Assembly (NCBI GenBank): GCA_964446205.1
Contig: CAYUNZ010000002.1
Span: 1 to 48,693, forward strand
Direction: 5' to 3'
Source: an uncultured Desulfohalobiaceae bacterium
GTDB lineage: Bacteria > Desulfobacterota > Desulfovibrionia > Desulfovibrionales > Desulfothermaceae
DNA length: 48,693 nt
The position numbers were made by a program, and so were the translations under genes. The notes under the pieces were generated by a model that did no database searches, was not told the DNA's origin, and saw nothing but the letters and a program-made list of their open reading frames with translations. This document shows, one piece after another, positions 1 through 48,693 of this stretch; position 1 is the stretch's first letter; each line of letters starts with the position of its first letter.

Positions 1-100
1 TTTTGCAGACTGACGCAGCCAAACGGAAAAAGGGCAGTTTCCGGATGAAAACTAAGGAGTATTGTCTATCTGAAAACATCGAGAAGAAAAGGAGCAACTT

Positions 101-571
101 ATGATCGATGTCAATATCCCCGGGTTCAATCACCTCCAGCTCGAAGACCTGGTCATGGACTATAATGGTACCCTAGCTGTGGATGGCAACCTGGAAAACA
201 ATGTTCGGGAAGAACTGCAGAGAGTATCTAAGGATTTGAGAATACATATTATCACAGCTGATACCTTTGGCAAGGTCCATGCAGGTTTTGAAGATGATCC
301 CTATGTAATAACCGTTCTTCAGCAAGAAGATCAGGCCATTGGTAAGCTAAAATATATCGAGCAGTTGGGGACTGAGCAATGTGTTTGCATGGGAAACGGA
401 CGGAATGATAGATATATGCTTGAACAATCAGCTCTGGGTATTGCGGTCATGCTTGAGGAGGGCACGGCTAGAGAGGCCATCCTCTCGTCTGATCTACTTA
501 TGCCGGGAATCCTGCCAGCCTTACAGCTCTTAACCAATTCCCTCAGGCTGATGGCCACTTTACGTTCTTAG
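101..571 (+). CDS. HAD-superfamily hydrolase (small soluble P-type-ATPase-like, COG4087-type)
   Basis: 156-aa ORF with an AAGGAG RBS at 89-94. Carries HAD-like motifs MDYNGT (motif I variant), ITADT and GNGRND (motif IV). Confidence 0.6.
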   Translation: MIDVNIPGFNHLQLEDLVMDYNGTLAVDGNLENNVREELQRVSKDLRIHIITADTFGKVHAGFEDDPYVITVLQQEDQAIGKLKYIEQLGTEQCVCMGNGRNDRYMLEQSALGIAVMLEEGTAREAILSSDLLMPGILPALQLLTNSLRLMATLRS

Positions 572-690
572 AGGTTTTGGCTGTAAGTCTAAGAGAGAGC
601 ATGCAAAGGATGTAAACCGGTTACCGTTAGAAAGGTTTTTAGCAGGTCTTGGTCCAAGGATGATGTAAGCGAAGTATAAATTTTGCCGCT

Positions 691-1539
691 CTAGAGACAG
701 AGAAAAACTGAATTTCCTTCGGGTTGGTTGATCAATTCGGAAATTACCTGACACTTTACCTTGAAGGCATAGTAGATAGGGCTTTGTTCTTGCAAAAGGG
801 CTTCTAGGTTGCCCTGGCCTTTACTGATGACTACCGGGGTTTGGCTGAATTCTTCCAAAAAATCTGATGAGCAACGCTTAAGTACCGTACCGGCAGTATC
901 GACCCCTGAGGAGATGACCCTACACTTGTCTATCAATTTGACAAAACAGGCGTCTTCCATAGTTGCATCATTGATAATCGGTTTTTCCCGAACTACATAG
1001 ATAACTTGGCAATCAAGCTTTTGAAGTTCTTCTACTAAAAGGGTGTCTAAGGCGATTTCCCCGGCATTGTCACCCAGGATCATAACCTTTTTAAAAGAGG
1101 AAATCTCCTTTAAAAATCGCTCATAAGTAGCCATGTCCAATTGCCGATGTTCGGTCTGGAGCTTATCTTGCCAGTGGAAATCCTTGCCTACGCCACTATC
1201 TATATAATTACCGATAATGGATATTTCCAAGGCGGCCAAAAGGGGGTCTTTGGATTGACTAATAATAGTCCTCAAGGTAGGCAAGAGATTTAAGGCCTTT
1301 ATATTGGATTCATTTTTTTCTTTAGCAAAAGGATCCGGGTTGTCAATGAGTTTACCCAGAATTGTATAAAGGTCGCCCACCAGCAGGGGAGGAGGAAGAG
1401 TCAGATCAGAGTCAGCCAATCTCTTAGACCATGATTGGACAACTTGTCTATGGAGATCTTTATCTTCTGGTTTGGCTAGGCGAGCTGCATAAAGGCCTTG
1501 CCGCAAGAAACAGGGTAGACAGTCTAGCTGTGTTTCCAT
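691..1539 (-). CDS. DUF89/ARMT1-like damage-control phosphatase family protein
   Basis: 282-aa ORF. Has the N-terminal CLPCFLRQ motif, the GDNAGE metal-binding motif and SKGQGNLEAL, all typical of DUF89 proteins. Confidence 0.6.
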   Translation of the reverse strand: METQLDCLPCFLRQGLYAARLAKPEDKDLHRQVVQSWSKRLADSDLTLPPPLLVGDLYTILGKLIDNPDPFAKEKNESNIKALNLLPTLRTIISQSKDPLLAALEISIIGNYIDSGVGKDFHWQDKLQTEHRQLDMATYERFLKEISSFKKVMILGDNAGEIALDTLLVEELQKLDCQVIYVVREKPIINDATMEDACFVKLIDKCRVISSGVDTAGTVLKRCSSDFLEEFSQTPVVISKGQGNLEALLQEQSPIYYAFKVKCQVISELINQPEGNSVFLCL

Positions 1540-1606
1540 AATTTACTACCTTTTTCGTTTAAGTTCAGGGGCAATGATTTTATCCAGGAACACTTATCAA
1601 TTAGTT

Positions 1607-1790
1607 AACATGAAAAGAATGTCGACCGTGAACCGTTGACCCAGTTAAAAAGAGATTTAACCGGGTAAACCGTGGACCGAAGAACTGAGAGTAAAGGGAT
1701 AATTTCTTAATTTCTTCATCTTTCGGTTCACAGTTCACGGTTCTCGGTTCACGTCTTCTTTCACGCTTCGTTATGCCCGCTAGGGCATGG
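1607..1790 (+). repeat. Heptamer-array intergenic repeat, copy A (full length, forward)
   Basis: Left end is AACATGAAAAGAATG followed by GTCGACC GTGAACC GTTGACC (1621-1641). Core is AAAAAGAGATTTAACCGGGTAAACCGTGGACCGAAG. Right array is GGTTCAC AGTTCAC GGTTCTC GGTTCAC (1725-1752). Tail is CTTCTTTCACGCTTCGTTATGCCCGCTAGGGCAT. About 90% identical to copy B over the left half. Confidence 0.85.
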
Positions 1791-1800
1791 TGATTAATAT

Positions 1801-3192
1801 ATGAACAACGAGTCTTTTTACGATGTTATAATTGTTGGCGGCGGTCCGGCCGGTCTATTTGCTGCCTATTATCTGGCCACATATTCAAGCCTAAAGATCC
1901 TTTTAATTGATCAAGGACAGGCTATTGATAAGCGAAGCTGTCCGATATCCAATAATCAGAAATGCCTTCATTGTAAACCATGTCAAATTTTGTCCGGTAT
2001 CGGAGGAGCAGGTCTGTTTTCTGATGGGAAACTCAACTTTATTCAGAAACTGGGTAAGACTGATCTGACGCAATTTTTATCAGCTCAGGCAGCCTTGGAG
2101 CTTATAATAGAAACAGAGGATATCTTTAAATCTTTTGCTATGGACGGGCAGGTATATCCGACAGACTGGCAAAGGGCCAAACTATTTAGGAAAGAGGCCC
2201 GAAGAGAAGGGATTGAGCTCTTATTGATCCGGCAAAAACATTTGGGGAGTGATTGTCTGCCAGGATATATATCTGATTTAGTTTCTTATATCCAAAAAAG
2301 TGTTGTGATCCAGACTGCAGTTGAGATCAAAGATATTGTTGTCCAGGACAATCAGATCCAGGGGGTTGTGGCTGAGGATAACGTTTATAAGGCTCCCCGG
2401 GTCATTCTGGCTCCAGGCCGGGTTGGTGCAAATTGGTTAACCTGTTTGGCTGATCAATACAAGCTTGGCAAAAGGCAGCGTGGTATTGAGGTGGGGATAA
2501 GGGTGGAAGTCCATAATGACATTATGGAAGATTTGACAGATATAATATATGATCCTACGTTTTTTATCCAGACCGGCAAGTATGATGATCAGACCAGAAC
2601 ATTTTGCACCAACAGGGGTGGTTTCGTTTCTTTGGAGAACTATCAGGATTTTGTCTGTGTTAACGGCCATGCCTATCATCAAAGGAAATCGGATAATACC
2701 AATTTTGCTTTCTTGTCCAAGGTTGAGCTTACCGAACCTGTGACTGATAACCAAGCCTATGGGGTCTCAATTGGCAGACTGGCCTCTCTGATCGGCGGGG
2801 GTAAACCCTTATTACAGAGATTCGGTGATCTGAAAAGGGGACGTCGAAGTACATGGCACCGGGTCAACAAGGGCTACCTTGAGCCGACAATGACCAGGGT
2901 TATTTGTGGTGACATTGCCATGGCCTTGCCGGAAAGGATCTTGACCAATATAGTCGAAGGATTGGAAAAGCTAAATCAGGTTATTCCCGGTGTAGCTAAT
3001 GACGAAACCTTGCTCTATGCTCCGGAAATAAAATTCTTTGCTTCTCAAATCGAAACAGACACCTCATTACAGACCTCGATTGGTGGATTATATGTAGCTG
3101 GTGACGGTGCCGGAGTTGCCGGGAATATTGTTTCAGCAGCTGCTACCGGCCTTATACCGGCCAAAGCAATTATTAAAGAACGTGAACCGTGA
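1801..3192 (+). CDS. FAD-dependent oxidoreductase (uncharacterised NAD(FAD)-utilising dehydrogenase, COG2509-like)
   Basis: 463-aa ORF with the N-terminal dinucleotide-binding motif VIIVGGGPAGLFAA and a C-terminal GLYVAGDGAG motif. The last 5 codons and the TGA stop lie inside repeat copy B. Confidence 0.7.
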   Translation: MNNESFYDVIIVGGGPAGLFAAYYLATYSSLKILLIDQGQAIDKRSCPISNNQKCLHCKPCQILSGIGGAGLFSDGKLNFIQKLGKTDLTQFLSAQAALELIIETEDIFKSFAMDGQVYPTDWQRAKLFRKEARREGIELLLIRQKHLGSDCLPGYISDLVSYIQKSVVIQTAVEIKDIVVQDNQIQGVVAEDNVYKAPRVILAPGRVGANWLTCLADQYKLGKRQRGIEVGIRVEVHNDIMEDLTDIIYDPTFFIQTGKYDDQTRTFCTNRGGFVSLENYQDFVCVNGHAYHQRKSDNTNFAFLSKVELTEPVTDNQAYGVSIGRLASLIGGGKPLLQRFGDLKRGRRSTWHRVNKGYLEPTMTRVICGDIAMALPERILTNIVEGLEKLNQVIPGVANDETLLYAPEIKFFASQIETDTSLQTSIGGLYVAGDGAGVAGNIVSAAATGLIPAKAIIKEREP

Positions 3193-3351
3193 ACCGTTGA
3201 CCCAGTTAAATAAAAAGAGATTTAACCGGGTAAACCGTGGACCGAAAAAATAAGAATGAAGGAATCATTTCTTAATTTCTTCATCTTGCGGTTAACGGTC
3301 GACGGTGAACGGTCAACATTTTCATGCTTCGTTGTACTCGGCTAGGGTCAT
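3178..3351 (+). repeat. Heptamer-array intergenic repeat, copy B (full length, forward)
   Basis: Left array GTGAACC GTGAACC GTTGACC (3182-3202), same core as copy A, right array GGTTAAC GGTCGAC GGTGAAC GGTCAAC (3290-3317), tail ATTTTCATGCTTCGTTGTACTCGGCTAGGGTCAT. Confidence 0.85.
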
Positions 3352-3422
3352 TTGGTTGATGTGAAAAAGTGTTCACTAGTAAACAGAAAACGATCAACAT
3401 TTTTTATAAAAGGAGGTTATTG

Positions 3423-3698
3423 ATGGTCAATAGCTTGCATTGCCTCATTTCTGGGAAGGTACAAGGCGTTAACTTTCGATCCTGGACCAAAAGTCAAGCC
3501 GATAATTTGGGACTAAAAGGATGGGTACGAAATCTAGATGACGGCAGGGTTGAAGTCGTTGCTCAAGGCCAAGAAGAGAAATTAGAGACCCTAAAAGGTA
3601 GGTTAGCCCAAGGTTCGGCCTTTAGTCGCGTGGAAGACATACAATGTCAATGGCTGGATTATGAGAAAGAATATACTGGTTTTGAACTCAGATTATAA
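3423..3698 (+). CDS. acyP: Acylphosphatase
   Basis: ATG at 3423 is preceded by an AAGGAGG RBS. Has the hallmark motifs SGKVQGVNFR and GWVRNLDDGRVEV. The ~91-aa size is typical. The ORF-track start at 3369 is probably too far upstream. Confidence 0.85.
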   Translation: MVNSLHCLISGKVQGVNFRSWTKSQADNLGLKGWVRNLDDGRVEVVAQGQEEKLETLKGRLAQGSAFSRVEDIQCQWLDYEKEYTGFELRL

Positions 3699-3707
3699 CA
3701 AATCAAG

Positions 3708-3732
3708 TGCCTGCAAATCTATCTTGCAGGTA
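3708..3732. terminator. Hairpin between convergent acyP and dnaA (possible bidirectional terminator)
   Basis: CCTGCAA (3710-3716) and TTGCAGG (3724-3730) form a perfect 7-bp stem with a 7-nt loop, extendable by 2 bp. The flanking T/A runs are weak. Confidence 0.4.
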
Positions 3733-3738
3733 ATTGAT

Positions 3739-5082
3739 TTATGGTCTTGATTCGACTGCTTCGACAACTCGAGTTAGTTGTCTTCCGGTTTGGCTTTCTT
3801 GAACTATTTCTCTTTCTATATTGGTTATTCCTTTCAAGACGGTCGAATGACGACGATTTAGGTATTGACCTATATTTTTTAGAGATAGATCAGTGTGTTT
3901 TCTAGCCAAATAGAAGGCCGTATTCCTAGCCATGACTAGCTGTTTCTTTCTGGACTTGGACCTCAATTTCTCGAAAGAGATCTCAAAGGTCTTACAGATA
4001 CTCTGAACAATCTGATCTATATCCAGGGTTTCCTGGTTCTGGGTATAGTTTTGCAGGACCTCTTGGGCAAGATCATGAGAAACCTTTTCCTGGAGCATTT
4101 GTGACTTTAAGGCAATATTTTGGATACAACTCTCTATTTGACGGATATCAGAAGTTATTTTTCTGGCTATCAAATCCTCAACATGGGAAGTCAGATTTAG
4201 ATTGTACTGCCTGGCTTTCTTTTGGATGAGTAAAAACCGGAAATCATAATCAGGTTTGTCAATAGGGGCTAAAACCCCGGAACAAAAATACGAGGTCAGT
4301 TTTTGGTCAATTTTGCTCAACTCTTTTGGCAAAAAAGAACTGGAGAAGACAAATTTATTACCTTTGGCCTCAAGGGATTTGATAATTGAAAGTAGTTCCT
4401 CCTGCATTTTTTCTTTGCCCTGAAAAAAATGGATGTCTTCCAATAGTAATAGGTCGATATTGTCTCTATATTGACTTTTGAACTCCTCTACTTTTTTTGA
4501 TTTGATAGCTCTGACTAACTGGTTGGCAAATTGTTCCGAGGATACATACATTACCTTGAGTGGCTCCTGGTTGCAATTTTTGTAGAAGAAATGCCCCATA
4601 GCCTGAAGTAAATGTGTTTTACCAAGACCTGGTCCTGAACAGATAAAGATATGATCTGCTGGAAAGTTCATATTACACATACTTGAACAGGCGGTATATG
4701 CTAGCCTGTTAGAATTCCCAACGACAAAATCCTCAAATGCGTATCTCCAGGTCTTTTTCTTGAATTGATAGCTATAGTCTATAGGTAAAGACAGTCTTTG
4801 TTCCTGCTTTGCCTTGGGTGTATTCTCCTGGGAGTTATTTTGAGAATGGCCATTTCCAGATATGTACAAAGTGGGTACATACCCAAGTTGATGGGCTGCT
4901 TCTTCTTTTATTGTTTCAGAGAGCCTCTCTCTTACCCATGAGGCCACAAACTCGCTTGGGGCTTTAAGGTTCAAGGAATTATCCTGCACTTCTCCTTGCA
5001 GGGGTTTTATCCATACCTTAAAGATTCCAGATTTTAGAGATTTTTCCAGATTTGATTGAATTTTTTCCCATGTTCCTTTCAT
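3739..5082 (-). CDS. dnaA: Chromosomal replication initiator protein DnaA
   Basis: 447 aa. Has the Walker A motif GPGLGKTHL, the AAA+ core, and a C-terminal DnaA-box-binding region (MARNTAFYLARKHTDLSLKNIGQYLNRRHSTVLKG). Confidence 0.95.
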   Translation of the reverse strand: MKGTWEKIQSNLEKSLKSGIFKVWIKPLQGEVQDNSLNLKAPSEFVASWVRERLSETIKEEAAHQLGYVPTLYISGNGHSQNNSQENTPKAKQEQRLSLPIDYSYQFKKKTWRYAFEDFVVGNSNRLAYTACSSMCNMNFPADHIFICSGPGLGKTHLLQAMGHFFYKNCNQEPLKVMYVSSEQFANQLVRAIKSKKVEEFKSQYRDNIDLLLLEDIHFFQGKEKMQEELLSIIKSLEAKGNKFVFSSSFLPKELSKIDQKLTSYFCSGVLAPIDKPDYDFRFLLIQKKARQYNLNLTSHVEDLIARKITSDIRQIESCIQNIALKSQMLQEKVSHDLAQEVLQNYTQNQETLDIDQIVQSICKTFEISFEKLRSKSRKKQLVMARNTAFYLARKHTDLSLKNIGQYLNRRHSTVLKGITNIEREIVQESQTGRQLTRVVEAVESRP

Positions 5083-5159
5083 ATGGAATGGACAATATAC
5101 CCTTTACTTTTTTGGGACAATAAATGATTTAGGCCAAAATAGATAAGAAATTAGCAAGG

Positions 5160-5560
5160 TAGTTTTATTATATAACTATTTATAATAATTACACTTCAAT
5201 GTTTTAAAGCCAGTATCACTGGTTTATTTTAATTGTAGACATATCCTTAAGGCATACTGTTTTAGACCTATTATCAACAGATTTATTCACATAAAAACTA
5301 TAATTTTCCACAGGAAAAAGTTTAATTTGCGCTATATTTCTAAAAATTTTTATATATTTTGAAATTATTGATATATATCAAAGTATTAACTTATACATTT
5401 TTTTCAATTTTATGACATGTTATCGACAACTATATTAAGGTATTTACTTTTAACAAGTATTTTAGTTATTTATATGGCAATCACCTTTGTTTTAGGAGAC
5501 AACTGTACAAAGTCAAAAATCAAGAATCTAGATTGAGCACTTCTAACCTGATTTACTGAT
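5160..5560. other. Candidate oriC: DnaA-box cluster plus AT-rich unwinding region upstream of dnaA
   Basis: TTATTCACA (5283-5291) matches TTATNCACA exactly. One-mismatch boxes are TTATCAACA (5271-5279), TTTTCCACA (5304-5312) and TTATCGACA (5420-5428). The stretch 5330-5410 is extremely AT-rich. Confidence 0.5.
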
Positions 5561-5854
5561 ATTTTTGGTTGTTAATAGTTAGTTTCTATCCAAAAAACTG
5601 TTTTTTTTTCCGTTTGACTGGGTCAATGTGGGTAAAAACCCCTTTAATCTCTTGTTCTAACTCTTTGATTTTAAATCTCATTTCTTTTATGGTTTCTATT
5701 CTTTGTGTATACAATAATAACTCTTTGCGGTTGCATCTTGTATGTTTGATGGGGTCAAGGAGTAAGGTCAAAAAATTTGAGGTCAAACTTTGACATTACT
5801 ATGGGTTTTACATTATAGACATGGTCAAAACATTGAGTGATTATACCTCAAGGT

Positions 5855-6027
5855 TGGCATGAAAAAAGCTGTGAGCATGAAAAGGGTGTGAATCGAGAAC
5901 CGTGAAATGTGAACCGTAAGACGAAGATGTTAAGAAATAAATCCTTGATTCTTATTTCTTCGGTCAACGGTTTACCCGGTTAAATCTCTTTTTATTGAAC
6001 TGGGTCAACGGTTCACGGTCAACGTTT
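5855..6027 (-). repeat. Heptamer-array intergenic repeat, copy C (full length, inverted orientation)
   Basis: The reverse complement aligns with copies A and B, including the core AAAAAGAGATTTAACCGGGTAAACCGTTGACCGAAG. Arrays are GTGAATC GAGAACC GTGAAAT GTGAACC (5888-5915) and GGTCAAC GGTTCAC GGTCAAC (6003-6023). The GCATGAAAA end motif is duplicated at 5857-5886. Confidence 0.8.
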
Positions 6028-6041
6028 TTTTAGTACAAACA

Positions 6042-6077
6042 CATATGTTCTAGTAGGTACAACGAAGGATGAAAGAA
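6042..6077 (-). repeat. Solo tail module of the heptamer-array repeat
   Basis: The reverse complement TTCTTTCATCCTTCGTTGTACCTACTAGAACATATG matches the tails of copies A and B (TTTCATGCTTCGTTGTACTCGGCTAGGGTCAT). No adjacent array belongs to it. Confidence 0.6.
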
Positions 6078-6156
6078 TATAATATGCATTAGCTAAGCTA
6101 AATCTTCTATTCCAGCATTTCATGCAGTTTATTTCATGTCTTACAGATTTCTTAAA

Positions 6157-6262
6157 CCCTGACCGTTCACCGTAGTCTGTTGAGCTTTTATTGAAGGAAT
6201 TTCTTCAGTCTTTTTTCATACGGTTCACTGTCCACGGATAACGGTTCACGTTCTTTATACTG
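6157..6262 (+). repeat. Heptamer-array intergenic repeat, copy D (short, diverged, forward)
   Basis: Left units CCTGACC GTTCACC GTAGTCT (6158-6178). Right array GGTTCAC TGTCCAC GGATAAC GGTTCAC (6222-6249), followed by GTTCTTTATAC. Lacks the conserved A/B/C core. Confidence 0.65.
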
Positions 6263-6310
6263 GCTGTTTATTGTTATTTAAAAAAACAATTAAAAAAGGA
6301 GTGAACGAGA

Positions 6311-8074
6311 ATGGCATACGATGTATCGAAGATGAAAGATTGGCAAATTTCCGAGGCTGCAGAAGAGAATATGCCTTCGCCTGAAGCCTGGCGGGATAAG
6401 CTTGGACTGGAAAAAGAAGAGATGAATATCATGGGCAGGCTGTCCAAGCTCGATTTTCTGAATATCATGAACAGGCTTCAGGATAGACCAGATGGCAAGT
6501 ATATTGAAGTTACAGCCATTACCCCGACTCCTCTTGGAGAAGGCAAGAGCACAACATCGGTTGGTCTGATGGAAGGTCTGGGCAAGAGAGGTAAAAATGT
6601 CGGGGGAGCACTCAGACAACCATCTGGTGGACCGACCATGAATATTAAAGGTTCGGCAGCCGGGGGCGGTAATGCCATCCTCATACCCATGACTGAATTT
6701 TCATTGGGTCTAACTGGCGACATAAACGACATTATGAATGCCCATAATATGGCTATGGTTGCTCTAACATCCCGTATGCAGCATGAACGTAACTATAGTC
6801 CAGAAAAGATAGAAAAACTATCCGGAATTCCAGCCTTAAATATCGATCCCACAAAGGTGGAAATGAACTGGATTATCGATTATTGTGCTCAGGCTCTGCG
6901 CAAAATAGTCATCGGTTTGGGTGGACGAATGAATGGGTACACAATGGAATCAGGTTTTAATATTGCCGTTAGTTCCGAATGCATGGCCATTCTTTCAATA
7001 GCCACCAATTTGGCTGATTTGAGAAAACGTCTAAATGAAATAACTGTTGGCTTCAACAAAGACGGAAAACCTGTAACCACAGGGGACTTGCAAGTCGGCG
7101 GGGCCATGACTGCCTGGATGCGGAATACTATCAACCCGACCTTGATGAGTACGGCCGAATATCAACCGTGCATGGTCCATGCCGGGCCTTTTGCCAATAT
7201 TGCTGTTGGCCAGTCTTCAATTATTGCTGACCGGATTGGTCTGAAGATGTTTGATTATCATGTAACTGAAAGTGGATTTGCTGCTGACATTGGCTTTGAA
7301 AAATTCTGGAACGTCAAATGTCGAAATAGTGGACTCAAGCCCCATGTTTCTGTCTTGACGGCGACAATCAGAGCCCTGAAGATGCATGGCGGAGGACCGA
7401 AAGTAACTCCTGGTCTGGCCTTACCAGAAGAATATACAAAGGAAAATCTGGAGCTTCTGGACAAAGGCATGGAAAATATGATTCATTTGATTAAAGTGAT
7501 CCGAAAATCTGGAATGAACCCTGTTGTCTGTGTTAATTGTTTCCCAACAGATACAGAAGCAGAAATAAACTTGGTCAAAAAACGGGCTGAAGAGGCCGGT
7601 GCTCGATGTGCCAAGTCGACTCACTTTATGGATGGTGGTGACGGAGCCCTGGAACTGGCAGACGCTGTCATTGATGCTTGTGAAGAGGAGTCAAAATTTG
7701 ACTATCTCTATTCCCTTGACAAGAAGTTAAGGGAACGAGTCGATGTCATTGCTCGAGAAGTATATGGTGCTGATGGAGTAGATTGGGCTCCGGAGGCAGA
7801 GAAGAAGGCCAAAATGTTGGAAGATGATCCTAAATACAATGACTATGCAACTATGATGGTCAAGACTCACCTCAGCCTGTCTCATGAGCCCACCTGGAAG
7901 GGAGTGCCCAAGGGATGGAGACTACCTGTTAGGGATGTTTTGATTTATTCCGGTTCCAAGTTCCTATGCCCCATGGCTGGTACTATTCCTTTAATGCCGG
8001 GGACAAGCTCCAATCCTGCCTATACAAAAGTAGATGTAGATACTGAAACCGGAAAGGTTACTGGATTGTTCTAG
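6311..8074 (+). CDS. fhs: Formate-tetrahydrofolate ligase
   Basis: 587 aa with an AAGGAG RBS. Has the diagnostic signature [12 protein letters not shown] and reads as Fhs over its full length. Confidence 0.95.
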
Positions 8075-8103
8075 TTCTATCCTTGTGTAACTGTACCCTC
8101 CCA

Positions 8104-8136
8104 AGGCCTGCATGTTTTTCATGCAGGCCTTTTTTT
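8104..8136 (+). terminator. Rho-independent terminator of fhs
   Basis: AGGCCTGCAT (8104-8113) pairs with ATGCAGGCCT (8121-8130) in a perfect 10-bp GC-rich stem with a 7-nt loop, followed by TTTTTT (8131-8136). Confidence 0.85.
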
Positions 8137-8166
8137 AAAAATTGCCTATTTATTATAATTTTTGCC

Positions 8167-8195
8167 TTGACATGTAGTCATTATATAACTAGAAT
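8167..8195 (+). promoter_or_regulatory. Candidate sigma70 promoter P1 upstream of the bam-like operon
   Basis: TTGACA (8167-8172), a 17-nt spacer, then TAGAAT (8190-8195). Confidence 0.45.
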
Positions 8196-8285
8196 ATGAC
8201 TAATTTTTAATTTGTTGACTGAAATCATTACTTTTTCAGTGAACTATCAATAGTTTTTATTTTATGTGGACAGAAAAAATATATA

Positions 8286-8314
8286 TTGACATATAGCTAC
8301 ATTGTAACTATCAT
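8286..8314 (+). promoter_or_regulatory. Candidate sigma70 promoter P2 upstream of the bam-like operon
   Basis: TTGACA (8286-8291), a 17-nt spacer, then TATCAT (8309-8314). The -10 element overlaps the palindrome AACTAT-cat-ATAGTT (8306-8320). Confidence 0.45.
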
Positions 8315-8441
8315 ATAGTTGTAGATAATGTTTGTAGTTAGTGTTGAGGCAAGGATTTGATCTTTTCGAGATAAGCAGGCTGACTATACTTGCCTATATG
8401 GTATAACTATATAGAGTACAAATAGATAAAAGGGGTAAAAA

Positions 8442-10400
8442 ATGAGGTACGCAGAAACAGGGTATAATTTAGAGGTAGATCTAACCCGAGGGAATATTGA
8501 GAAGGTACAGACTGATCCCAAGTTAACCAAACTTTATCTGGGAGGCCAGGGGACCGCAGCTAAGATACTTTGGGATAGGGTCCCTCCAGAGGTTGACCCG
8601 CTTTCTCCTGAGAATCTACTGATATTTAGTGCCGGGATTTTGGATGGCACGCCTGTTCCCGGTGCCAATCGCACCAATGTTAGTACTATTTCTCCCCAGA
8701 ATAATCTGTATAAAGATTCCTTGTTTGGAGGATTTTTTGGTCCGGAATTGAAACATGCTGGATACGACAAAATAGTTCTTAAAGGTAGGGCCTCTAACTT
8801 GGTTTATTTGTGGATAAACAATGACAAAGTGGAGATACGTGATGCTAGTCATCTACAGGGAAAAGGGGCCGGAGAGACTGCAGATATAATCAAAGAAGAG
8901 CTGGATGATCTAGATATTCAGGTAGCGGCAATTGGCCTGGCCGGAGAAAATAGGGTTGCCATGGCCTCGATTGAACACTCTAATGCCAGCTCCTCTCGCG
9001 GAGTTGGCGTGGTTATGGGTGATAAGCGTTTAAAGGCCATTGCTGTTCGAGGGACAAAAGATCTCAATATAGCCAAACCGGCTGAACTCTTTGAGAAAAG
9101 TCTAGACATGTTTCAATATATTTATGACCACCCGGAATATTGTGGGGATTTTATGGCCCACGAGGATGACGAAGAGTGGCACGTTGACAATTTCGCCTGG
9201 GGCAATGCCAGGGAGCGAAGAAAGGGTTTTTGGAATAAAGAACGGGAAGAGAGATGGAAGGCCCTCTCTGAAAGTATCAGATATAGATGGAACGGTTGCT
9301 ATAACTGCCCAAGGGATTGCCATCAAGCCTTACAGTATCCAGGACATCATACTATCTTCCAAAAATGCTATAGTAAGCTAACTTATGCTATGGCTGCCTA
9401 TGAGGAACTGGATTTCAATTATAAGATGATCAGCCGGACCCAGCAGTATGGACTGGATGGATACTCAACACCTCAGGTTTTAGCTTTTGCAGTTGAGTTA
9501 TACGAAGCTGGTATCTTAACAGATGAAGATCTGCCTGATTTCCCATCTGACAGCGCTGGGAGATTTTTTTATTTATTGGAGAAGATAGTTCATAGGGATG
9601 GTTTTGTCGGTGACGCCTTGGCTGAGGGAGTCTATCATGCAGCTCGTAAGATTGGCCGAGGGGCTGAGGAGTATGATCACAATACAATGAAAAAGAATGA
9701 GCAGGTACCGGTCAAGCTGGGCCGGGTTGCCTATCATTATTTCCTGATGTACGCCACTGGAGAAAAGATGAATATTACACAAATAGAAGGTTCCTTCCCC
9801 CAGATACCAATTCCGGATAAAGAAGCGAGGGAAAAATTTGTCCAAGGCTGGGATGCAGCTCCTGATTATTTTAAGAATTTGTATTTGGAATGGGAACCAC
9901 GTACTCAATTATCGGTTGATGGGGCAGTCAGGGTAGTTGATTGGAATGAGCTCATGCACTATGTCGATGACTCAGTTGGTACTTGTGCCTTTTTGTCCTC
10001 TTTTAGAGGTCAGTTTGGCGGGCGGCCTCCCTATCACATTCATAACTTACCGGTTTTTATCTCTCAGGCTACAGGGATGGATATCGATGCAGATCAGTTA
10101 TGGGAAATCGCAGCTAGAAATCGGAATTTGGTCAGGGCGATCAATGTCAGAAGGGGGATGAGAAGAGAAGATGAGAGACCTCCTGAAGATCATTGGAAGA
10201 AAAGAGAACCGGAGATGGAACAAAAATTACTTGATGAGTATTATAAATTTAAGGGCTGGACCAATGATGGTATCCCTACCAAAGGTAGATTGGACGAGCT
10301 TGATTTGGATTATGTCAGCCAAGAGCTTATTGACAGAGGTATCATAACCGGAAATGAGGAATATCTATCACAAAGTTCTTCAACAGAAGAAACGGCATAA
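8442..10400 (+). CDS. bamB: AOR-family tungstopterin oxidoreductase, BamB-like (catalytic subunit of class II benzoyl-CoA reductase)
   Basis: 652 aa. The N-terminal domain is of aldehyde:ferredoxin oxidoreductase type, and the [4Fe-4S] motif is CYNCPRDC. It is the first gene of a BamC/D/E/F-like series. Assignment to BamB rather than a generic AOR rests on that context. Confidence 0.7.
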   Translation: MRYAETGYNLEVDLTRGNIEKVQTDPKLTKLYLGGQGTAAKILWDRVPPEVDPLSPENLLIFSAGILDGTPVPGANRTNVSTISPQNNLYKDSLFGGFFGPELKHAGYDKIVLKGRASNLVYLWINNDKVEIRDASHLQGKGAGETADIIKEELDDLDIQVAAIGLAGENRVAMASIEHSNASSSRGVGVVMGDKRLKAIAVRGTKDLNIAKPAELFEKSLDMFQYIYDHPEYCGDFMAHEDDEEWHVDNFAWGNARERRKGFWNKEREERWKALSESIRYRWNGCYNCPRDCHQALQYPGHHTIFQKCYSKLTYAMAAYEELDFNYKMISRTQQYGLDGYSTPQVLAFAVELYEAGILTDEDLPDFPSDSAGRFFYLLEKIVHRDGFVGDALAEGVYHAARKIGRGAEEYDHNTMKKNEQVPVKLGRVAYHYFLMYATGEKMNITQIEGSFPQIPIPDKEAREKFVQGWDAAPDYFKNLYLEWEPRTQLSVDGAVRVVDWNELMHYVDDSVGTCAFLSSFRGQFGGRPPYHIHNLPVFISQATGMDIDADQLWEIAARNRNLVRAINVRRGMRREDERPPEDHWKKREPEMEQKLLDEYYKFKGWTNDGIPTKGRLDELDLDYVSQELIDRGIITGNEEYLSQSSSTEETA

Positions 10401-10410
10401 GATTTAGGGG

Positions 10411-10968
10411 GTGATAACCGTGAGTGATGGTCCAAAAACAAAAATTGTCAAAAAGATAAATGTTGATCTTGATAAGTGCATTGGCTGTCGGGCCTGTGAG
10501 ATGGCCTGCTCTGCATTTCATGCTGAACCAAAATACAGCATTGTTAATCCGGCAAGATCCCGTATTCGGGTGGTGATGGATGAAGTCAATGATGTCTATG
10601 TACCTATCAGAGCCGGTGATTATACGCCTGCTGAATGCAATGGCCGTCATACCTATACGATCAACGGTAAGGAGTATAAGGAGTGCAGTTTTTGCGGGGT
10701 TTGTTGCCCGGCTAGGGACTTGTTTAAGGAGCCTGATTCCGGACTACCTCTGAAATGTGATATGTGCGAAACTGATCCACCTTTGGAAGAGCCGGTATGC
10801 GTTCAAGTTTGTCGGGTTGATGCTTTGACTTATGAAGAATGGGAAGAGGAAATAGAAGAAGAGGAAGAAAAGCGAGAAGATTTACAGATAGGGCTGGAAG
10901 CATTGGCCAATAAATATGGTCTGGATAAAGTCATGGATACAATGGTTCAAATGTCAGAAACAGACTAA
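10411..10968 (+). CDS. bamC: Multi-[4Fe-4S] electron-transfer subunit, BamC-like
   Basis: 185 aa. Cys clusters are CIGCRACEMAC, CSFCGVCCP and CDMC...CVQVC, with an acidic C-terminus. The GTG at 10420 may be the true start, because the GGGGG RBS ends at 10410. Confidence 0.65.
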   Translation: MITVSDGPKTKIVKKINVDLDKCIGCRACEMACSAFHAEPKYSIVNPARSRIRVVMDEVNDVYVPIRAGDYTPAECNGRHTYTINGKEYKECSFCGVCCPARDLFKEPDSGLPLKCDMCETDPPLEEPVCVQVCRVDALTYEEWEEEIEEEEEKREDLQIGLEALANKYGLDKVMDTMVQMSETD

Positions 10969-11001
10969 AAAATTAGTAAGGCAAAAAGTGAGGATTTAAT
11001 T

Positions 11002-12153
11002 GTGGAAGCAGTAGCACCTTTCCAAGAGGTAATAGAAGAGATTAAACAGGCCGGTGGAGAAAGCTTTAGATTATGCTTCCAATGCGGACTATGTGATACT
11101 GTCTGTCCCTGGAACAAGGTCAGGAATTTTAGTATCCGCAAAATAATCCGGGAAGCTGCCTTTGGATTGTCCGAGATCGAAGGTGAAGAAATATGGCGCT
11201 GCACCAGCTGTGGCAAGTGTCCGGATCAATGCCCTAGGGGAGTAAGTCAGATAGACCTGGGAATCTCCTTAAGACGAATTGCTTCAGAGTACGAGATCTT
11301 TCCTACTTCTGTCCGTCCGGCTAGAACCGCTAGAGCAAGTCTTATCTCCGAAGGTAATCCCCTGCAAGGAGAGAGAAACAATCGGGCTGACTGGGCTAAA
11401 GATCTCTCAGTGAAAACTTTCACCGAAGATATGGATGTACTATATTTCCCTGGATGCTATCTTTGCTATGATCCTAGGATGAAAAAGGTGGCAGCCGCAA
11501 CTGTGAATATACTGAAAAAAGCTGGTGTTGACTTTGGAATACTTGGGACCAAAGAAAATTGTTGCGGGGAAAGTATAAGAAAGATAGGCAGCGAGGAAGT
11601 ATTCAAAACTCTAGCCAAAGAAAATATCAAAGCCTTTGTTGAAAATGGGGTCAAAAGGATTGTCGTGTCTTCTCCTCATTGTTATCACACCTTCAAGAAT
11701 GAATACCCGGAGTTTATGGTCAACTTCGACGTAATTCACATCTCTCAATACTTGTTAGAGCTTATCAATGAAGGGAAGTTGCAACTTAACCAGGAATACG
11801 GAAAAAAAGTAACTTACCATGATCCCTGTTATTTAGGTAGGCACAATGATATATATGATGAACCGCGAGAAATCCTAAAGAATATTCCTGGATTACAACT
11901 CAATGAGATGTCTGAAACAGGTAAATATAGTCTATGTTGCGGTGGTGGGGGTGGCAGAATATGGATGGATACGCCAAAGGATGAAAGATTCTCAGATATC
12001 AGATTGAAACAAGCCAATGATGTTGGGGCTGACGTTCTGGTTACCTGTTGTCCATACTGCATCACTAACTTTGAGGAAAGTAAATTGAATCTGGAATATG
12101 ATGATGTTTTAGATATTAAGGACATTACCGAGATTATCCAGGAAGTAATTTAG
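11002..12153 (+). CDS. bamD: HdrD-like Fe-S protein with two CCG domains, BamD-like
   Basis: 383 aa, GTG start with a GAGGA RBS. Two ferredoxin motifs (CFQCGLCDTVCP, CTSCGKCPDQCP) and two cysteine-rich CCG domains (CCGES, CCGGGGG, CPYC). Confidence 0.7.
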   Translation: MEAVAPFQEVIEEIKQAGGESFRLCFQCGLCDTVCPWNKVRNFSIRKIIREAAFGLSEIEGEEIWRCTSCGKCPDQCPRGVSQIDLGISLRRIASEYEIFPTSVRPARTARASLISEGNPLQGERNNRADWAKDLSVKTFTEDMDVLYFPGCYLCYDPRMKKVAAATVNILKKAGVDFGILGTKENCCGESIRKIGSEEVFKTLAKENIKAFVENGVKRIVVSSPHCYHTFKNEYPEFMVNFDVIHISQYLLELINEGKLQLNQEYGKKVTYHDPCYLGRHNDIYDEPREILKNIPGLQLNEMSETGKYSLCCGGGGGRIWMDTPKDERFSDIRLKQANDVGADVLVTCCPYCITNFEESKLNLEYDDVLDIKDITEIIQEVI

Positions 12154-12178
12154 GTAAACCAAAAAAACCTGAAAAAGG

Positions 12179-15100
12179 ATGGAGAAAGTGGAACAAGAAC
12201 AAGTATCCAAAGAAAGAATTCAACAACTATGCAATCGACATGGAGAGAGTAGTTTTGGAGATGTCATGGTTGTTGGTGGTGGGATAAGCGGCATCCAAGC
12301 CTCTTTAGATCTAGCCGGTGCTGGTTTTAAGGTTTATCTTATTGAGAAGTCCCCTGCTATCGGCGGTCATATGGCCCAGCTGGATAAGACCTATCCAACC
12401 AATGACTGCTCGATGTGAATACTCTCGCCAAAACTGGTCGAGGTCGACCGGCATCCAAATATAGAGGTTTTAACCTATACAGAAGTCGATAAAGTAGAAG
12501 GACAGGCAGGGGATTTTAATGTATCTCTGACCAGAAAGCCTAGATACATTAAAGAGGACAAATGCACTGGTTGTGGTACTTGTGCAGAATACTGCCCGGT
12601 TAACATCCCTGATCCATTTAATCAGGAGATATCTCAGAACAAAGCAGTCCATGTCTACTTTGCTCAGGCAATACCCCTTATAGCCTATATTGATGAAAAC
12701 TGTCTCTACCTTAAAGAAAATAAATGCCGTATCTGCGAAGCTGTTTGTGATAATAAGGCCATTGACCTTAATCAAAAAGAAGAGAAGGTAGAAGTAAATG
12801 TCGGAGCCATCCTTTTGTCTCTGGGCTATGATGTCTTTGATCCCAAAGTCAGGGACGAGTATGGCTATGGCAAGCTCCAGAACGTGGTAACCAGCATGGA
12901 CTTTGAACGTCTGTTGTGTGCAACTGGCCCATATGAAGGAGAGATACTTCGTCCTTCTGATAAAGACTATCCTCACAAGATAGCCTGGCTTCAATGTATT
13001 GGTTCCAGACGCGTTACTCCTGGCGACAATAGTTATTGTTCAGCTGTATGTTGTACATATACCCAAAAACAAGTCATGTTAACCAAAGAGCATGACACCG
13101 AGGCAGAGTGTACTGTATTCCATAACGATATTCGTTCATATGGCAAAGACTTCGAGCTATATTACCAAAAAACAGATCAACTTTCCGGGACCAGGTTTAT
13201 AAGGAGTTATGCCTCAATAGTCGGAGAGAGTCCAGAGAGTAAGAATATAGTTATAAAATATTCTACTACTGATGAAGGTGTGAAAGAGGAAGAGTTTGAT
13301 CTGGTTGTTTTATCGGTTGGATTGAATCCTCCGGCAAATCATCATGAATTGGCCAATAAGTTTGGGATTGAATTAAATGAACACGGATTTTGTAAAACTG
13401 ATTCTTCCAATCTTATGAAGACCAGCAGACCTGGTATTTTTGTCAGTGGAGCCTTTCAGGGTCCCATGGATATTCCTGAGTCGGTCTTTACCGCTTGCGG
13501 AGCTGGTTCACAATTGGGAGAGTTCTTGAACAAGCGGCGATGGAGACTGACCAAAGACAGGATATATCCCCCGGAAAGGGATGTATCACAAGAGGCACCC
13601 CGGATAGGCGTCTTTGTTTGTCATTGCGGGGCTAATATCGGTCGGGTAGTCGATGTTCCCTCAGTTGTTGACTATTGTTTGACTTTACCCAATGTTGTCT
13701 ATGCCCAGGAACAGCTATTTTCATGCGCTACCAATTCTGCCAATGAAATCACTGATATGACTAAAGAAAAAGGTCTCAACCGGGTGATCATAGCTGCTTG
13801 CTCGCCAAGGACCCTGGAACCATTATTTAGGGATACCCTGCAAGAGGCAGGTATTAATCAATATTATCTGGATATGGCCAATATAAGGGAACATAACTCC
13901 TGGGTCCATGCCAAAGAACCTGAAGAGGCCACAGAAAAGGCTAAGGACCTGATTCGGATGTCTGCGGCACGAGCCGCCCATTTGGAGCCTTTACAGGATA
14001 TCGATTTACCGGTGACCAAGACGGCTTTGGTTGTCGGTGGGGGGATAGCCGGGATGACCTGTGCTCTGTCTATTGCCAACCAAGGACATGAGGTCCACTT
14101 GGTTGAAAAGGATTCAGACCTTGGTGGAATGGCCAGGAGAATCCATTACACTCTGGAAGGGATGGATGTGCAGGCCTATTTACATGATCTCATTCGAAAT
14201 GTTTATAAAAATCCTTTAATACATGTCTATCATAATGCTACTCTGACAGAGGCTACCGGTTATATTGGCAATTTCACAACCAAGGTCCAATCTGAAGGCA
14301 GGGTTCAAGAGATTGAACATGGAGCAACTATACTATCTATCGGGGCTGATGAATATCAACCCTCAGAATACCTCTATGGACAAGACGACAGGGTAATGAC
14401 CCATGTTGAGCTGGAAGAGAGGATTGCTAAGGGAGATGAAGATCTGAGCAATGCTGAAAGTCTGGTCATGATTCAGTGTGTAGGTTGCCGTAATGAAGAC
14501 AGAAATTATTGTTCGCGGGTATGCTGTAGTCATGCTATAAAGAACGCCTTAATGTTAAAAGATAAGAAACCGGAAATGGATATCTACATCCTGTATCGGG
14601 ATATGAGGACCTATGGCTTAAAAGAGGATTATTACCGTGAGGCAGCTGATAAAGATGTCAAGTTTATTCGGTGGGATCCAGAGGATAAACCGGAGATAGA
14701 GGCCACTAAAGAAGGGGGCAAGGATATTCTGCGTGTCACTGTATCTGATCCTATTTTGGGTGAAAGACTGGCTATAGATGCTGATTATCTCTCATTGGCC
14801 GCTGCTGTTGTTCCTCCGGAAGATAACAGTGAAATTGCTCAACTGTTCAAAGTGTCTTTGGGACCGGATCAATTTTTTAAAGAAGCCCATGTCAAATTGA
14901 GACCTGTTGAGTTCAGTGCAGACGGGGTTTTTCTCTGTGGAACGGCTCACTACCCCAAACACATTCCGGAAACGATAAATCAGGCTTATGGAGCTGCCGG
15001 TAGGGCCTTAACCCTTCTCTCTCATGAGATAGTCACAGTTTCCGGTGCTGTATGTGAGGTGGATGAGAACATGTGTATTGGCTGTGAGGCCTGTATGTCT

Positions 15101-15325
15101 GCCTGTACCTACGGGGCTATAGAAATGAAGGATACAAAACAAGGCAAAAAAGCTGTAGTTAATCCTGTCCTCTGTAAAGGTGATGGCCTCTGCAATGCCA
15201 AATGTCCAACAGGTGCAATCACCTTAAAGCACTTTACTGATCAGGAGATCTTGAGTCAGATTGATGTGGCTATACCAGAACAAGAGGCTGTCCAAGAGTA
15301 TGATGCGGCGGTTGGTGATGTCTAG
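12179..15325 (+). CDS. bamE: HdrA-like FAD/Fe-S flavoprotein with selenocysteine (in-frame UGA at 12416-12418), BamE-like
   Basis: ORFs 12179-12418 and 12815-15325 are in the same frame. I translated 12419-12814 and found no stop. The UGA sits in the motif [15 protein letters not shown], where HdrA homologues carry Cys. Also has two GxGxxG FAD motifs ([16 protein letters not shown]) and several ferredoxin motifs. Total 1048 codons. Confidence 0.8.
12434..12451 (+). promoter_or_regulatory. Candidate SECIS hairpin for the bamE-like UGA
   Basis: CUGGUC (12434-12439) pairs with GACCGG (12446-12451) in a 6-bp stem that includes one G-U pair. The apical loop is GAGGUC and starts 22 nt after the UGA. 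Confidence 0.35.
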
Positions 15326-15375
15326 AAATATAAAAAACATCGAGTCGAAATCCGCAATAAAGGAGGTGAGAACAA

Positions 15376-16227
15376 ATGAGCTCAGGGTTTATGTTTAAAC
15401 CTAGGATTTTAGGTTTTGTCTGCCATTGGTGAGGATATGGCGCTGCTGATTTGGCTGGAGTTTCCAGACTACAATATGCTACTGATGTAAGATTAATTCG
15501 TGTCATGTGCTCTGGTAGAATCGACCTGGATTTTGTCCTCAGGTCCTTCTCTAATGGGCTAGATGGGGTGATTATTTGTGGTTGTCACCTAAATGAATGC
15601 AATTATATTACCCATGGAAATTACGATGCCCTAAATATGGTCCTATTATGTAAAAAGATTTTGGAACATAAAGGCTTAAATCCGGAAAGGTTGAGAATTG
15701 AATTTATGTCAGCCGGAGAAGGTAACCGTTTTGCCGAAGTTATGAATGATTTCGGTAAAAAGGTGGAAGAGCTAGGTCCTTTGGGTCAAGGCGAGGGGCA
15801 GGAACAAAGTGAATTAAAGTCAGAAATAGAAGAGGTTAGAAAGCTGGTTCCTTATATCAAGATGGTGGAGAGGGACAAATTAGGGTCACGTATACAGAAT
15901 AAGGAAGAATATGAAGGGTTGTTTTCTAATGAAGAAGTAGAAAGTTTACTTACTGAAGTGCCCTCATATTATATTGATCCGGAAAAGTGTCAGGCTTGTA
16001 TGATTTGTCTTAGGAGATGTCCAGTGGAGGCGATTATTGGCGGCAAGAATCAAATCCATGTTATTGATCAGGATAAATGTATTAAATGCGGCACCTGTTT
16101 TGAGGCTTGTCCACCAAAATTTGGTGCAGTCAGAAAGATTACTGACGAGCCTGTTCCGCCTCCTGTCCCTGAAGAAGAGAGAACCATAGTTAGAAAGAAA
16201 AAAGAAAAATCTAAATCAGCTGGTTAA
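15376..16227 (+). CDS. bamF: MvhD-like/ferredoxin fusion protein with selenocysteine (in-frame UGA at 15430-15432), BamF-like
   Basis: ATG at 15376 lies behind an AGGAGGTG RBS (15361-15368). It reads MSSGFMFKPRILGFVCHW-U-GYGAADLAGVSRLQY, in frame with the track ORF at 15451. The UGA replaces the Cys of the conserved MvhD motif (C-x-W-C-x-Y-x-G-A-D-x-A-G). The C-terminus has two ferredoxin motifs (CQACMICLRRCP, CIKCGTCFEACP). Confidence 0.8.
15453..15469 (+). promoter_or_regulatory. Candidate SECIS hairpin for the bamF-like UGA
   Basis: GGCUGG (15453-15458) pairs with CCAGAC (15464-15469), with one internal mismatch. The apical loop is AGUUU and starts 27 nt after the UGA. Confidence 0.3.
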
Positions 16228-16256
16228 GAAACCAATATAATACGGAGGTAATCAAA

Positions 16257-17039
16257 TTGAAAATTCTGACAACAATAAAAAAGGTTATTGATGTGGAACT
16301 GAATCTCCACGTTCAGGACGGTTCCATAGTTGAGCAGGGTTTGCAATACGTTATAAATGCTTGGGACGAAAGTGCGGTTGAAACCTCTGTTCAGCTTAAG
16401 GAAAACAATAGTGCGGAAACAACTCTGGTTAGTATTGGTGGTGGAGACAATACCGATATCATCAGAAGATGTTATGCAATGGGGATTGAGAACGGAATCC
16501 ATATTGATGATCAATCCTGGGACAAGGCTGATTCATTTATCTTTGCCAAAACACTTCAAAAGGTTTATGAGAACGGTAATTACGATCTGGTCATCACCGG
16601 GAAGCAGGCCCAAGACACGGATAATGGTCAAACCGGTATTATTTTGGCTGAATATCTAGGTTTGCCTTGTGTCAGTAATGTCATTGGTATCGAAGTTGTT
16701 GATGATCAACACATTAAAGTCTCTCGAGCTGGTGATGGAGGGACAGAAATAATCGATTTAGAATTGCCGGCTGTTGTTACTGTTGACGTAAGTATCAACG
16801 AACCGAGACTGCCGTCAATGCGGGGTATTATGATGGCCAAGAAAAAGTCCTTTGATCAGATGGATCTGTCGGCTTTAGGGACTTCAGTGGATGAAATCGG
16901 ATTATCAAGCCCAAAATCGGAAGTTGTCGAATTTAAGGAACCTAAAATGCGTCAGGCCGGACAGAAATTTGAGGGTGATCCTGCTGAGATTACTCCTCAG
17001 GTAGTCAACCTTTTGGCCAATGAAGCAAAGGTATTATAG
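16257..17039 (+). CDS. etfB: Electron transfer flavoprotein, beta subunit
   Basis: 260 aa, TTG start 8 nt after a GGAGG RBS. The MKILTTIK N-terminus and overall sequence are typical of EtfB. Confidence 0.9.
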   Translation: MKILTTIKKVIDVELNLHVQDGSIVEQGLQYVINAWDESAVETSVQLKENNSAETTLVSIGGGDNTDIIRRCYAMGIENGIHIDDQSWDKADSFIFAKTLQKVYENGNYDLVITGKQAQDTDNGQTGIILAEYLGLPCVSNVIGIEVVDDQHIKVSRAGDGGTEIIDLELPAVVTVDVSINEPRLPSMRGIMMAKKKSFDQMDLSALGTSVDEIGLSSPKSEVVEFKEPKMRQAGQKFEGDPAEITPQVVNLLANEAKVL

Positions 17040-17105
17040 GTAAATTTAAAATTATCTAATATTATAGATTGGACAAAAACCAGATTCAGAAAGGGAAAAA
17101 ATACT

Positions 17106-18065
17106 ATGGCTAAAATACTCGTAATTGCAGATATTAAACAAGGTGTCTTGAAAGGTAGCACTTCCGAATTGTTATCTAAAGCTAAGGATCTTGGAGCAGA
17201 AACCGCAGTCTTGGCTATTGGCAGTAATATTGAGTCTCTAACTAATGATCTTGTTAATGCAGGGTCTGATACCCAATACATTGCAGATGACTCCAGTCTG
17301 GAACTTTTTTCCGCCACTCCTTATGCCTTTTGTGTACTAGACGCAGCCAAACAATTTGGGGCTGATCAGATTTGGTTCGGTTTTTCCGAAAGTGGTAAGG
17401 CAGTTGCTCCCAAAGTTGCAGCTCAGCTGGATGCAGCCTGCGCTACTGATATTGTCGATGTAACCTTGCAGGATGATCAGGTTGAGATAACCAGACCGGC
17501 ATATGCAAATAAGCTTATCCAGCGAGTCAAAGTCAATACAGAAAAATTAGTAGCTGTTGTCAGAGCTGGTGCCTTTGAGGCCACAGAAGGCATCTCCGGC
17601 ACTGAAAACGTGGTCAAGCTTTCCCCGCCAGAAAAGGATGTCAAGGCAGCCATTAAAGATATCATATCTGATGCAACCGGAGAGATTGAACTAACAGATG
17701 CCGATATAGTCATCTCAGTCGGTCGAGGAGTCAGGGATCAGGCCGGTGTTGATCAGGTAAAAGAACTGGCCAATGATCTGAATGCGGGTGTGGGTTCTTC
17801 CAGAGCTATGGTAGATGGTGGTTTCATGCCTCACAATACCCAGGTCGGACAAACAGGAAAGATTGTAGCTCCCTCCCTTTATATGGCTTTTGGTATTTCC
17901 GGAGCTATTCAGCACCTGGCCGGCATGACCGGTTCGAAAGTTATATTGGCTGTCAATAAAGACCCTGAGGCTCCGATTTTCAATGTGGCTGATTATGGTA
18001 TAGTTGGAGATTTGTTCGAGGTCCTTCCTATACTTAAGGAAGAGATTAAAAAGGTTAGAAGCTAG
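17106..18065 (+). CDS. etfA: Electron transfer flavoprotein, alpha subunit
   Basis: 319 aa with the EtfA FAD-binding signature PSLYMAFGISGAIQHLAGM. Confidence 0.9.
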   Translation: MAKILVIADIKQGVLKGSTSELLSKAKDLGAETAVLAIGSNIESLTNDLVNAGSDTQYIADDSSLELFSATPYAFCVLDAAKQFGADQIWFGFSESGKAVAPKVAAQLDAACATDIVDVTLQDDQVEITRPAYANKLIQRVKVNTEKLVAVVRAGAFEATEGISGTENVVKLSPPEKDVKAAIKDIISDATGEIELTDADIVISVGRGVRDQAGVDQVKELANDLNAGVGSSRAMVDGGFMPHNTQVGQTGKIVAPSLYMAFGISGAIQHLAGMTGSKVILAVNKDPEAPIFNVADYGIVGDLFEVLPILKEEIKKVRS

Positions 18066-18108
18066 AACAGTTTTTTCAGATCTTAATTCAATCGCTGACG
18101 AGGTGGCT

Positions 18109-20217
18109 ATGAATCCCCTTTTGATGTCTTTATTGCTCATTGTCGGTATAGGTATTTTTATTCGGACAATGTATTATAAGATCCGGTTATTAAGAGCATT
18201 GGAGCCAGCTGATCGACTCAATAATATCAAAGAGCGACTAAAGAATATGGTTGTTATAGCCATTGGTCAAAAGCGCTTGGTTGGGAGGAAGAGAGAGAGA
18301 TCTGCGGGAATAATGCACGCCTTAATCTTTTGGGGGTTTTTAATACTTTTAATCCGCAGTTTAAATCTTTATGGAATAGGATTTGTTCAAGGTTTTACCT
18401 TACCTTTTCTAGGTGATGACTCTATTTTGGGCTATCTATATTTGGCCCTTAAAGATATCGTCGAAGGCATCGTCCTCTTGATGATAATTTATGCCATCTT
18501 TCGTAGGGTGGTATTGAAACCGGAACGTTTACACAATACATGGGAAGCATATATTATTCTGGTCTTGATCGGGATATTGATGATCTCTGATCTATTATTG
18601 GATGGGGCTCGATACAATCTGGTTATATTACATAATAATCCGGAAAATTTACATTTTTTCAATAACCCCCAATACGGTTCTGAGTTTCTGTGGACACCTG
18701 TTGCTAGGGGGGCAGCAGGTCTTATATCTTGGATGAGTGCTAAGTCCAGTTTATATCTCATAACTGCCATGTTCTGGTTACATATAATCACCCAATTGGT
18801 CTTTCTAAATATTCTGCCCATAGGGAAACACTTCCATGTTATAACTGCCCTGCCCAATGTCTTTTTAAAGAGCCTGGGCTATCCACATGAAAAGACTAAA
18901 GTTTTGGATTTGGAGGATGAACAGGCCTGGGAAGACGAGTCTTTGGGAATAAATTATATTCATCAGCTCAATTGGAAACAAGGTTTGGACCTTTATACTT
19001 GTACAGAATGCGGTCGATGTAAGGAGGTATGTCCTGCTTATGTTACTGATAAACCATTAAGTCTACATGACTGTAATGATAGTTTAAAGTTTGAACTGTT
19101 GGATAATGCGGAAAATATAGTCAAAAGAGACAAGTTGGCGGCATCCCTCAAGCAAGTAGATGATTCAGAACAGATTGAAAAGATAAAAGCTGAAATGGCT
19201 GAGCTAGGTAGTAAAAAGCAGCTTATTGGTGATGTGATCTCTGAAGACACCCTTTGGGCCTGTACCACATGTCGAGCCTGTGAAGAGGTCTGTCCTGTGA
19301 CAATTGAACAGGTACCCCGTATACTTGCCATGAGACAGGGGCAGATGTTGATGGCTGAATCCTATCCCAAAGAGCTGAACTTGGCCTTTAAGGGCCTTGA
19401 ACGAAATGGCAATCCCTGGGGTATTGGATATGACAAACGGGCTGATTGGGCGCAAGGTCTGGATGTAAAGTTGATGTCTGAAGATTCTAATGTGGATTAT
19501 CTACTCTGGGTAGGTTGTGCTGGTTCTTTTGATGATAGAACCAAAAAGGTATCCACAAGCTTGGTAAAAATATTGCAAAAAGCTGGAATCAGTTTTGCTA
19601 TTCTTGGTGTCGAGGAGAAATGTACTGGTGATTTTGCTAGAAGGGCCGGTAATGAGATGTTGTACCAGATGATGGCTCAAGAGAATATCGAGACCCTAAA
19701 TAATTACAATGTCAAGAAGATAATAACTCCCTGTCCCCACTGCCTGAATACCCTTAAGCATGAATATCCTCAATTAGGCGGAAATTACCAGGTTTTCCAT
19801 CATTCGGAGTTTATTGATCAGCTCATAAAAGATGGCAAGATCAGTATAAACAATTCATTGGAAGGTTCTTTGACCTACCATGATCCCTGTTATCTTGGTC
19901 GCTACAACTCTGTTTACGATCAGCCCAGATCGGTTTTGCAGTCTATGGCCAAAGATGGTTTTAAAGAGCTTGATCGATATGGACGGGAAAGCTTTTGTTG
20001 TGGGGCCGGTGGTGCTAGGATGTGGATGGAAGAGACCATAGGGAAAAGGATCAATCTAGAGCGTTCAGAAGAGATAGTTGGTAAGCAAGTGCAGAATGTG
20101 GCTGTGGGATGTCCATTTTGCTTAACCATGATTGAAGACGGCATGAAAGAGCTTTACAAGGAAGATGAAATAAAGACTCAAGATATTGCTGAGCTTGTAG
20201 CCAAGTGTATGGTCTAA
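18109..20217 (+). CDS. Membrane-anchored Fe-S oxidoreductase with HdrD-like CCG domains (ETF:quinone oxidoreductase type)
   Basis: ATG at 18109 follows a GAGGTGG RBS. The track start at 18004 would overlap etfA. About five N-terminal hydrophobic helices, ferredoxin motifs CTECGRCKEVCP and CTTCRACEEVCP, and two CCG domains (CCGAGGARMW, GCPFC). Confidence 0.75.
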   Translation: MNPLLMSLLLIVGIGIFIRTMYYKIRLLRALEPADRLNNIKERLKNMVVIAIGQKRLVGRKRERSAGIMHALIFWGFLILLIRSLNLYGIGFVQGFTLPFLGDDSILGYLYLALKDIVEGIVLLMIIYAIFRRVVLKPERLHNTWEAYIILVLIGILMISDLLLDGARYNLVILHNNPENLHFFNNPQYGSEFLWTPVARGAAGLISWMSAKSSLYLITAMFWLHIITQLVFLNILPIGKHFHVITALPNVFLKSLGYPHEKTKVLDLEDEQAWEDESLGINYIHQLNWKQGLDLYTCTECGRCKEVCPAYVTDKPLSLHDCNDSLKFELLDNAENIVKRDKLAASLKQVDDSEQIEKIKAEMAELGSKKQLIGDVISEDTLWACTTCRACEEVCPVTIEQVPRILAMRQGQMLMAESYPKELNLAFKGLERNGNPWGIGYDKRADWAQGLDVKLMSEDSNVDYLLWVGCAGSFDDRTKKVSTSLVKILQKAGISFAILGVEEKCTGDFARRAGNEMLYQMMAQENIETLNNYNVKKIITPCPHCLNTLKHEYPQLGGNYQVFHHSEFIDQLIKDGKISINNSLEGSLTYHDPCYLGRYNSVYDQPRSVLQSMAKDGFKELDRYGRESFCCGAGGARMWMEETIGKRINLERSEEIVGKQVQNVAVGCPFCLTMIEDGMKELYKEDEIKTQDIAELVAKCMV

Positions 20218-20373
20218 ATTTGTTCATAATAGTCATTGGATGCTTTAGTCAGGTTTTTCTATCTCCATGATATAATTATATTTTTAACAGATAATCTTTT
20301 TATACAGTTTTATTGATGATCTAACCGCAGTAAAGAAAGATAAAATATTGAAGCATGAATGAAATCTTACCTG

Positions 20374-20401
20374 TTGACAAAATGAAGAGAGAGGATATAA
20401 G
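20374..20401 (+). promoter_or_regulatory. Candidate sigma70 promoter for the AbrB-like/GNAT pair
   Basis: TTGACA (20374-20379), a 16-nt spacer, then TATAAG (20396-20401). Confidence 0.35.
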
Positions 20402-20413
20402 GAACTAGATACA

Positions 20414-20608
20414 ATGGTAAATGAGAGCTATTCAAAACGCGAAAAAGATACAACTCCACATGAAGACAAGGTACAGCGAAAGGTCAAGTTTGAAGTTTAT
20501 GGTGAAGAAATGATGGAGAAAGTTGTCAAATTGAGCGGAAATAGCGGTCGTATCTATCTGCCTCCAGATTGGGTTGGACACAAGGTAAAAATAATAAAAA
20601 TCGATTAA
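20414..20608 (+). CDS. Small AbrB/SpoVT-like (DUF2080-like) protein
   Basis: 64 aa. The C-terminal GNSGRIYLPPDWVGHKVKIIKI resembles the swapped-hairpin motif G-N-S-x-x-[IV]-x-[LV]-P-x-x-W-x-G-x-x-V. Assigned from motif memory only. Confidence 0.4.
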   Translation: MVNESYSKREKDTTPHEDKVQRKVKFEVYGEEMMEKVVKLSGNSGRIYLPPDWVGHKVKIIKID

Positions 20609-20626
20609 CCTATTATAGTATAAAAT

Positions 20627-21079
20627 ATGGAGAATATTTTGGACAATGTGAAGGTTCGTAAGATCAGACTCGAGGATGCCCCTGAGTTGAAACGAATCAA
20701 CAGTGCCATAATCAATTCCCCTTCAGCCATAGATTTTCAACAGATTATAGAAGAGCAAAAGCAAAAAAATGAAGAAGAGACCTCTCTTATCGCTGAACTT
20801 GAGGGACAGGTTATAGGGTATATGATCAGTTATATTATCTATGGTGGATTTGGTTTAGAAAAGAGTGCCTGGATAGCTACATTAGGGGTAGATCCAAAGT
20901 TTATGGGTCAAGGTATAGGGAAAAGGCTGGCTAAAGAGATATTTCGAATTTATGAATCCAAAGGGGTCTCTTATATATATACCTCAGTTATTTGGGATTC
21001 TATTGATCTCTTGTCCTTTTTTAAGACCCTTGGCTTTGATAGGAGCGATTTTATCAACTTACGACGACCACTTCATTAA
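20627..21079 (+). CDS. GNAT-family N-acetyltransferase
   Basis: 150 aa. Has the acetyl-CoA-binding motif MGQGIGKRLAKE and a GNAT-like beta-strand pattern (VIGYMISY, WIATLGVDPKF). Confidence 0.8.
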   Translation: MENILDNVKVRKIRLEDAPELKRINSAIINSPSAIDFQQIIEEQKQKNEEETSLIAELEGQVIGYMISYIIYGGFGLEKSAWIATLGVDPKFMGQGIGKRLAKEIFRIYESKGVSYIYTSVIWDSIDLLSFFKTLGFDRSDFINLRRPLH

Positions 21080-21235
21080 GACAACAAATAATGGGTCTGA
21101 AGACATCCATCCATTTCAGATCCAGTTTCCCCTCCTTTTTTGGTTGCTTTGCTTTATCTGGTGACCATTTCCTATTTATTCCCTTATTGTAGCAGTCAAA
21201 TAAAATAATACTATGGTAATTCGAGGTATGTTACC

Positions 21236-22096
21236 ATGCTCTATCACCATTTTGCTAGCCAGGAAGAGATTGATGCTCAGTATGACCCTATGCGAGAACG
21301 TAAGGATGGGTCAGAATTGCTAGATAATTGGCGCAAGCTTAGCGCGGCGACTAGAACACGACTGACTTTGTGCCAAGACGTTGCTTATGGTCCGTCGTTA
21401 CCAGAGTGCCTGGATCTATTTTTTGCAGAGCAAGGCAAAGCCCCTCTACATATCTTTTTTCACGGTGGCTATTGGCGCGCGCTGAGTCACAAGGAGTTTT
21501 CTTTTATTGCTGATCGGTTTGTGGAAATCGGTATAAACGTAGCCATAGTAAATTACGCTCTGTGTCCAAATGTACACTTCAGTGAGCTGGTGCGACAGTG
21601 CCAAGCAGCACTGGTGTGGTTGTACCGCCACTCCAAAAAACTGGGCTTTGATGCTGAACAGATTACAATCTCCGGACATTCGGCGGGAGGTCATCTTTGC
21701 GCCATGCTGATGGCAACGGACTGGCAGAGGATGTTCGGTCTGCCAGACAAAGTAATACAGGGCGCTCTGGCGATAAGCGGTTTGTATGATCTACGGCCCT
21801 TTCCGTATTCATGGTTACAACCCAAGCTGCAACTTACTGGCCGTGAAATAATGAACTATAGCCCCTTATTCTTGCCGCCCAGGGTGCAAGCCCCGGTGAT
21901 CCTCACAGCTGGTGGTGAGGAGCCCGCTGAGTTCGAACGTCAAATGATTGCTTATGCCGAACATCTGCGAAACCATGGCCTTGAGGTCAGCCCGAGCATC
22001 AAGAACGGCGATGATCATTTTTCAATCCTCGAGCATTACATTCAGAGCGATGGCGACTTTGTGACTGCAATCAAAAGTCTGTTGTCTACTGACTAA
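21236..22096 (+). CDS. Alpha/beta hydrolase (esterase/arylformamidase-like)
   Basis: 286 aa with the oxyanion-hole motif HGGYW and the nucleophile elbow GHSAGGH. G+C is markedly higher than in flanking genes. Confidence 0.75.
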   Translation: MLYHHFASQEEIDAQYDPMRERKDGSELLDNWRKLSAATRTRLTLCQDVAYGPSLPECLDLFFAEQGKAPLHIFFHGGYWRALSHKEFSFIADRFVEIGINVAIVNYALCPNVHFSELVRQCQAALVWLYRHSKKLGFDAEQITISGHSAGGHLCAMLMATDWQRMFGLPDKVIQGALAISGLYDLRPFPYSWLQPKLQLTGREIMNYSPLFLPPRVQAPVILTAGGEEPAEFERQMIAYAEHLRNHGLEVSPSIKNGDDHFSILEHYIQSDGDFVTAIKSLLSTD

Positions 22097-22157
22097 GGGA
22101 TGGTTTTTCCCAAATAGATATTTTCCCGCTTGAGGTGAACTCTAAAGTTTATATTGA

Positions 22158-22838
22158 TTATACTCCTAAATAGCGGTCTTTTAGCGTGTTGGTCAAGTCA
22201 CTAGGCGGTCCGGTCCAGACGGTCTTACCTTTCTCAAGGATTATGCAGCTGTCAGCCAGTGGTAGTAGCTCTTTTAATGACTTATCAACTATAAGGGTGG
22301 ATAGCCCTTGCTGCTTGAATGTATGAATAGCCTTCCAAATTTCCTGACGAATTACTGGTCCTAGACCTTCGGTAGCTTCATCGAGAACCAATAATTTTGG
22401 GTTGGTCATTAGAGCTCGACCTATGGCCAGCATTTGTTGTTCACCGCCGGAGAGACTCCATGCCGGTTGATGGCTTCGTTCTGCCAGTCGCGGAAACATC
22501 GATTCAACCTTGGCCAAAGTCCAGTCACCGGGATTGGCAGCAACGAGTAGATTTTCGCGTACATTTAAATTTCTGAAGCATCGACGACCTTCTGGGACAA
22601 GGCCAAGGCCGAGCCGGGCAATACGGTGTGCCGGCAGTCCGGTAATGTCATGGCCATCAAATTCCACTTGACCAGCGTTTGGGGGAGTCAACCCAAAAAT
22701 TGATCGAATAGTTGTAGTTTTTCCCATACCATTGCGGCCCATGAGGGCTACCAATTGACCTGCTTTCAGGCTCAGATCAACTCTGAATAGTGCCTGTGAG
22801 GGGCCATAAAAGGTCTCTATTGCGGCTACGTTCAGCAT
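22158..22838 (-). CDS. livF: ABC transporter ATP-binding protein, LivF-like
   Basis: 226 aa. Walker A GRNGMGKTT, ABC signature LSGGEQQM, Walker B LLVLDE. Confidence 0.85.
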   Translation of the reverse strand: MLNVAAIETFYGPSQALFRVDLSLKAGQLVALMGRNGMGKTTTIRSIFGLTPPNAGQVEFDGHDITGLPAHRIARLGLGLVPEGRRCFRNLNVRENLLVAANPGDWTLAKVESMFPRLAERSHQPAWSLSGGEQQMLAIGRALMTNPKLLVLDEATEGLGPVIRQEIWKAIHTFKQQGLSTLIVDKSLKELLPLADSCIILEKGKTVWTGPPSDLTNTLKDRYLGV

Positions 22839-23584
22839 GCCTCGTCTCCCAGATAGGCTTCACGCACCTGTGGGTTGGTTCGTATGGCTTCGCTATTGCC
22901 GTGAGCAATCAATTCACCGCCCACGAGTACTGAGATGCGGTCGGCTAGCCGGAACACGGCGTCCATGTCATGTTCGATCAACAGGATGGGCACATTCTGT
23001 TTCAGGTTTTCCAGCAGACCTGTAAGTTTTTCTGTGCCTTCTGGTCCAAGTCCGGCCATAGGTTCGTCCAGTAAGAGGGCCTTGGGTTTGAGAGCCAAGG
23101 CGCATGCTATTTCCACTTGGCGACGTTCGCCGTGGGACAGCCTTGAGACCGGAATATCGGCACGGGTTTGCAGGCCAATTTGGGCCAGGGCTTCACTAGC
23201 CGGTTCGAGTAACTCAGGATCAGACTGTACTGGCTTCCAGAATCGGAATGGACTGCCCTGCAAGGCTTGCACAGACATCATGACATTACGTTTTACACTG
23301 AGTTTTTCGGCCAGTGACGAGACCTGGAAGGTACGCCCCAGTCCTTTACACGCTCTTGTTGCTATCGACAGACGGCTAAGGAACTCACCGTCTAGACAGA
23401 TCTCACCGCTGTCCTGCTTTAAATTGCCTGAAATCAGACTGATCAAAGTTGATTTACCGGCTCCGTTGGGTCCGATCAGAGCGTGAATTTCACTTTTCAT
23501 CAGGTCCAGAGATACACAACGAGTGGCATGCAAAGCACCGAAAGACTTGTCCAGGTCCTGGATATTTAGAATGGCTTTAGACAT
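22832..23584 (-). CDS. livG: ABC transporter ATP-binding protein, LivG-like
   Basis: Walker A GPNGAGKST, signature LSHGERRQ, Walker B LLLDEP. The start is set at MSKAILNIQDL (23584), not the longer track ORF. Confidence 0.85.
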   Translation of the reverse strand: MSKAILNIQDLDKSFGALHATRCVSLDLMKSEIHALIGPNGAGKSTLISLISGNLKQDSGEICLDGEFLSRLSIATRACKGLGRTFQVSSLAEKLSVKRNVMMSVQALQGSPFRFWKPVQSDPELLEPASEALAQIGLQTRADIPVSRLSHGERRQVEIACALALKPKALLLDEPMAGLGPEGTEKLTGLLENLKQNVPILLIEHDMDAVFRLADRISVLVGGELIAHGNSEAIRTNPQVREAYLGDEAC

Positions 23585-24614
23585 CTCGTGCCCTCCCGGC
23601 CAGCAGACCCATAATGCCGCCCTGTGCGAATAAGACCACGCCAAGCAAGATTAAGCCTAGTAAAAATTGCCAGTATTCGGTAAGTCCCCCGAGGAATGTC
23701 TCCAACAAGACAAATAAGATGGCTCCGGCGAGCGGACCGCTGTGACGACCGACTCCACCAAGAACGACAATGACTATAAGTTGACCGGACTGGTGCCAAT
23801 TGAGCATTGATGGGCCTACGAATCCGTTTAAATCTGCATACAATGCACCGGCTAACCCAGTGATCATACCGCTGATGATAAATCCTATTAGGCGCACTGG
23901 CCCGGGTTCCACACCTGCAGTGGCCAGCCGGATCGGATTCATTCGGGCCATTGTCAGTGCTGCACCAAAACGGGCAGCGATAGCCCGCTGGCAAAAGCCC
24001 ATGCTCAGAATCAACAATCCGAAACAGAGTGCAAAAAAGATTAAAGCATTGTTGGTATCAAGCCCGTAAAACTGATTTCTGATGTAGATCGGGAGTCCGT
24101 CCTGACCTCCGTAGGCTGGCCAGGAAATGGCAAAATAGTAGATCATTTGGGCAAATGCCAGTGTGATCATAATGAAATAGACACCCGTTGTGCGTAGCGA
24201 AAGTTTGCCGATAAAATAGGCAACTATGGCGCAAACAAGCATTGACGTTATCCACAAAGGCAACATTTGGTCACAGCCATTAGGCAAGGCAGCAATACCC
24301 AGAATAGAGCTGCTCTGGAAGGCGTGAAAGGCCCCGATGCCGACTACATATCCTCCTATTCCGAAAAAGGCCGCATGTCCTAAACTTATCATGCCGCCGA
24401 AACCGAGGGCAAGGTTCAGTCCAACGCCTGCCATGGCCATGATGGTGATGTGGGAGGCTAAATCAACGTAAAATATATCGCCCAGTATATAGGCAATAAT
24501 GGCAGCCAAGGCCAAAGAGACCAACAGGATCAGGCTGACCCAGTGTTCCCTGGTTAGGGCCATACTTGTCTTCGAGGCATTGAGTGTGTTTTGCTTGCAG
24601 TCCAGACTAGTCAT
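23577..24614 (-). CDS. livM: Branched-chain-amino-acid-type ABC transporter permease, LivM-like
   Basis: 345 aa, polytopic membrane protein. Its ends overlap the neighbouring liv genes by 8 nt, consistent with translational coupling. Confidence 0.8.
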   Translation of the reverse strand: MTSLDCKQNTLNASKTSMALTREHWVSLILLVSLALAAIIAYILGDIFYVDLASHITIMAMAGVGLNLALGFGGMISLGHAAFFGIGGYVVGIGAFHAFQSSSILGIAALPNGCDQMLPLWITSMLVCAIVAYFIGKLSLRTTGVYFIMITLAFAQMIYYFAISWPAYGGQDGLPIYIRNQFYGLDTNNALIFFALCFGLLILSMGFCQRAIAARFGAALTMARMNPIRLATAGVEPGPVRLIGFIISGMITGLAGALYADLNGFVGPSMLNWHQSGQLIVIVVLGGVGRHSGPLAGAILFVLLETFLGGLTEYWQFLLGLILLGVVLFAQGGIMGLLAGRARDV

Positions 24615-25527
24615 TGGCAGAAAACAATCCTTTCGGTTTAAAAACTAGGATGATGGCCATCAGCAAGTAGATCAACATCGAAGCCAGAGCTACACCTATT
24701 GTCGAGGCATCTGAGGCCTCCATGAATAACTTGAAAAAACTTGGCAGAAGAACACGACCGAAGGTATCAACTACGCCGACTAATAGTGAGGCTATAAAGG
24801 CGCCTTTGATGGAGCCGATACCGCCGATGACAATGACTACAAAGGCGAGAATCAGTACTGGTTCACCCATGCCAACCTGCACAGATTGCAACGCACCTAT
24901 GGTAGCGCCAGCTAATCCGGCCAGCCCGGCCCCGAGTGCAAAGACTAGAGTATAGAGAACGTTGATGTCGACCCCAAGCGCACCGATCATTTCACGATCA
25001 TTTTCGCCAGCCCGGATACGCATACCCAAACGGGTTTTGTTGATCAAAAAATACAGCCCGATAGCAATTAGTACACCGATTAGAATGATCACCAGTCGAT
25101 AAATTGGATATACGACGCCTCCAGGCAGCAAAATCGAACCATCCAGGATGTCAGGAATATTAAGCCAAAGAGGAGAGGCGCCATAAATCCAGCGTGTTCC
25201 TTCGAGAAAGATCAGGATCAAGGCAAAGGTGGCCAATACTTGATCCAGATGATCTCGATTATACAGCTTCCGCATTACCAACAACTCAACCACCCCACCA
25301 ATCAACCCTGCAGCCAGAACACCACAAGCCAGTCCCAGCCAGAAGGAGCCGCTCATGCCAGTCACCCACGCGGTGACAAAAGCTCCAGTCATGTAAAAGG
25401 AGCCATGAGCCAGGTTGATCAGGCCCATGACGCCGAATATCAGGGTCAGTCCGCTGGCCATTAGAAATAGCGTGATGCCTAACTGAAAGCCGTTTAGCAG
25501 CTGTTCAAGTATCAGTGACAGACTCAT
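24607..25527 (-). CDS. livH: Branched-chain-amino-acid-type ABC transporter permease, LivH-like
   Basis: 306 aa, polytopic membrane protein. The MSLSLILEQLLNGFQLG N-terminus is typical of the LivH family. Confidence 0.8.
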   Translation of the reverse strand: MSLSLILEQLLNGFQLGITLFLMASGLTLIFGVMGLINLAHGSFYMTGAFVTAWVTGMSGSFWLGLACGVLAAGLIGGVVELLVMRKLYNRDHLDQVLATFALILIFLEGTRWIYGASPLWLNIPDILDGSILLPGGVVYPIYRLVIILIGVLIAIGLYFLINKTRLGMRIRAGENDREMIGALGVDINVLYTLVFALGAGLAGLAGATIGALQSVQVGMGEPVLILAFVVIVIGGIGSIKGAFIASLLVGVVDTFGRVLLPSFFKLFMEASDASTIGVALASMLIYLLMAIILVFKPKGLFSAND

Positions 25528-25544
25528 AACTGTGTCCTATAGGA

Positions 25545-26687
25545 TTATTTCCAGTCCATTGAACACTGGTCAGCATAGGCGTCCTGGTGGTCTTCTACTG
25601 CTATGCCTAAAAGTTTGTTAGTAGGCTTGCCGTCTTCACCGGTTACTACTTCACGGACATAGATATCATGGATCGGGTGATGATTGCAGCCGAAGCGGAA
25701 ATCTCCTCGAGTTGAGTTGAAATTGGCTGCTCTCAATGCAGCACGGAAGGCATCTTGGTCCTCCGGATGGGCTTTTTCAAGTGCCGACAAAATGAGATTG
25801 GCAGTGTCAAAGCCTTGAGATGCATATAAGGTGGGTATGCGGTCGTATTTGGCTTTAAAGCTCTCTACGAAAGCTTGGTTGGTCGGATTTTCCAGGTCGT
25901 ATGCCCACTGTGAGGTGTTCTTCGCTCCAATTGCGGCCTCTCCCACGCTATTGATGATGATCTCGTCAAATGAAAAGGCCGCACCAAAGATAGGCAAATT
26001 GACATCAAATTGCTTCTGGAAAGCAATGCCCATGCCGCCAGGAAGGAAGAAAAAGACACTATCAGCATCACTGCTGCGAATTCTGGCTATTTCAGAGGCG
26101 TAGTCAGTTTGTCCCAATTGAGTATAGACCTCGTTGGCAATTTTTCCGTCAAAACCCCTTTTGAATCCTTCTAAGGCGTCAGTACCAGCTGGGTAGTTAG
26201 GGGCCAGAATGAAAGGTTTTTTCAGCCCGGATTTTTTCATATAGATACCCATAGATTCATGCAGTTGGTCGTTCTGCCAGGCGACGTTGAAGTAGTTTTT
26301 GTGACACATATCCCCAGCCAGTTTAGAGGGGCCGGCGTTGGGTGAGAGGTAAAAGATCCCCTGGCGCACTAATGAGGGGACGATTGCCATGGCAAGATTA
26401 GAAAAAATACAGCCAGTCATGATGTCAACATTTTCTCGTTGGACTAACTCGTTGGATATTTTTTTGGCAACTCCGGGTTTGCGGGCATCGTCTCTGATGA
26501 ATACTTCAATGTCGTCTCTACCGGATTGTTCCATGGCGAGCATAAAGCCATCGCGCACATCGACACCAAGATGGGAACCGCCGCCGGAGAGGGTTGTCAT
26601 TAAACCGATCTTAACGTCTTTAGCGTAACTGGTGGTTACGCTAAAGGATATCAATAAGCCCAGTATTACAATTACTAATTTTTTCAT
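25545..26687 (-). CDS. Periplasmic substrate-binding protein, LivK/type-I PBP family
   Basis: 380 aa with an N-terminal signal peptide (MKKLVIVILGLLISFSVTTSYA). First gene of the livKHMGF-type series. Substrate unknown. Confidence 0.8.
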   Translation of the reverse strand: MKKLVIVILGLLISFSVTTSYAKDVKIGLMTTLSGGGSHLGVDVRDGFMLAMEQSGRDDIEVFIRDDARKPGVAKKISNELVQRENVDIMTGCIFSNLAMAIVPSLVRQGIFYLSPNAGPSKLAGDMCHKNYFNVAWQNDQLHESMGIYMKKSGLKKPFILAPNYPAGTDALEGFKRGFDGKIANEVYTQLGQTDYASEIARIRSSDADSVFFFLPGGMGIAFQKQFDVNLPIFGAAFSFDEIIINSVGEAAIGAKNTSQWAYDLENPTNQAFVESFKAKYDRIPTLYASQGFDTANLILSALEKAHPEDQDAFRAALRAANFNSTRGDFRFGCNHHPIHDIYVREVVTGEDGKPTNKLLGIAVEDHQDAYADQCSMDWK

Positions 26688-26821
26688 TTTATACCTCCAA
26701 AGATGTTTTAATTGTTTTTACTTATTGGTTATCTTATGGAAATGAGTTCGACTTTATTGACATTTTGTTTCCACGTATGAGGACATTTGAGATAGGATTT
26801 AAAACTTTTAAGCCGAATTGA

Positions 26822-28438
26822 CTATAAAGATTCTTTAGTTATTTCCTCTTTAATAGTCTGTCTGAGTTTAAAACGTTGGTACTTCCCAGTGGTAGTTTTG
26901 GGCAGCTCAGGGATAAAACGGAATTGTGCAGGCACCTTGAAACCTGGCAACTCTTTTCTAATATGTTCTTTGAGTTTCTCTTCCAGTTCCTGAGTATTTT
27001 CAACTTCGTCTAGCAGTACCACAAAGGCCATTGGTTTCTCAAGCCCATCATGATCTTTGAATCCAATAACAGCACTTTCAAGAACAGCTCCATGCTTCAT
27101 GATGACATTTTCTATCTCCACAGGCATGACCCATTCACCTCTTGATTTAAAGGCATCATCTAACCTGCCTGAATACCAATAATAACCGTCTTCATCAATG
27201 TAGAAAAGATCTTCAGTATTAAACCATTGTCCTAGGCATTGTTTTCGAGTCTTTTCTTTTTTATTCCAAAAACCTAAAGTTGTGCTTTCTCCTTTAACCC
27301 ATAATGTTCCCATTTCACCCCTTGGTAAAGTATTGCCTTCTTCATCCACAATTTTTGCTTCATAACCAGGACAGGGCCATCCCGTACTGCCACCTCTGAC
27401 TTGGCCTGGCCGGGGGGAAATATAGATGTGAAGCACTTCTGTACTGCCTATTCCATCCAGTATTTCCACTCCAAACTTGTTCTTCCAACGTTCGAACAGG
27501 ACCTGTGGCAAATGTTCTCCTGCAGAAGAGCAAAGTCTTAAATTACTAAGATCGTATTTTTTTTCTAATTCTGGAATAGCAAGGGCGGCTGCATAGAATG
27601 TGGGTACACCAAAAAACCAGGTTACTTTATATCGCTCAGCTGCTGCTAGGACAGATTCTGGACTGGGTACCTCAGGATACATAACAGTAGATCCGCCGAC
27701 ATAAAAAGGGAAGAAGAGGCTGTTTCCGAGTCCAGAAGTATGGAAAAGTTTGGGCACTGATAAGCACACATCGCTTTCCTTGATATCCAAAATTGATCTA
27801 GCATAACTTTCACAACAATAAAGCCAATCTTGGTGATGATGTATAACTCCTTTTGGTTCTCCAGTACTTCCAGAAGTATAAGCCCAAAAAGCTGGTTCAT
27901 CCCTGTCAGTTTCGCTTGGTTCCAATTTAGCAGAAGCTGAAGACATGAGTTCATCTAAGTTCATGTATTCAGAAGAGGATTCACCAACAACTATAATTTG
28001 TTGTAAAAATTTGAGCTGTGGTTTTATCTTTTCTATCATTTCCAAAAGATCTTCAGAGACGATCACAACTTTAGCCCGACTATCATTTATCATATATTCT
28101 TGATATTGTTCAGGAAGTCTTGAATTTACCGGTACCGGGACTGCAGCTATCTTCATGGCACCCAATATTGAATAGACTAGAGAAGGTGAATCCGGTAAGA
28201 TCAAAAAAATCCTGTTTTCCCGTTCTACATTCAGGCTCTTTAATACATTTCCAAGTTTATTGGTTTTTTCATACACTTCATTGTAAGTAATTTCTTTTTG
28301 GCCATAATATATGGCTACCTTATCACCTTTGCCTTCCTCAATATGCCGGTCCAAAAACGTAGTGGTGCAATTATAAGTCTTGGGTACATCCATCTTGTAA
28401 TATCCGGCAGGGAATTCATGTGCGGAATGCGTTATCAT
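26822..28438 (-). CDS. AMP-forming aryl/acyl-CoA ligase (benzoate-CoA ligase family)
   Basis: 538 aa with a GGAGGTG RBS and the AMP-binding motif YTSGSTGEPKG. Size and N-terminus are typical of aromatic-acid CoA ligases. Lies directly upstream of, and co-directional with, the Liv-type transporter genes. Confidence 0.75.
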   Translation of the reverse strand: MITHSAHEFPAGYYKMDVPKTYNCTTTFLDRHIEEGKGDKVAIYYGQKEITYNEVYEKTNKLGNVLKSLNVERENRIFLILPDSPSLVYSILGAMKIAAVPVPVNSRLPEQYQEYMINDSRAKVVIVSEDLLEMIEKIKPQLKFLQQIIVVGESSSEYMNLDELMSSASAKLEPSETDRDEPAFWAYTSGSTGEPKGVIHHHQDWLYCCESYARSILDIKESDVCLSVPKLFHTSGLGNSLFFPFYVGGSTVMYPEVPSPESVLAAAERYKVTWFFGVPTFYAAALAIPELEKKYDLSNLRLCSSAGEHLPQVLFERWKNKFGVEILDGIGSTEVLHIYISPRPGQVRGGSTGWPCPGYEAKIVDEEGNTLPRGEMGTLWVKGESTTLGFWNKKEKTRKQCLGQWFNTEDLFYIDEDGYYWYSGRLDDAFKSRGEWVMPVEIENVIMKHGAVLESAVIGFKDHDGLEKPMAFVVLLDEVENTQELEEKLKEHIRKELPGFKVPAQFRFIPELPKTTTGKYQRFKLRQTIKEEITKESL

Positions 28439-28673
28439 AAATACAACACCTCCATATTGAGATTAATACAATACCATCTTTTTATCTTTGATTCCAATTT
28501 CAAATTTTAAGATACTGTAATAATTTAATATTACCTTCAAATAAGACTAAAGCCTTTCTCCCAGAATTCAACAATACCCGAAATAAACAAACGTTTGATA
28601 GATTATATATTGATTCCTTTAATATGAAAGATTAAAGCCTTTGTCAAGCCAATTTTATGATGAACCTGATTCA

Positions 28674-28741
28674 CTTATTCTTATTTCTTTGGTCAACGGT
28701 CAACGGTTAACGGTCAACATTCTTTTCATGTTTACCAAAGC
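28674..28741 (+). repeat. Heptamer-array repeat, copy E (right half only, forward)
   Basis: CTTATTCTTATTTCTTT, then GGTCAAC GGTCAAC GGTTAAC GGTCAAC (28691-28718), then ATTCTTTTCATGTTTACC. Its reverse complement matches the left terminus of copy A. Confidence 0.75.
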
Positions 28742-28844
28742 TTTTTTTATTGATTTAAATTGTTTTTCAGTTTAAAATCTTGGATAAGAGTTTATTTTTG
28801 GGATTGTTTGACTGGAAATTTATTATTGGCAAAAGAGTTGTGGT

Positions 28845-29702
28845 ATGAGCAATATTGAGGTTCTGCAAAAAATTAGAAATATTCGGGAACTACCGGCACT
28901 ACCAGCCGTGGCCAGCAAGGTCCTGGAAATTGCCAGTGATCAGGATTCAACAGCCAAAGAGCTAAGTAAGGTCATATCCCAGGATCAATCATTGACCACC
29001 AGGACATTGAAATTGGTTAATTCAGCCTATTACGGATTTCCCCGGACAGTTAGTAAAATAACCGAAGCTGTAGTTATCCTTGGTTTTAATACTGTCAAGA
29101 ACTTAGCCTTATCTGTCTCTGTCTGTAACTTTTTTGGTGGTGGTCAAGGTGATTTTGACCGGAAACGACTTTGGGAACATTCGGTTGGTGCTGCGGTTGC
29201 TGCTACCATACTGGCCAAAAAGGCTATGATGAAATCCTTTATTGAGGATCTTTTTGTAAGTGGTCTACTACACGACATTGGTCTTATTATTGAAGATCAA
29301 TATTTCCATGAGCAGTTTTTACAGGCCCTTGCTATGTCAGAAAACAAAAATATACCTATTGAAATAGCCGAAAGAGACATACTTGGTATAGATCATGCTA
29401 TGATTGGTAAAAAGATTGGCGAGACATGGAAGCTGCCATCAAAGATCAATAATATTATTGGCTTCCATCATCAACCGCAGTATGCCAATGGGGAAACCAA
29501 AAAAGAGACCTCTGTTATTTATATTGCTGATCTTGTTTGTAAGTTACAGGGATTTGGCTTTGATGGTGACCAGGTAGTCCCGACTCTGAGAAAAGAGCCA
29601 TTTACTGTTCTAGGTATCTCTAAGGAAGAGTTGAAAGAGATAACCAAAGAGTTTGAGGTAGATATTGAAAAAGCCCAAGACTTTCTTGAACTTATCAGGT
29701 AA
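28845..29702 (+). CDS. HDOD domain signalling protein
   Basis: 285 aa. Has the N-terminal LPALPAVASKVLEI motif and an HD-like GLLHDIGL motif, both typical of HDOD. Confidence 0.8.
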   Translation: MSNIEVLQKIRNIRELPALPAVASKVLEIASDQDSTAKELSKVISQDQSLTTRTLKLVNSAYYGFPRTVSKITEAVVILGFNTVKNLALSVSVCNFFGGGQGDFDRKRLWEHSVGAAVAATILAKKAMMKSFIEDLFVSGLLHDIGLIIEDQYFHEQFLQALAMSENKNIPIEIAERDILGIDHAMIGKKIGETWKLPSKINNIIGFHHQPQYANGETKKETSVIYIADLVCKLQGFGFDGDQVVPTLRKEPFTVLGISKEELKEITKEFEVDIEKAQDFLELIR

Positions 29703-29707
29703 CAAAC

Positions 29708-31492
29708 ATGAATGATGCCTTAGATAGATTGATAGACAACTTAGAATTTAAGGATGAGCTAGATAGTAATCAACCCATAGAAATATCTTCATACAATATA
29801 GATATCTGTGCCTACATAAAGGAAATCTTTGAAAAAGTGTCCATGTCTGTTGATATAGAAGCTACCTTGAACATTGTCATGGATATCCTCAATGAATATT
29901 TGTCGCCAGAAAAGAGTTTTGTACTGCCTGTTGGCGGAGATATCATTCTAGAAAGAAATTTGAGTTCTTTCTCAAATGATTATGTAAAGAGATTAGAAAA
30001 TGAAGGTGTTCTTGATTGGGTCCAGGTAGAAGGTAAACAAACATTTAAGCTAGTTGGAGATCGCAAGGTAGCAGTAGCCCCTTTGAATAGTGAATCCAAT
30101 TTTTTGGGATTTCTTATTCTTGTATTCAATGATCTTGAAATTACACCAAAATTGACGGATTTTGTTTATATATCCTCTCAGATCTTTTCGGTCTTTTTTT
30201 CCAAAAAGGCTATTTATCGGGAGTTGATTGAAAAAAGTGATAACCTGGAGGTCAAGGTATCTGAGATAAAAGGGCTTTATCAGGAGTTATTGATTGTACA
30301 TGAGTTTGTTAATCAGGTTGGTTCAATATTTGATGAGCATAGACTGTTTGTCAAATTAATAGATATGTGTAGCCGGGCTTTGGATATTGATCAAGGCTTT
30401 GTACTACACTATGACCAAAAAAACTTTCAAATGCAGGTCACAGTTGATACAAATACAAATCTAATTGGTAAAGACATTGATCCGACTGATTATATAAGTT
30501 TTTTCAACCAGGACAATCAGGTGGTCAGTTCCAAACAGGTTGACCTTTCTGCTCTGAAAAGAAGCTTACAATTACAATCTATATTTGCAGCTCCGGTTTT
30601 TCTGGACAATAGCCTCTATGCTCTTGTGATTTTGAGTGAACGTAAGACTAACAAACCATATTCAGAACAGGATGAGAGAATACTGCTGTCCTTGACCAGA
30701 CAAGCAGGTAACAGTCTATACAACATAAGACTGCATGAGCATCTTATTGAAAAAGAAAAAATCGACAGAGATCTCGAGTTGGCCAGTAATATACAGCTAA
30801 GCCTGTTACCCAAACAGCCTCCCCAGATGGAAGGTCTTGACATTGATACATTTTTCAAGCCTGTAAAGCAGGTTGGTGGTGACTATTACGATTTTTATCA
30901 AACAGATAATTATACTTCCTGGTTCTTTATCGGTGATGTTTCTGGTAAGGGTATATCTGCAGCCATACTTATGGCCACCTTGCGAAGCATGTTGAAATCT
31001 GAAATGAGAAAGTCAGGAGATAACCCGGGTTATCTCCTGACTGGTTTAAACAATTTGTTGTGCCCAGACATATATGAAGGCAAGTTCATCACCTTTTTAG
31101 CTGGGGAACTAGATATCCAAAGAGAAAGGATCGTTTTTTCCAATGCTGGTCATCTGCCCATGCTGATATATAGAAGGCAAGAGGACCTTGTTGAGTCCTT
31201 CCAGGCCATGGAAATGCCCCTGGGCATAACAGACAAACTCATTTATCCCTCACAAATCATCTATTTTAAAAAGGGTGATATTTTGCTTCTTTATACCGAC
31301 GGAATAAATGAGGCCAAGAATGTCCAAAAAGAGGAGTTTGGCTTGGACAGGCTAACCCAATTATTAAAGGAAGCTAGCAGGGATCATTCCCAAAAGATAA
31401 TTCAAGATATTCTTAAGGCAGTAAGAGATTTTACCGGGGATATACCTCAATATGATGATCTAAGCTTGATGGTGATCAAAAGAGATAAATGA
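29708..31492 (+). CDS. GAF-domain PP2C (SpoIIE/RsbU-type) serine phosphatase
   Basis: 594 aa. The C-terminal PP2C/SpoIIE motifs are GGDYYDF, IGDVSGKGISAA, LYTDGINE and DDLSLMVI. The N-terminal region contains GAF-like segments. Confidence 0.8.
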   Translation: MNDALDRLIDNLEFKDELDSNQPIEISSYNIDICAYIKEIFEKVSMSVDIEATLNIVMDILNEYLSPEKSFVLPVGGDIILERNLSSFSNDYVKRLENEGVLDWVQVEGKQTFKLVGDRKVAVAPLNSESNFLGFLILVFNDLEITPKLTDFVYISSQIFSVFFSKKAIYRELIEKSDNLEVKVSEIKGLYQELLIVHEFVNQVGSIFDEHRLFVKLIDMCSRALDIDQGFVLHYDQKNFQMQVTVDTNTNLIGKDIDPTDYISFFNQDNQVVSSKQVDLSALKRSLQLQSIFAAPVFLDNSLYALVILSERKTNKPYSEQDERILLSLTRQAGNSLYNIRLHEHLIEKEKIDRDLELASNIQLSLLPKQPPQMEGLDIDTFFKPVKQVGGDYYDFYQTDNYTSWFFIGDVSGKGISAAILMATLRSMLKSEMRKSGDNPGYLLTGLNNLLCPDIYEGKFITFLAGELDIQRERIVFSNAGHLPMLIYRRQEDLVESFQAMEMPLGITDKLIYPSQIIYFKKGDILLLYTDGINEAKNVQKEEFGLDRLTQLLKEASRDHSQKIIQDILKAVRDFTGDIPQYDDLSLMVIKRDK

Positions 31493-31574
31493 TGCCTATA
31501 CACAAAAGGTTTGGAGGCGGTCAATCGCTTTTTGGGTTAAAGTTAAGGTAAACAACACCCCAGTTTGCCATGGA

Positions 31575-33146
31575 TTACTTTATAGCAGTCTGATTGTTGC
31601 CAATCTCATCACTTATAAAACAAAAGACTTGTTTAATGTGTCCATGCTCGTTGTATTCTGTAGTGGCAGACAGATTAACATCCAAGACTTGACCTGATCT
31701 GGTTAGCATCTGAATGCCAATTTTTTTTATCCAACCTTGCTCATAAAATGCTGGTAAAATCTCCTCAATCATATTTTCCCTTGAATCAGGGGATAAAAAA
31801 TCAAGAAAAGGTTTGCCAATAACTTCTCCTCTATTGTAGTCCAACTTTTCCAGCCAACAGTCACTAACTGTTATCATTCTGCCATGAGAATCTACAGATT
31901 GGAGCATGGCCGGTGTCTTATTATAGAGGATACGATGTTTTTCCTCGCTTTCTTTCAAAACCCTTTTTATCATTCTTTGTTTGGTTACGTCAGAACTTGT
32001 CCCAATGGCTCGAATCGGCTGCTGGGATATATCTCTCTCAAAAACCATAACCCGATCACGGATCCATTTGTAAGATCTGTCTCTACAGAGGATGCGGTGC
32101 TCACAGTCACAAAAATCTGTCTCTCCTTGTAAATGAGACTGCAGTTTTTCCAAGGTTTGTCTATAATCATTGGGATGGATTCTGGATTTCCATTCAGATA
32201 TGTGATCATCAAGCTCTTGTTCTGTATAACCGATCATCTCCTTCCAATGTCTGGAGAAGAAGACCTGGCCGGTAAGAATATTCCAGTCCCAGACCCCCTC
32301 TTGCGAGACTTTGAGAGCAAATTTCCATCTAAGTTCGCTCTCTGCTAAGACCTGTCTTGTATTTTCAAGCCTAGTGACGTTAAAACCAAAACGTATGATT
32401 CGAAAGACTTTTTGGTGTGTATCCAGGATAGGTACACTGCGCATCAGCCATTTTTGTCCATCAGAGGACTCAAAGTAGTGTTCCTCCTGAACCTCCTTGC
32501 TTAGCATGGCCTGCTTTACAGTGCATCTCTGACACGGTTTTTTAGCCCCTAACAAGGCCTGATAACATTTTTTGTTTACAATATTGTCGAATTCAGTCTT
32601 AAACTCTTTGGCAAGTCTGTGATTCATCCAAAGGATATTCATCTGGCTATCTAAGGAGATGACAATTGTCTCATAAAGGTTGTTTAAAATAGTTCTTTGC
32701 TCGCTCTCTATTTTTTGTAGCTTTTGTTGGAGTTGTTTTCGTCTTTGGATCTCATCACGTAATCGACGGGTCAATTCTTCTAACTCTTTAGATCTGTGGA
32801 TCATTTTTTTGGTCAAAGAATCCATCTCCTCGTCACCATTACTTTTCTGGTTTTCCAAATAATAGAGATAGTTGATGAATTGATTTGGGTTATCCTTGAT
32901 CATACGAACAATACGGTCCGGCAGCTTACCGCTAAGGGCCAAAAGGACATCGGAATTTTCATCTAATTGTCTGGCCAGGGCCAAAATCCTACTTTCACTC
33001 AGTGGGGTATGTTCACCTCTTTCCAGTTTGCTCAGATAGGAATGGTGCAGACCAACTCTTTTGGCCATACTGCGAATGGAATAGCCTGTATGCTTAGACT
33101 GCAGCTCTTGTCGCCGTTTTTTTACGTATTCTCCAAGTATTTTCAT
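31575..33146 (-). CDS. XRE-family HTH transcriptional regulator with coiled coil and multiple PAS domains
   Basis: 523 aa. N-terminal HTH_3 (YSIRSMAKRVGLHHSYLSKLERGEH), followed by a coiled coil and about three PAS-like repeats. Confidence 0.75.
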   Translation of the reverse strand: MKILGEYVKKRRQELQSKHTGYSIRSMAKRVGLHHSYLSKLERGEHTPLSESRILALARQLDENSDVLLALSGKLPDRIVRMIKDNPNQFINYLYYLENQKSNGDEEMDSLTKKMIHRSKELEELTRRLRDEIQRRKQLQQKLQKIESEQRTILNNLYETIVISLDSQMNILWMNHRLAKEFKTEFDNIVNKKCYQALLGAKKPCQRCTVKQAMLSKEVQEEHYFESSDGQKWLMRSVPILDTHQKVFRIIRFGFNVTRLENTRQVLAESELRWKFALKVSQEGVWDWNILTGQVFFSRHWKEMIGYTEQELDDHISEWKSRIHPNDYRQTLEKLQSHLQGETDFCDCEHRILCRDRSYKWIRDRVMVFERDISQQPIRAIGTSSDVTKQRMIKRVLKESEEKHRILYNKTPAMLQSVDSHGRMITVSDCWLEKLDYNRGEVIGKPFLDFLSPDSRENMIEEILPAFYEQGWIKKIGIQMLTRSGQVLDVNLSATTEYNEHGHIKQVFCFISDEIGNNQTAIK

Positions 33147-33265
33147 TTTTTTAAATTCTCCTTTGACAAAAATTAGATGGCTACTTCATAATAGACACTA
33201 CTACCAGGAAGTTTTTGAGTTAGCAATAACAAATAGCAAACTTGGTTAAAAGCCTTGGAAAGATT

Positions 33266-35191
33266 ATGAAATATATACCTCTTCAGAAAGTTGTTGATGT
33301 ATTATCCCAAAAGTTTCATCAAGAGCTACCTTCTGAATCAGAAACCCAAGAGGAAAACTCAAATCAGAGTGGCCTTTTTTGTCGTCAATGGGCTGAAAGC
33401 TTGAGCACAATGTCTCAAGATCTGTTGCAGTTTTTTGCGGATAAAGAGGAGCATTTTTTGGCTCTTGGTTCTCTTATTCAGGAGGGATATAAAGAGTCAA
33501 AAGATTTGTCTGCCTCCTCAAATCATTTAGTCAATCAAGTCAATAATGAAGATCAAAGTCAGATTATAAGAGGACTCAATCAAAAAGTACATGAAATTGA
33601 AAACTATTGGCAGGTATTTCATCCTGAAACTATTTGGAATCGGCTTAATCTACTCCACAATGTGACTTTAGATCTTGCTTCCTTATTGAGTCGCTTTGAA
33701 CGAATTGTTTTACGGCTCAAAGTCTTGTCAGTATCTACTCGTGTAGAAACGGCCAGATTGGGTCAAGAGGGAGAAGGCTTTGGCATTCTGGCACAGGATG
33801 TGAGTACATTGAATCTTCAAGCTGATGATGAAACCCAGAAGATTAAGGAAAAGACCCAATCGGTCCAGGAAGATATTCAGGTCGCTTGTCAAAAGACAGA
33901 AGTCTTGTCCCAGGAACAAGATATCGATGCACAAAATCTTATGCAGGAGATTAAACAAGGTTTGTCTCAACTAGATGATCTTCAAGGACTATCTTCACAA
34001 CTAATTGATAAGCTTTCCAGTCATACAGAGTTGATAACTGATAAGATCGGAGAAATTGTTTCCAAGATCCAATTTCATGATATTACAAGACAGCAGATTC
34101 AACATGTTAGTGAGGTTATGAATGAAGTCAAAAATGAAGTTAAGGATCATGATTACAGCCAAGAAAATTCAGAGGAAGACATAGAAATACTTTCCTGGAT
34201 TACCGATGTCTGTAAATTACAAATATCTCATATAGATGCCTCTAAAGAAGGTTTTTCTCAGGCCCTATATCATATCCGCAATAGCATAGGAGATATAATA
34301 GAGCAAATCCAAAATATTGTTTCTGATATCCAGCAGATGAGTGGGGATCAAGACGGCCATTCGGTTTTGGAAAAGATTCAGATGGATATGACTAAGGTTG
34401 TTCAGGCCTTGCGAAAGACCTCCGGAAAGTCGGATGAAGTTGTGGAAATAATGAAGGTCGTAGGTGGAGTTGTTCAAGAAATGGGGGTGTTCGTGGAGAA
34501 TATAGAGGAAGTTGGGGTGAGTATTGAACGGATCGGATTGAATGCCAGTGTTCAAGCAGCCCATATTGGAGATAACGGCCGAGCAATGGGGGTTTTGGCC
34601 GAATCTATTCACAGCCTGTCTATTGAGTCTAAAGTACAGACCCGAGAGATTACCAATTCACTGAACAAGATCATTTCTGAATCCGAGCATTTTCAATCTC
34701 AGGCCAGGGAAGCCAATGAGTTGGCTTCTAAAGAAAGTGCCTTGATTTCCGATTTTGAAAGGTTAATCAAGAGCCTTCAGCAGACCCATAATAATATACA
34801 GAGTCATTTGTCATATATTCAGGAAACCTCCAGAAATCTCATTGATAAACTGCAAAAGATAGTTGAAGACAAGGAATTGGAAAATGAGGTATTGGATCGT
34901 TTTGAAGAGGCCAAAAAAGAGATAAGAGAAATAAAGGACATGATGACCCAATATCTCCCTGAGCAGGGAGTTAAGCCCTCAGAAAGGCTCAGGTCCATAC
35001 TGGAAAAATATACTATGGAATCAGAGAGACAGGTCCATATGAAGCTCTTTGAAGAGGAAGAAGATGATATGAACCAGGACAATGTATCTTTTTTTGACAA
35101 TGAAGTGGACGACAATGTGGATCTCTTTGATGAAGATGAAGATGAGCAAAAAGAAAAGGATGCCTTGGGTGACAATGTAGAATTGTTCTAG
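33266..35191 (+). CDS. Soluble coiled-coil MCP-like protein with two signalling-tip-like motifs, a CheZ-like FxD[IL]TxQ motif and an acidic repeat tail
   Basis: No TM segment. LSVSTRVETARLGQEGEGFGILAQDVSTL and IGLNASVQAAHIGDNGRAMGVLAESIHSL each align without gaps to the MCP tip consensus [29 protein letters not shown]. Also carries FHDITRQ and a C-terminal 3x DNVx[FL]F repeat. The start could be the TTG at 33242 or the ATG at 33266. Confidence 0.6.
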   Translation: MKYIPLQKVVDVLSQKFHQELPSESETQEENSNQSGLFCRQWAESLSTMSQDLLQFFADKEEHFLALGSLIQEGYKESKDLSASSNHLVNQVNNEDQSQIIRGLNQKVHEIENYWQVFHPETIWNRLNLLHNVTLDLASLLSRFERIVLRLKVLSVSTRVETARLGQEGEGFGILAQDVSTLNLQADDETQKIKEKTQSVQEDIQVACQKTEVLSQEQDIDAQNLMQEIKQGLSQLDDLQGLSSQLIDKLSSHTELITDKIGEIVSKIQFHDITRQQIQHVSEVMNEVKNEVKDHDYSQENSEEDIEILSWITDVCKLQISHIDASKEGFSQALYHIRNSIGDIIEQIQNIVSDIQQMSGDQDGHSVLEKIQMDMTKVVQALRKTSGKSDEVVEIMKVVGGVVQEMGVFVENIEEVGVSIERIGLNASVQAAHIGDNGRAMGVLAESIHSLSIESKVQTREITNSLNKIISESEHFQSQAREANELASKESALISDFERLIKSLQQTHNNIQSHLSYIQETSRNLIDKLQKIVEDKELENEVLDRFEEAKKEIREIKDMMTQYLPEQGVKPSERLRSILEKYTMESERQVHMKLFEEEEDDMNQDNVSFFDNEVDDNVDLFDEDEDEQKEKDALGDNVELF

Positions 35192-35208
35192 ATAATGGAG
35201 GATGCAAG

Positions 35209-35550
35209 ATGAATATCACCAACCCTGATCCTGAAACAAAACGGATTGAACTTCAAGGGGAATGTTCAGTGGAATTTTCTTCTGAGCTTAGTAGTCAACT
35301 CCTTGATGGTTTTAAAAATTATTCTCACTTAGAGCTAAGTCTTAATCAGATTACAGAAGCAGATCTTACTATTATCCAGCTTTTATGTTCTGCTCATAAA
35401 AGCTCTCAATCTGGTAGTAAGGATATTCGAATAGTTGATCAGGTGCCTGATTCTGTAAGTAATACAATGCTTCGGGCTGGTTATTTTTTATGTTGTCAGA
35501 GATGTCCTGTCAAAACATGTTTTCTCAGGGAGGCTTTGTCCGATGAGTAA
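35209..35550 (+). CDS. STAS-domain (anti-sigma-antagonist-like) protein
   Basis: 113 aa with a GGAGGA RBS. Has the STAS-like pattern ELQGECSVEFSSEL...LELSLNQITEADLTIIQLL. Overlaps the cheY start by 8 nt. Confidence 0.6.
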   Translation: MNITNPDPETKRIELQGECSVEFSSELSSQLLDGFKNYSHLELSLNQITEADLTIIQLLCSAHKSSQSGSKDIRIVDQVPDSVSNTMLRAGYFLCCQRCPVKTCFLREALSDE

Positions 35551-35905
35551 GAAAATTATGACTGTGGATGACTCCCCTAGTGTACGTCAAATGGTCAGCT
35601 TTACTTTGCAGGATGCCGGATATGAGGTCGTTGAGGCCTCAGACGGTCAAGATGCTTTAGACAAACTTCAAGGTCAGGTAGATATGATTATTACTGATCT
35701 AAATATGCCCAATATGGATGGTATTGAGCTTATTAAAAATGTCCGGGGGAATGCCGACTATAAGTTTATTCCTATTGTCATGTTGACTACCGAATCTCAG
35801 GATTCCAAGAAAAAAGAAGGCAAGGAAGCCGGAGCTACTGGATGGATTGTCAAGCCTTTTAAGCCGCCACAAATTTTGGGAGTCGTCCAGAAGCTTTTGA
35901 AATAA
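35543..35905 (+). CDS. cheY: Chemotaxis response regulator CheY
   Basis: 120 aa single REC domain with DDS, phospho-acceptor IITDLNMP, and VKPF. Confidence 0.85.
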   Translation: MSKKIMTVDDSPSVRQMVSFTLQDAGYEVVEASDGQDALDKLQGQVDMIITDLNMPNMDGIELIKNVRGNADYKFIPIVMLTTESQDSKKKEGKEAGATGWIVKPFKPPQILGVVQKLLK

Positions 35906-35928
35906 TTTGTTAAGGGTTGGAGGTTATA

Positions 35929-38022
35929 ATGTCCCGAGAAGAGCAAATGAAACAGGCCTTTTTAGAAGAAGCAAGTGATCTTTTGCCTGAATTGGAAGAT
36001 GCCTTGTTATCCCTTGAGGACTCACCACAGGATATAGAATTGATTAATCGGGTTTTTAGGGCCTTACATACCCTGAAAGGTTCAGGTAATATGTTTGGTT
36101 ATGAGAATATTGGCCGTTTGAGTCATGAGATTGAGACCATATTCGACAAGATAAGGAATGATGAACTTGATATTACCAAACAGATTCTTGATGTAACCTT
36201 TCGGACCAAAGATCAGATTCAGCAGATGCTCTACTCTTCTGAGGAGGGTCAGGATTCAATAATAGATAATCTGATTCAAGAGATCAAACATCTAGCTCCA
36301 GGACAGGAGGTCAAGGAAGAGCAAGACATTTCAGAAAATAAGCCCAGCCAGGAATCTGGAGAAAACCTTCGAATATATCGAATCCGATTCAAACCCCCAA
36401 GGGATATCTTTCATACCGGTACAGATCCTCTTAGCCTGCTTAGTGAATTGCAGGAGCTTGGCAGCGCCTATATTGTTGCCCATATAGAAGATCTTCCTGA
36501 TCTGGAAGATATAGAACCTGAAAAATGTTATACTTGGTGGGATATTATCCTTTCTACTGATAAAGACAAGAATGCTATACTTGATGTCTTTATCTTTGTT
36601 GAAGACGATAGTGAAATCACAGTTCAGATTATTGATGAAGGCAGCTATACAGATGAGGAGGAGATTGCCTATAAACGTCTGGGGGAAATACTTGTTGAGA
36701 GAGGTGATTTGAGCCCGACCAGTTTGCAACAGATCCTTTTTAGTAAAAAACCTCTTGGGGAAATACTCACAGATTCAGGGGTGGTCAGTGATGAAACGGT
36801 TCAATCGGCCTTAATGGAACAATCGGCTGTAAGAGAGCGCCGACAGGAAAAGAAACAACAGGAATCTGTCTCAAGCCTCAGAATACCAGCCCAAAAGCTT
36901 GATAAACTTGTTGATCTGGTTGGAGAGCTGGTTATTGCTCAAGCCCGTTTAAGCCAGATTGTCAATACTGTGGAAAATCAAGAAATCCAAGAAATAGCTG
37001 AAGAAGTCGAGAGGCTAAGCAGTGAACTAAGGGATAATACCCTGGGAATCCGTATGTTGCCTATTGGAACTAGCTTTGGCCGCTTCCGACGAGTTGTCCG
37101 GGATCTTTCCTCTGAGTTGGGCAAGGAGATCAATCTAATCACCGAAGGTTCTGAAACTGAGTTGGATAAGACAGTTATTGAGAAATTGAATGATCCACTG
37201 ATCCATCTTTTGCGCAATAGTATCGATCACGGCATAGAAGACCCTGAAGGACGGGAACAAGAAGGAAAACCGCGACAAGGAACGATCACCCTAACTGCTA
37301 TGCATGCCGGAGGAAATGTGGTTATCTCTATCCAGGATGATGGCAAGGGTATAGATCCTGAAATTATGCGTCAAAAGGGTATTGAGAAAGGGATTATCTC
37401 CTTAGAGGCGGAAATGAAAGAAAAAGACCTGATTGGTCTTATTTTCACTCCTGGGTTTTCTACTGCCGAGCAGGTATCTGACCTCTCTGGCCGTGGTGTG
37501 GGCATGGATGTAGTCAAAAACAATATTGAGGCCCTTCGGGGCAGTGTAGAAATCGAGAGCAACAAAGGAGAAGGAACAAGTATTTATGTCAAGCTCCCTT
37601 TGACTCTGGCCATTATAGATGGTCTGCAAGTCCAAATTCAGGATGAGGTCTTTGTCTTGCCTCTGAGCGTGGTCGAGGAGTGTATTGAATTGACCAAGGA
37701 AGAGGCCCAAAAGTCCAAAGAGCAATGTTTTGTCAAGGTCAGGGGCGAAATTGTACCCTATTTGAGTACTAGGGAACTGTTTAGTGTTCCTGGGAAGACA
37801 CCGGATATAGTTCAAGTGGTTATTGTCTCTTCGAATCGTAGTCAGGTTGGTTTGGAAGTTGATCATATTATCGGGCATTACCAGACGGTTATCAAGAGCC
37901 TGAGCAAGGTTTACCGTAATGTCCAGGGGATATCTGGGGCCACTGTCCGTGGGGACGGGAGCATGGCTCTGATCCTTGATGTCGATAATTTGATTCAGAA
38001 GGTGGAAAAGAATATACAGTAA
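35929..38022 (+). CDS. cheA: Chemotaxis histidine kinase CheA
   Basis: Hpt motif HTLKGSG, HATPase boxes (HLLRNSIDHG, DDGKGID, GRGVGMDVV) and a C-terminal CheW-like domain. The ATG at 35929 follows a GGAGG RBS. Confidence 0.9.
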   Translation: MSREEQMKQAFLEEASDLLPELEDALLSLEDSPQDIELINRVFRALHTLKGSGNMFGYENIGRLSHEIETIFDKIRNDELDITKQILDVTFRTKDQIQQMLYSSEEGQDSIIDNLIQEIKHLAPGQEVKEEQDISENKPSQESGENLRIYRIRFKPPRDIFHTGTDPLSLLSELQELGSAYIVAHIEDLPDLEDIEPEKCYTWWDIILSTDKDKNAILDVFIFVEDDSEITVQIIDEGSYTDEEEIAYKRLGEILVERGDLSPTSLQQILFSKKPLGEILTDSGVVSDETVQSALMEQSAVRERRQEKKQQESVSSLRIPAQKLDKLVDLVGELVIAQARLSQIVNTVENQEIQEIAEEVERLSSELRDNTLGIRMLPIGTSFGRFRRVVRDLSSELGKEINLITEGSETELDKTVIEKLNDPLIHLLRNSIDHGIEDPEGREQEGKPRQGTITLTAMHAGGNVVISIQDDGKGIDPEIMRQKGIEKGIISLEAEMKEKDLIGLIFTPGFSTAEQVSDLSGRGVGMDVVKNNIEALRGSVEIESNKGEGTSIYVKLPLTLAIIDGLQVQIQDEVFVLPLSVVEECIELTKEEAQKSKEQCFVKVRGEIVPYLSTRELFSVPGKTPDIVQVVIVSSNRSQVGLEVDHIIGHYQTVIKSLSKVYRNVQGISGATVRGDGSMALILDVDNLIQKVEKNIQ

Positions 38023-38060
38023 ATTAAATCCTAATAAACTTTTAAAAAAAGGAGTATGGT

Positions 38061-40958
38061 ATGGTTAACCTGAAAGACATTAAGATGAGGCCAAAGCTAA
38101 TTTTATTGTTCTTACTGATTGGGCTCATACCATTAGCCATTACCGGCTGGTGGTCATCCAGATTGGCAGGTGATTCGCTTATGGATAGCGCCTATAATCA
38201 GCTAAAATCGATGCGAGATGTGAAAAAAAATCAGATCAGCTCTTTTTTTGAAGAGCGGAAAGGGGACACTGATGTCCTTGTAGATACTGTCAATCAAATC
38301 CAGGCTGAGTCCTTTCAAAAGCTGCAAAGTGTTCAACAGCTGAAAAAGAGTCAGATAAAACAATTCTTCAAAAAATTGCACAATGACATCCAAGTCTTGG
38401 CTCAAAGTGAGGATGTAAAAAGAGCTTATTCTGAGCTAAAGCAGTATCACGATGACTTGGGGTTTGGTGCCCAAAGTTCTTTTGATGTAGATACCCCCAG
38501 ATACGAGAGGATCTGGCAGAAATACAGTGATGACCTAGGTAAATATGTGGAGAAGTTTGGTTACTATGATGTCTTTATTATCTGTAAACCGCATGGCCAT
38601 GTCATGTATACCCATTCCCAAGAAGACGATCTGGGGACAAATCTTGGCTATGGACCATACAGGGAGGAAGGACTGGCCAGACTTTGGGAAAAGGTTGTTC
38701 GACAGAAATCGTTTGTCATTGAAGATTATTCTGCTTATAGCCCCAGCGGTGGAAAGCAAGAGGCGTTTGTCGGTGGGCCGATCAAAAATAATGCCGGGAA
38801 AATGGTTGCTGTGGTTGCCCTTCAGATATCTAGTCAGTCTATCAATGATATTGTCCAGCAAAGACAGGGTTTGGGTAAGACAGGGGAGACCTATCTGGCA
38901 ACTGAGCAAAACGGTCGGATAGAGTTTAGGAGCAATCTACAGACTATGGGCGATGGTAATTTTGTTATTGGCAAGGATGTTACGGATATTGCTCCGGCTT
39001 ATCTTGAAGAAACCTTGTCTGGCAAACAGGTTTTGGATGTCTATACCGATTCAGCCGGAAATCCAGTCATGGTCACAGGGAGTATGTTCAATGTTGGCAG
39101 TGGGATTAAATGGGCCATGATTACCAAACAAAATTTAGAGGAGGCCTTGACCTTTACAGAGAAAAAGGGCCAGGAGGACTACTTTACCAAATATATCAAA
39201 TCTTATGGCTACTATGATCTGTTTCTTATCAATAAAAAGGGTTATGTCTTTTACACTGTTGGTAAAGAAGCCGATTACCATACCAACATGCTCGAAGGTA
39301 AATACTCTGATTCCAATCTGGGCAAACTGACCAGAAAGGTACTGCGGACCAAGAGCTATGCCATGGCTGATTTTGCTTCCTATGCCCCAAGTGGAGGTAA
39401 ACCTGCCTCATTTGTTGCCAGGCCGCTTATACATAACAATAAAGTGGAAATGGTGGTTGCCCTGCAGCTCAGCCTACAGGATATCAATAACATTATGCAG
39501 GAACGGACCGGTATGGGCGAGAGCGGGGAGACATATCTGGTCGGACCTGACAAGCTGATGCGTTCGGATTCCTTCCTGGCTACGCAGAGTCACTCGGTAG
39601 AGGCCTCCTTTGCCGGAACTGTTCAGCAAAACGGGGTCGACACTGTAGCCTCCAGACAAGCCTTGAATGGTAAGACAGATGCTCAGATTATAGACGACTA
39701 TAATGGGAATCCGGTCCTATCGGCTTATACTCCGGTCAATGTCGGTAAAAATCTCAAGTGGGCCTTGATTTCGGAAATAAACGAAGCAGAGGTAAATCAA
39801 CCAATTGATGATTTGATTATGTCTATAGTCATTGTGGCTATTGTCATTATAATTGCTGTTATTCTGGTAGCCTTGTTTGTGGCCAATATGGTCGCCAAGC
39901 CCTTAAATGAGGGGGTCTCATTTGCCGGAACCGTAGCCAAAGGGGATTTAACAGCCATTCTGGAAGTTGATCAAAAGGACGAGATCGGTATGCTGGCTGA
40001 TGCCCTGAGGGATATGGTTAAGAACTTGCAGAAGGTGGTCAAGGATGTCCAGTCAGCTTCGGACAACGTGGCCTCCGGATCAGAGGAGATGAGTTCCTCT
40101 TCAGAAGAATTGTCTCAGGGAGCTACCGAGCAGGCCTCTAATATCGAAGAGGTATCCTCGAGTATGGAACAGATGGCCTCGAACATCCAGCAAAACACAG
40201 ACAACGCCCAGGAGACGGAGAAGATCTCCAATAAGGCTGCCCAGGATGCTGAGGCAGGCGGCAAGTCAGTCAATGATACTGTTCAGGCTATGAAAGACAT
40301 TGCCGACAAGATCTCTATTATTGAGGAGATCGCCAGACAGACCAATCTTTTGGCCCTAAATGCAGCCATTGAGGCGGCTAGAGCAGGCGAGGCCGGAAAG
40401 GGTTTTGCCGTAGTAGCGGCCGAGGTCCGCAAGCTGGCTGAAAGAAGCGGTGGAGCGGCCAAAGAGATCCGGGAGCTGTCCTCCTCCAGTGTAGAGGTGG
40501 CTGAACAGGCAGGTCAGATGCTGAACAAAATGGTCCCAGATATCCAAAAGACAGCCGAGTTGGTTCAAGAAATAGCTGCAGCCAGCCGGGAACAGAATAG
40601 CGGGGCTGAGCAGGTAAACAAAGCGGTCCAGCAGTTGGATCAGGTCATACAGCAAAATGCCACAGCCTCTGAAGAGCTGTCATCGACAGCAGAGGAGCTG
40701 TCTTCTCAGGCCCAGCAACTCCAGGATACCATGTCCTTTTTCAAGATAGATGAAGAAAAGTCTTTTCGGGGTAAATCAGTAGAGAAAATCAAAAAGGAAG
40801 GTGGTGGTCAGGCTGTTTCCAAGGACAATAAGAAGGCCTTGGGTCAGACTCAGAACAAGCAGGAGAAAGCAGAAAATAAGGAACAAGGCAAACAGAAACG
40901 TTTGTCCCTGGATATGAATTCAGAGGATCAGGAAGACCAGGAATTTGAGAGATATTAA
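38061..40958 (+). CDS. Methyl-accepting chemotaxis protein with a large periplasmic double Cache-like sensor, HAMP and signalling domain
   Basis: 965 aa. TM1 is at the N-terminus and TM2 is [20 protein letters not shown]. Has a canonical tip [37 protein letters not shown], a long K/E/Q-rich C-terminal linker, and ends in EFERY. Confidence 0.9.
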
Positions 40959-41075
40959 CATAAAAGAATGTTTACCGTTGTCCGTTTACCGTTTACCGAA
41001 GAATAAAATTAATTGAACTTCTTCGTTTTTTTGTTTTTTGGTTGACGGTCGACGGTAAACGGTGAACATTTTAAA
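40957..41075 (+). repeat. Heptamer-array repeat, copy F (short, forward) between mcp and cheW
   Basis: AACATAAAAGAATG, then GTTTACC GTTGTCC GTTTACC GTTTACC (40970-40997). An inner hairpin plus T-run follows, then GGTTGAC GGTCGAC GGTAAAC GGTGAAC (41040-41067) and ATTTTAAAG. Confidence 0.75.
40997..41039 (+). terminator. Possible intrinsic terminator/attenuator inside repeat copy F
   Basis: CGAAGAA (40997-41003) pairs with TTCTTCG (41019-41025) in a 7-bp stem with a 15-nt loop, followed by TTTTTTTGTTTTTT (41026-41039). The stem is AU-rich and the loop is large, so this is weak. Confidence 0.3.
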
Positions 41076-41117
41076 GAGTTAGAGAAGATATTCATATTAA
41101 CCAAGAAAGGAGCGCGT

Positions 41118-41633
41118 ATGTCAGATACGACAGATACAATGTCCAACCAATATTTGACATTTAAGCTTGATGGCGATTTTTATGCCTTGAGTATAGCCTC
41201 GGTTAAAGAGGTTTTGGAATATATGCAAATTACCAGGGTTCCCAGAACTCAGGAATATATGAGGGGGGTGATAAACGTCAGGGGCAATGCAGTCCCGGTA
41301 GTTGATTTAAAGCTAAAGTTTGGCATGGACAAGACTGAGCAGACCTTGGATACCTGTATTGTTATTGTGGAGGTAGATCTTGATGGCGAGTTCACAACTA
41401 TAGGGGCAATGGTTGACGGAGTGGAGGAGGTCCTAGAGATAGACCCGAGCAAGATTGAGCCGCCGCCCAAGTTAGGTACCAAGATCCATTCCAAATTTAT
41501 GAAAGGCATTGGCAAGCTAGAGGAGCAGTTTGTGATCATTTTGAATGCTGATCAGCTATTTACCATTGAGGAGCTAGATGTCTTGTCTGAGGTCAAAGAA
41601 TCCGGTGCTACATTCGATATGGAAGAGAAATAA
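41118..41633 (+). CDS. cheW: Chemotaxis coupling protein CheW
   Basis: 171 aa with an AAGGAG RBS. CheW-like domain pattern: YLTFKLDGDFYALSIASVKEV...VINVRGNAVPVVDL. Confidence 0.9.
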   Translation: MSDTTDTMSNQYLTFKLDGDFYALSIASVKEVLEYMQITRVPRTQEYMRGVINVRGNAVPVVDLKLKFGMDKTEQTLDTCIVIVEVDLDGEFTTIGAMVDGVEEVLEIDPSKIEPPPKLGTKIHSKFMKGIGKLEEQFVIILNADQLFTIEELDVLSEVKESGATFDMEEK

Positions 41634-41966
41634 TAACTGTTAGTCTTGATGAAGTAATCCATAAATGGTTAAGATTAATGCACTATTGAAGCTTTTAACC
41701 GGCGATTGCCTCTCTCTTGCTATTGTTGTTTAGCTATTTGAAAAGAATTATATTTTTTTGTATTAGTTTGGTCCAATGAAAAAAAGGGGCTTTCTTTTGA
41801 ACTTATGTTTTTAAGCCTATAATTTCTAATCTCATCCAGTTAAAATTCTGCTTTATCACTGAAAAATTCAAAATAAGCCCCTTTTTCAAATAGTTGCAAA
41901 CGGCTAAACAGTTATCTTCTTGGTAAAAGGGATTTGAGTAGGCAGTCGCCCTTTTAAAAGGGTGCC

Positions 41967-42839
41967 ATGAACAAAAATAGACAAAGTGAAGATAGAGATA
42001 GGTCTTGGAATCAAGCCAAACCAATGACTACAAAGGAGTTTCAGCGCTTTAGCAGTTTTATTCAAGAGGAATTTGGCATTAAAATGCCGCCGGGTAAGAA
42101 GACCATGCTTGAATCACGTCTTGGAAAAAGACTTAGGGCCTTAGGTATGAACAGCTACAAAGATTATGAAAACTATCTCTTCAATATAAAAGGGATGGAG
42201 ATAGAAATACCTCATCTGATTGATGCTGTGACTACAAACAAGACAGATTTTTTCCGGGAAGCAAATCATTTTGATATCTTATACAATCAACTCCTGCCAA
42301 AATGGTTTGGCCAGCATAAAGGAAAGCGAGACTTTTCGGTCTGGAGTGCGGGTTGTTCTTCTGGTGAAGAGCCTTATACTTTGGCCATAGTCCTAAATGA
42401 ATTTGCAGAGAACAACCCAGATTTTAAATATAATATACTAGGTACTGATATATCAAATGAAATTCTGGAGAAGGCTCAACGGGCTGTATACCCTGAAGAC
42501 CGGATAGAGCCTGTACCCGCCAATTTGAAACGGAAATATTTCTTACGCAGCAAGGATCGTAAAAAGAAGTTGGTTCGAGTCGTGCCTGAGCTGCGCAAAA
42601 AAGTCGCCTTTAGGCTCCTGAATTTTATGGATGATTTTGATTTTCGGGAGAAGATGGATGCAATATTTTGTCGTAATGTAATCATCTACTTTGAAAAACC
42701 AATACAGGAACGTCTCTTTCAAAAATTTTGTGAACATTTGCATCCAAACGGTTATTTATTTATTGGTCATTCCGAAACTCTGGCCGGGATGAATCTTTCT
42801 CTCAAGCAATTGTCTCCGACAACATATCAGAAAGTATAA
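41967..42839 (+). CDS. cheR: Chemotaxis protein methyltransferase CheR
   Basis: TDFFRE motif and SAM-binding WSAGCSSGEEPYTLA. The ATG at 42024 (MTTKEFQRF) is an alternative start. Confidence 0.85.
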   Translation: MNKNRQSEDRDRSWNQAKPMTTKEFQRFSSFIQEEFGIKMPPGKKTMLESRLGKRLRALGMNSYKDYENYLFNIKGMEIEIPHLIDAVTTNKTDFFREANHFDILYNQLLPKWFGQHKGKRDFSVWSAGCSSGEEPYTLAIVLNEFAENNPDFKYNILGTDISNEILEKAQRAVYPEDRIEPVPANLKRKYFLRSKDRKKKLVRVVPELRKKVAFRLLNFMDDFDFREKMDAIFCRNVIIYFEKPIQERLFQKFCEHLHPNGYLFIGHSETLAGMNLSLKQLSPTTYQKV

Positions 42840-42879
42840 AATATCTATTGGAAACCTTTTACTTTTTTACAGGTGTATC

Positions 42880-43308
42880 TTGAATAAAAAAAATAATGAC
42901 TTACCAAAGATACTTATTGTTGAGGACAGTACCTCAGCTCAGCGCAGACTGATCTCTACCTTACAGGCTTATGCCAAATGTTATGTATCCGGAAATGGTC
43001 AGGAAGCCATTGATTTTGTTCAGTCGATATGTGATGAACAAGAACAATTCGACTGTATATTCATGGATATCATCATGCCGATAAAAGACGGCCTGTCAGC
43101 TGTTAAAGAGATACGAAAGTTGGAGAGGGACAAGAATATTTTTAGTAAGCAAAAAATAAAGATAGTGATTGTCTCTACGCTTAAAGATCCAAAGGAAATT
43201 CTTCTGGCTCAATACGAATGCCAAGCTGACGGCTATATTACCAAACCATACGCCAGATCATCAGTTCTTGAAACACTAAAAGATCTCGGGCTAGATATCT
43301 GTGTATAG
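42880..43308 (+). CDS. Single-domain response regulator (CheY-like REC)
   Basis: 142 aa, TTG start. REC motifs ILIVEDS, FMDIIMP and YITKPY. Confidence 0.75.
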   Translation: MNKKNNDLPKILIVEDSTSAQRRLISTLQAYAKCYVSGNGQEAIDFVQSICDEQEQFDCIFMDIIMPIKDGLSAVKEIRKLERDKNIFSKQKIKIVIVSTLKDPKEILLAQYECQADGYITKPYARSSVLETLKDLGLDICV

Positions 43309-43423
43309 TAAGCATAAACTGGTGCTGACGTTCACATCTCATGTCCATTTTCATGCTGTATTGTGCCCGTCTGGTTGATAAACAACTAAACTCTTATAAT
43401 ATATAAGCAAGCCGGAGTGAATC

Positions 43424-43945
43424 TTGAAGGATGCTTTGCCACTGATTTATTTAAAACAAGGTGAATATTTTGTCTCCAACGGAAAACCCTTAGGAGTGAG
43501 TACTATCCTTGGTTCTTGTGTATCTGTAACCTTTTACTGCCCATCAAAACAAATCGGGGCTATTACCCACGCCATTCTGCCTAGTCAGAAAGATCACTAT
43601 CGCCATAGTAAAGATTCAGACGGACGTTTTGTTGACAGCAGTATTGAATGTGTTGTCAGACAATTAAATTCACTTGAGATAGATATAAAGGAAGTGGAGG
43701 TTAAAGTCTTTGGGGGATCTCAGATGTATGGTCCCAGGACCGGAGAAAAGAAGCAAACCTTAAATATTGGCAGGAAGAATGTTGAAGCTGCTTTATTGAC
43801 TCTGCAGAACTTAGGGCTAAGGATCAGGGTTAGTGAGGTTGGAGGCAATCAAGGCAGAAAGGTTTTGTATTATCCGCATAAAGGTGAGGTCTGGATAAAG
43901 AGGATAGCTCGAAGTCTTAACCAACAAGAGGTAAACCATGACTAA
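43424..43945 (+). CDS. cheD: Chemoreceptor glutamine deamidase CheD
   Basis: 173 aa, TTG start after a GGAGTG RBS. Has the catalytic-Cys motif LGSCVSV and KVFGG. Confidence 0.8.
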
Positions 43946-45023
43946 AAAAATACGGGTGCTGATTGTTGATGATTCAGCTATGGTCAGGCAGGCACTACAG
44001 GATGTGCTTGAAAGTGATCCAGAGATTGAAGTTATGGGTGCAGCGTCGGATCCTTTTGTGGCCGCCAGAAAGATGGAAGAGGAAATCCCTGACGTTATTA
44101 CCTTGGATGTGGAAATGCCTAAGATGGATGGAATCACTTTCCTGCGTAAGATTATGACCCAGCACCCAATACCTGTAGTCATTTGTTCAACTTTGACAGA
44201 CAAAGGCTCGGAGTTGACTCTGAAGGCTATGGATTATGGTGCAGTTGAGATAATAACCAAACCCAAGTTAGGGACCAAAAAGTTTTTTGAGGAGTCAAAG
44301 GTCAAGATAGTTGATGCAGTCAAAGCAGCGGCAAAGGCTGATCTAAAAAAGAAAAAAAATCAGTTGCCTCCCAAAAAAAATTATAAGGTGGAACCAAAAT
44401 TAAGCGCAGACGCGGTCATACCAGATAGCAAGCCGTCCAGATCAATATTTCAAACGACTGAGAAAGTAGTTGTAGTTGGAGCCTCAACAGGTGGCACGGA
44501 AGCTTTGTGGACCTTATTGAAGTCAATGCCTCAGGATTCACCAGGTATTGTTATTGTTCAGCATATGCCAGAGCATTTTACCAGTGCCTTTGCCAAGAGA
44601 TTGAATGATAATTGCCAAATTAATGTCAAAGAGGCCGTAGACGGGGATCCGATACTTCGTGGTCAGGCCTTGATCGCCCAAGGTAATAGGCATTTACTGT
44701 TACATAGAAGTGGGGCTAGATATCAGGTCCAGATAAAAGATGGTCCTCTTGTCTCCAGACACAGGCCTTCAGTAGATGTCTTGTTCAGGTCAACTGCCAG
44801 ATATGCCGGGAAAAATGCACTAGGGGTTATTATGACCGGGATGGGAGATGATGGAGGCCATGGGATGAAAGAGATGCATGAAGCCGGGGCCTTTAATATT
44901 GCTCAGGATGAGAGCAGCTGTGTTGTTTTCGGTATGCCTAAAGAGGCGATTGAACTTGGGGGTGTTGACTTGATACTACCTCTTAACAAGATCGCCCGGG
45001 AGATACAGGACCGCGTAAAATAA
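43938..45023 (+). CDS. cheB: Chemotaxis response regulator protein-glutamate methylesterase CheB
   Basis: 361 aa. N-terminal REC (VLIVDDS, TLDVEMP) plus a methylesterase domain ([19 protein letters not shown]). Overlaps the cheD stop by 8 nt. Confidence 0.9.
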
Positions 45024-45169
45024 TATCTACGACTGCTACTTTTGGAGATAGGTGCAATTATATTGGAATGAATTACATAAGTTGACAAATTAGACCAAAC
45101 ATATGAGCATACTGAGTATCTTTTTATGTGCTGAGAGAAAGACAATAGATGGGTTAAAGAGGAGGATAC

Positions 45170-45565
45170 ATGAAGACACTCATTGTGGAAGATGAGTTTT
45201 CAAGCCGGAAAATATTAGAAAAGTTTCTTGGTAAATATGGAAAATATGAGGTTGCAGTTAATGGACAAGAAGCAATAGATTCATTCCAAATGGCTTGGGA
45301 AGAAAAGGAGCCTTATGATCTTGTAGTGTTGGATATCATGATGCCCAATGTTGATGGTCAGGAAGCTTTAAAGCAAATCAGGGCTTATGAAAAGGACAAA
45401 GGTGTTGTTGGTTTTGGTGAGGTCAAGGTTATTATGGTAACTGCTTTAGATGATCCGAAAAATGTGGTTGAAGCCTTTTATGAAGGCGGGGCAAATTCTT
45501 ATCTGGTCAAGCCGATTGATAATGAACAGTTAAATCAGGAATTAAAGAATCTTGGCTTGATTTGA
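45170..45565 (+). CDS. Single-domain response regulator (CheY-like REC)
   Basis: 131 aa with an AGAGGAGG RBS. REC motifs LIVEDE, VVLDIMMP and YLVKP. Confidence 0.8.
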   Translation: MKTLIVEDEFSSRKILEKFLGKYGKYEVAVNGQEAIDSFQMAWEEKEPYDLVVLDIMMPNVDGQEALKQIRAYEKDKGVVGFGEVKVIMVTALDDPKNVVEAFYEGGANSYLVKPIDNEQLNQELKNLGLI

Positions 45566-45632
45566 GTATACTCTGTTCTTTTTGCAGGCTTATCTAATGG
45601 AGTATATATGAGTAATTTAAGGTTAAATAAAT

Positions 45633-45995
45633 ATGGTGGATAATCAACAAATTTTTGAACGAGAGCAAGTAATACAAAGACTTGGGGATGAAGAGGTCTT
45701 TAAAGAAATTATTTCTGTTTTTCTGGAAACCTGCCCCCAATATATGATTCAATTAGAGGAAGCTATACAGGCTAAAGAATTGTCGGATGCACAAAAAGCC
45801 GTCCATAAGCTTAAAGGGGCAGCAAGCAATGTTGGTTCTGATCTAGTTAGAGACAATGCCCTTTCTGTTGAACAAGCTATTGAAAAGCAAGACTATACTT
45901 CCATTTTTTCGAGATTTTCTGATCTGAAAGAAAACACCCAGGCCTTACAAGATATCTTGGTACAAGAACTTGAGAAAAATCAAAACAAGACTTAG
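45633..45995 (+). CDS. Hpt-domain phosphotransfer protein
   Basis: 120 aa with the Hpt motif HKLKGAASNVG. Confidence 0.75.
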   Translation: MVDNQQIFEREQVIQRLGDEEVFKEIISVFLETCPQYMIQLEEAIQAKELSDAQKAVHKLKGAASNVGSDLVRDNALSVEQAIEKQDYTSIFSRFSDLKENTQALQDILVQELEKNQNKT

Positions 45996-46277
45996 ATTTC
46001 ATACTAATAACCAGGGAACCAAGTCTATGGACCAAGCTCAGAACAACCAGACAAGGCATGTATGAAAGACAAGAACAGACCAATAATCAAAGATTAAGAA
46101 TTGTTAATAGTCCGGAAACATGAAGGCAATGTTAATTCTAACTTACTATTCTGGAGACTAGCTTTTACAGGCTTCAACATCTTGAGATGTTTGGACTAGT
46201 TCAGGTTCGGCACACATTCTTTACCTATAATTTCAAAATATATGAAAACCAAAACATAGGATTTTCCTCTAATTCGT

Positions 46278-46306
46278 TTGACTTACTATAACAAAATAGT
46301 TATATT
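46278..46306 (+). promoter_or_regulatory. Candidate sigma70 promoter of the higBA-like pair
   Basis: TTGACT (46278-46283), a 17-nt spacer containing the inverted repeat ACTAT-n6-ATAGT, then TATATT (46301-46306). The ORF-track TTG start is in fact the -35 box. Confidence 0.45.
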
Positions 46307-46319
46307 GCTAGGTAATGGC

Positions 46320-46667
46320 ATGTGGTCAGTCTGCACATTAAACGAAACAGTTGAAAAAGAACTTTGGGCATTACCAGCTGAAATACAAGCTCGGTTTTTC
46401 AGAATAGCTGAATTGATTGAAAATCACGGACTTCCAAATGTAGGGTTGCCCTATATCAAGCATGTCCAGGATGAAATTTGAGAGATCCGCATCTCAGGGA
46501 AAGATAAAATAGGGCGTGGACTTTACGTTTCACTTAGCGGGCAAAGAGTTGTCCTTCTCCGCTTTTTTATTAAAAAGACTCAAAAAACACCTAAGAAAGA
46601 AATTAAATTAGCCAAAGAAAGATTGAGATTGTTAAGTAATGAAAACATTACAGGAATTAAAAAGTGA
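46320..46667 (+). pseudogene. HigB/Gp49-like (RelE/ParE superfamily) toxin gene interrupted by an in-frame TGA at 46479-46481
   Basis: Reading through the TGA gives ...IKHVQDEI*EIRISGKDKIGRGLYVSLSGQRVVLLRFFIKKTQKTPKKEIKLAKERL. The stop sits where this family has the Trp of the LWE[IL]R motif, so a single TGG>TGA change is likely. The 3' end overlaps the higA start. Confidence 0.65.
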
Positions 46668-46917
46668 GGCAATTCAAGATTCTGGGTTTAAGGCCGAGTA
46701 TGATAAACTTGAACCTGAATTCAGCCTTGCGTCAATGCTTATCGCAGCCAGATCGAGAGCGGGCCTTACTCAAGAACAGCTTGCTCAGCGAATAGGTATG
46801 AAACAAGCTAGCATTGCACGTATAGAATCTGGCAAATATAACCCCAGCCTCAAAACTTTACAAAAATACGCAAAGGCCACAGGTAATGAGCTAGAAGTCA
46901 AAATGGTTCCCAAATAG
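46639..46917 (+). CDS. higA: XRE-family HTH antitoxin, HigA-like
   Basis: 92 aa with HTH LTQEQLAQRIGMKQASIARIESGKYNPSLKTL. Lies immediately downstream of, and overlapping, the toxin frame. Confidence 0.75.
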   Translation: MKTLQELKSEAIQDSGFKAEYDKLEPEFSLASMLIAARSRAGLTQEQLAQRIGMKQASIARIESGKYNPSLKTLQKYAKATGNELEVKMVPK

Positions 46918-46975
46918 CGTACAGAGAGTAAAGTTACTCTATTGAAGTAAGGATAATGGGACAAGATGTTGACAT

Positions 46976-48610
46976 TCAGTTAGGGTAAGGTATAGGTGGA
47001 TCACCGTATAAATCCTCAAGCCGACGGACCAACCATTGCAAATCTTGACTATTGGTTATGGAGTAAGTCCCCTGAATTTTGGGAAGTGAATCAGGTGGAT
47101 TGTTTTTCAAGGTGTCATAGATATCTTCGCGGTCGTCTATAAAGTATTGAGTAGTAAGGGTAATATAATTATTCATCCTTTGCTGTATATCCTTGTCCGC
47201 CTTTTTCCAAAGGGCGTTTCTAAGATGGACATCGAAAAGGATATTGAACTCTGTGAGTTCCTGTATGGAAAAACCTTCGACAAAGCGATAGGTACATATG
47301 ATCTGATTGTAATCTGTTAAAAAGGAACGGTCCCTATTGCGTATGGCCAGGGCAAACAATTGAAAGATAAGATAGATATATCTGGTGACTACTTCCTTGT
47401 CCATTTTTTGATAGTTGGGGAAGCGATAATATTGTTGGGGATTTAGAAGGTCTGTCAAAACATTATGGACAACCTCCTCCCTGACTTCATACATGATTTG
47501 ATAGATTTGTATGCTTCGTCTATAAGCAACCCTTTGTTCCAGGAGAATTTGATTTCTAAAATGCCAGTTGTTTGTATAAATGATTTTGTTTTCCACCAAA
47601 AACAGGAGCCGCCGTAAGAGTGAGTAGCGGAGTTTGGGTTGCCAACTCAATTGGTCATAGGTCCAAGAAGGGTCAACATTTAATTGTTTGTCCAAATAAT
47701 TTCCCATCCAGGGACGTAAAAAGGTTTCCTTATTAAAAAGTCGACAAAGACCTGAATAGAGGTAAAGACCGGTTTTGGCTATCTTACCGGGCAAATGCCT
47801 TGGGTATCGTGGTTCATTGTAAAAATATCGGGTTGCTGTTTCATATATTTCGTTTAGGTTTACTGCCTTGGGTTGACTTGCAATATATACTCCAATTTGT
47901 GGCAATGATTGGCTTTTTCTGATTAAGTTATAGACAAAGTCAATAACGTCTTTTATGTGGATATATGGTATAGCAAAGTAACCTTTACCTCCGATAAAAT
48001 TTGAGAGAGGGTTCTTGGACAACCACGTTTCAAGAAATATATAAAGAGGTGGGTATTCACACCAGTCACTAAAGACCGCTGCCAACCTAATGATAGTACA
48101 TGGTATTTTGTTGGAAAAACGTTCAATAAATGTTTCAGCTTTAGCTTTACTTCGGGCATAAGGAAAATCAGCTGTTAGCGGAGTTTCTTCAGTGATTACC
48201 TCTCCTTTCTCCGGAAACTTACAACCAGCCAGAGAGCTGGAGAAGAAAAATCTTTTGGCCCCGATTTGCTCAGCCATTTTAAGTGTGTTTTCGGTTCCTT
48301 GAATATTGGTCTTGGTATAGGCAGGGTGATCCTTTTGGCTGAAATCATAATAACCAGCCAGATGAAGGACATAATCGGCTCCCCCAAGGTCTTTCAGGCG
48401 TGTACTTACCTGGTTTAGTTGTTCCCATTCACCGATATCTGCCTGGAACCAGGATATGTTCTTGTGGACTGGAATGCCGACCTCTTTTTGTGAACGTCTG
48501 GCAATACAAAAAATCTTATAGTCATTACAGGCTGCTATAACAAAGTGCCTGCCTATAAAACCTGAGGCACCAGTAACTACAATTTGAGGTAGATTATTGC
48601 TGTCTTTCAT
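46976..48610 (-). CDS. Extended SDR (NAD-dependent epimerase/dehydratase-like) fused to a ~220-aa C-terminal helical domain of unknown function
   Basis: VVTGASGFIGRH Rossmann motif and catalytic YARSK. The C-terminal half shows no motif I recognise. The start could be the ATG at 48610 (MKDSNN) or the GTG at 48637. Confidence 0.7.
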   Translation of the reverse strand: MKDSNNLPQIVVTGASGFIGRHFVIAACNDYKIFCIARRSQKEVGIPVHKNISWFQADIGEWEQLNQVSTRLKDLGGADYVLHLAGYYDFSQKDHPAYTKTNIQGTENTLKMAEQIGAKRFFFSSSLAGCKFPEKGEVITEETPLTADFPYARSKAKAETFIERFSNKIPCTIIRLAAVFSDWCEYPPLYIFLETWLSKNPLSNFIGGKGYFAIPYIHIKDVIDFVYNLIRKSQSLPQIGVYIASQPKAVNLNEIYETATRYFYNEPRYPRHLPGKIAKTGLYLYSGLCRLFNKETFLRPWMGNYLDKQLNVDPSWTYDQLSWQPKLRYSLLRRLLFLVENKIIYTNNWHFRNQILLEQRVAYRRSIQIYQIMYEVREEVVHNVLTDLLNPQQYYRFPNYQKMDKEVVTRYIYLIFQLFALAIRNRDRSFLTDYNQIICTYRFVEGFSIQELTEFNILFDVHLRNALWKKADKDIQQRMNNYITLTTQYFIDDREDIYDTLKNNPPDSLPKIQGTYSITNSQDLQWLVRRLEDLYGDPPIPYPN

Positions 48611-48638
48611 AATAACCGAAATATCCAGAGACGGCACT

Positions 48639-48693
48639 ACGAAGCATGAAAAGCTCCCGATAACCTTCTAAAATTATTCTTATAAATTTTCAT
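48639..48693 (-). repeat. Heptamer-array repeat, copy G (tail end, inverted, truncated by the window edge)
   Basis: The reverse complement reads ...AGAAGGTTATCGGGAGCTTTTCATGCTTCGTAGTGCC. This carries the conserved tail TTTTCATGCTTCGT and abuts the start of the minus-strand SDR gene. Confidence 0.55.

Follow-up and report, generated by a model that had tools for sequence, protein, structure and literature searches.

Dispersed repeats with opposed heptamer arrays in a Desulfohalobiaceae genome: a probable lineage-specific MITE-like family flanked by TTAA

The dispersed repeats described here are probably, with a chance of roughly two in three, copies of a lineage-specific, non-autonomous mobile element of MITE-like type residing in a Desulfohalobiaceae genome, and are best read as a new TTAA-targeting MITE-like family with simple-repeat arms, that is, as a type of selfish DNA already known. 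Several traits of MITEs were found in the family, namely a size within the ~100-400 bp typical of them, without coding capacity, terminal inverted repeats and multiple scattered copies whose insertion is polymorphic between relatives. With about one copy per 7 kb, the family probably represents a major part of the intergenic DNA in this lineage, and it would provide a clear case of tandem heptamer arrays travelling within a larger mobile unit, with a concrete route for seeding arrays across a genome.

The window, i.e., the whole stretch of DNA that was analysed (48,693 nt), is an entire contig of a Desulfohalobiaceae MAG. Six copies (A to F), a truncated copy (G), a solo tail and two relics were located in it (Table 1), and all the copies claimed by the initial annotation were present, at or within a few bases of the positions given there. 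Repeat search of the window revealed direct families (D1-D4) and inverted pairs (I1-I8) connecting the copies, with B and C being 86% complementary over 132 nt (3175-3306 vs 5899-6030) and A and B 83% identical over 113 nt (1646-1758 vs 3211-3323). Period-7 arrays were detected by TRF in copies A (1724-1753), B (3181-3197 and 3289-3317), E (28691-28718) and F (40970-40998). The heptamer motif ACCGTNNACCGTNNACC, admitting up to two mismatches, was matched 25 times versus 0.19 expected, a number reached by none of 100 shuffles, and the tail TTTCATGCTTCGTTGTGCC, with up to three mismatches, was matched five times versus 0 expected. Finally, an nhmmer profile trained on metagenome copies only, with the window excluded, returned 13 arm matches in the window, which correspond exactly to copies A to F, the best match being copy E (E = 8e-18). 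The presence of a real repeat family in the window is thus confirmed.

As previously proposed, the copies (115-190 bp) are without any ORF and none of the ORFs in the window carries a transposase domain. The neighbouring genes are of the housekeeping type, and include dnaA, fhs, aldehyde:ferredoxin oxidoreductase and Hdr/ETF-type redox genes, a branched-chain amino-acid ABC transporter, a gene of the benzoate-CoA-ligase family and a chemotaxis operon. The description of the family as unclassified also holds, as no Rfam match was found at gathering thresholds in the whole window on either strand and a literature search for the repeat strings gave nothing relevant. Downstream of fhs and of the aldehyde:ferredoxin oxidoreductase gene, the region 12815-20217 groups genes for Hdr-like (CCG domain), FlpD/MvhD-like, NAD(P)-binding Fe-S and ETF alpha/beta proteins, resembling a Flx/Hdr-type electron-bifurcation module, and is without repeat copies.

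Table 1. Position of the repeat copies, of their parts and of related hairpins (window coordinates unless a contig is named)
Feature	Position	Strand	Description
Copy A	1605..1797	+	Complete long form; element proper 1609-1793
Copy A, left TTAA	1605-1608		
Copy A, left terminus	1609-1622		CATGAAAAGAATGT
Copy A, left array	1621-1641		GTCGACC GTGAACC GTTGACC
Copy A, core insertion	1642-1664		23-nt hairpin, followed by two more units and the loop
Copy A, right array	1724-1753		
Copy A, inverted terminus and tail	1754-1793		Tail hairpin ATGCCC-GCTA-GGGCAT
Copy A, right TTAA	1794-1797		
Copy B	3173..3359	+	Long form with core; acylphosphatase start 64 nt downstream of the tail end
Copy B, core insertion	3203-3229		
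Copy C	5846..6040	-	Long form with core, inverted; in the fhs leader, between the conserved sigma70-like promoter (~5795-5830) and fhs
Copy C, core insertion	~5985-6002	-	
Solo tail module	6042..6077	-	TTTCATCCTTCGTTGTACC...; adjoins the left terminus of C
Copy D	6157..6262	+	Old degenerate short form; fhs starts 48 nt downstream
Copy E	28674..28741	-	Left half only: terminus CATGAAAAGAATGT, four heptamers, CAAAGAAATAAGAAT; divergent spacer
Copy F	40955..41100	+	Short form, 4 + 4 heptamers; chemotaxis operon, between MCP gene and cheW
Copy F, left TTAA	40955-40958		Contains the MCP stop codon
Copy F, element proper	40959-41096		
Copy F, right TTAA	41097-41100		
Copy G	48633..48693	-	Cut at the contig end; tail module 48633-48651 just upstream of the start of an epimerase-family gene, preceded by a degenerate arm
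Relic	600..640	+	Degenerate left terminus (CATGCAAAGGATGT) and two heptamers; convergent spacer; below nhmmer threshold
Relic	43320..43372	+	Right-arm remnant and tail (TTTCATGCTGTATTGTGCC); between response-regulator gene and cheD
Gemmatimonadota hairpin	L019 31-142		
Gemmatimonadota hairpin	L020 3947-4080		
Gemmatimonadota hairpin	L020 5400-5506		
Gemmatimonadota hairpin	L040 2623-2708		
Gemmatimonadota hairpin	L040 6924-7028		

The unit has a recurrent order, consisting of the left terminus CATGAAAAGAATGT, three to eight units NNACCGT, a loop, two to four units ACGGTNN and an inverted terminus, with or without a hairpin tail of ~35 nt; in the aligned metagenome copies (see below) the left terminus is preceded by (G)TTAA and the loop is bordered by CGAAGAAATAAGAAT after the (NNACCGT)3-8 array and by TTCTTCATCTTGC before the (ACGGTNN)2-4 array. 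A logo of 410 heptamers reads N-N-A-C-(C/G)-G-T, both arms being in the single frame NN-AC(C/G)GT and differing only in the central base and in the free dinucleotide. The mutually inverted termini that had suggested a MITE were observed, with CATGAAAAGAATGT pairing with ACATTCTTTTCATG at the opposite end, and the presence/absence between sister species, the TTAA flanks and the lineage-specific burst described below add to that comparison. What appears as the right terminus is indeed the left terminus inverted, followed by the small hairpin tail. Two types of ending were recognized, either a direct stop (..CTTTCAGG|TTAA) or CTTCGTTGT followed by a small hairpin, ATGRGG and GTTAAC. The flanks of the tail hairpin are conserved and its stem is variable (GTGCC..GGCAT, GTGCCC..GGGCAT or GTCCAGCCC..GGGCTGGAT), and the tail often closes with a second GTTAACATGAAAAGA in direct orientation, which a simple two-TIR model accounts for only via nested or adjacent insertion. 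The tail-then-terminus order formed by the solo tail and the left terminus of C recurs in metagenome copies. About one quarter of the copies are left halves without right arm, as copy E, which speaks against the MITE-like reading.

Of the four-part architecture originally proposed, the termini and the heptamer arrays stand, but the core does not, since it is restricted to A, B and C and missing from all 41 other loci. It marks a local subfamily and lies outside the architecture of the family. The three copies that carry it are confined to 4.5 kb, and the best reading is therefore that A and C were copied locally from an older B. The core consists of a hairpin insertion of 23-27 nt (CAGTTAAA..AGAGATTTAACCGG) with two TTAA, placed inside the left heptamer array; a longer version is present in the relic of B of a sister species (contig L167, see below). 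It is reminiscent of the small dispersed repeats that Elhai, in 2008, reportedly described inside cyanobacterial heptamer arrays.

Metagenomes were scanned with a pattern comprising the terminus and two heptamers (AAAAGAATGTNNACCGTNNACCGT), leading to the identification of 41 stretches, all from one habitat and from four related JGI samples which also hold the dnaA contigs of the window organism. After subtraction of the overlaps, about 34 further loci remained; many copies thus exist outside the window, which bears out the initial annotation. In 228 kb, 115 arrays of at least three units were counted. The contigs of the lineage break at copies, ending inside them, and the family thus fragments assemblies. 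Five contigs (L001-L005) are 99.9-100% identical to the window. A phage source was searched for in 2.9 million viral contigs, in which the terminus pattern was absent.

The number of heptamers at the same locus differs between samples, being 5 in L143 vs 8 in L151 and 5 in L147 vs 4 in L149, and, for the right arm, 4 in L130 vs 2 in L141. Moreover, in L163, compared with L162, a 19-nt piece of the terminus is tandemly triplicated, and at the locus shared by L143 and L151 the tail hairpins are of different type (GTCCAGCCC..GGGCTGGAT vs GTGCCCGCC..GGGCAT). The differences in heptamer number point to slippage-prone simple repeats, and the L143/L151 tails together with the L163 triplication suggest recombination or conversion between copies. 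Hypervariable heptamer number and insertion polymorphism together offer natural strain markers. A 74-nt indel between L127 and L132, considered as a strain-level empty site, turned out to be unrelated to the repeat family.

Syntenic contigs of two sister species were retrieved through the gene of a FAD-dependent oxidoreductase, and designated L167 (88% protein identity) and L169 (83%). Differences in presence/absence between relatives, which the initial annotation had put forward as a check, were found for four copies. Copies A and C are absent at the orthologous sites of both relatives, the spacer holding A being 261 nt long in the window vs 111 and 85 nt, element-free, in the relatives; copies B and D correspond to decayed orthologous relics in L167 and are absent in L169. 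The window holds 12 arrays in 48.7 kb, compared with one in 21 kb of one relative and none in 21 kb of the other. The FAD-dependent oxidoreductase gene merges at its 3' end with the left terminus of B, which provides the last 5-6 codons of the gene and the stop (window 3170-3192), so that the predicted C-terminus reads ..IIKEREP* in the window and ..ILKECGP* in L167, vs ..ILSGS* at the empty site of L169; annotation of such regions is prone to gene-end artefacts. The copies are thus inserted DNA: their presence varies between sister species, they differ in age and they can be joined to gene ends. The expansion of the family is a lineage-specific burst, in the window lineage only.

The same comparison revealed two conserved features near dnaA. 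The AT-rich spacer upstream of this gene (5083-5830, 34% GC), in which DnaA-box-like motifs TTTTCCACA are kept in L167 and L169, is probably oriC, and the sigma70-like promoter of fhs (TTGACAT..N17..TATAGA, ~5795-5830) is common to the window, L167 and L169. By their position, the copies in the fhs leader, beside dnaA and the probable oriC, and inside the chemotaxis operon may perturb expression of these genes.

As to the ends, 30 of 55 left termini have a TTAA before them, the background frequency being 0.5% per position, and for 26 of 37 tails a TTAA is located downstream, at +16 to +26. TTAA occurs on both sides of A, of F and of an element in contig L173. Mostly a G stands before the left TTAA, and a C often comes after the right one, which suggests a GTTAAC-like target. 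Excision of F together with one TTAA gives TAA-CCAAGAAAGGAGCGCGT-ATG, and removal of either F or the L173/L174 element with one TTAA restores a normal operon spacer of 20-25 nt with a Shine-Dalgarno sequence. The L173/L174 element is a different hairpin, which in this sister species (CheW 84% identical) occupies the same TTAA, corresponding to the stop codon of the MCP gene. From these flanks we infer a 4-bp TTAA duplication, although the TTAA could instead belong to the ends of the element; strains of 97% identity already carry B and C, and among the contigs compared no filled/empty pair of high identity was found. At least seven loci have the flanking TAA as stop codon of the upstream gene, as would be expected if insertions into a TTAA holding the stop survived because the duplication regenerates it.

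The L173/L174 hairpin belongs to a second family (L173 4220-4395, the same in L174 3520-3695), with heptamers GCGRTGA and GTTAAGA, inverted termini GAAGAAGCGATGAG and TTAA on both sides; it is also found at the end of L151 and is absent from the window. Integron attC sites were considered too, for the GTTAAC-like ends located right after stop codons, and were discarded: (G)TTAAC-ATG and GG-GTTAAC do not fit RYYYAAC/GTTRRRY, the neighbours are housekeeping genes or operons, and there is no integrase.

The element is a long imperfect palindrome made of terminal inverted repeats, opposed subterminal heptamer arrays and a variable loop. According to the mechanism we favour, a transposase encoded elsewhere in the genome would insert it at (G)TTAA(C) with a 4-bp duplication. 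The enzyme would recognize the termini and perhaps the reiterated heptamers, as with the subterminal repeats of other transposons. Copies A and C could have derived from the old copy B by local hopping, and the arrays would afterwards lengthen and shorten through replication slippage. Effects on the host would be secondary, consisting of hairpins in 5' leaders and operons and of an occasional new stop codon or C-terminus. No transposase with matching ends turned up between paired termini in the metagenome loci (217 kb; about 280 kb of the lineage were searched overall). The ORFs lying between distant inverted termini, examined as a possible autonomous copy, code for PlsX, YceD, a histidine kinase, an NtrC-type regulator and an SLT-domain protein.

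The arms had been proposed to form a long hairpin, and prediction supports this for the complete copies, with z scores vs shuffles from -6.6 to -8.9 as RNA and from -4.1 to -4.7 as DNA (copy A: -70.4/-72.1 kcal/mol and z -6.6/-7.2 as RNA, z -4.7 as DNA; copy F: z -4.1 as DNA); shuffles fold as well as the old copy D. Since the free dinucleotides often mismatch, 5-bp ACCGT/ACGGT helices alternate with 2x2 loops along the stem.

Such stable RNA hairpins might themselves be what is selected, as an mRNA stabiliser, processing site or attenuator like REP/BIME and Correia elements. Transcription is not in question for F and the 43320 relic, inside the chemotaxis operon, nor for C and D, in the fhs leader, all of which must be transcribed; window tails point to a start codon 25-60 nt away, and F folds 20 kcal/mol better on its sense strand (-53.4 vs -33.5), via G-U pairs. 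Across 37 elements, however, the two strands are favoured 17 vs 19 times with a mean difference of 0.4 kcal/mol, which dismisses a strand selection based on F, and tails lie 22 in the same vs 10 in the opposite orientation relative to neighbouring genes. Terminator-like T-tracts are missing, though the genome has canonical terminators: a consensus scan of 1-8500 found no promoter or terminator in copies A to D, with terminators elsewhere at 3708-3732 and 8103-8131. A sigma-54-like reading of the tail was rejected, as its spacing is GG-N9-GC where N10 is required. Pairing is maintained in the tail hairpin (77.6% of cells), though with weak covariation by manual pair counting, and RNAalifold gave no consensus on the tails, owing to indels. 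Together with the orientation counts given next, these results give no sign of a selected RNA or regulatory role; any RNA effect would anyway come second to the way the element spreads, and we consider a primarily RNA-level element very unlikely. The arrays could otherwise be a host cis-element, that is, reiterated sites (ACSGT or GTNNAC quasi-palindromes) for a nucleoid-associated or regulatory protein, kept to organise or regulate the neighbours. This would agree with heptamers in which five of seven positions are nearly invariant and two are free, with the quasi-palindromic nature of each unit, and with copies that lie beside dnaA and the probable oriC and concentrate upstream of genes and within divergent spacers (in the window, three of four divergent, vs one relic in five convergent). 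Against it, orthologous sites are empty or decayed in the sister species, the flanking genes have no functional relation to one another, the number and sequence of the units drift freely from strain to strain and no candidate binding protein was found; moreover the orientation bias of the termini is weak (28 vs 17) and C is inverted in the fhs leader, so that the rule of an element always pointing to the downstream gene does not hold. A host-maintained function is in our opinion quite unlikely.

Two other readings concern how the repeats arose. REP/BIME sequences and REPINs are imperfect palindromes, abundant outside genes, whose spread is probably due to a domesticated enzyme present in single copy and which have side effects on mRNA stability (PMC3116915), and a REP/REPIN-like or IS200/IS605-type palindrome would be moved as a single-strand hairpin by a Y1 enzyme (RAYT/TnpA), beside a fixed tetranucleotide and without target duplication. 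The long imperfect palindrome, the small subterminal tail hairpin with conserved flanks and variable stem, the fixed short TTAA/GTTAAC abutting the element ends, the high copy number, the extragenic location and the folding without strand bias, as for a DNA-level palindrome, are all compatible with such an origin. It is nevertheless unlikely: REPs are palindromes of 20-40 nt, single or in inverted pairs, that are associated with a RAYT gene and lack the TIR and TSD organisation, the present elements are far larger and have true terminal inverted repeats, TTAA on both sides and the sensible single-TTAA spacer after excision of F fit a duplication better than one-sided targeting, and the ~280 kb of the lineage sampled contain no Y1 (RAYT) gene. 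In the remaining reading, the arrays would be ordinary heptanucleotide simple-sequence repeats, immobile and arisen in place through slippage. Heptanucleotide arrays are the most over-represented class of long SSRs in many bacteria (Mrazek 2007, as cited in PMC4679880 and PMC4692102), and intergenic tandem 7-nt repeats of unexplained function are represented by cyanobacterial STRR, Xanthomonas (GGGANTN)n / GGGAATC and Beggiatoaceae TAACTGA (PMC4692102, PMC4679880), which likewise have some positions fixed and others free, vary in number between relatives and sometimes form inverted pairs. Tandem 7-nt units, longer than chance and differing in number between strains, are indeed present here, and both GGTNNAC and control heptamers commonly form arrays in many phyla as well as in viral contigs. 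Unlike the free-standing arrays described for the STRR type, however, those of the window (unit NNAC(C/G)GT) are framed by conserved termini and tails, with which they move as a single unit. Slippage cannot make the non-repetitive termini, loop motifs and tails shared at ~40 unlinked loci, which already contradicts this reading, and the core specific to A, B and C would stay unexplained; an immobile origin is extremely improbable.

A MITE-like element thus remains our preferred reading, and systems of comparable plan exist. BOX elements of Streptococcus pneumoniae are dispersed and modular, with fixed end modules and a variable count of an internal tandem module of ~45 nt; the modular plan is alike, but the repeated module is not of 7 nt, two inverted arrays are missing and there is no sequence relation. 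In eukaryotes, Ac/Ds transposons carry arrays of short hexamer motifs reiterated subterminally, and elements of the piggyBac type insert specifically at TTAA. The opposed reiterated motifs inside both ends and the TTAA insertion recall these systems in the way they work only, with no homology or shared enzyme implied. Bacterial MITEs, such as Correia/NEMIS of Neisseria, ERIC/IRU of enterobacteria and RUP of pneumococcus, share with the window family the 100-200-bp non-coding size, the terminal inverted repeats, the high copy number, the extragenic or intra-operonic location, the long hairpins, the presence/absence between relatives, the short AT-rich flanking repeats and the lack of an own transposase (in part from PMC3116915). 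The window family differs from Correia, ERIC and RUP in having arms made of tandem 7-bp arrays of variable number between strains, and shows no sequence similarity to them; the flanking repeat is TTAA, instead of TA as in Correia.

To place the heptamers in a wider context, (GGTNNAC)x4 was searched in 185,579 species genomes, retrieving at least 120 loci in many phyla (36-72% GC among the matches listed), none of which, among those listed, had the terminus or the core of the window family. Half of 128 GGTNNAC arrays in other phyla, among the matches listed, have an inverted partner within 120 nt. In viral contigs, three composition-matched quasi-palindromic control heptamers gave 69, at least 120 and at least 120 stretches, vs 55 for GGTNNAC, and the ACSGT core was thus rejected as a special cross-phylum signal. 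The heptamer arrays of other phyla are a generic heptanucleotide-repeat phenomenon, whose over-representation was already noted (Mrazek 2007, as cited in PMC4679880 and PMC4692102), and are no homologues of the window family. One could speculate that heptamer-armed hairpins are a general vehicle for bacterial heptanucleotide arrays, these being subterminal repeats of mobile palindromes seeded by transposition and then subjected to slippage. The second family of L173/L174, with different heptamers but the same architecture and TTAA site, hints at this, as do hairpins with shared loop motifs in Gemmatimonadota and the inverted partners of half of the 128 GGTNNAC arrays; on the other side, control heptamers are as common or commoner, and arrays in other phyla are without conserved termini or TTAA flanks. 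We regard this generalisation as tentative and, on balance, rather unlikely.

The Gemmatimonadota hairpins, five in one MAG (Table 1), have the form (ACGGTGG)n-loop-(CCACCGT)n, and the motifs GATACTGAAG and GCGCGCCGTG recur in the loops of two of the five, which points to a possible separate dispersed family. Arrays of more than 25 GGTTTAC/GGTTGCC units, with an inverted (GTCAACC)n partner, were also observed in a MAG contig (L106, 4887-5113 and 5822-5975).

Follow-up and report, generated by a model that had tools for sequence, protein, structure and literature searches.

A putative class II aryl-CoA reductase operon with a BamH-type ferredoxin domain in BamF, without adjacent BamGHI, in a Desulfohalobiaceae contig

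The eight consecutive genes bamBCDEF-etfBA-emo, found in a 48.7-kb stretch (the window) of a metagenome-assembled contig labelled Desulfohalobiaceae bacterium, probably encode a class II (ATP-independent, W- and Se-dependent) aryl-CoA reductase of a widespread type without the HydBC-like BamGHI module, in which ferredoxin feeds electrons through BamF and ETF and a membrane protein (EMO) form the exit. In this variant, the input role of BamGHI is most likely taken over by a BamH-type domain inside BamF. This form of a known enzyme is widespread and apparently undescribed. We infer that ferredoxin alone serves as the donor and that benzoyl-CoA is the substrate. The gene identities, signature residues, operon-like layout, association of BamF type with BamGHI and attachment of ETF-EMO come from the present analysis, and the roles of BamGHI, BamE, BamD and ETF follow published work on the Geobacter enzyme.

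All eight genes were found on the plus strand where the initial annotation had placed them (Table 1), and the gaps between bamF and etfB (29 nt), etfB and etfA (66 nt) and etfA and emo (43 nt) were as it had claimed. A terminator-like hairpin sets fhs apart from the bam genes, and upstream of bamB there are two strong sigma-70-like promoters, which are consensus matches only (11 of 12 positions each). The three short gaps contained no terminator and no strong promoter. Thus, the genes look like one operon, and co-transcription of etfBA-emo with bamB-F is predicted as likely from these signals.

Table 1. Features of the bam region and its neighborhood (positions in the window)
Feature	Position	Strand	Description
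Intrinsic-terminator-like hairpin	8103..8131	+	12 bp stem and T-run; directly 3' of fhs
Two strong sigma-70-like promoter matches	8167..8314	+	8167-8195 and 8286-8314; upstream of bamB
bamB	8442..10400	+	652 aa; tungsten-pterin catalytic subunit; Pfam AFOR_N + AFOR_C
bamC	10411..10968	+	185 aa, 13 Cys; poly-[4Fe-4S] subunit; Pfam Fer4
bamD	11002..12153	+	383 aa; HdrD-like, 2 cubane motifs; Pfam Fer4 + 2x CCG
bamE	12179..15325	+	1048 aa; fused double HdrA-like flavoprotein; Pfam two FAD/NAD folds + Fer4
UGA Sec codon 80 of bamE	12416..12418	+	motif NDCSM-U-IL
bamF, long form	15376..16227	+	283 aa; Pfam FlpD + 2 Fer4
UGA Sec codon 19 of bamF	15430..15432	+	same residue number as Geobacter BamF Sec19 (2026 preprint)
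BamH-type ferredoxin domain fused to BamF	15961..16224	+	residues ~196-283; two CxxCxxCxxxCP motifs
etfB	16257..17039	+	small ETF subunit; Pfam ETF
etfA	17106..18065	+	319 aa; large ETF subunit (FAD domain); Pfam ETF + ETF_alpha
EtfD/EMO-family membrane Fe-S protein (emo)	18109..20217	+	702 aa; Pfam Fer4 + 2x CCG
GNAT acetyltransferase	20627..21079	+	likely bamK counterpart
Liv-type ABC transporter	22158-26687	-	context, from ORFs and translations
Benzoate-CoA ligase family gene	26822-28438	-	TIGR02262, 546 bits (cut-off 375)

A tblastn search of the 48.7-kb window with BamG, BamH and BamI from a Geobacter argillaceus locus detected none of them, in agreement with the earlier statement that no NuoEFG-like gene occurs there. 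Only the C-terminal part of BamF gave a hit, as a cross-match. This protein consists of an MvhD-like domain with Sec19, a linker and a C-terminal 2x[4Fe-4S] domain. Over 83 aa, the latter shares 64% identity with the very end of G. argillaceus BamH, and it is 53–81% (mean 68%) identical to 23 BamH C-termini. Its best matches among solved structures are the C-termini of HydB/Bfu subunits. The corresponding domain of HydABC, NiFe-Bfu and BamH has been described as a ferredoxin interaction site, and a 2026 preprint that examined the Geobacter enzyme by cryo-EM/cryo-ET reports BamGHI to be a confurcating input for reduced ferredoxin and NADH. According to this preprint, external reduced ferredoxin delivers its electrons to the C-terminal domain of BamH (clusters H1/H2), and BamF contacts BamI through a winged helix-turn-helix.

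We surveyed 80 BamB loci from GTDB genomes and relatives, and the BamF end was typed in about 50 BamB-seeded clusters. The C-terminal type strictly tracked the presence or absence of adjacent BamGHI: all 27 BamF proteins with a ~60-residue tail were followed by BamG/H/I matches (in L031, by no more than a weak BamI-like match), whereas none of the 24 ending in the ferredoxin domain, the window's protein included, was followed by BamGHI. The short tail, which matches HTH_5 in L090, is taken as a winged helix-turn-helix docking BamI, and in long BamF the ferredoxin domain stands in its place. The initial annotation had recorded BamF as an MvhD-like/ferredoxin fusion without recognizing what this implies: the domain is of the BamH ferredoxin-acceptor type and replaces this tail. 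It should be noted that a long BamF precedes a formate-dehydrogenase-like molybdopterin protein in L009 and lies away from BamB in L092 and L093; the domain could therefore wire another partner instead of free ferredoxin.

The catalytic subunit is BamB-type, as had been proposed. It scored 808 bits against G. metallireducens BamB (4z3w, 59% identity) and 231 bits against the best aldehyde oxidoreductase (1aor), and it retains the tungsten ligand Cys322 and equivalents of Glu257 and His260; a generic aldehyde oxidoreductase was therefore excluded. The protein falls in a subclade whose Zn/proton-relay loop carries a 5-residue deletion at the site of the "invariant" Glu251 and His255. Glu251 was unmatched in the MAFFT alignment, whereas HMMER paired it with a Glu, and the His255 position was Asp in both alignments. 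Because of this deletion and of only 59% identity to the Geobacter enzyme, the substrate could differ. BamC is 53–86% identical to the BamC proteins encoded 3' of bamB in other loci.

In BamD, the SSPHC signature, with Ser where EMO proteins have Cys, was common to 54 BamD homologues, and over 325 aa the protein shares 35% identity with the window's EMO in its cytoplasmic domain. BamD is predicted to be the ETF docking site and BamE the bifurcating subunit. Cys77-x-x-Sec80 of BamE aligned with CSMC of two BamE homologues, and we equate this pair with Geobacter Cys59/Cys62; by that numbering offset, Lys298 corresponds to Geobacter Lys280 at the bifurcating FAD. The in-frame UGA codons noticed earlier in bamE and bamF are present. 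Because the same codon is TGA in 33 of 34 BamE and 41 of 41 BamF homologous loci (those matching the surrounding motif), we read them as selenocysteine, and frame breaks were excluded by this conservation. A 7-bp hairpin begins 18 nt downstream of the bamE UGA. The signatures of BamD, BamE and BamF (SSPHC, CxxU, the Lys280 equivalent and Sec19) match the description of the Geobacter structure.

The EtfB motif GKQAQDTDNGQTG resembles human GKQAIDDDCNQTGQ and is unlike the bifurcating GRQAIDGDTAQVGP, which marks EtfB as canonical and non-bifurcating; a Pfam search of the etfA product gave no Fer4 match, only ETF and ETF_alpha. The 702-aa membrane protein could be assigned to the ETF:menaquinone oxidoreductase type, with about five transmembrane segments, as expected from the earlier description: it matched Mycobacterium smegmatis EtfD (9ojn_A) with E = 6e-126, and about five hydrophobic segments with invariant His70, His225 and His243 precede two CxxCxxCxxxC motifs and two CCG domains. 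In the preprint, ETF is bound to BamD as high-potential acceptor, and EMO hands electrons to menaquinone. The proposal that ETF, the membrane protein and menaquinone form the high-potential branch here is very plausible. However, the suggestion that ETF/EMO occurs instead of BamGHI, as a different solution, was not supported. The canonical Geobacter enzyme itself uses ETF bound to BamD, with BamGHI as input and ETF/EMO as output. In addition, the relative L090 has a complete bamD-E-F-G-H-I set followed by EtfB, EtfA and EMO orthologues at 73–79% identity; therefore, ETF/EMO accompanies BamGHI and is not a substitute for it.

The recurrence of etfBA-emo at bam clusters was borne out in several genera. 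Orthologues at this level of identity end bam clusters with three input arrangements (L090, L088/L091 and the window), and unrelated ETF/EMO lineages (26–44% identity) adjoin long-BamF clusters in L049, L062, L067 and L069. Attachment of an ETF-EMO module to bam clusters is conserved. In D. multivorans, bamOP lie inside the bam cluster.

The electron path that we propose as most likely is as follows. BamF, having lost the BamI-binding winged-helix tail and carrying the BamH-type 2x[4Fe-4S] domain instead, would accept electrons from reduced ferredoxin at this domain. They would pass from its [2Fe-2S]/Sec19 region to the Cys77/Sec80 pair of BamE and on to the bifurcating FAD (Lys298). The low-potential electron would then travel by way of the clusters in BamE and BamC and reach the tungsten site in BamB, where benzoyl-CoA or a close analogue would be reduced, and the high-potential electron would move through BamD to canonical ETF, the EtfD/EMO membrane protein and menaquinone.

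Among the closest known systems is Bam[(BC)2DEFGHI]2 of G. metallireducens, also isolated from Desulfosarcina cetonica. Shared features are the BamB Cys ligand to W, BamC, the Ser-for-Cys CCG signature of BamD, the fused double HdrA of BamE with its Cys pair and FAD lysine, the MvhD-like domain of BamF with Sec19, and the ETF and EMO exit. The window differs in the absence of BamG, H and I, the BamH-type end of BamF in place of the tail taken to dock BamI, selenocysteine in place of the second Cys in the redox pair of BamE, the deletion in the Glu251/His255 loop of BamB and the presence of etfBA and emo in the same operon. Class II clusters named BamB to BamF with no adjoining G–I are known from sulfate reducers (NaphS2 NPH_7171-7176; culture BzS1), but NaphS2 has BamG–I elsewhere, and the papers on NaphS2 and BzS1 are silent on BamF domain content and electron donor. 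In MvhAGD-HdrABC and FdhAB-MvhD-HdrABC of methanogens, an MvhD-type adaptor likewise leads to an HdrA-type bifurcating FAD with an HdrBC/HdrD-like high-potential branch; in the window, however, the low-potential branch would end at a tungsten aryl-CoA reductase rather than at ferredoxin, the acceptor would be ETF rather than heterodisulfide, and the adaptor bears a ferredoxin-type input domain and no hydrogenase docking. Unlike in HydB/BfuB, this domain (the last ~85 residues of BamF) is free of the FMN/NADH core and joined to an MvhD-like protein, with no NADH site alongside. The Syntrophus aciditrophicus ETF:(methyl)menaquinone oxidoreductase EMO and the mycobacterial EtfD share the membrane heme-b-type domain, the HdrD-like Fe-S/CCG domain and the adjoining etfBA, but EtfD has 1042 aa, and the window's protein is encoded in an operon for ring reduction, not in a setting of beta-oxidation.

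It is conceivable, though unlikely, that etfBA and emo serve lower-pathway acyl-CoA dehydrogenases (glutaryl-CoA or cyclohexenoyl-CoA) and lie beside bamB-F for co-regulation only, with the BamD electron going elsewhere. EMO/EtfD with ETF is an established route from such dehydrogenases to menaquinone, they use ETF with this canonical EtfB type, and D. multivorans has further ETF/Fe-S oxidoreductase pairs beside acyl-CoA dehydrogenase genes. However, the window contains no acyl-CoA dehydrogenase gene, ETF binds BamD in Geobacter cells, class II reductase readily passes dienoyl-CoA electrons to ETF in vitro, and bam clusters of several genera close with these ETF-EMO orthologues. The two roles are also not exclusive, as one ETF pool could serve both.

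Similarly improbable is that canonical BamGHI encoded elsewhere in the genome joins BamBCDEF in trans, so that the enzyme would function just as the Geobacter complex does. NaphS2 does keep its BamB-F and BamG-I clusters apart, and both cluster types, with and without BamGHI, occur side by side on the L079 contig, but the BamF end and its survey distribution argue against such an assembly. The doubts about substrate raised by the BamB loop and its divergence allow a further reading, which we consider very unlikely: that this BamB paralogue uses some other aryl-CoA ester or an alicyclic one, or runs mostly oxidatively (dienoyl-CoA to aromatic, electrons to ETF), as the in vitro reaction would permit, and is not the housekeeping benzoyl-CoA reductase. 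D. multivorans indeed has two BamB paralogues whose expression patterns differ; their identities to the Geobacter protein are 64% and 79%. On the other hand, the tungsten ligand and catalytic His260 and Glu257 are kept, members of this BamB subclade are also found alongside complete BamGHI sets (L011, L014 and L022), and 6.6 kb downstream there is a gene of the benzoate-CoA ligase family together with an ABC transporter.

No bamA/Q/R gene was detected in the 48.7-kb window. Among the loci retrieved, 20 others contain homologues of the GNAT acetyltransferase; most of these are Bam loci, with both types represented, and the homologue often lies directly 5' of bamB. The window's GNAT gene is a likely counterpart of G. 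metallireducens bamK (Gmet_2077), an N-acetyltransferase gene induced on benzoate. Together with the nearby ligase gene, it counts in favor of a benzoyl-CoA reductase.

The eight genes named in the initial annotation all lie on the + strand with the coordinates, sizes and gaps claimed for them (see table for domain content). TGA was present at the equivalent codon in 41/41 BamF loci and 33/34 BamE loci that matched the surrounding motif, which ruled out pseudogenes with premature stops and marked these codons as selenocysteine (Sec) codons. A consensus scan found two promoter matches, each at 11/12 positions, between the terminator 3' of fhs and bamB. Near the 29-, 66- and 43-nt gaps that lead into etfB, etfA and emo, respectively, the same scan detected weak promoter-like matches at most and nothing resembling a terminator. 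Going purely by consensus scans, the layout from bamB to emo is that of one predicted operon. Scans of the window with Rfam (gathering thresholds) and for tRNAs gave no matches.

Features of the window and of fetched loci (L-numbers: BamB-seeded loci from GTDB genomes, and relatives)
Sequence	Feature	Coordinates	Strand	Details
Window	dnaA	3739-5082	minus	
Window	Probable replication origin region	3739-6310		
Window	AT-rich stretch after dnaA	4001-6000		GC 0.34
Window	Five DnaA-box-like sites	5271-5635		
Window	Terminator hairpin	8103-8131		12-bp stem; 3' of fhs, upstream of bamB
Window	BamB, 652 aa		+	Pfam AFOR_N + AFOR_C
Window	BamC, 185 aa		+	Pfam Fer4
Window	BamD, 383 aa		+	Pfam dicluster motif (Fer4_8) + 2 CCG
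Window	BamE, 1048 aa		+	Pfam 2 FAD/NAD folds + ferredoxin motifs
Window	In-frame TGA (Sec), bamE	12416-12418	+	
Window	BamF, 283 aa		+	Pfam FlpD (MvhD) + 2 Fer4 motifs
Window	In-frame TGA (Sec), bamF	15430-15432	+	
Window	EtfB		+	Pfam ETF
Window	EtfA		+	Pfam ETF + ETF_alpha
Window	EMO, 702 aa	18109-20217	+	Pfam Fer4 + 2 CCG; ~5 hydrophobic segments
Window	GNAT acetyltransferase, 150 aa	20627-21079		
Window	Liv-type ABC transporter genes	22001-26000		GC 0.48-0.50
Window	Signalling block	28845-45995		
L051	GNAT homologue	9422-9865		
L087	GNAT homologue	9543-9950		
L049	GNAT homologue	9472-9897		
L046	GNAT homologue	8755-9189		
L090	GNAT homologue	16691-17125		
L022	BamB-like paralogue	7983-9953		
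L045	BamB-like paralogue	10001-11971		
L017	BamB-like paralogue	8034-10013		
L025	BamB-like paralogue	8031-10013		
L006	Extra bamB-bamC pair	6240-8768		Relative GCA_963986425.1
L009	Formate-dehydrogenase-like molybdopterin gene	10389-12455		After long BamF
L028	Fused BamF-BamG, short BamH	16909-19842		Desulfosarcina variabilis
L079	Both cluster types	1-17898		One contig
L088/L089	Third bam architecture	3888-8079		Desulfobacula sp. assembly
L091	Third bam architecture	3842-8019		
L092	Long BamF with BamE-like gene	6848-10867		3.98-Mb contig
L093	Long BamF	10001-10762		Closed genome CP070752.1

The 652-aa protein had been assigned as BamB-type, and this was borne out: it scored 808 bits (59% identity) against crystallised Geobacter metallireducens BamB (4z3w) vs 231 bits against the best AOR, and a generic aldehyde oxidoreductase was thus rejected. 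Cys322, a protein ligand to tungsten that is diagnostic for BamB and that aldehyde oxidoreductases lack, aligned and was conserved. Among the Zn/proton-relay residues described as 'invariant' in BamB (Glu251, His255, Glu257 and His260), Glu257 and the proposed proton donor His260 were kept in the alignment. His255 was replaced by Asp in both alignments used, and at the Glu251 position a Glu was paired by HMMER but not by MAFFT. In Geobacter, Glu251 and His255 sit on one loop, from which the window BamB and the subclade to which it belongs have lost 5 residues (DFMAHEDDEEWHVDNF vs GSPQEMKVHDEKWHTENF). Because Glu251 and His255 are not clearly matched, some room is left for a different substrate preference in this subclade. 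BamB-like paralogues with Asn or Ser at the Cys322 position were found right upstream of bamB in four Geobacter-type loci (L022, L045, L017 and L025). In a relative (L006), an extra bamB-bamC pair, 90% (BamB) and 76% (BamC) identical to that of the window, adjoins a transposase-associated gene and lies upstream of the conserved dnaA-fhs-bamB order.

[quoted passage not shown] The structure of the Geobacter complex, and tomograms of it inside cells, were reported in a 2026 preprint (Boll, Schuller and Engel groups). In that complex, NADH and reduced ferredoxin both feed BamGHI, a confurcating input module of the HydBC type; external ferredoxin is accepted at the 2x[4Fe-4S] domain that ends BamH, and electrons pass from BamI to BamE. 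BamF serves there as an adaptor that contacts BamI through its winged helix-turn-helix, and electrons bifurcate at BamE, one to BamBC and one to BamD. ETF was the partner bound at BamD in cells and is thought to be re-oxidized by the membrane ETF:menaquinone oxidoreductase EMO; two 2026 preprints place the ETF docking sites on the non-cubane clusters of BamD and of EMO.

Signatures described for BamD, BamE and BamF of this complex are also present in the window subunits. Geobacter BamD is HdrD-like, with 2 cubane motifs and 2 CCG domains, and its distal cluster is disrupted by a Cys to Ser change. The window BamD has SSPHC where EMO proteins have xCPHC, a feature common to 54 other BamD homologues, and we infer that this is the same site. 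BamD is a paralogue of the EMO cytoplasmic domain, with 35% identity over 325 residues. BamE is a fused double HdrA with two GxGxxG FAD folds; in the alignment its Cys77-x-x-Sec80 falls at a CSMC pair in two BamE homologues, a pair that we equate with Geobacter Cys59/Cys62. By a numbering offset derived from this motif, BamE Lys298 would correspond to Geobacter Lys280, at N5 of the bifurcating FAD. BamF matches FlpD with 158 bits and has Sec at residue 19, as does Geobacter BamF.

The initial annotation had noted the lack of BamGHI, and tblastn with BamG, BamH and BamI indeed found no homologue of these HydBC-like proteins in the window or in the flanks of its 85%-identical relatives. We aligned BamB homologues and surveyed 80 BamB loci from GTDB species genomes, with the eight window proteins and BamG, BamH and BamI of one Geobacter argillaceus locus as queries; among the matches listed for the GTDB genomes, the best had 73% identity. 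All BamF proteins had their first ~195 residues in common and then one of two endings. The short form (255 aa) ends in a ~60-residue tail, LAISQI...STGEIS...SEVSRHLNSSSRQGLVRYDE, which we take to be the winged helix-turn-helix of the preprint; the Pfam family HTH_5 was matched on this tail in L090, a locus with a complete BamGHI set, and not on the window BamF. In the long form (278-288 aa; 283 aa in the window), the tail is replaced by a 2x[4Fe-4S] domain with two CxxCxxCxxxCP motifs and a Pro-rich end.

The two endings were completely associated with the presence of BamGHI among the surveyed loci. With loci typed in the knowledge that the BamF ferredoxin domain cross-matches BamH and EMO cross-matches BamD, BamG/H/I matches were downstream of 27/27 short BamF genes adjoining BamE (L031 by a weak BamI-like match alone) and of 0/24 long BamF genes (22 clean cases and 2 with split matches). 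Over 83 residues, the long-BamF domain shared 64% identity with the very end of G. argillaceus BamH; by tblastn, its identity averaged 68% against the C-termini of 23 BamH proteins and 80% against another 25 long BamF proteins, and in PDB it matched C-termini of HydB-type subunits. The best 120 database homologues of the window BamF all had FlpD + Fer4 architecture. Both cluster types were interleaved on the BamB neighbour-joining tree, in a Geobacter-like clade and in the clade of the window, and occurred in Desulfobacterales, Desulfatiglandales, Syntrophobacteraceae, Bacillota, Dethiobacteria and Chloroflexota MAGs. We also looked for an alternative input gene conserved 3' of long BamF and rejected this idea, as the neighbors vary (FdhD, SelA, GNAT, CoA ligase, molybdoenzymes). 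In D. variabilis (L028), BamF and BamG are fused in one 425-aa frame and BamH has just 547 aa; BamH matches also ended at about residue 545-557, without the C-terminal ferredoxin domain, in L016, L034, L058, L063 and L076.

The output side did not follow this division. The 702-aa protein matched Mycobacterium smegmatis EtfD (PDB 9ojn_A) with E = 6e-126 and contains ~5 TM segments, with invariant His70, His225 and His243 within or close to them; the eight cluster Cys of two [4Fe-4S] motifs and the CCG Cys are also present. It is thus an EtfD/EMO family member and a predicted ETF:menaquinone oxidoreductase. EtfB has the nucleotide-site motif GKQAQDTDNGQTG (AMP-binding type), compared with human GKQAIDDDCNQTGQ and bifurcating GRQAIDGDTAQVGP, and its best solved-structure matches were the non-bifurcating human, Paracoccus and Methylophilus ETFs; a bifurcating ETF was ruled out by this canonical motif. 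Orthologues (EMO 77-79%, EtfB 73-75%, EtfA 78-79% identity) end bam clusters of varying input type. L090, for example, has the order bamD-E-F(FlpD + HTH_5)-G-H-I-etfB-etfA-emo. Recurrence of etfBA-emo beside bam genes was thus supported in several loci, but not that it stands there instead of BamGHI. Similarly, ETF/menaquinone as the high-potential branch agrees with the preprint model for the canonical enzyme, and only its role as an alternative to BamGHI has to be dropped. Unrelated ETF/EMO lineages (26-44% identity) in other gene orders follow the long-BamF clusters of L049, L062, L067 and L069, and the bam cluster of D. multivorans includes bamOP. Because the association is repeated and partly independent, it argues that reductase and ETF/EMO are directly linked in function, and it shows that this link does not require BamGHI to be absent. 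Exact matches to the window proteins were found on short MAG contigs only. The closest named ETF-EMO homologues were from Desulfobacula and Desulfobacteraceae, and the Desulfohalobiaceae bacterium label that NCBI gives to matching MAG proteins may therefore be unreliable.

A third architecture was observed in L088/L089 and L091. Here, bamD-E is followed by a short MvhD-like gene with two UGA codons (two Sec), a Cys-rich 272-aa gene, a Sec-containing formate-dehydrogenase-like molybdopterin gene, fdhD, etfB-etfA-emo, and genes of the Zn-ADH, SDR and enoyl-CoA-hydratase families. This arrangement suggests a formate-linked input module.

It is possible, though we lean slightly toward doubt, that long-BamF clusters encode a self-sufficient ring reductase based on a single HdrA-type bifurcation between benzoyl-CoA and ETF/menaquinone, with ferredoxin alone as the input, through the BamH-derived domain of BamF, and neither NADH nor a second flavin module. 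The mechanism that we propose as the most likely draws on the observed parts list, signature residues, operon-like layout, tail swap, BamGHI anticorrelation and ETF-EMO attachment; the electron path itself is our extrapolation. Reduced ferredoxin would donate directly to the BamF ferredoxin domain, and electrons would pass through the BamF [2Fe-2S]/Sec19 region and the Cys77/Sec80 pair to the bifurcating FAD of BamE. One electron would then move uphill via BamC to the tungsten site, and the other downhill via BamD, ETF and EMO to menaquinone. Quoted potentials are ~ -500 mV for the donor and -622 mV and roughly 0 mV for the acceptors (on the latter side, +16 mV for ETF and -74 mV for menaquinone), and a single bifurcation would therefore be exergonic by a comfortable margin. 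In return, ferredoxin would have to supply all four input electrons per ring, instead of NADH providing half of them.

The ferredoxin domain of BamF may instead wire another partner. A formate-dehydrogenase-like gene similar to that of the third architecture follows the long BamF of L009, and long BamF also occurs with no BamB nearby, with a BamE-like gene alone in L092 and by itself beside selA in L093, so that the module may serve other partners. BamGHI could also be encoded elsewhere in the genome: in strain NaphS2, BamB-F and BamG-I are in separate clusters, and L079 carries a complete BamGHI-type cluster and a long-BamF cluster head to tail, and therefore both types can coexist in one genome.

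If the ferredoxin-only reading is true, the BamBCDE core would, together with the BamGHI and formate-dehydrogenase-like types, accept interchangeable inputs with one ETF-EMO output. No in vitro system has yet reproduced coupled ring reduction, which ferredoxin-ETF short circuits obscured in the Geobacter enzyme. A version without the HydBC-like confurcation module would be a smaller and simpler system that could reveal whether one HdrA-type bifurcation (ferredoxin donor, ETF co-acceptor) suffices for benzene-ring reduction, and what the NADH-linked module contributes. As about half of the BamB-seeded clusters surveyed are of the long-BamF type, surveys of anaerobic aromatic degradation that use bamB, or that demand full bamB-I, should allow for this variant. 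ETF as acceptor in the canonical enzyme is already known, the window locus belongs to a cluster type that is widespread, and class II reductases of some sulfate reducers are already annotated as 'BamB-F'. Among searchable papers, bamBCDEF, BamDEF and BamB-F appear only as gene-inventory mentions; no description was found there of the swapped BamF ending, of its strict coupling to the presence or absence of BamGHI, or of one BamBCDE core and one ETF-EMO output with interchangeable inputs, and priority is uncertain.

The surroundings of the operon favor aromatic acid metabolism. They include an ABC transporter beside a gene of the benzoate-CoA ligase family (TIGR02262, 546 bits), and a GNAT acetyltransferase that is probably the counterpart of G. 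metallireducens bamK (Gmet_2077), an N-acetyltransferase induced on benzoate. GNAT homologues were found in a further 20 of the fetched loci; most of these are Bam loci, with both types represented, and the gene is often right upstream of bamB. No lower-pathway genes were found in the window. The transporter genes, which adjoin the ligase gene, have a higher GC content than their flanks (~0.42), which may reflect acquisition from another genome. On the other side of the operon, the order dnaA-fhs-bam is kept in 85%-identical relatives (such as L003), and the AT-rich stretch with DnaA-box-like sites is probably part of the replication origin region. Downstream of the ligase gene is a large signalling block, with names read from translations, which contains an HD-GYP-like gene, a PP2C-type phosphatase, a PAS-domain regulator and a full chemotaxis set (cheA, cheW, cheR, cheB and cheD-like genes, several cheY-like genes and two methyl-accepting proteins).

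Follow-up and report, generated by a model that had tools for sequence, protein, structure and literature searches.

Three known proteins come nearest to the one described here: CheZ, CheT with its DXXXQ motif, and DosM. CheZ and the HisKA_3 kinases have a DxxxQ phosphatase motif in common. Canonical CheZ has been described for Proteobacteria (PMC7750401), whereas the present family occurs in several other phyla, and cheZ is missing from Geobacter genomes (PMC2577667). CheT (Sinorhizobium meliloti / Atu0522), a DXXXQ protein outside the CheZ family, dephosphorylates one CheY (Agbekudzi et al. 2024, cited through the review PMC12654446), and the same review gives its operon as soluble receptor, STAS (CheS), cheY, cheA ... 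cheD. DosM (VC1403, F9), according to PMC9321776 and PMC7534058, is a soluble protein with two tandem MCP signalling domains and no sensory domain, a description that also fits our protein. IcpA/Atu0514, a cytoplasmic chemoreceptor, is encoded by the first gene of its che operon, upstream of STAS-cheY-cheA (PMC8466855, PMC12654446).

The window analysed here is the whole stretch of 48,693 nucleotides from an uncultured Desulfohalobiaceae bacterium. It carries a chemosensory operon headed by a gene that we call X:

33266..35191, plus strand: gene X; its product is soluble, 641 aa long and has two hairpins of the chemoreceptor type (open reading frame and translation, Pfam)
35209..35550, plus strand: STAS-domain protein (Pfam STAS_2, E 3e-7), in a position like that of alpha-proteobacterial CheS
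35543..35905, plus strand: CheY-type single-domain response regulator (Pfam Response_reg, E 1.9e-28), the presumed substrate of X
35917..38022, plus strand: CheA histidine kinase (Pfam Hpt, H-kinase_dim, HATPase_c and CheW domains)
38061..45995, plus strand: remainder of the chemosensory operon (Pfam scans)

The last of these segments encodes a HAMP-MCP with the C-terminus EFERY, a CheW of 171 aa and one domain, CheR, a response regulator at 42880, CheD, CheB, a second response regulator at 45170 and Hpt; Pfam scans found no CheZ, CheC or CheX encoded in the window's chemosensory cluster. A TTG at 33242 is a candidate second start for X. The Pfam MCPsignal family, PF00015, matches X at 63.1 bits, where the cutoff is 34.6, in two stretches of which the best spans aa 388-533, and no transmembrane segment is indicated, since the 19-residue Kyte-Doolittle mean peaks at only 1.53. 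A preliminary description of this DNA had already placed STAS, cheY and cheA directly downstream of X and called the protein free of transmembrane segments; the gene starts at 35209, 35543 and 35917 and the hydropathy maximum agree with it on both points.

Like the cytoplasmic chemoreceptors IcpA/Atu0514 and TM14, X is soluble and matches MCPsignal above the Pfam threshold, and it shares with IcpA/Atu0514 the leading place in the operon, but it has neither a sensor domain nor a methylation consensus and its tips are divergent. X was ruled out as an orthologue of IcpA/Atu0514 because the latter is a protoglobin-HAMP-36H protein (PMC8466855). The operon of CheT is laid out like that of the window, in a comparison made by description only, on the DXXXQ motif and the gene order. 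In the account of the review, CheT has no receptor tips and its gene stands at the end of the operon (PMC12654446), whereas the DXXXQ of X lies inside a receptor-like protein at the operon head.

Two copies of the MCP signalling hairpin in one chain

The body of X consists of two hairpins separated by a short loop:

33383..34147, plus strand: hairpin 1, the diverged one of the two MCP signalling hairpins, about aa 40-294 (hhalign, AF2 and Foldseek)
33725..33811, plus strand: tip 1, LSVSTRVETARLGQEGEGFGILAQDVSTL, aa 154-182, identical to the MCP tip consensus at 11/29 positions
34148..34168, plus strand: variable interhairpin loop, aa 295-301, non-helical in AF2 and of varying length in the alignment
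34169..34948, plus strand: hairpin 2, a near-canonical MCP signalling domain, about aa 302-561 (profile search, hhalign)
34532..34618, plus strand: tip 2, IGLNASVQAAHIGDNGRAMGVLAESIHSL, aa 423-451, identical to the MCP tip consensus at 11/29 positions

X contains the MCP signalling hairpin twice, as an internal duplication. Its N-terminal and C-terminal halves align with each other tip on tip (hhalign, 98.1% probability, E 9e-14), and each hairpin aligns with the MCPs of the cluster, hairpin 1 at 95.8% probability (E 7.5e-9, tips aligned) and hairpin 2 at 98.3%. The family profile matched the PDB entry 2ch7 through hairpin 2 at E 1e-21. For the AF2 model of aa 36-300, all 14 of the best Foldseek matches were chemoreceptor chains, the top 13 with E between 1e-6 and 5e-4, and the model fitted the Tsr tip fragment 6s1k_E to 1.2 A across 97 columns, with a TMt of 0.89. 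Given this fit, DSSP helices that run through both tips were dismissed as evidence against hairpins, being a summary artefact. The sequence features of X are well beyond chance at the profile level, and none of 2000 protein shuffles reached 12/29 identities once or 11/29 twice. The two MCP-like tips announced in the preliminary description are true, diverged MCP hairpin tips, at the coordinates given there and with 11/29 identities for tip 1; its figure of 12/29 for tip 2 came to 11/29 on recounting.

The two tips have distinct family consensus sequences, TRIETARLGxxGxxFxxLAxDVxxLA for tip 1, in which E161 is invariant, and IALNAxIxAAHIGxxGxxLxVLA for tip 2, in which N426 is invariant and A431, G435, G438 and L441 recur in 90% or more of the sequences. 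Hairpin 2 further contains LQxxQL at aa 318-323, with Q319, Q322 and L323 conserved to at least 90%. The methylation consensus [ASTG][ASTG]xx[EQ][EQ]xx[ASTG][ASTG] is absent from 123 of the 138 X members, with no position conserved, as compared with a mean of 3.5 methylation sites in each of the cluster MCPs.

An ordinary MCP contributes one hairpin per chain and forms its four-helix bundle as a homodimer; X has two hairpins in one chain. AF2 modelled the full-length protein with a pLDDT of 85 and a pTM of 0.69, whereas the N-terminal half by itself gave a pTM of 0.45 and a pLDDT below the full-chain value. This rise in confidence in the full chain suggests that the hairpins pack together, and X is most likely, judging from these predictions, a single-chain four-helix bundle that mimics a receptor dimer with two unlike tips, which is consistent with the single-chain pseudo-dimer put forward in the preliminary description. 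Mean-field DCA on 138 sequences (Neff 113) addressed the choice between side-by-side and extended hairpins; the diagonal sums gave a z of only about 2, and the top raw pairs were alignment artefacts of linker regions. DosM differs in several respects: it has a triple CheW and is an extended rod between two baseplates, whereas X mostly goes with a single CheW and its hairpins are suggested by AlphaFold confidence to lie side by side. In X, one of the tips is degenerate, D-x3-Q is invariant and the tail peptide is conserved.

A CheZ-like motif and a conserved terminal peptide

Further conserved elements lie at the tip-distal end of the hairpins and in the tail:

33443..33478, plus strand: helix-1 motif TExDFLxIGxKL, aa 60-71, predicted packing partner of the CheZ-like motif
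34064..34108, plus strand: CheZ-like motif S-x-Q-F-H-D-I-T-R-Q-Q-x-E-H-V, aa 267-281, with D272 and Q276 as candidate catalytic residues
35009..35038, plus strand: C-terminal helix motif YTMxxERxxH, aa 582-591, present in 76/85 locus-encoded members (AF2 pLDDT about 93)
35051..35188, plus strand: disordered acidic tail with three DNVx[FL]F copies (pLDDT below 50)
35078-35095, 35111-35128 and 35171-35188, plus strand: DNVSFF (aa 605-610), DNVDLF (aa 616-621) and DNVELF (aa 636-641)

The resemblance of FHDITRQ (aa 270-276, nt 34073-34093) to the CheZ active-site pattern, remarked on in the preliminary description, is borne out by the family, in which D-x3-Q is nearly invariant and falls in the catalytic register of the Pfam CheZ alignment (F270=F141, D272=D143, Q276=Q147). 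Among 62 sequences, Q269, H271, D272, R275 and Q276 are invariant and F270, I273, T274, E279 and H280 are kept in 90% or more, and QFHDITRQ recurs in 84 of 85 further ORFs. In helix 1, E61 is invariant and F64, L65 and G68 are conserved to at least 90%; covariation, though its signal is weak, has its best antiparallel diagonal at an i+j of about 338, which sets aa 60-71 opposite aa 267-278.

CheZ, PF04344, is the sole Pfam family that matches the motif region repeatedly: 17 of 32 motif segments matched it, with a best E of 1.2e-5, and any other family was matched at most twice. All 17 segments, at about 25 bits at most, fall short of the Pfam CheZ gathering score of 30.7 bits, and full-length X has no match to Pfam CheZ at E up to 1. 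Of the two profile matches that the preliminary description had envisaged, that to MCPsignal lies above threshold, and that to CheZ lies below it and covers about 10 residues only. We compared X with 136 diverse CheZ representatives, which replaced an enterobacterial-only set (at least 79% identity) too shallow for a deep profile; hhalign against the 136 left the register unchanged (P 0.0014), and the canonical MCPs of the cluster showed no similarity to CheZ (E 0.2). The motif variants tallied from the 136 sequences all read DLTGQ, and real CheZ variants with FHDLTGQ, His included, exist among them; where CheZ has the conserved Gly146 before the catalytic Gln, X has an invariant Arg275. The catalytic Asp and Gln of CheZ stand at i and i+4 in A-x-x-F-Q-D-x-x-x-Q, a spacing that D272 and Q276 share in the S-x-Q-F-H-D-I-T-R-Q of X.

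When the motif was masked, the alignment register with CheZ was lost, and heptad-block shuffles that kept the motif scored 23.3 on average as compared with 26.7 for the real alignment, 19 of 120 scoring at or above it. Because of these controls we place the similarity between X and CheZ in the motif alone, about 10 residues. The idea of a demonstrable CheZ-like domain of about 60 residues was dropped, since masking, reversed alignment and heptad-block shuffles showed that the flanks add little. PDB sequence searches with the whole-family profile and with a 76-residue motif profile returned no CheZ at E up to 10, and CheZ was absent among the 50 best Foldseek matches listed for the full X model. 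Extending the MCP alignment without gaps brings the motif onto a surface-exposed methylation-site position. Part of the motif, hydrophobic-x-x-[IV]-T-x-Q, resembles the generic MCP methylation-helix motif. The similarity to CheZ could be convergent or coincidental.

The last 46 residues of X are 48% Asp/Glu. About 80 of 85 members end in [DE]N[VI][ED]LF-COOH, preceded by a disordered linker. The peptide stands in 2-8 tandem copies in 15 members; across the family, the number of additional internal copies ranges from 0 to 7 with lineage. The terminal copy noted in the preliminary description is therefore a family trait, and its set of three repeats a feature of the lineage. With D-x3-Q and the terminal DNVELF both nearly invariant among homologues, the family withstands the conservation test that the preliminary description had set. 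The likeness it saw to the CheY-docking peptide of CheZ did not hold up in sequence: the X consensus EDLGDNVELF and the CheZ C-terminus QVDDLLxSLGF are alike in position, charge and terminal Phe only.

Taken feature by feature, X and CheZ are both helical-hairpin bundles. In each, F-[QH]-D-[LI]-T-x-Q lies in a shared register on helix 2 of a hairpin, close to the open end, and the chain runs through a disordered linker into an acidic C-terminal peptide with a final Phe; both genes lie beside cheY. X differs in being three times longer, with two MCP signalling hairpins bearing receptor tips, in having Arg for Gly before the catalytic Gln, and in ending in DNVELF where CheZ has DDLLxSLGF.

Distribution and gene neighbourhood of the family

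We retrieved 67 homologues of X and confirmed 421 loci in GTDB species representatives, from Thermodesulfobacteriota, Nitrospirota, Planctomycetota, Bacteroidota and other phyla. The family is present in hundreds of anaerobic bacterial species, Geobacter, Trichlorobacter thiogenes and Desulfovibrio being among the tractable carriers, and is encoded beside cheY and cheA. This neighbourhood is kept across the family, with cheY and cheA directly 3' of X in 66 of 72 usable loci; in 56 of the 72, X is succeeded by a STAS gene or an ORF of STAS size, and 10 loci keep X-cheY-cheA without a STAS gene between X and cheY. The linkage of X is closest to cheY-cheA and looser to cheR or cheB. A search of a large protein database with the motif profile returned four gene fragments and nothing else, and the literature that we searched contained no description of the family. 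Members of the family are usually annotated only as 'methyl-accepting chemotaxis protein'.

A candidate CheY-P phosphatase and competing readings

The presence of receptor hairpins, a CheZ-like motif and a tail peptide in one protein encoded beside cheY and cheA raises the possibility that X is a missing signal terminator. Our best hypothesis, which we hold tentatively on these sequence features, is that X is an array-docked CheY-P phosphatase. X is a cytoplasmic, non-methylated chemoreceptor derivative, born of a tandem duplication of the signalling hairpin, whose tips would seat it in the CheA/CheW array of the adjoining chemosensory system. The invariant F-H-D-I-T-R-Q site would be exposed on the outer face of helix 2, near the tip-distal end, and the disordered acidic linker, ending in one to eight DNVELF copies, would capture CheY or CheY-P released from the neighbouring CheA. 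Gln276 and Asp272 would then speed hydrolysis of the aspartyl phosphate, as in CheZ and CheT, so that, on this proposal, kinase and phosphatase would be co-localised. The complete picture of a lattice-embedded protein with two specialised tips, destroying CheY-P at its source by multivalent DNVELF capture as the missing terminator, is also possible and still more tentative. Beside the differences from CheZ given above, two observations speak against a phosphatase: CheX already adjoins X in some loci (L027), and the two extra receivers and Hpt of the window could serve as a phosphate sink.

X might instead be a non-catalytic, DosM-like pseudo-receptor that stabilises or tunes the CheA/CheW lattice, with the motif and head cluster as a docking surface. 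We consider this doubtful, and to the same degree the STAS/CheS-like protein or CheA domain proposed as the partner of that surface. It would account for the two signalling hairpins, as in DosM spanning two baseplates (PMC7534058, PMC9321776), for the lack of methylation sites and for the confinement of the CheZ similarity to the motif. The STAS gene after X in 56/72 loci fits as well, S. meliloti CheS being reported to bind CheA (PMC12654446), as does one related locus (L004) that is F9-like and has a 627-aa CheW, the sole such CheW among the loci examined. However, most loci, the window's included, have a single-domain CheW whereas the mark of F9 is a triple CheW, X-cheY-cheA persists in the 10 loci without an intervening STAS gene, and one would not expect so invariant a copy of the catalytic D-x3-Q register of CheZ in a docking surface. 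Tip 1 is also far more degenerate than tip 2, unlike what an equal binder of two baseplates would show. It is unlikely that X is a cytoplasmic sensor in which tip-distal polar residues (E61, H271, D272, R275, E279, H280, Q319, Q322, Y582, E587, R588, H591) bind a metal or small ligand in the four-helix head and signal to the tips. Three His and several carboxylates do lie on helices predicted to be at one level, hemerythrin or ODP-like genes are present in several related clusters, and X holds the operon place of the alpha-proteobacterial soluble sensor receptor IcpA/Atu0514 (PMC8466855). Yet no known metal-site spacing is found (the ExxH pair and the hemerythrin pattern are both absent), heptad analysis would put D272, Q276 and E279 on the outer face, off the core, a sensing receptor would normally retain the methylation sites that X lacks, and the conserved terminal peptide would be left unexplained.

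That terminal peptide lies at the heart of another reading, which we judge quite improbable, in which the DNVELF tail is an NWETF-like tether for CheR, CheB or CheD and X an adaptation-assistance scaffold. A C-terminal peptide on a flexible linker, with an aromatic end and at times in multiple copies, is suggestive of such a tether; CheR, CheB and CheD are co-encoded, and PMC12654446 reports a CheT-CheR complex in S. meliloti. However, CheR/CheB pentapeptides require an aromatic residue at position 2 (x-[WFY]-x-x-[FWY]; xWxxF or x[FY]xx[FY], PMC2577667), and NVELF has Val there, whereas the neighbouring MCPs already bear the conforming pentapeptide EFE[KR][FY]; the linkage of X is moreover tightest with cheY-cheA rather than with cheR or cheB. 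There is, finally, a very slight chance that the motif is a HisKA_3-type H-box, with His271 as phospho-acceptor in a DHp-like bundle at the helix 2/3 junction that would act in phosphotransfer or as a phosphate sink. H271 is invariant, immediately precedes D-x3-Q and lies about 23 residues ahead of the helix-loop-helix junction in the AF2 model, but X has no ATP-binding domain and real CheZ also accepts His at this position. When the 32 motif segments were scanned against Pfam at E up to 10, CheZ appeared 17 times among the families listed, and HisKA_3 was absent from them.

To our knowledge, no CheY-P phosphatase has been recognised in many chemosensory systems of non-proteobacterial or delta type. 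If X is a lattice-embedded phosphatase, it would represent a new way to co-localise kinase and phosphatase. It would also mimic a receptor with a single chain and add one more independent case of D-x3-Q to those of CheZ, CheT and the HisKA_3 kinases, and it might mark an evolutionary link from receptor hairpins to CheZ. The STAS-cheY-cheA systems of Thermodesulfobacteriota, Nitrospirota, Planctomycetota and Bacteroidota would then have their signal terminator in X.

Gene X, its operon and its surroundings

Every feature that the preliminary description had listed for gene X, which encodes a soluble protein, was located where it had been placed. These features and the neighbouring ones are:

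3739-5082, minus strand: dnaA
28845-33146: HDOD and GAF-PP2C (SpoIIE-type) phosphatase genes, with an HTH-3xPAS gene on the minus strand, directly upstream of X
33266-35191, plus strand: X, an ORF of 641 aa
X aa 154-182: tip-like segment 1, 11/29 identities to the MCP tip consensus first quoted for X
X aa 270-276: FHDITRQ
X aa 423-451: tip-like segment 2, 11/29 identities to the same consensus
X aa 605-610: DNVSFF
X aa 616-621: DNVDLF
X aa 636-641: DNVELF
38061-40958: HAMP-MCP of 965 aa with the terminus EFERY, in the operon of X

The identity count stood for the first tip and was lowered from 12 to 11 for the second; none of 2000 shuffles of the protein gave either 12/29 once or 11/29 twice. 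X has no transmembrane segment, as proposed (maximum hydrophobicity 1.53 over 19-residue windows, below membrane-helix level), it matches MCPsignal in Pfam (63 bits, in two stretches), and the tail holding the three DNV peptides is 48% Asp/Glu.

By Pfam, X is followed by genes for STAS, a CheY-type receiver and CheA, the order first noted for them. After CheA, the operon continues with the HAMP-MCP, CheW, CheR, a receiver, CheD, CheB, a second receiver and Hpt, and no CheZ, CheC or CheX was found in it by Pfam. Among 72 related loci whose downstream sequence was long enough, X is followed by a STAS gene or STAS-sized ORF, a receiver (roughly 120 aa) and CheA in 56, and by receiver and CheA with no STAS gene between in another 10; cheY-cheA is thus immediately downstream in 66/72, and the genes that come after it are usually those for MCP, CheW, CheR, CheD and CheB. 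The PP2C protein encoded upstream of X could be the partner-switching counterpart of the STAS protein.

This layout resembles the 'type 2 E. coli-like' clusters of Geobacter, whose 34H MCPs end in EFEKF, and the EFERY terminus of the HAMP-MCP fits the class-34H pentapeptide type of that genus, which lacks cheZ according to the same cluster study (PMC2577667). It also resembles the ancestral F7 order STAS-cheY-cheA...cheR-cheD-cheB (PMC7184735) and an alpha-proteobacterial operon of soluble MCP, cheS (STAS), cheY1, cheA ... cheD, cheT, where CheA is bound by CheS, and CheT, for which a CheZ-like fold is predicted, is a phosphatase carrying the DXXXQ motif and binds CheR as well (PMC12654446). 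In the latter operon the soluble receptor, Atu0514/IcpA, is a protoglobin-HAMP-36H protein (PMC8466855); X is therefore its positional analogue, and was rejected as its orthologue.

An F9-like cluster (L004, 599-11803) encodes an MCP, a 627-aa CheW protein, CheB, a HEAT protein, CheR, a receiver, STAS, CheY and CheA, and carries an X homologue with a hemerythrin gene after it; X is thus not confined to one cluster type. In L003, L004 and L069 a hemerythrin gene comes after cheA or X, and in L002 (514-1110), L036 (15309-15959) and L049 (6406-7002) a metallo-beta-lactamase/ODP-like gene (about 200 aa) sits between cheR and the gene for the MCP; both may represent iron- or oxygen-sensing inputs. 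In Syntrophorhabdus aromaticivorans (L027, 7553-9777), two identical genes for a 157-aa CheX-like protein containing ...GELTNIISGQ... are found immediately upstream of the X homologue, each preceded by a gene for a 124-aa receiver. Since CheX adjoins X there, and the window has extra receivers and Hpt, some systems would have other routes of signal termination.

Elsewhere in the window (GC content 41.8%), about 1.2 kb without annotated gene separates dnaA from the formate-tetrahydrofolate ligase gene at 6311 (region 3739-6310) and could be a replication origin. Genes for aldehyde:ferredoxin oxidoreductase, Hdr-like CCG proteins and a branched-chain amino acid ABC transporter fit an anaerobe.

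Family distribution and the two hairpins

A homology search with X gave 67 relatives, full-length or partial, with identities of 18-61% and lengths of mostly 570-700 aa. Screening of one genome for each GTDB species gave 421 confirmed loci. These occur in Thermodesulfobacteriota (Desulfovibrionales, Geobacter, Trichlorobacter, Syntrophobacter, Syntrophorhabdus, Syntrophus) and also in Nitrospirota, Planctomycetota (Kuenenia), Bacteroidota/Ignavibacteria, Vulcanimicrobiota, Synergistia and Bacteriovoracaceae. Methylation consensus sites are absent from 123/138 family members; the canonical MCPs encoded in the related clusters have 3.5 on average and most often end in EFE[KR][FY] pentapeptides.

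Profile comparisons indicate that X consists of two tandem copies of the signalling hairpin of chemoreceptors. The N-half (aa 40-300) and the C-half (aa 300-600) aligned with a probability of 98.1% (E 9e-14), tip 1 falling on tip 2, and each half aligned tip to tip with 46 canonical MCPs from related clusters (N-half 95.8%, E 7.5e-9; C-half 98.3%, E 1.2e-14). Only the C-half was clearly seen in a PDB sequence search (2ch7, E 1e-21), making copy 1 the more diverged.

The AlphaFold2 model of full-length X, built with a 62-sequence alignment, is all-helical (pLDDT 85, pTM 0.69); Foldseek matches it best to 2ch7_A, a chemoreceptor domain, and chemoreceptor chains appear repeatedly near the top of the list. 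In its DSSP line the helices are unbroken across both tips, which, read literally, is the hairpin-free structure that the preliminary description had set against its own proposal, and aa 36-300 were therefore modelled separately. Chemoreceptor chains make up all 14 of the best Foldseek matches of this second model, with E 1e-6 to 5e-4 for the first 13, and 97 columns of it superpose at 1.2 A (TMt 0.89) on 6s1k_E, a Tsr tip fragment of 102 residues, so that a hairpin is predicted at tip 1. Judging from the models, the DSSP summary does not break at tight chemoreceptor turns, and a helix list is not evidence of a missing hairpin. Arm lengths agree with this (hairpin 1, about 45-166 and 172-294; hairpin 2, 302-436 and 440-561). 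Hairpin 1 was modelled less confidently alone (pTM 0.45, arm pLDDT about 77-85) than in the full chain (about 90), which may be a sign that the hairpins lie side by side in the AlphaFold model, in a putative single-chain four-helix bundle. On side-by-side against extended packing, covariation gave only a weak signal (z of about 2), with the best antiparallel diagonals at i+j = 337-340 within hairpin 1 and inter-hairpin contact diagonals at i+j = 602-606.

The conserved motif, the tail and CheZ

Scoring of the 62-sequence alignment showed that E61, E161 (tip 1), Q269, H271, D272, R275, Q276, N426 (tip 2) and the C-terminal Phe are invariant, and that conservation is at least 90% at F64, L65, G68, F270, I273, T274, E279, H280, Q319, Q322, L323, tip-2 residues and, towards the C-terminus, Y582-T583-M584, E587, R588, H591 and N637-V638-E639. 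By this pattern no other element of the family is as conserved as the D-x3-Q motif, and both the Asp-Gln pair and the tail, whose loss from homologues would have told against the first proposal, are kept. In 85 further ORFs, QFHDITRQ occurs in 84, YTMxxERxxH in 76 and a [DE]N[VI][ED]LF terminus in about 80. Of the three tail repeats first reported, the terminal copy is general and the internal ones are a lineage feature: most of these members have the terminal copy alone, and 15 have 2-8 tandem copies. Tails of 4-8 tandem DNVELF with G/D-rich spacers, found in homologues from Desulfomicrobium, Desulfonatronum and Vulcanimicrobiota (L007, 1282-3276; L029, 9876-12011; L011; L014; L045), look like a multivalent short-linear-motif array. 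The X terminus EDLGDNVELF and the CheZ C-terminus QVDDLLxSLGF have only position, acidity and terminal Phe in common.

The anticipated Pfam match to CheZ was absent for full-length X at E up to 1 and appeared, below threshold, in isolated segments. Segments of 76 residues spanning the motif were taken from 32 members and scanned singly; 17 matched CheZ (PF04344, best E 1.2e-5), all below the gathering score, and every other family was matched by at most two. E. coli CheZ maps to the same profile in exact register (F270=F141, D272=D143, I273=L144, T274=T145, Q276=Q147). This register is also the top hhalign alignment of X with 136 diverse CheZ representatives (P 0.0014), at an HH-suite probability of only 17%; canonical cluster MCPs showed no similarity to CheZ (E 0.2). 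The invariant His does not set X apart from CheZ: among the CheZ representatives (P0194-P0341), a minority of genuine sequences read FHDLTGQ instead of FQDLTGQ, so that His is tolerated just before the catalytic Asp. Arg275 is invariant in X where CheZ keeps Gly. A precomputed CheZ annotation is attached to a gene fragment (120 aa) from an X homologue.

Masking nine motif columns abolished the register, and 19/120 heptad-block shuffles, which mostly keep the motif, reached the real score of 26.7 (mean 23.3, sd 3.4). CheZ was undetected in motif-only fragments of 30 and 41 residues, 1KMI-type chains were not found in PDB sequence searches with X, and CheZ was absent among the 50 best Foldseek matches listed for the model. 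The sub-threshold matches, masking and shuffles thus reveal an invariant motif of about 10 residues, not a detectable CheZ domain; at the sequence level, the CheZ active-site pattern and register of this motif, on a predicted helical hairpin, are demonstrated.

Ungapped extension of the MCP alignment puts Q276-Q277 on the methylation-site Glu pair of MCPs. CheR and CheB need access to MCP methylation sites, so this position should be solvent-exposed and within reach of a partner. By heptad position, Q269, D272, Q276 and E279 would share a single stripe on the outer face, with R275 beside the invariant E61 of helix 1.

Possible roles of X

The best-supported reading, which we put forward tentatively, refines the original phosphatase proposal: X would be a receptor-derived scaffold, probably a single-chain pseudo-dimer, whose tips would dock it in the CheA/CheW array, whose one or more DNVELF peptides would capture CheY or CheY-P, and whose D272 and Q276 would speed dephosphorylation in the manner of CheZ and CheT. 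Rather less likely, X is a non-catalytic, DosM-like scaffold or regulator, with the motif as a docking surface, for example for a CheS-like STAS protein. That X is a sensor whose polar head binds metal or ligand seems improbable, and slightly more so that it tethers adaptation enzymes. An HisKA_3-like phosphotransfer site is the least probable role of the motif by some distance; HisKA_3 was absent among the families listed for the 32 segments in the Pfam scan.

The motif was not found in the literature searched, and members of the family are recorded in their sources only as 'methyl-accepting chemotaxis protein' or 'hypothetical protein'. The building blocks of X, namely the MCP hairpin, the DosM-type double signalling domain and the CheZ/CheT-type DXXXQ phosphatase motif, are already known; what appears to be undescribed is their combination in one widespread, syntenic family.
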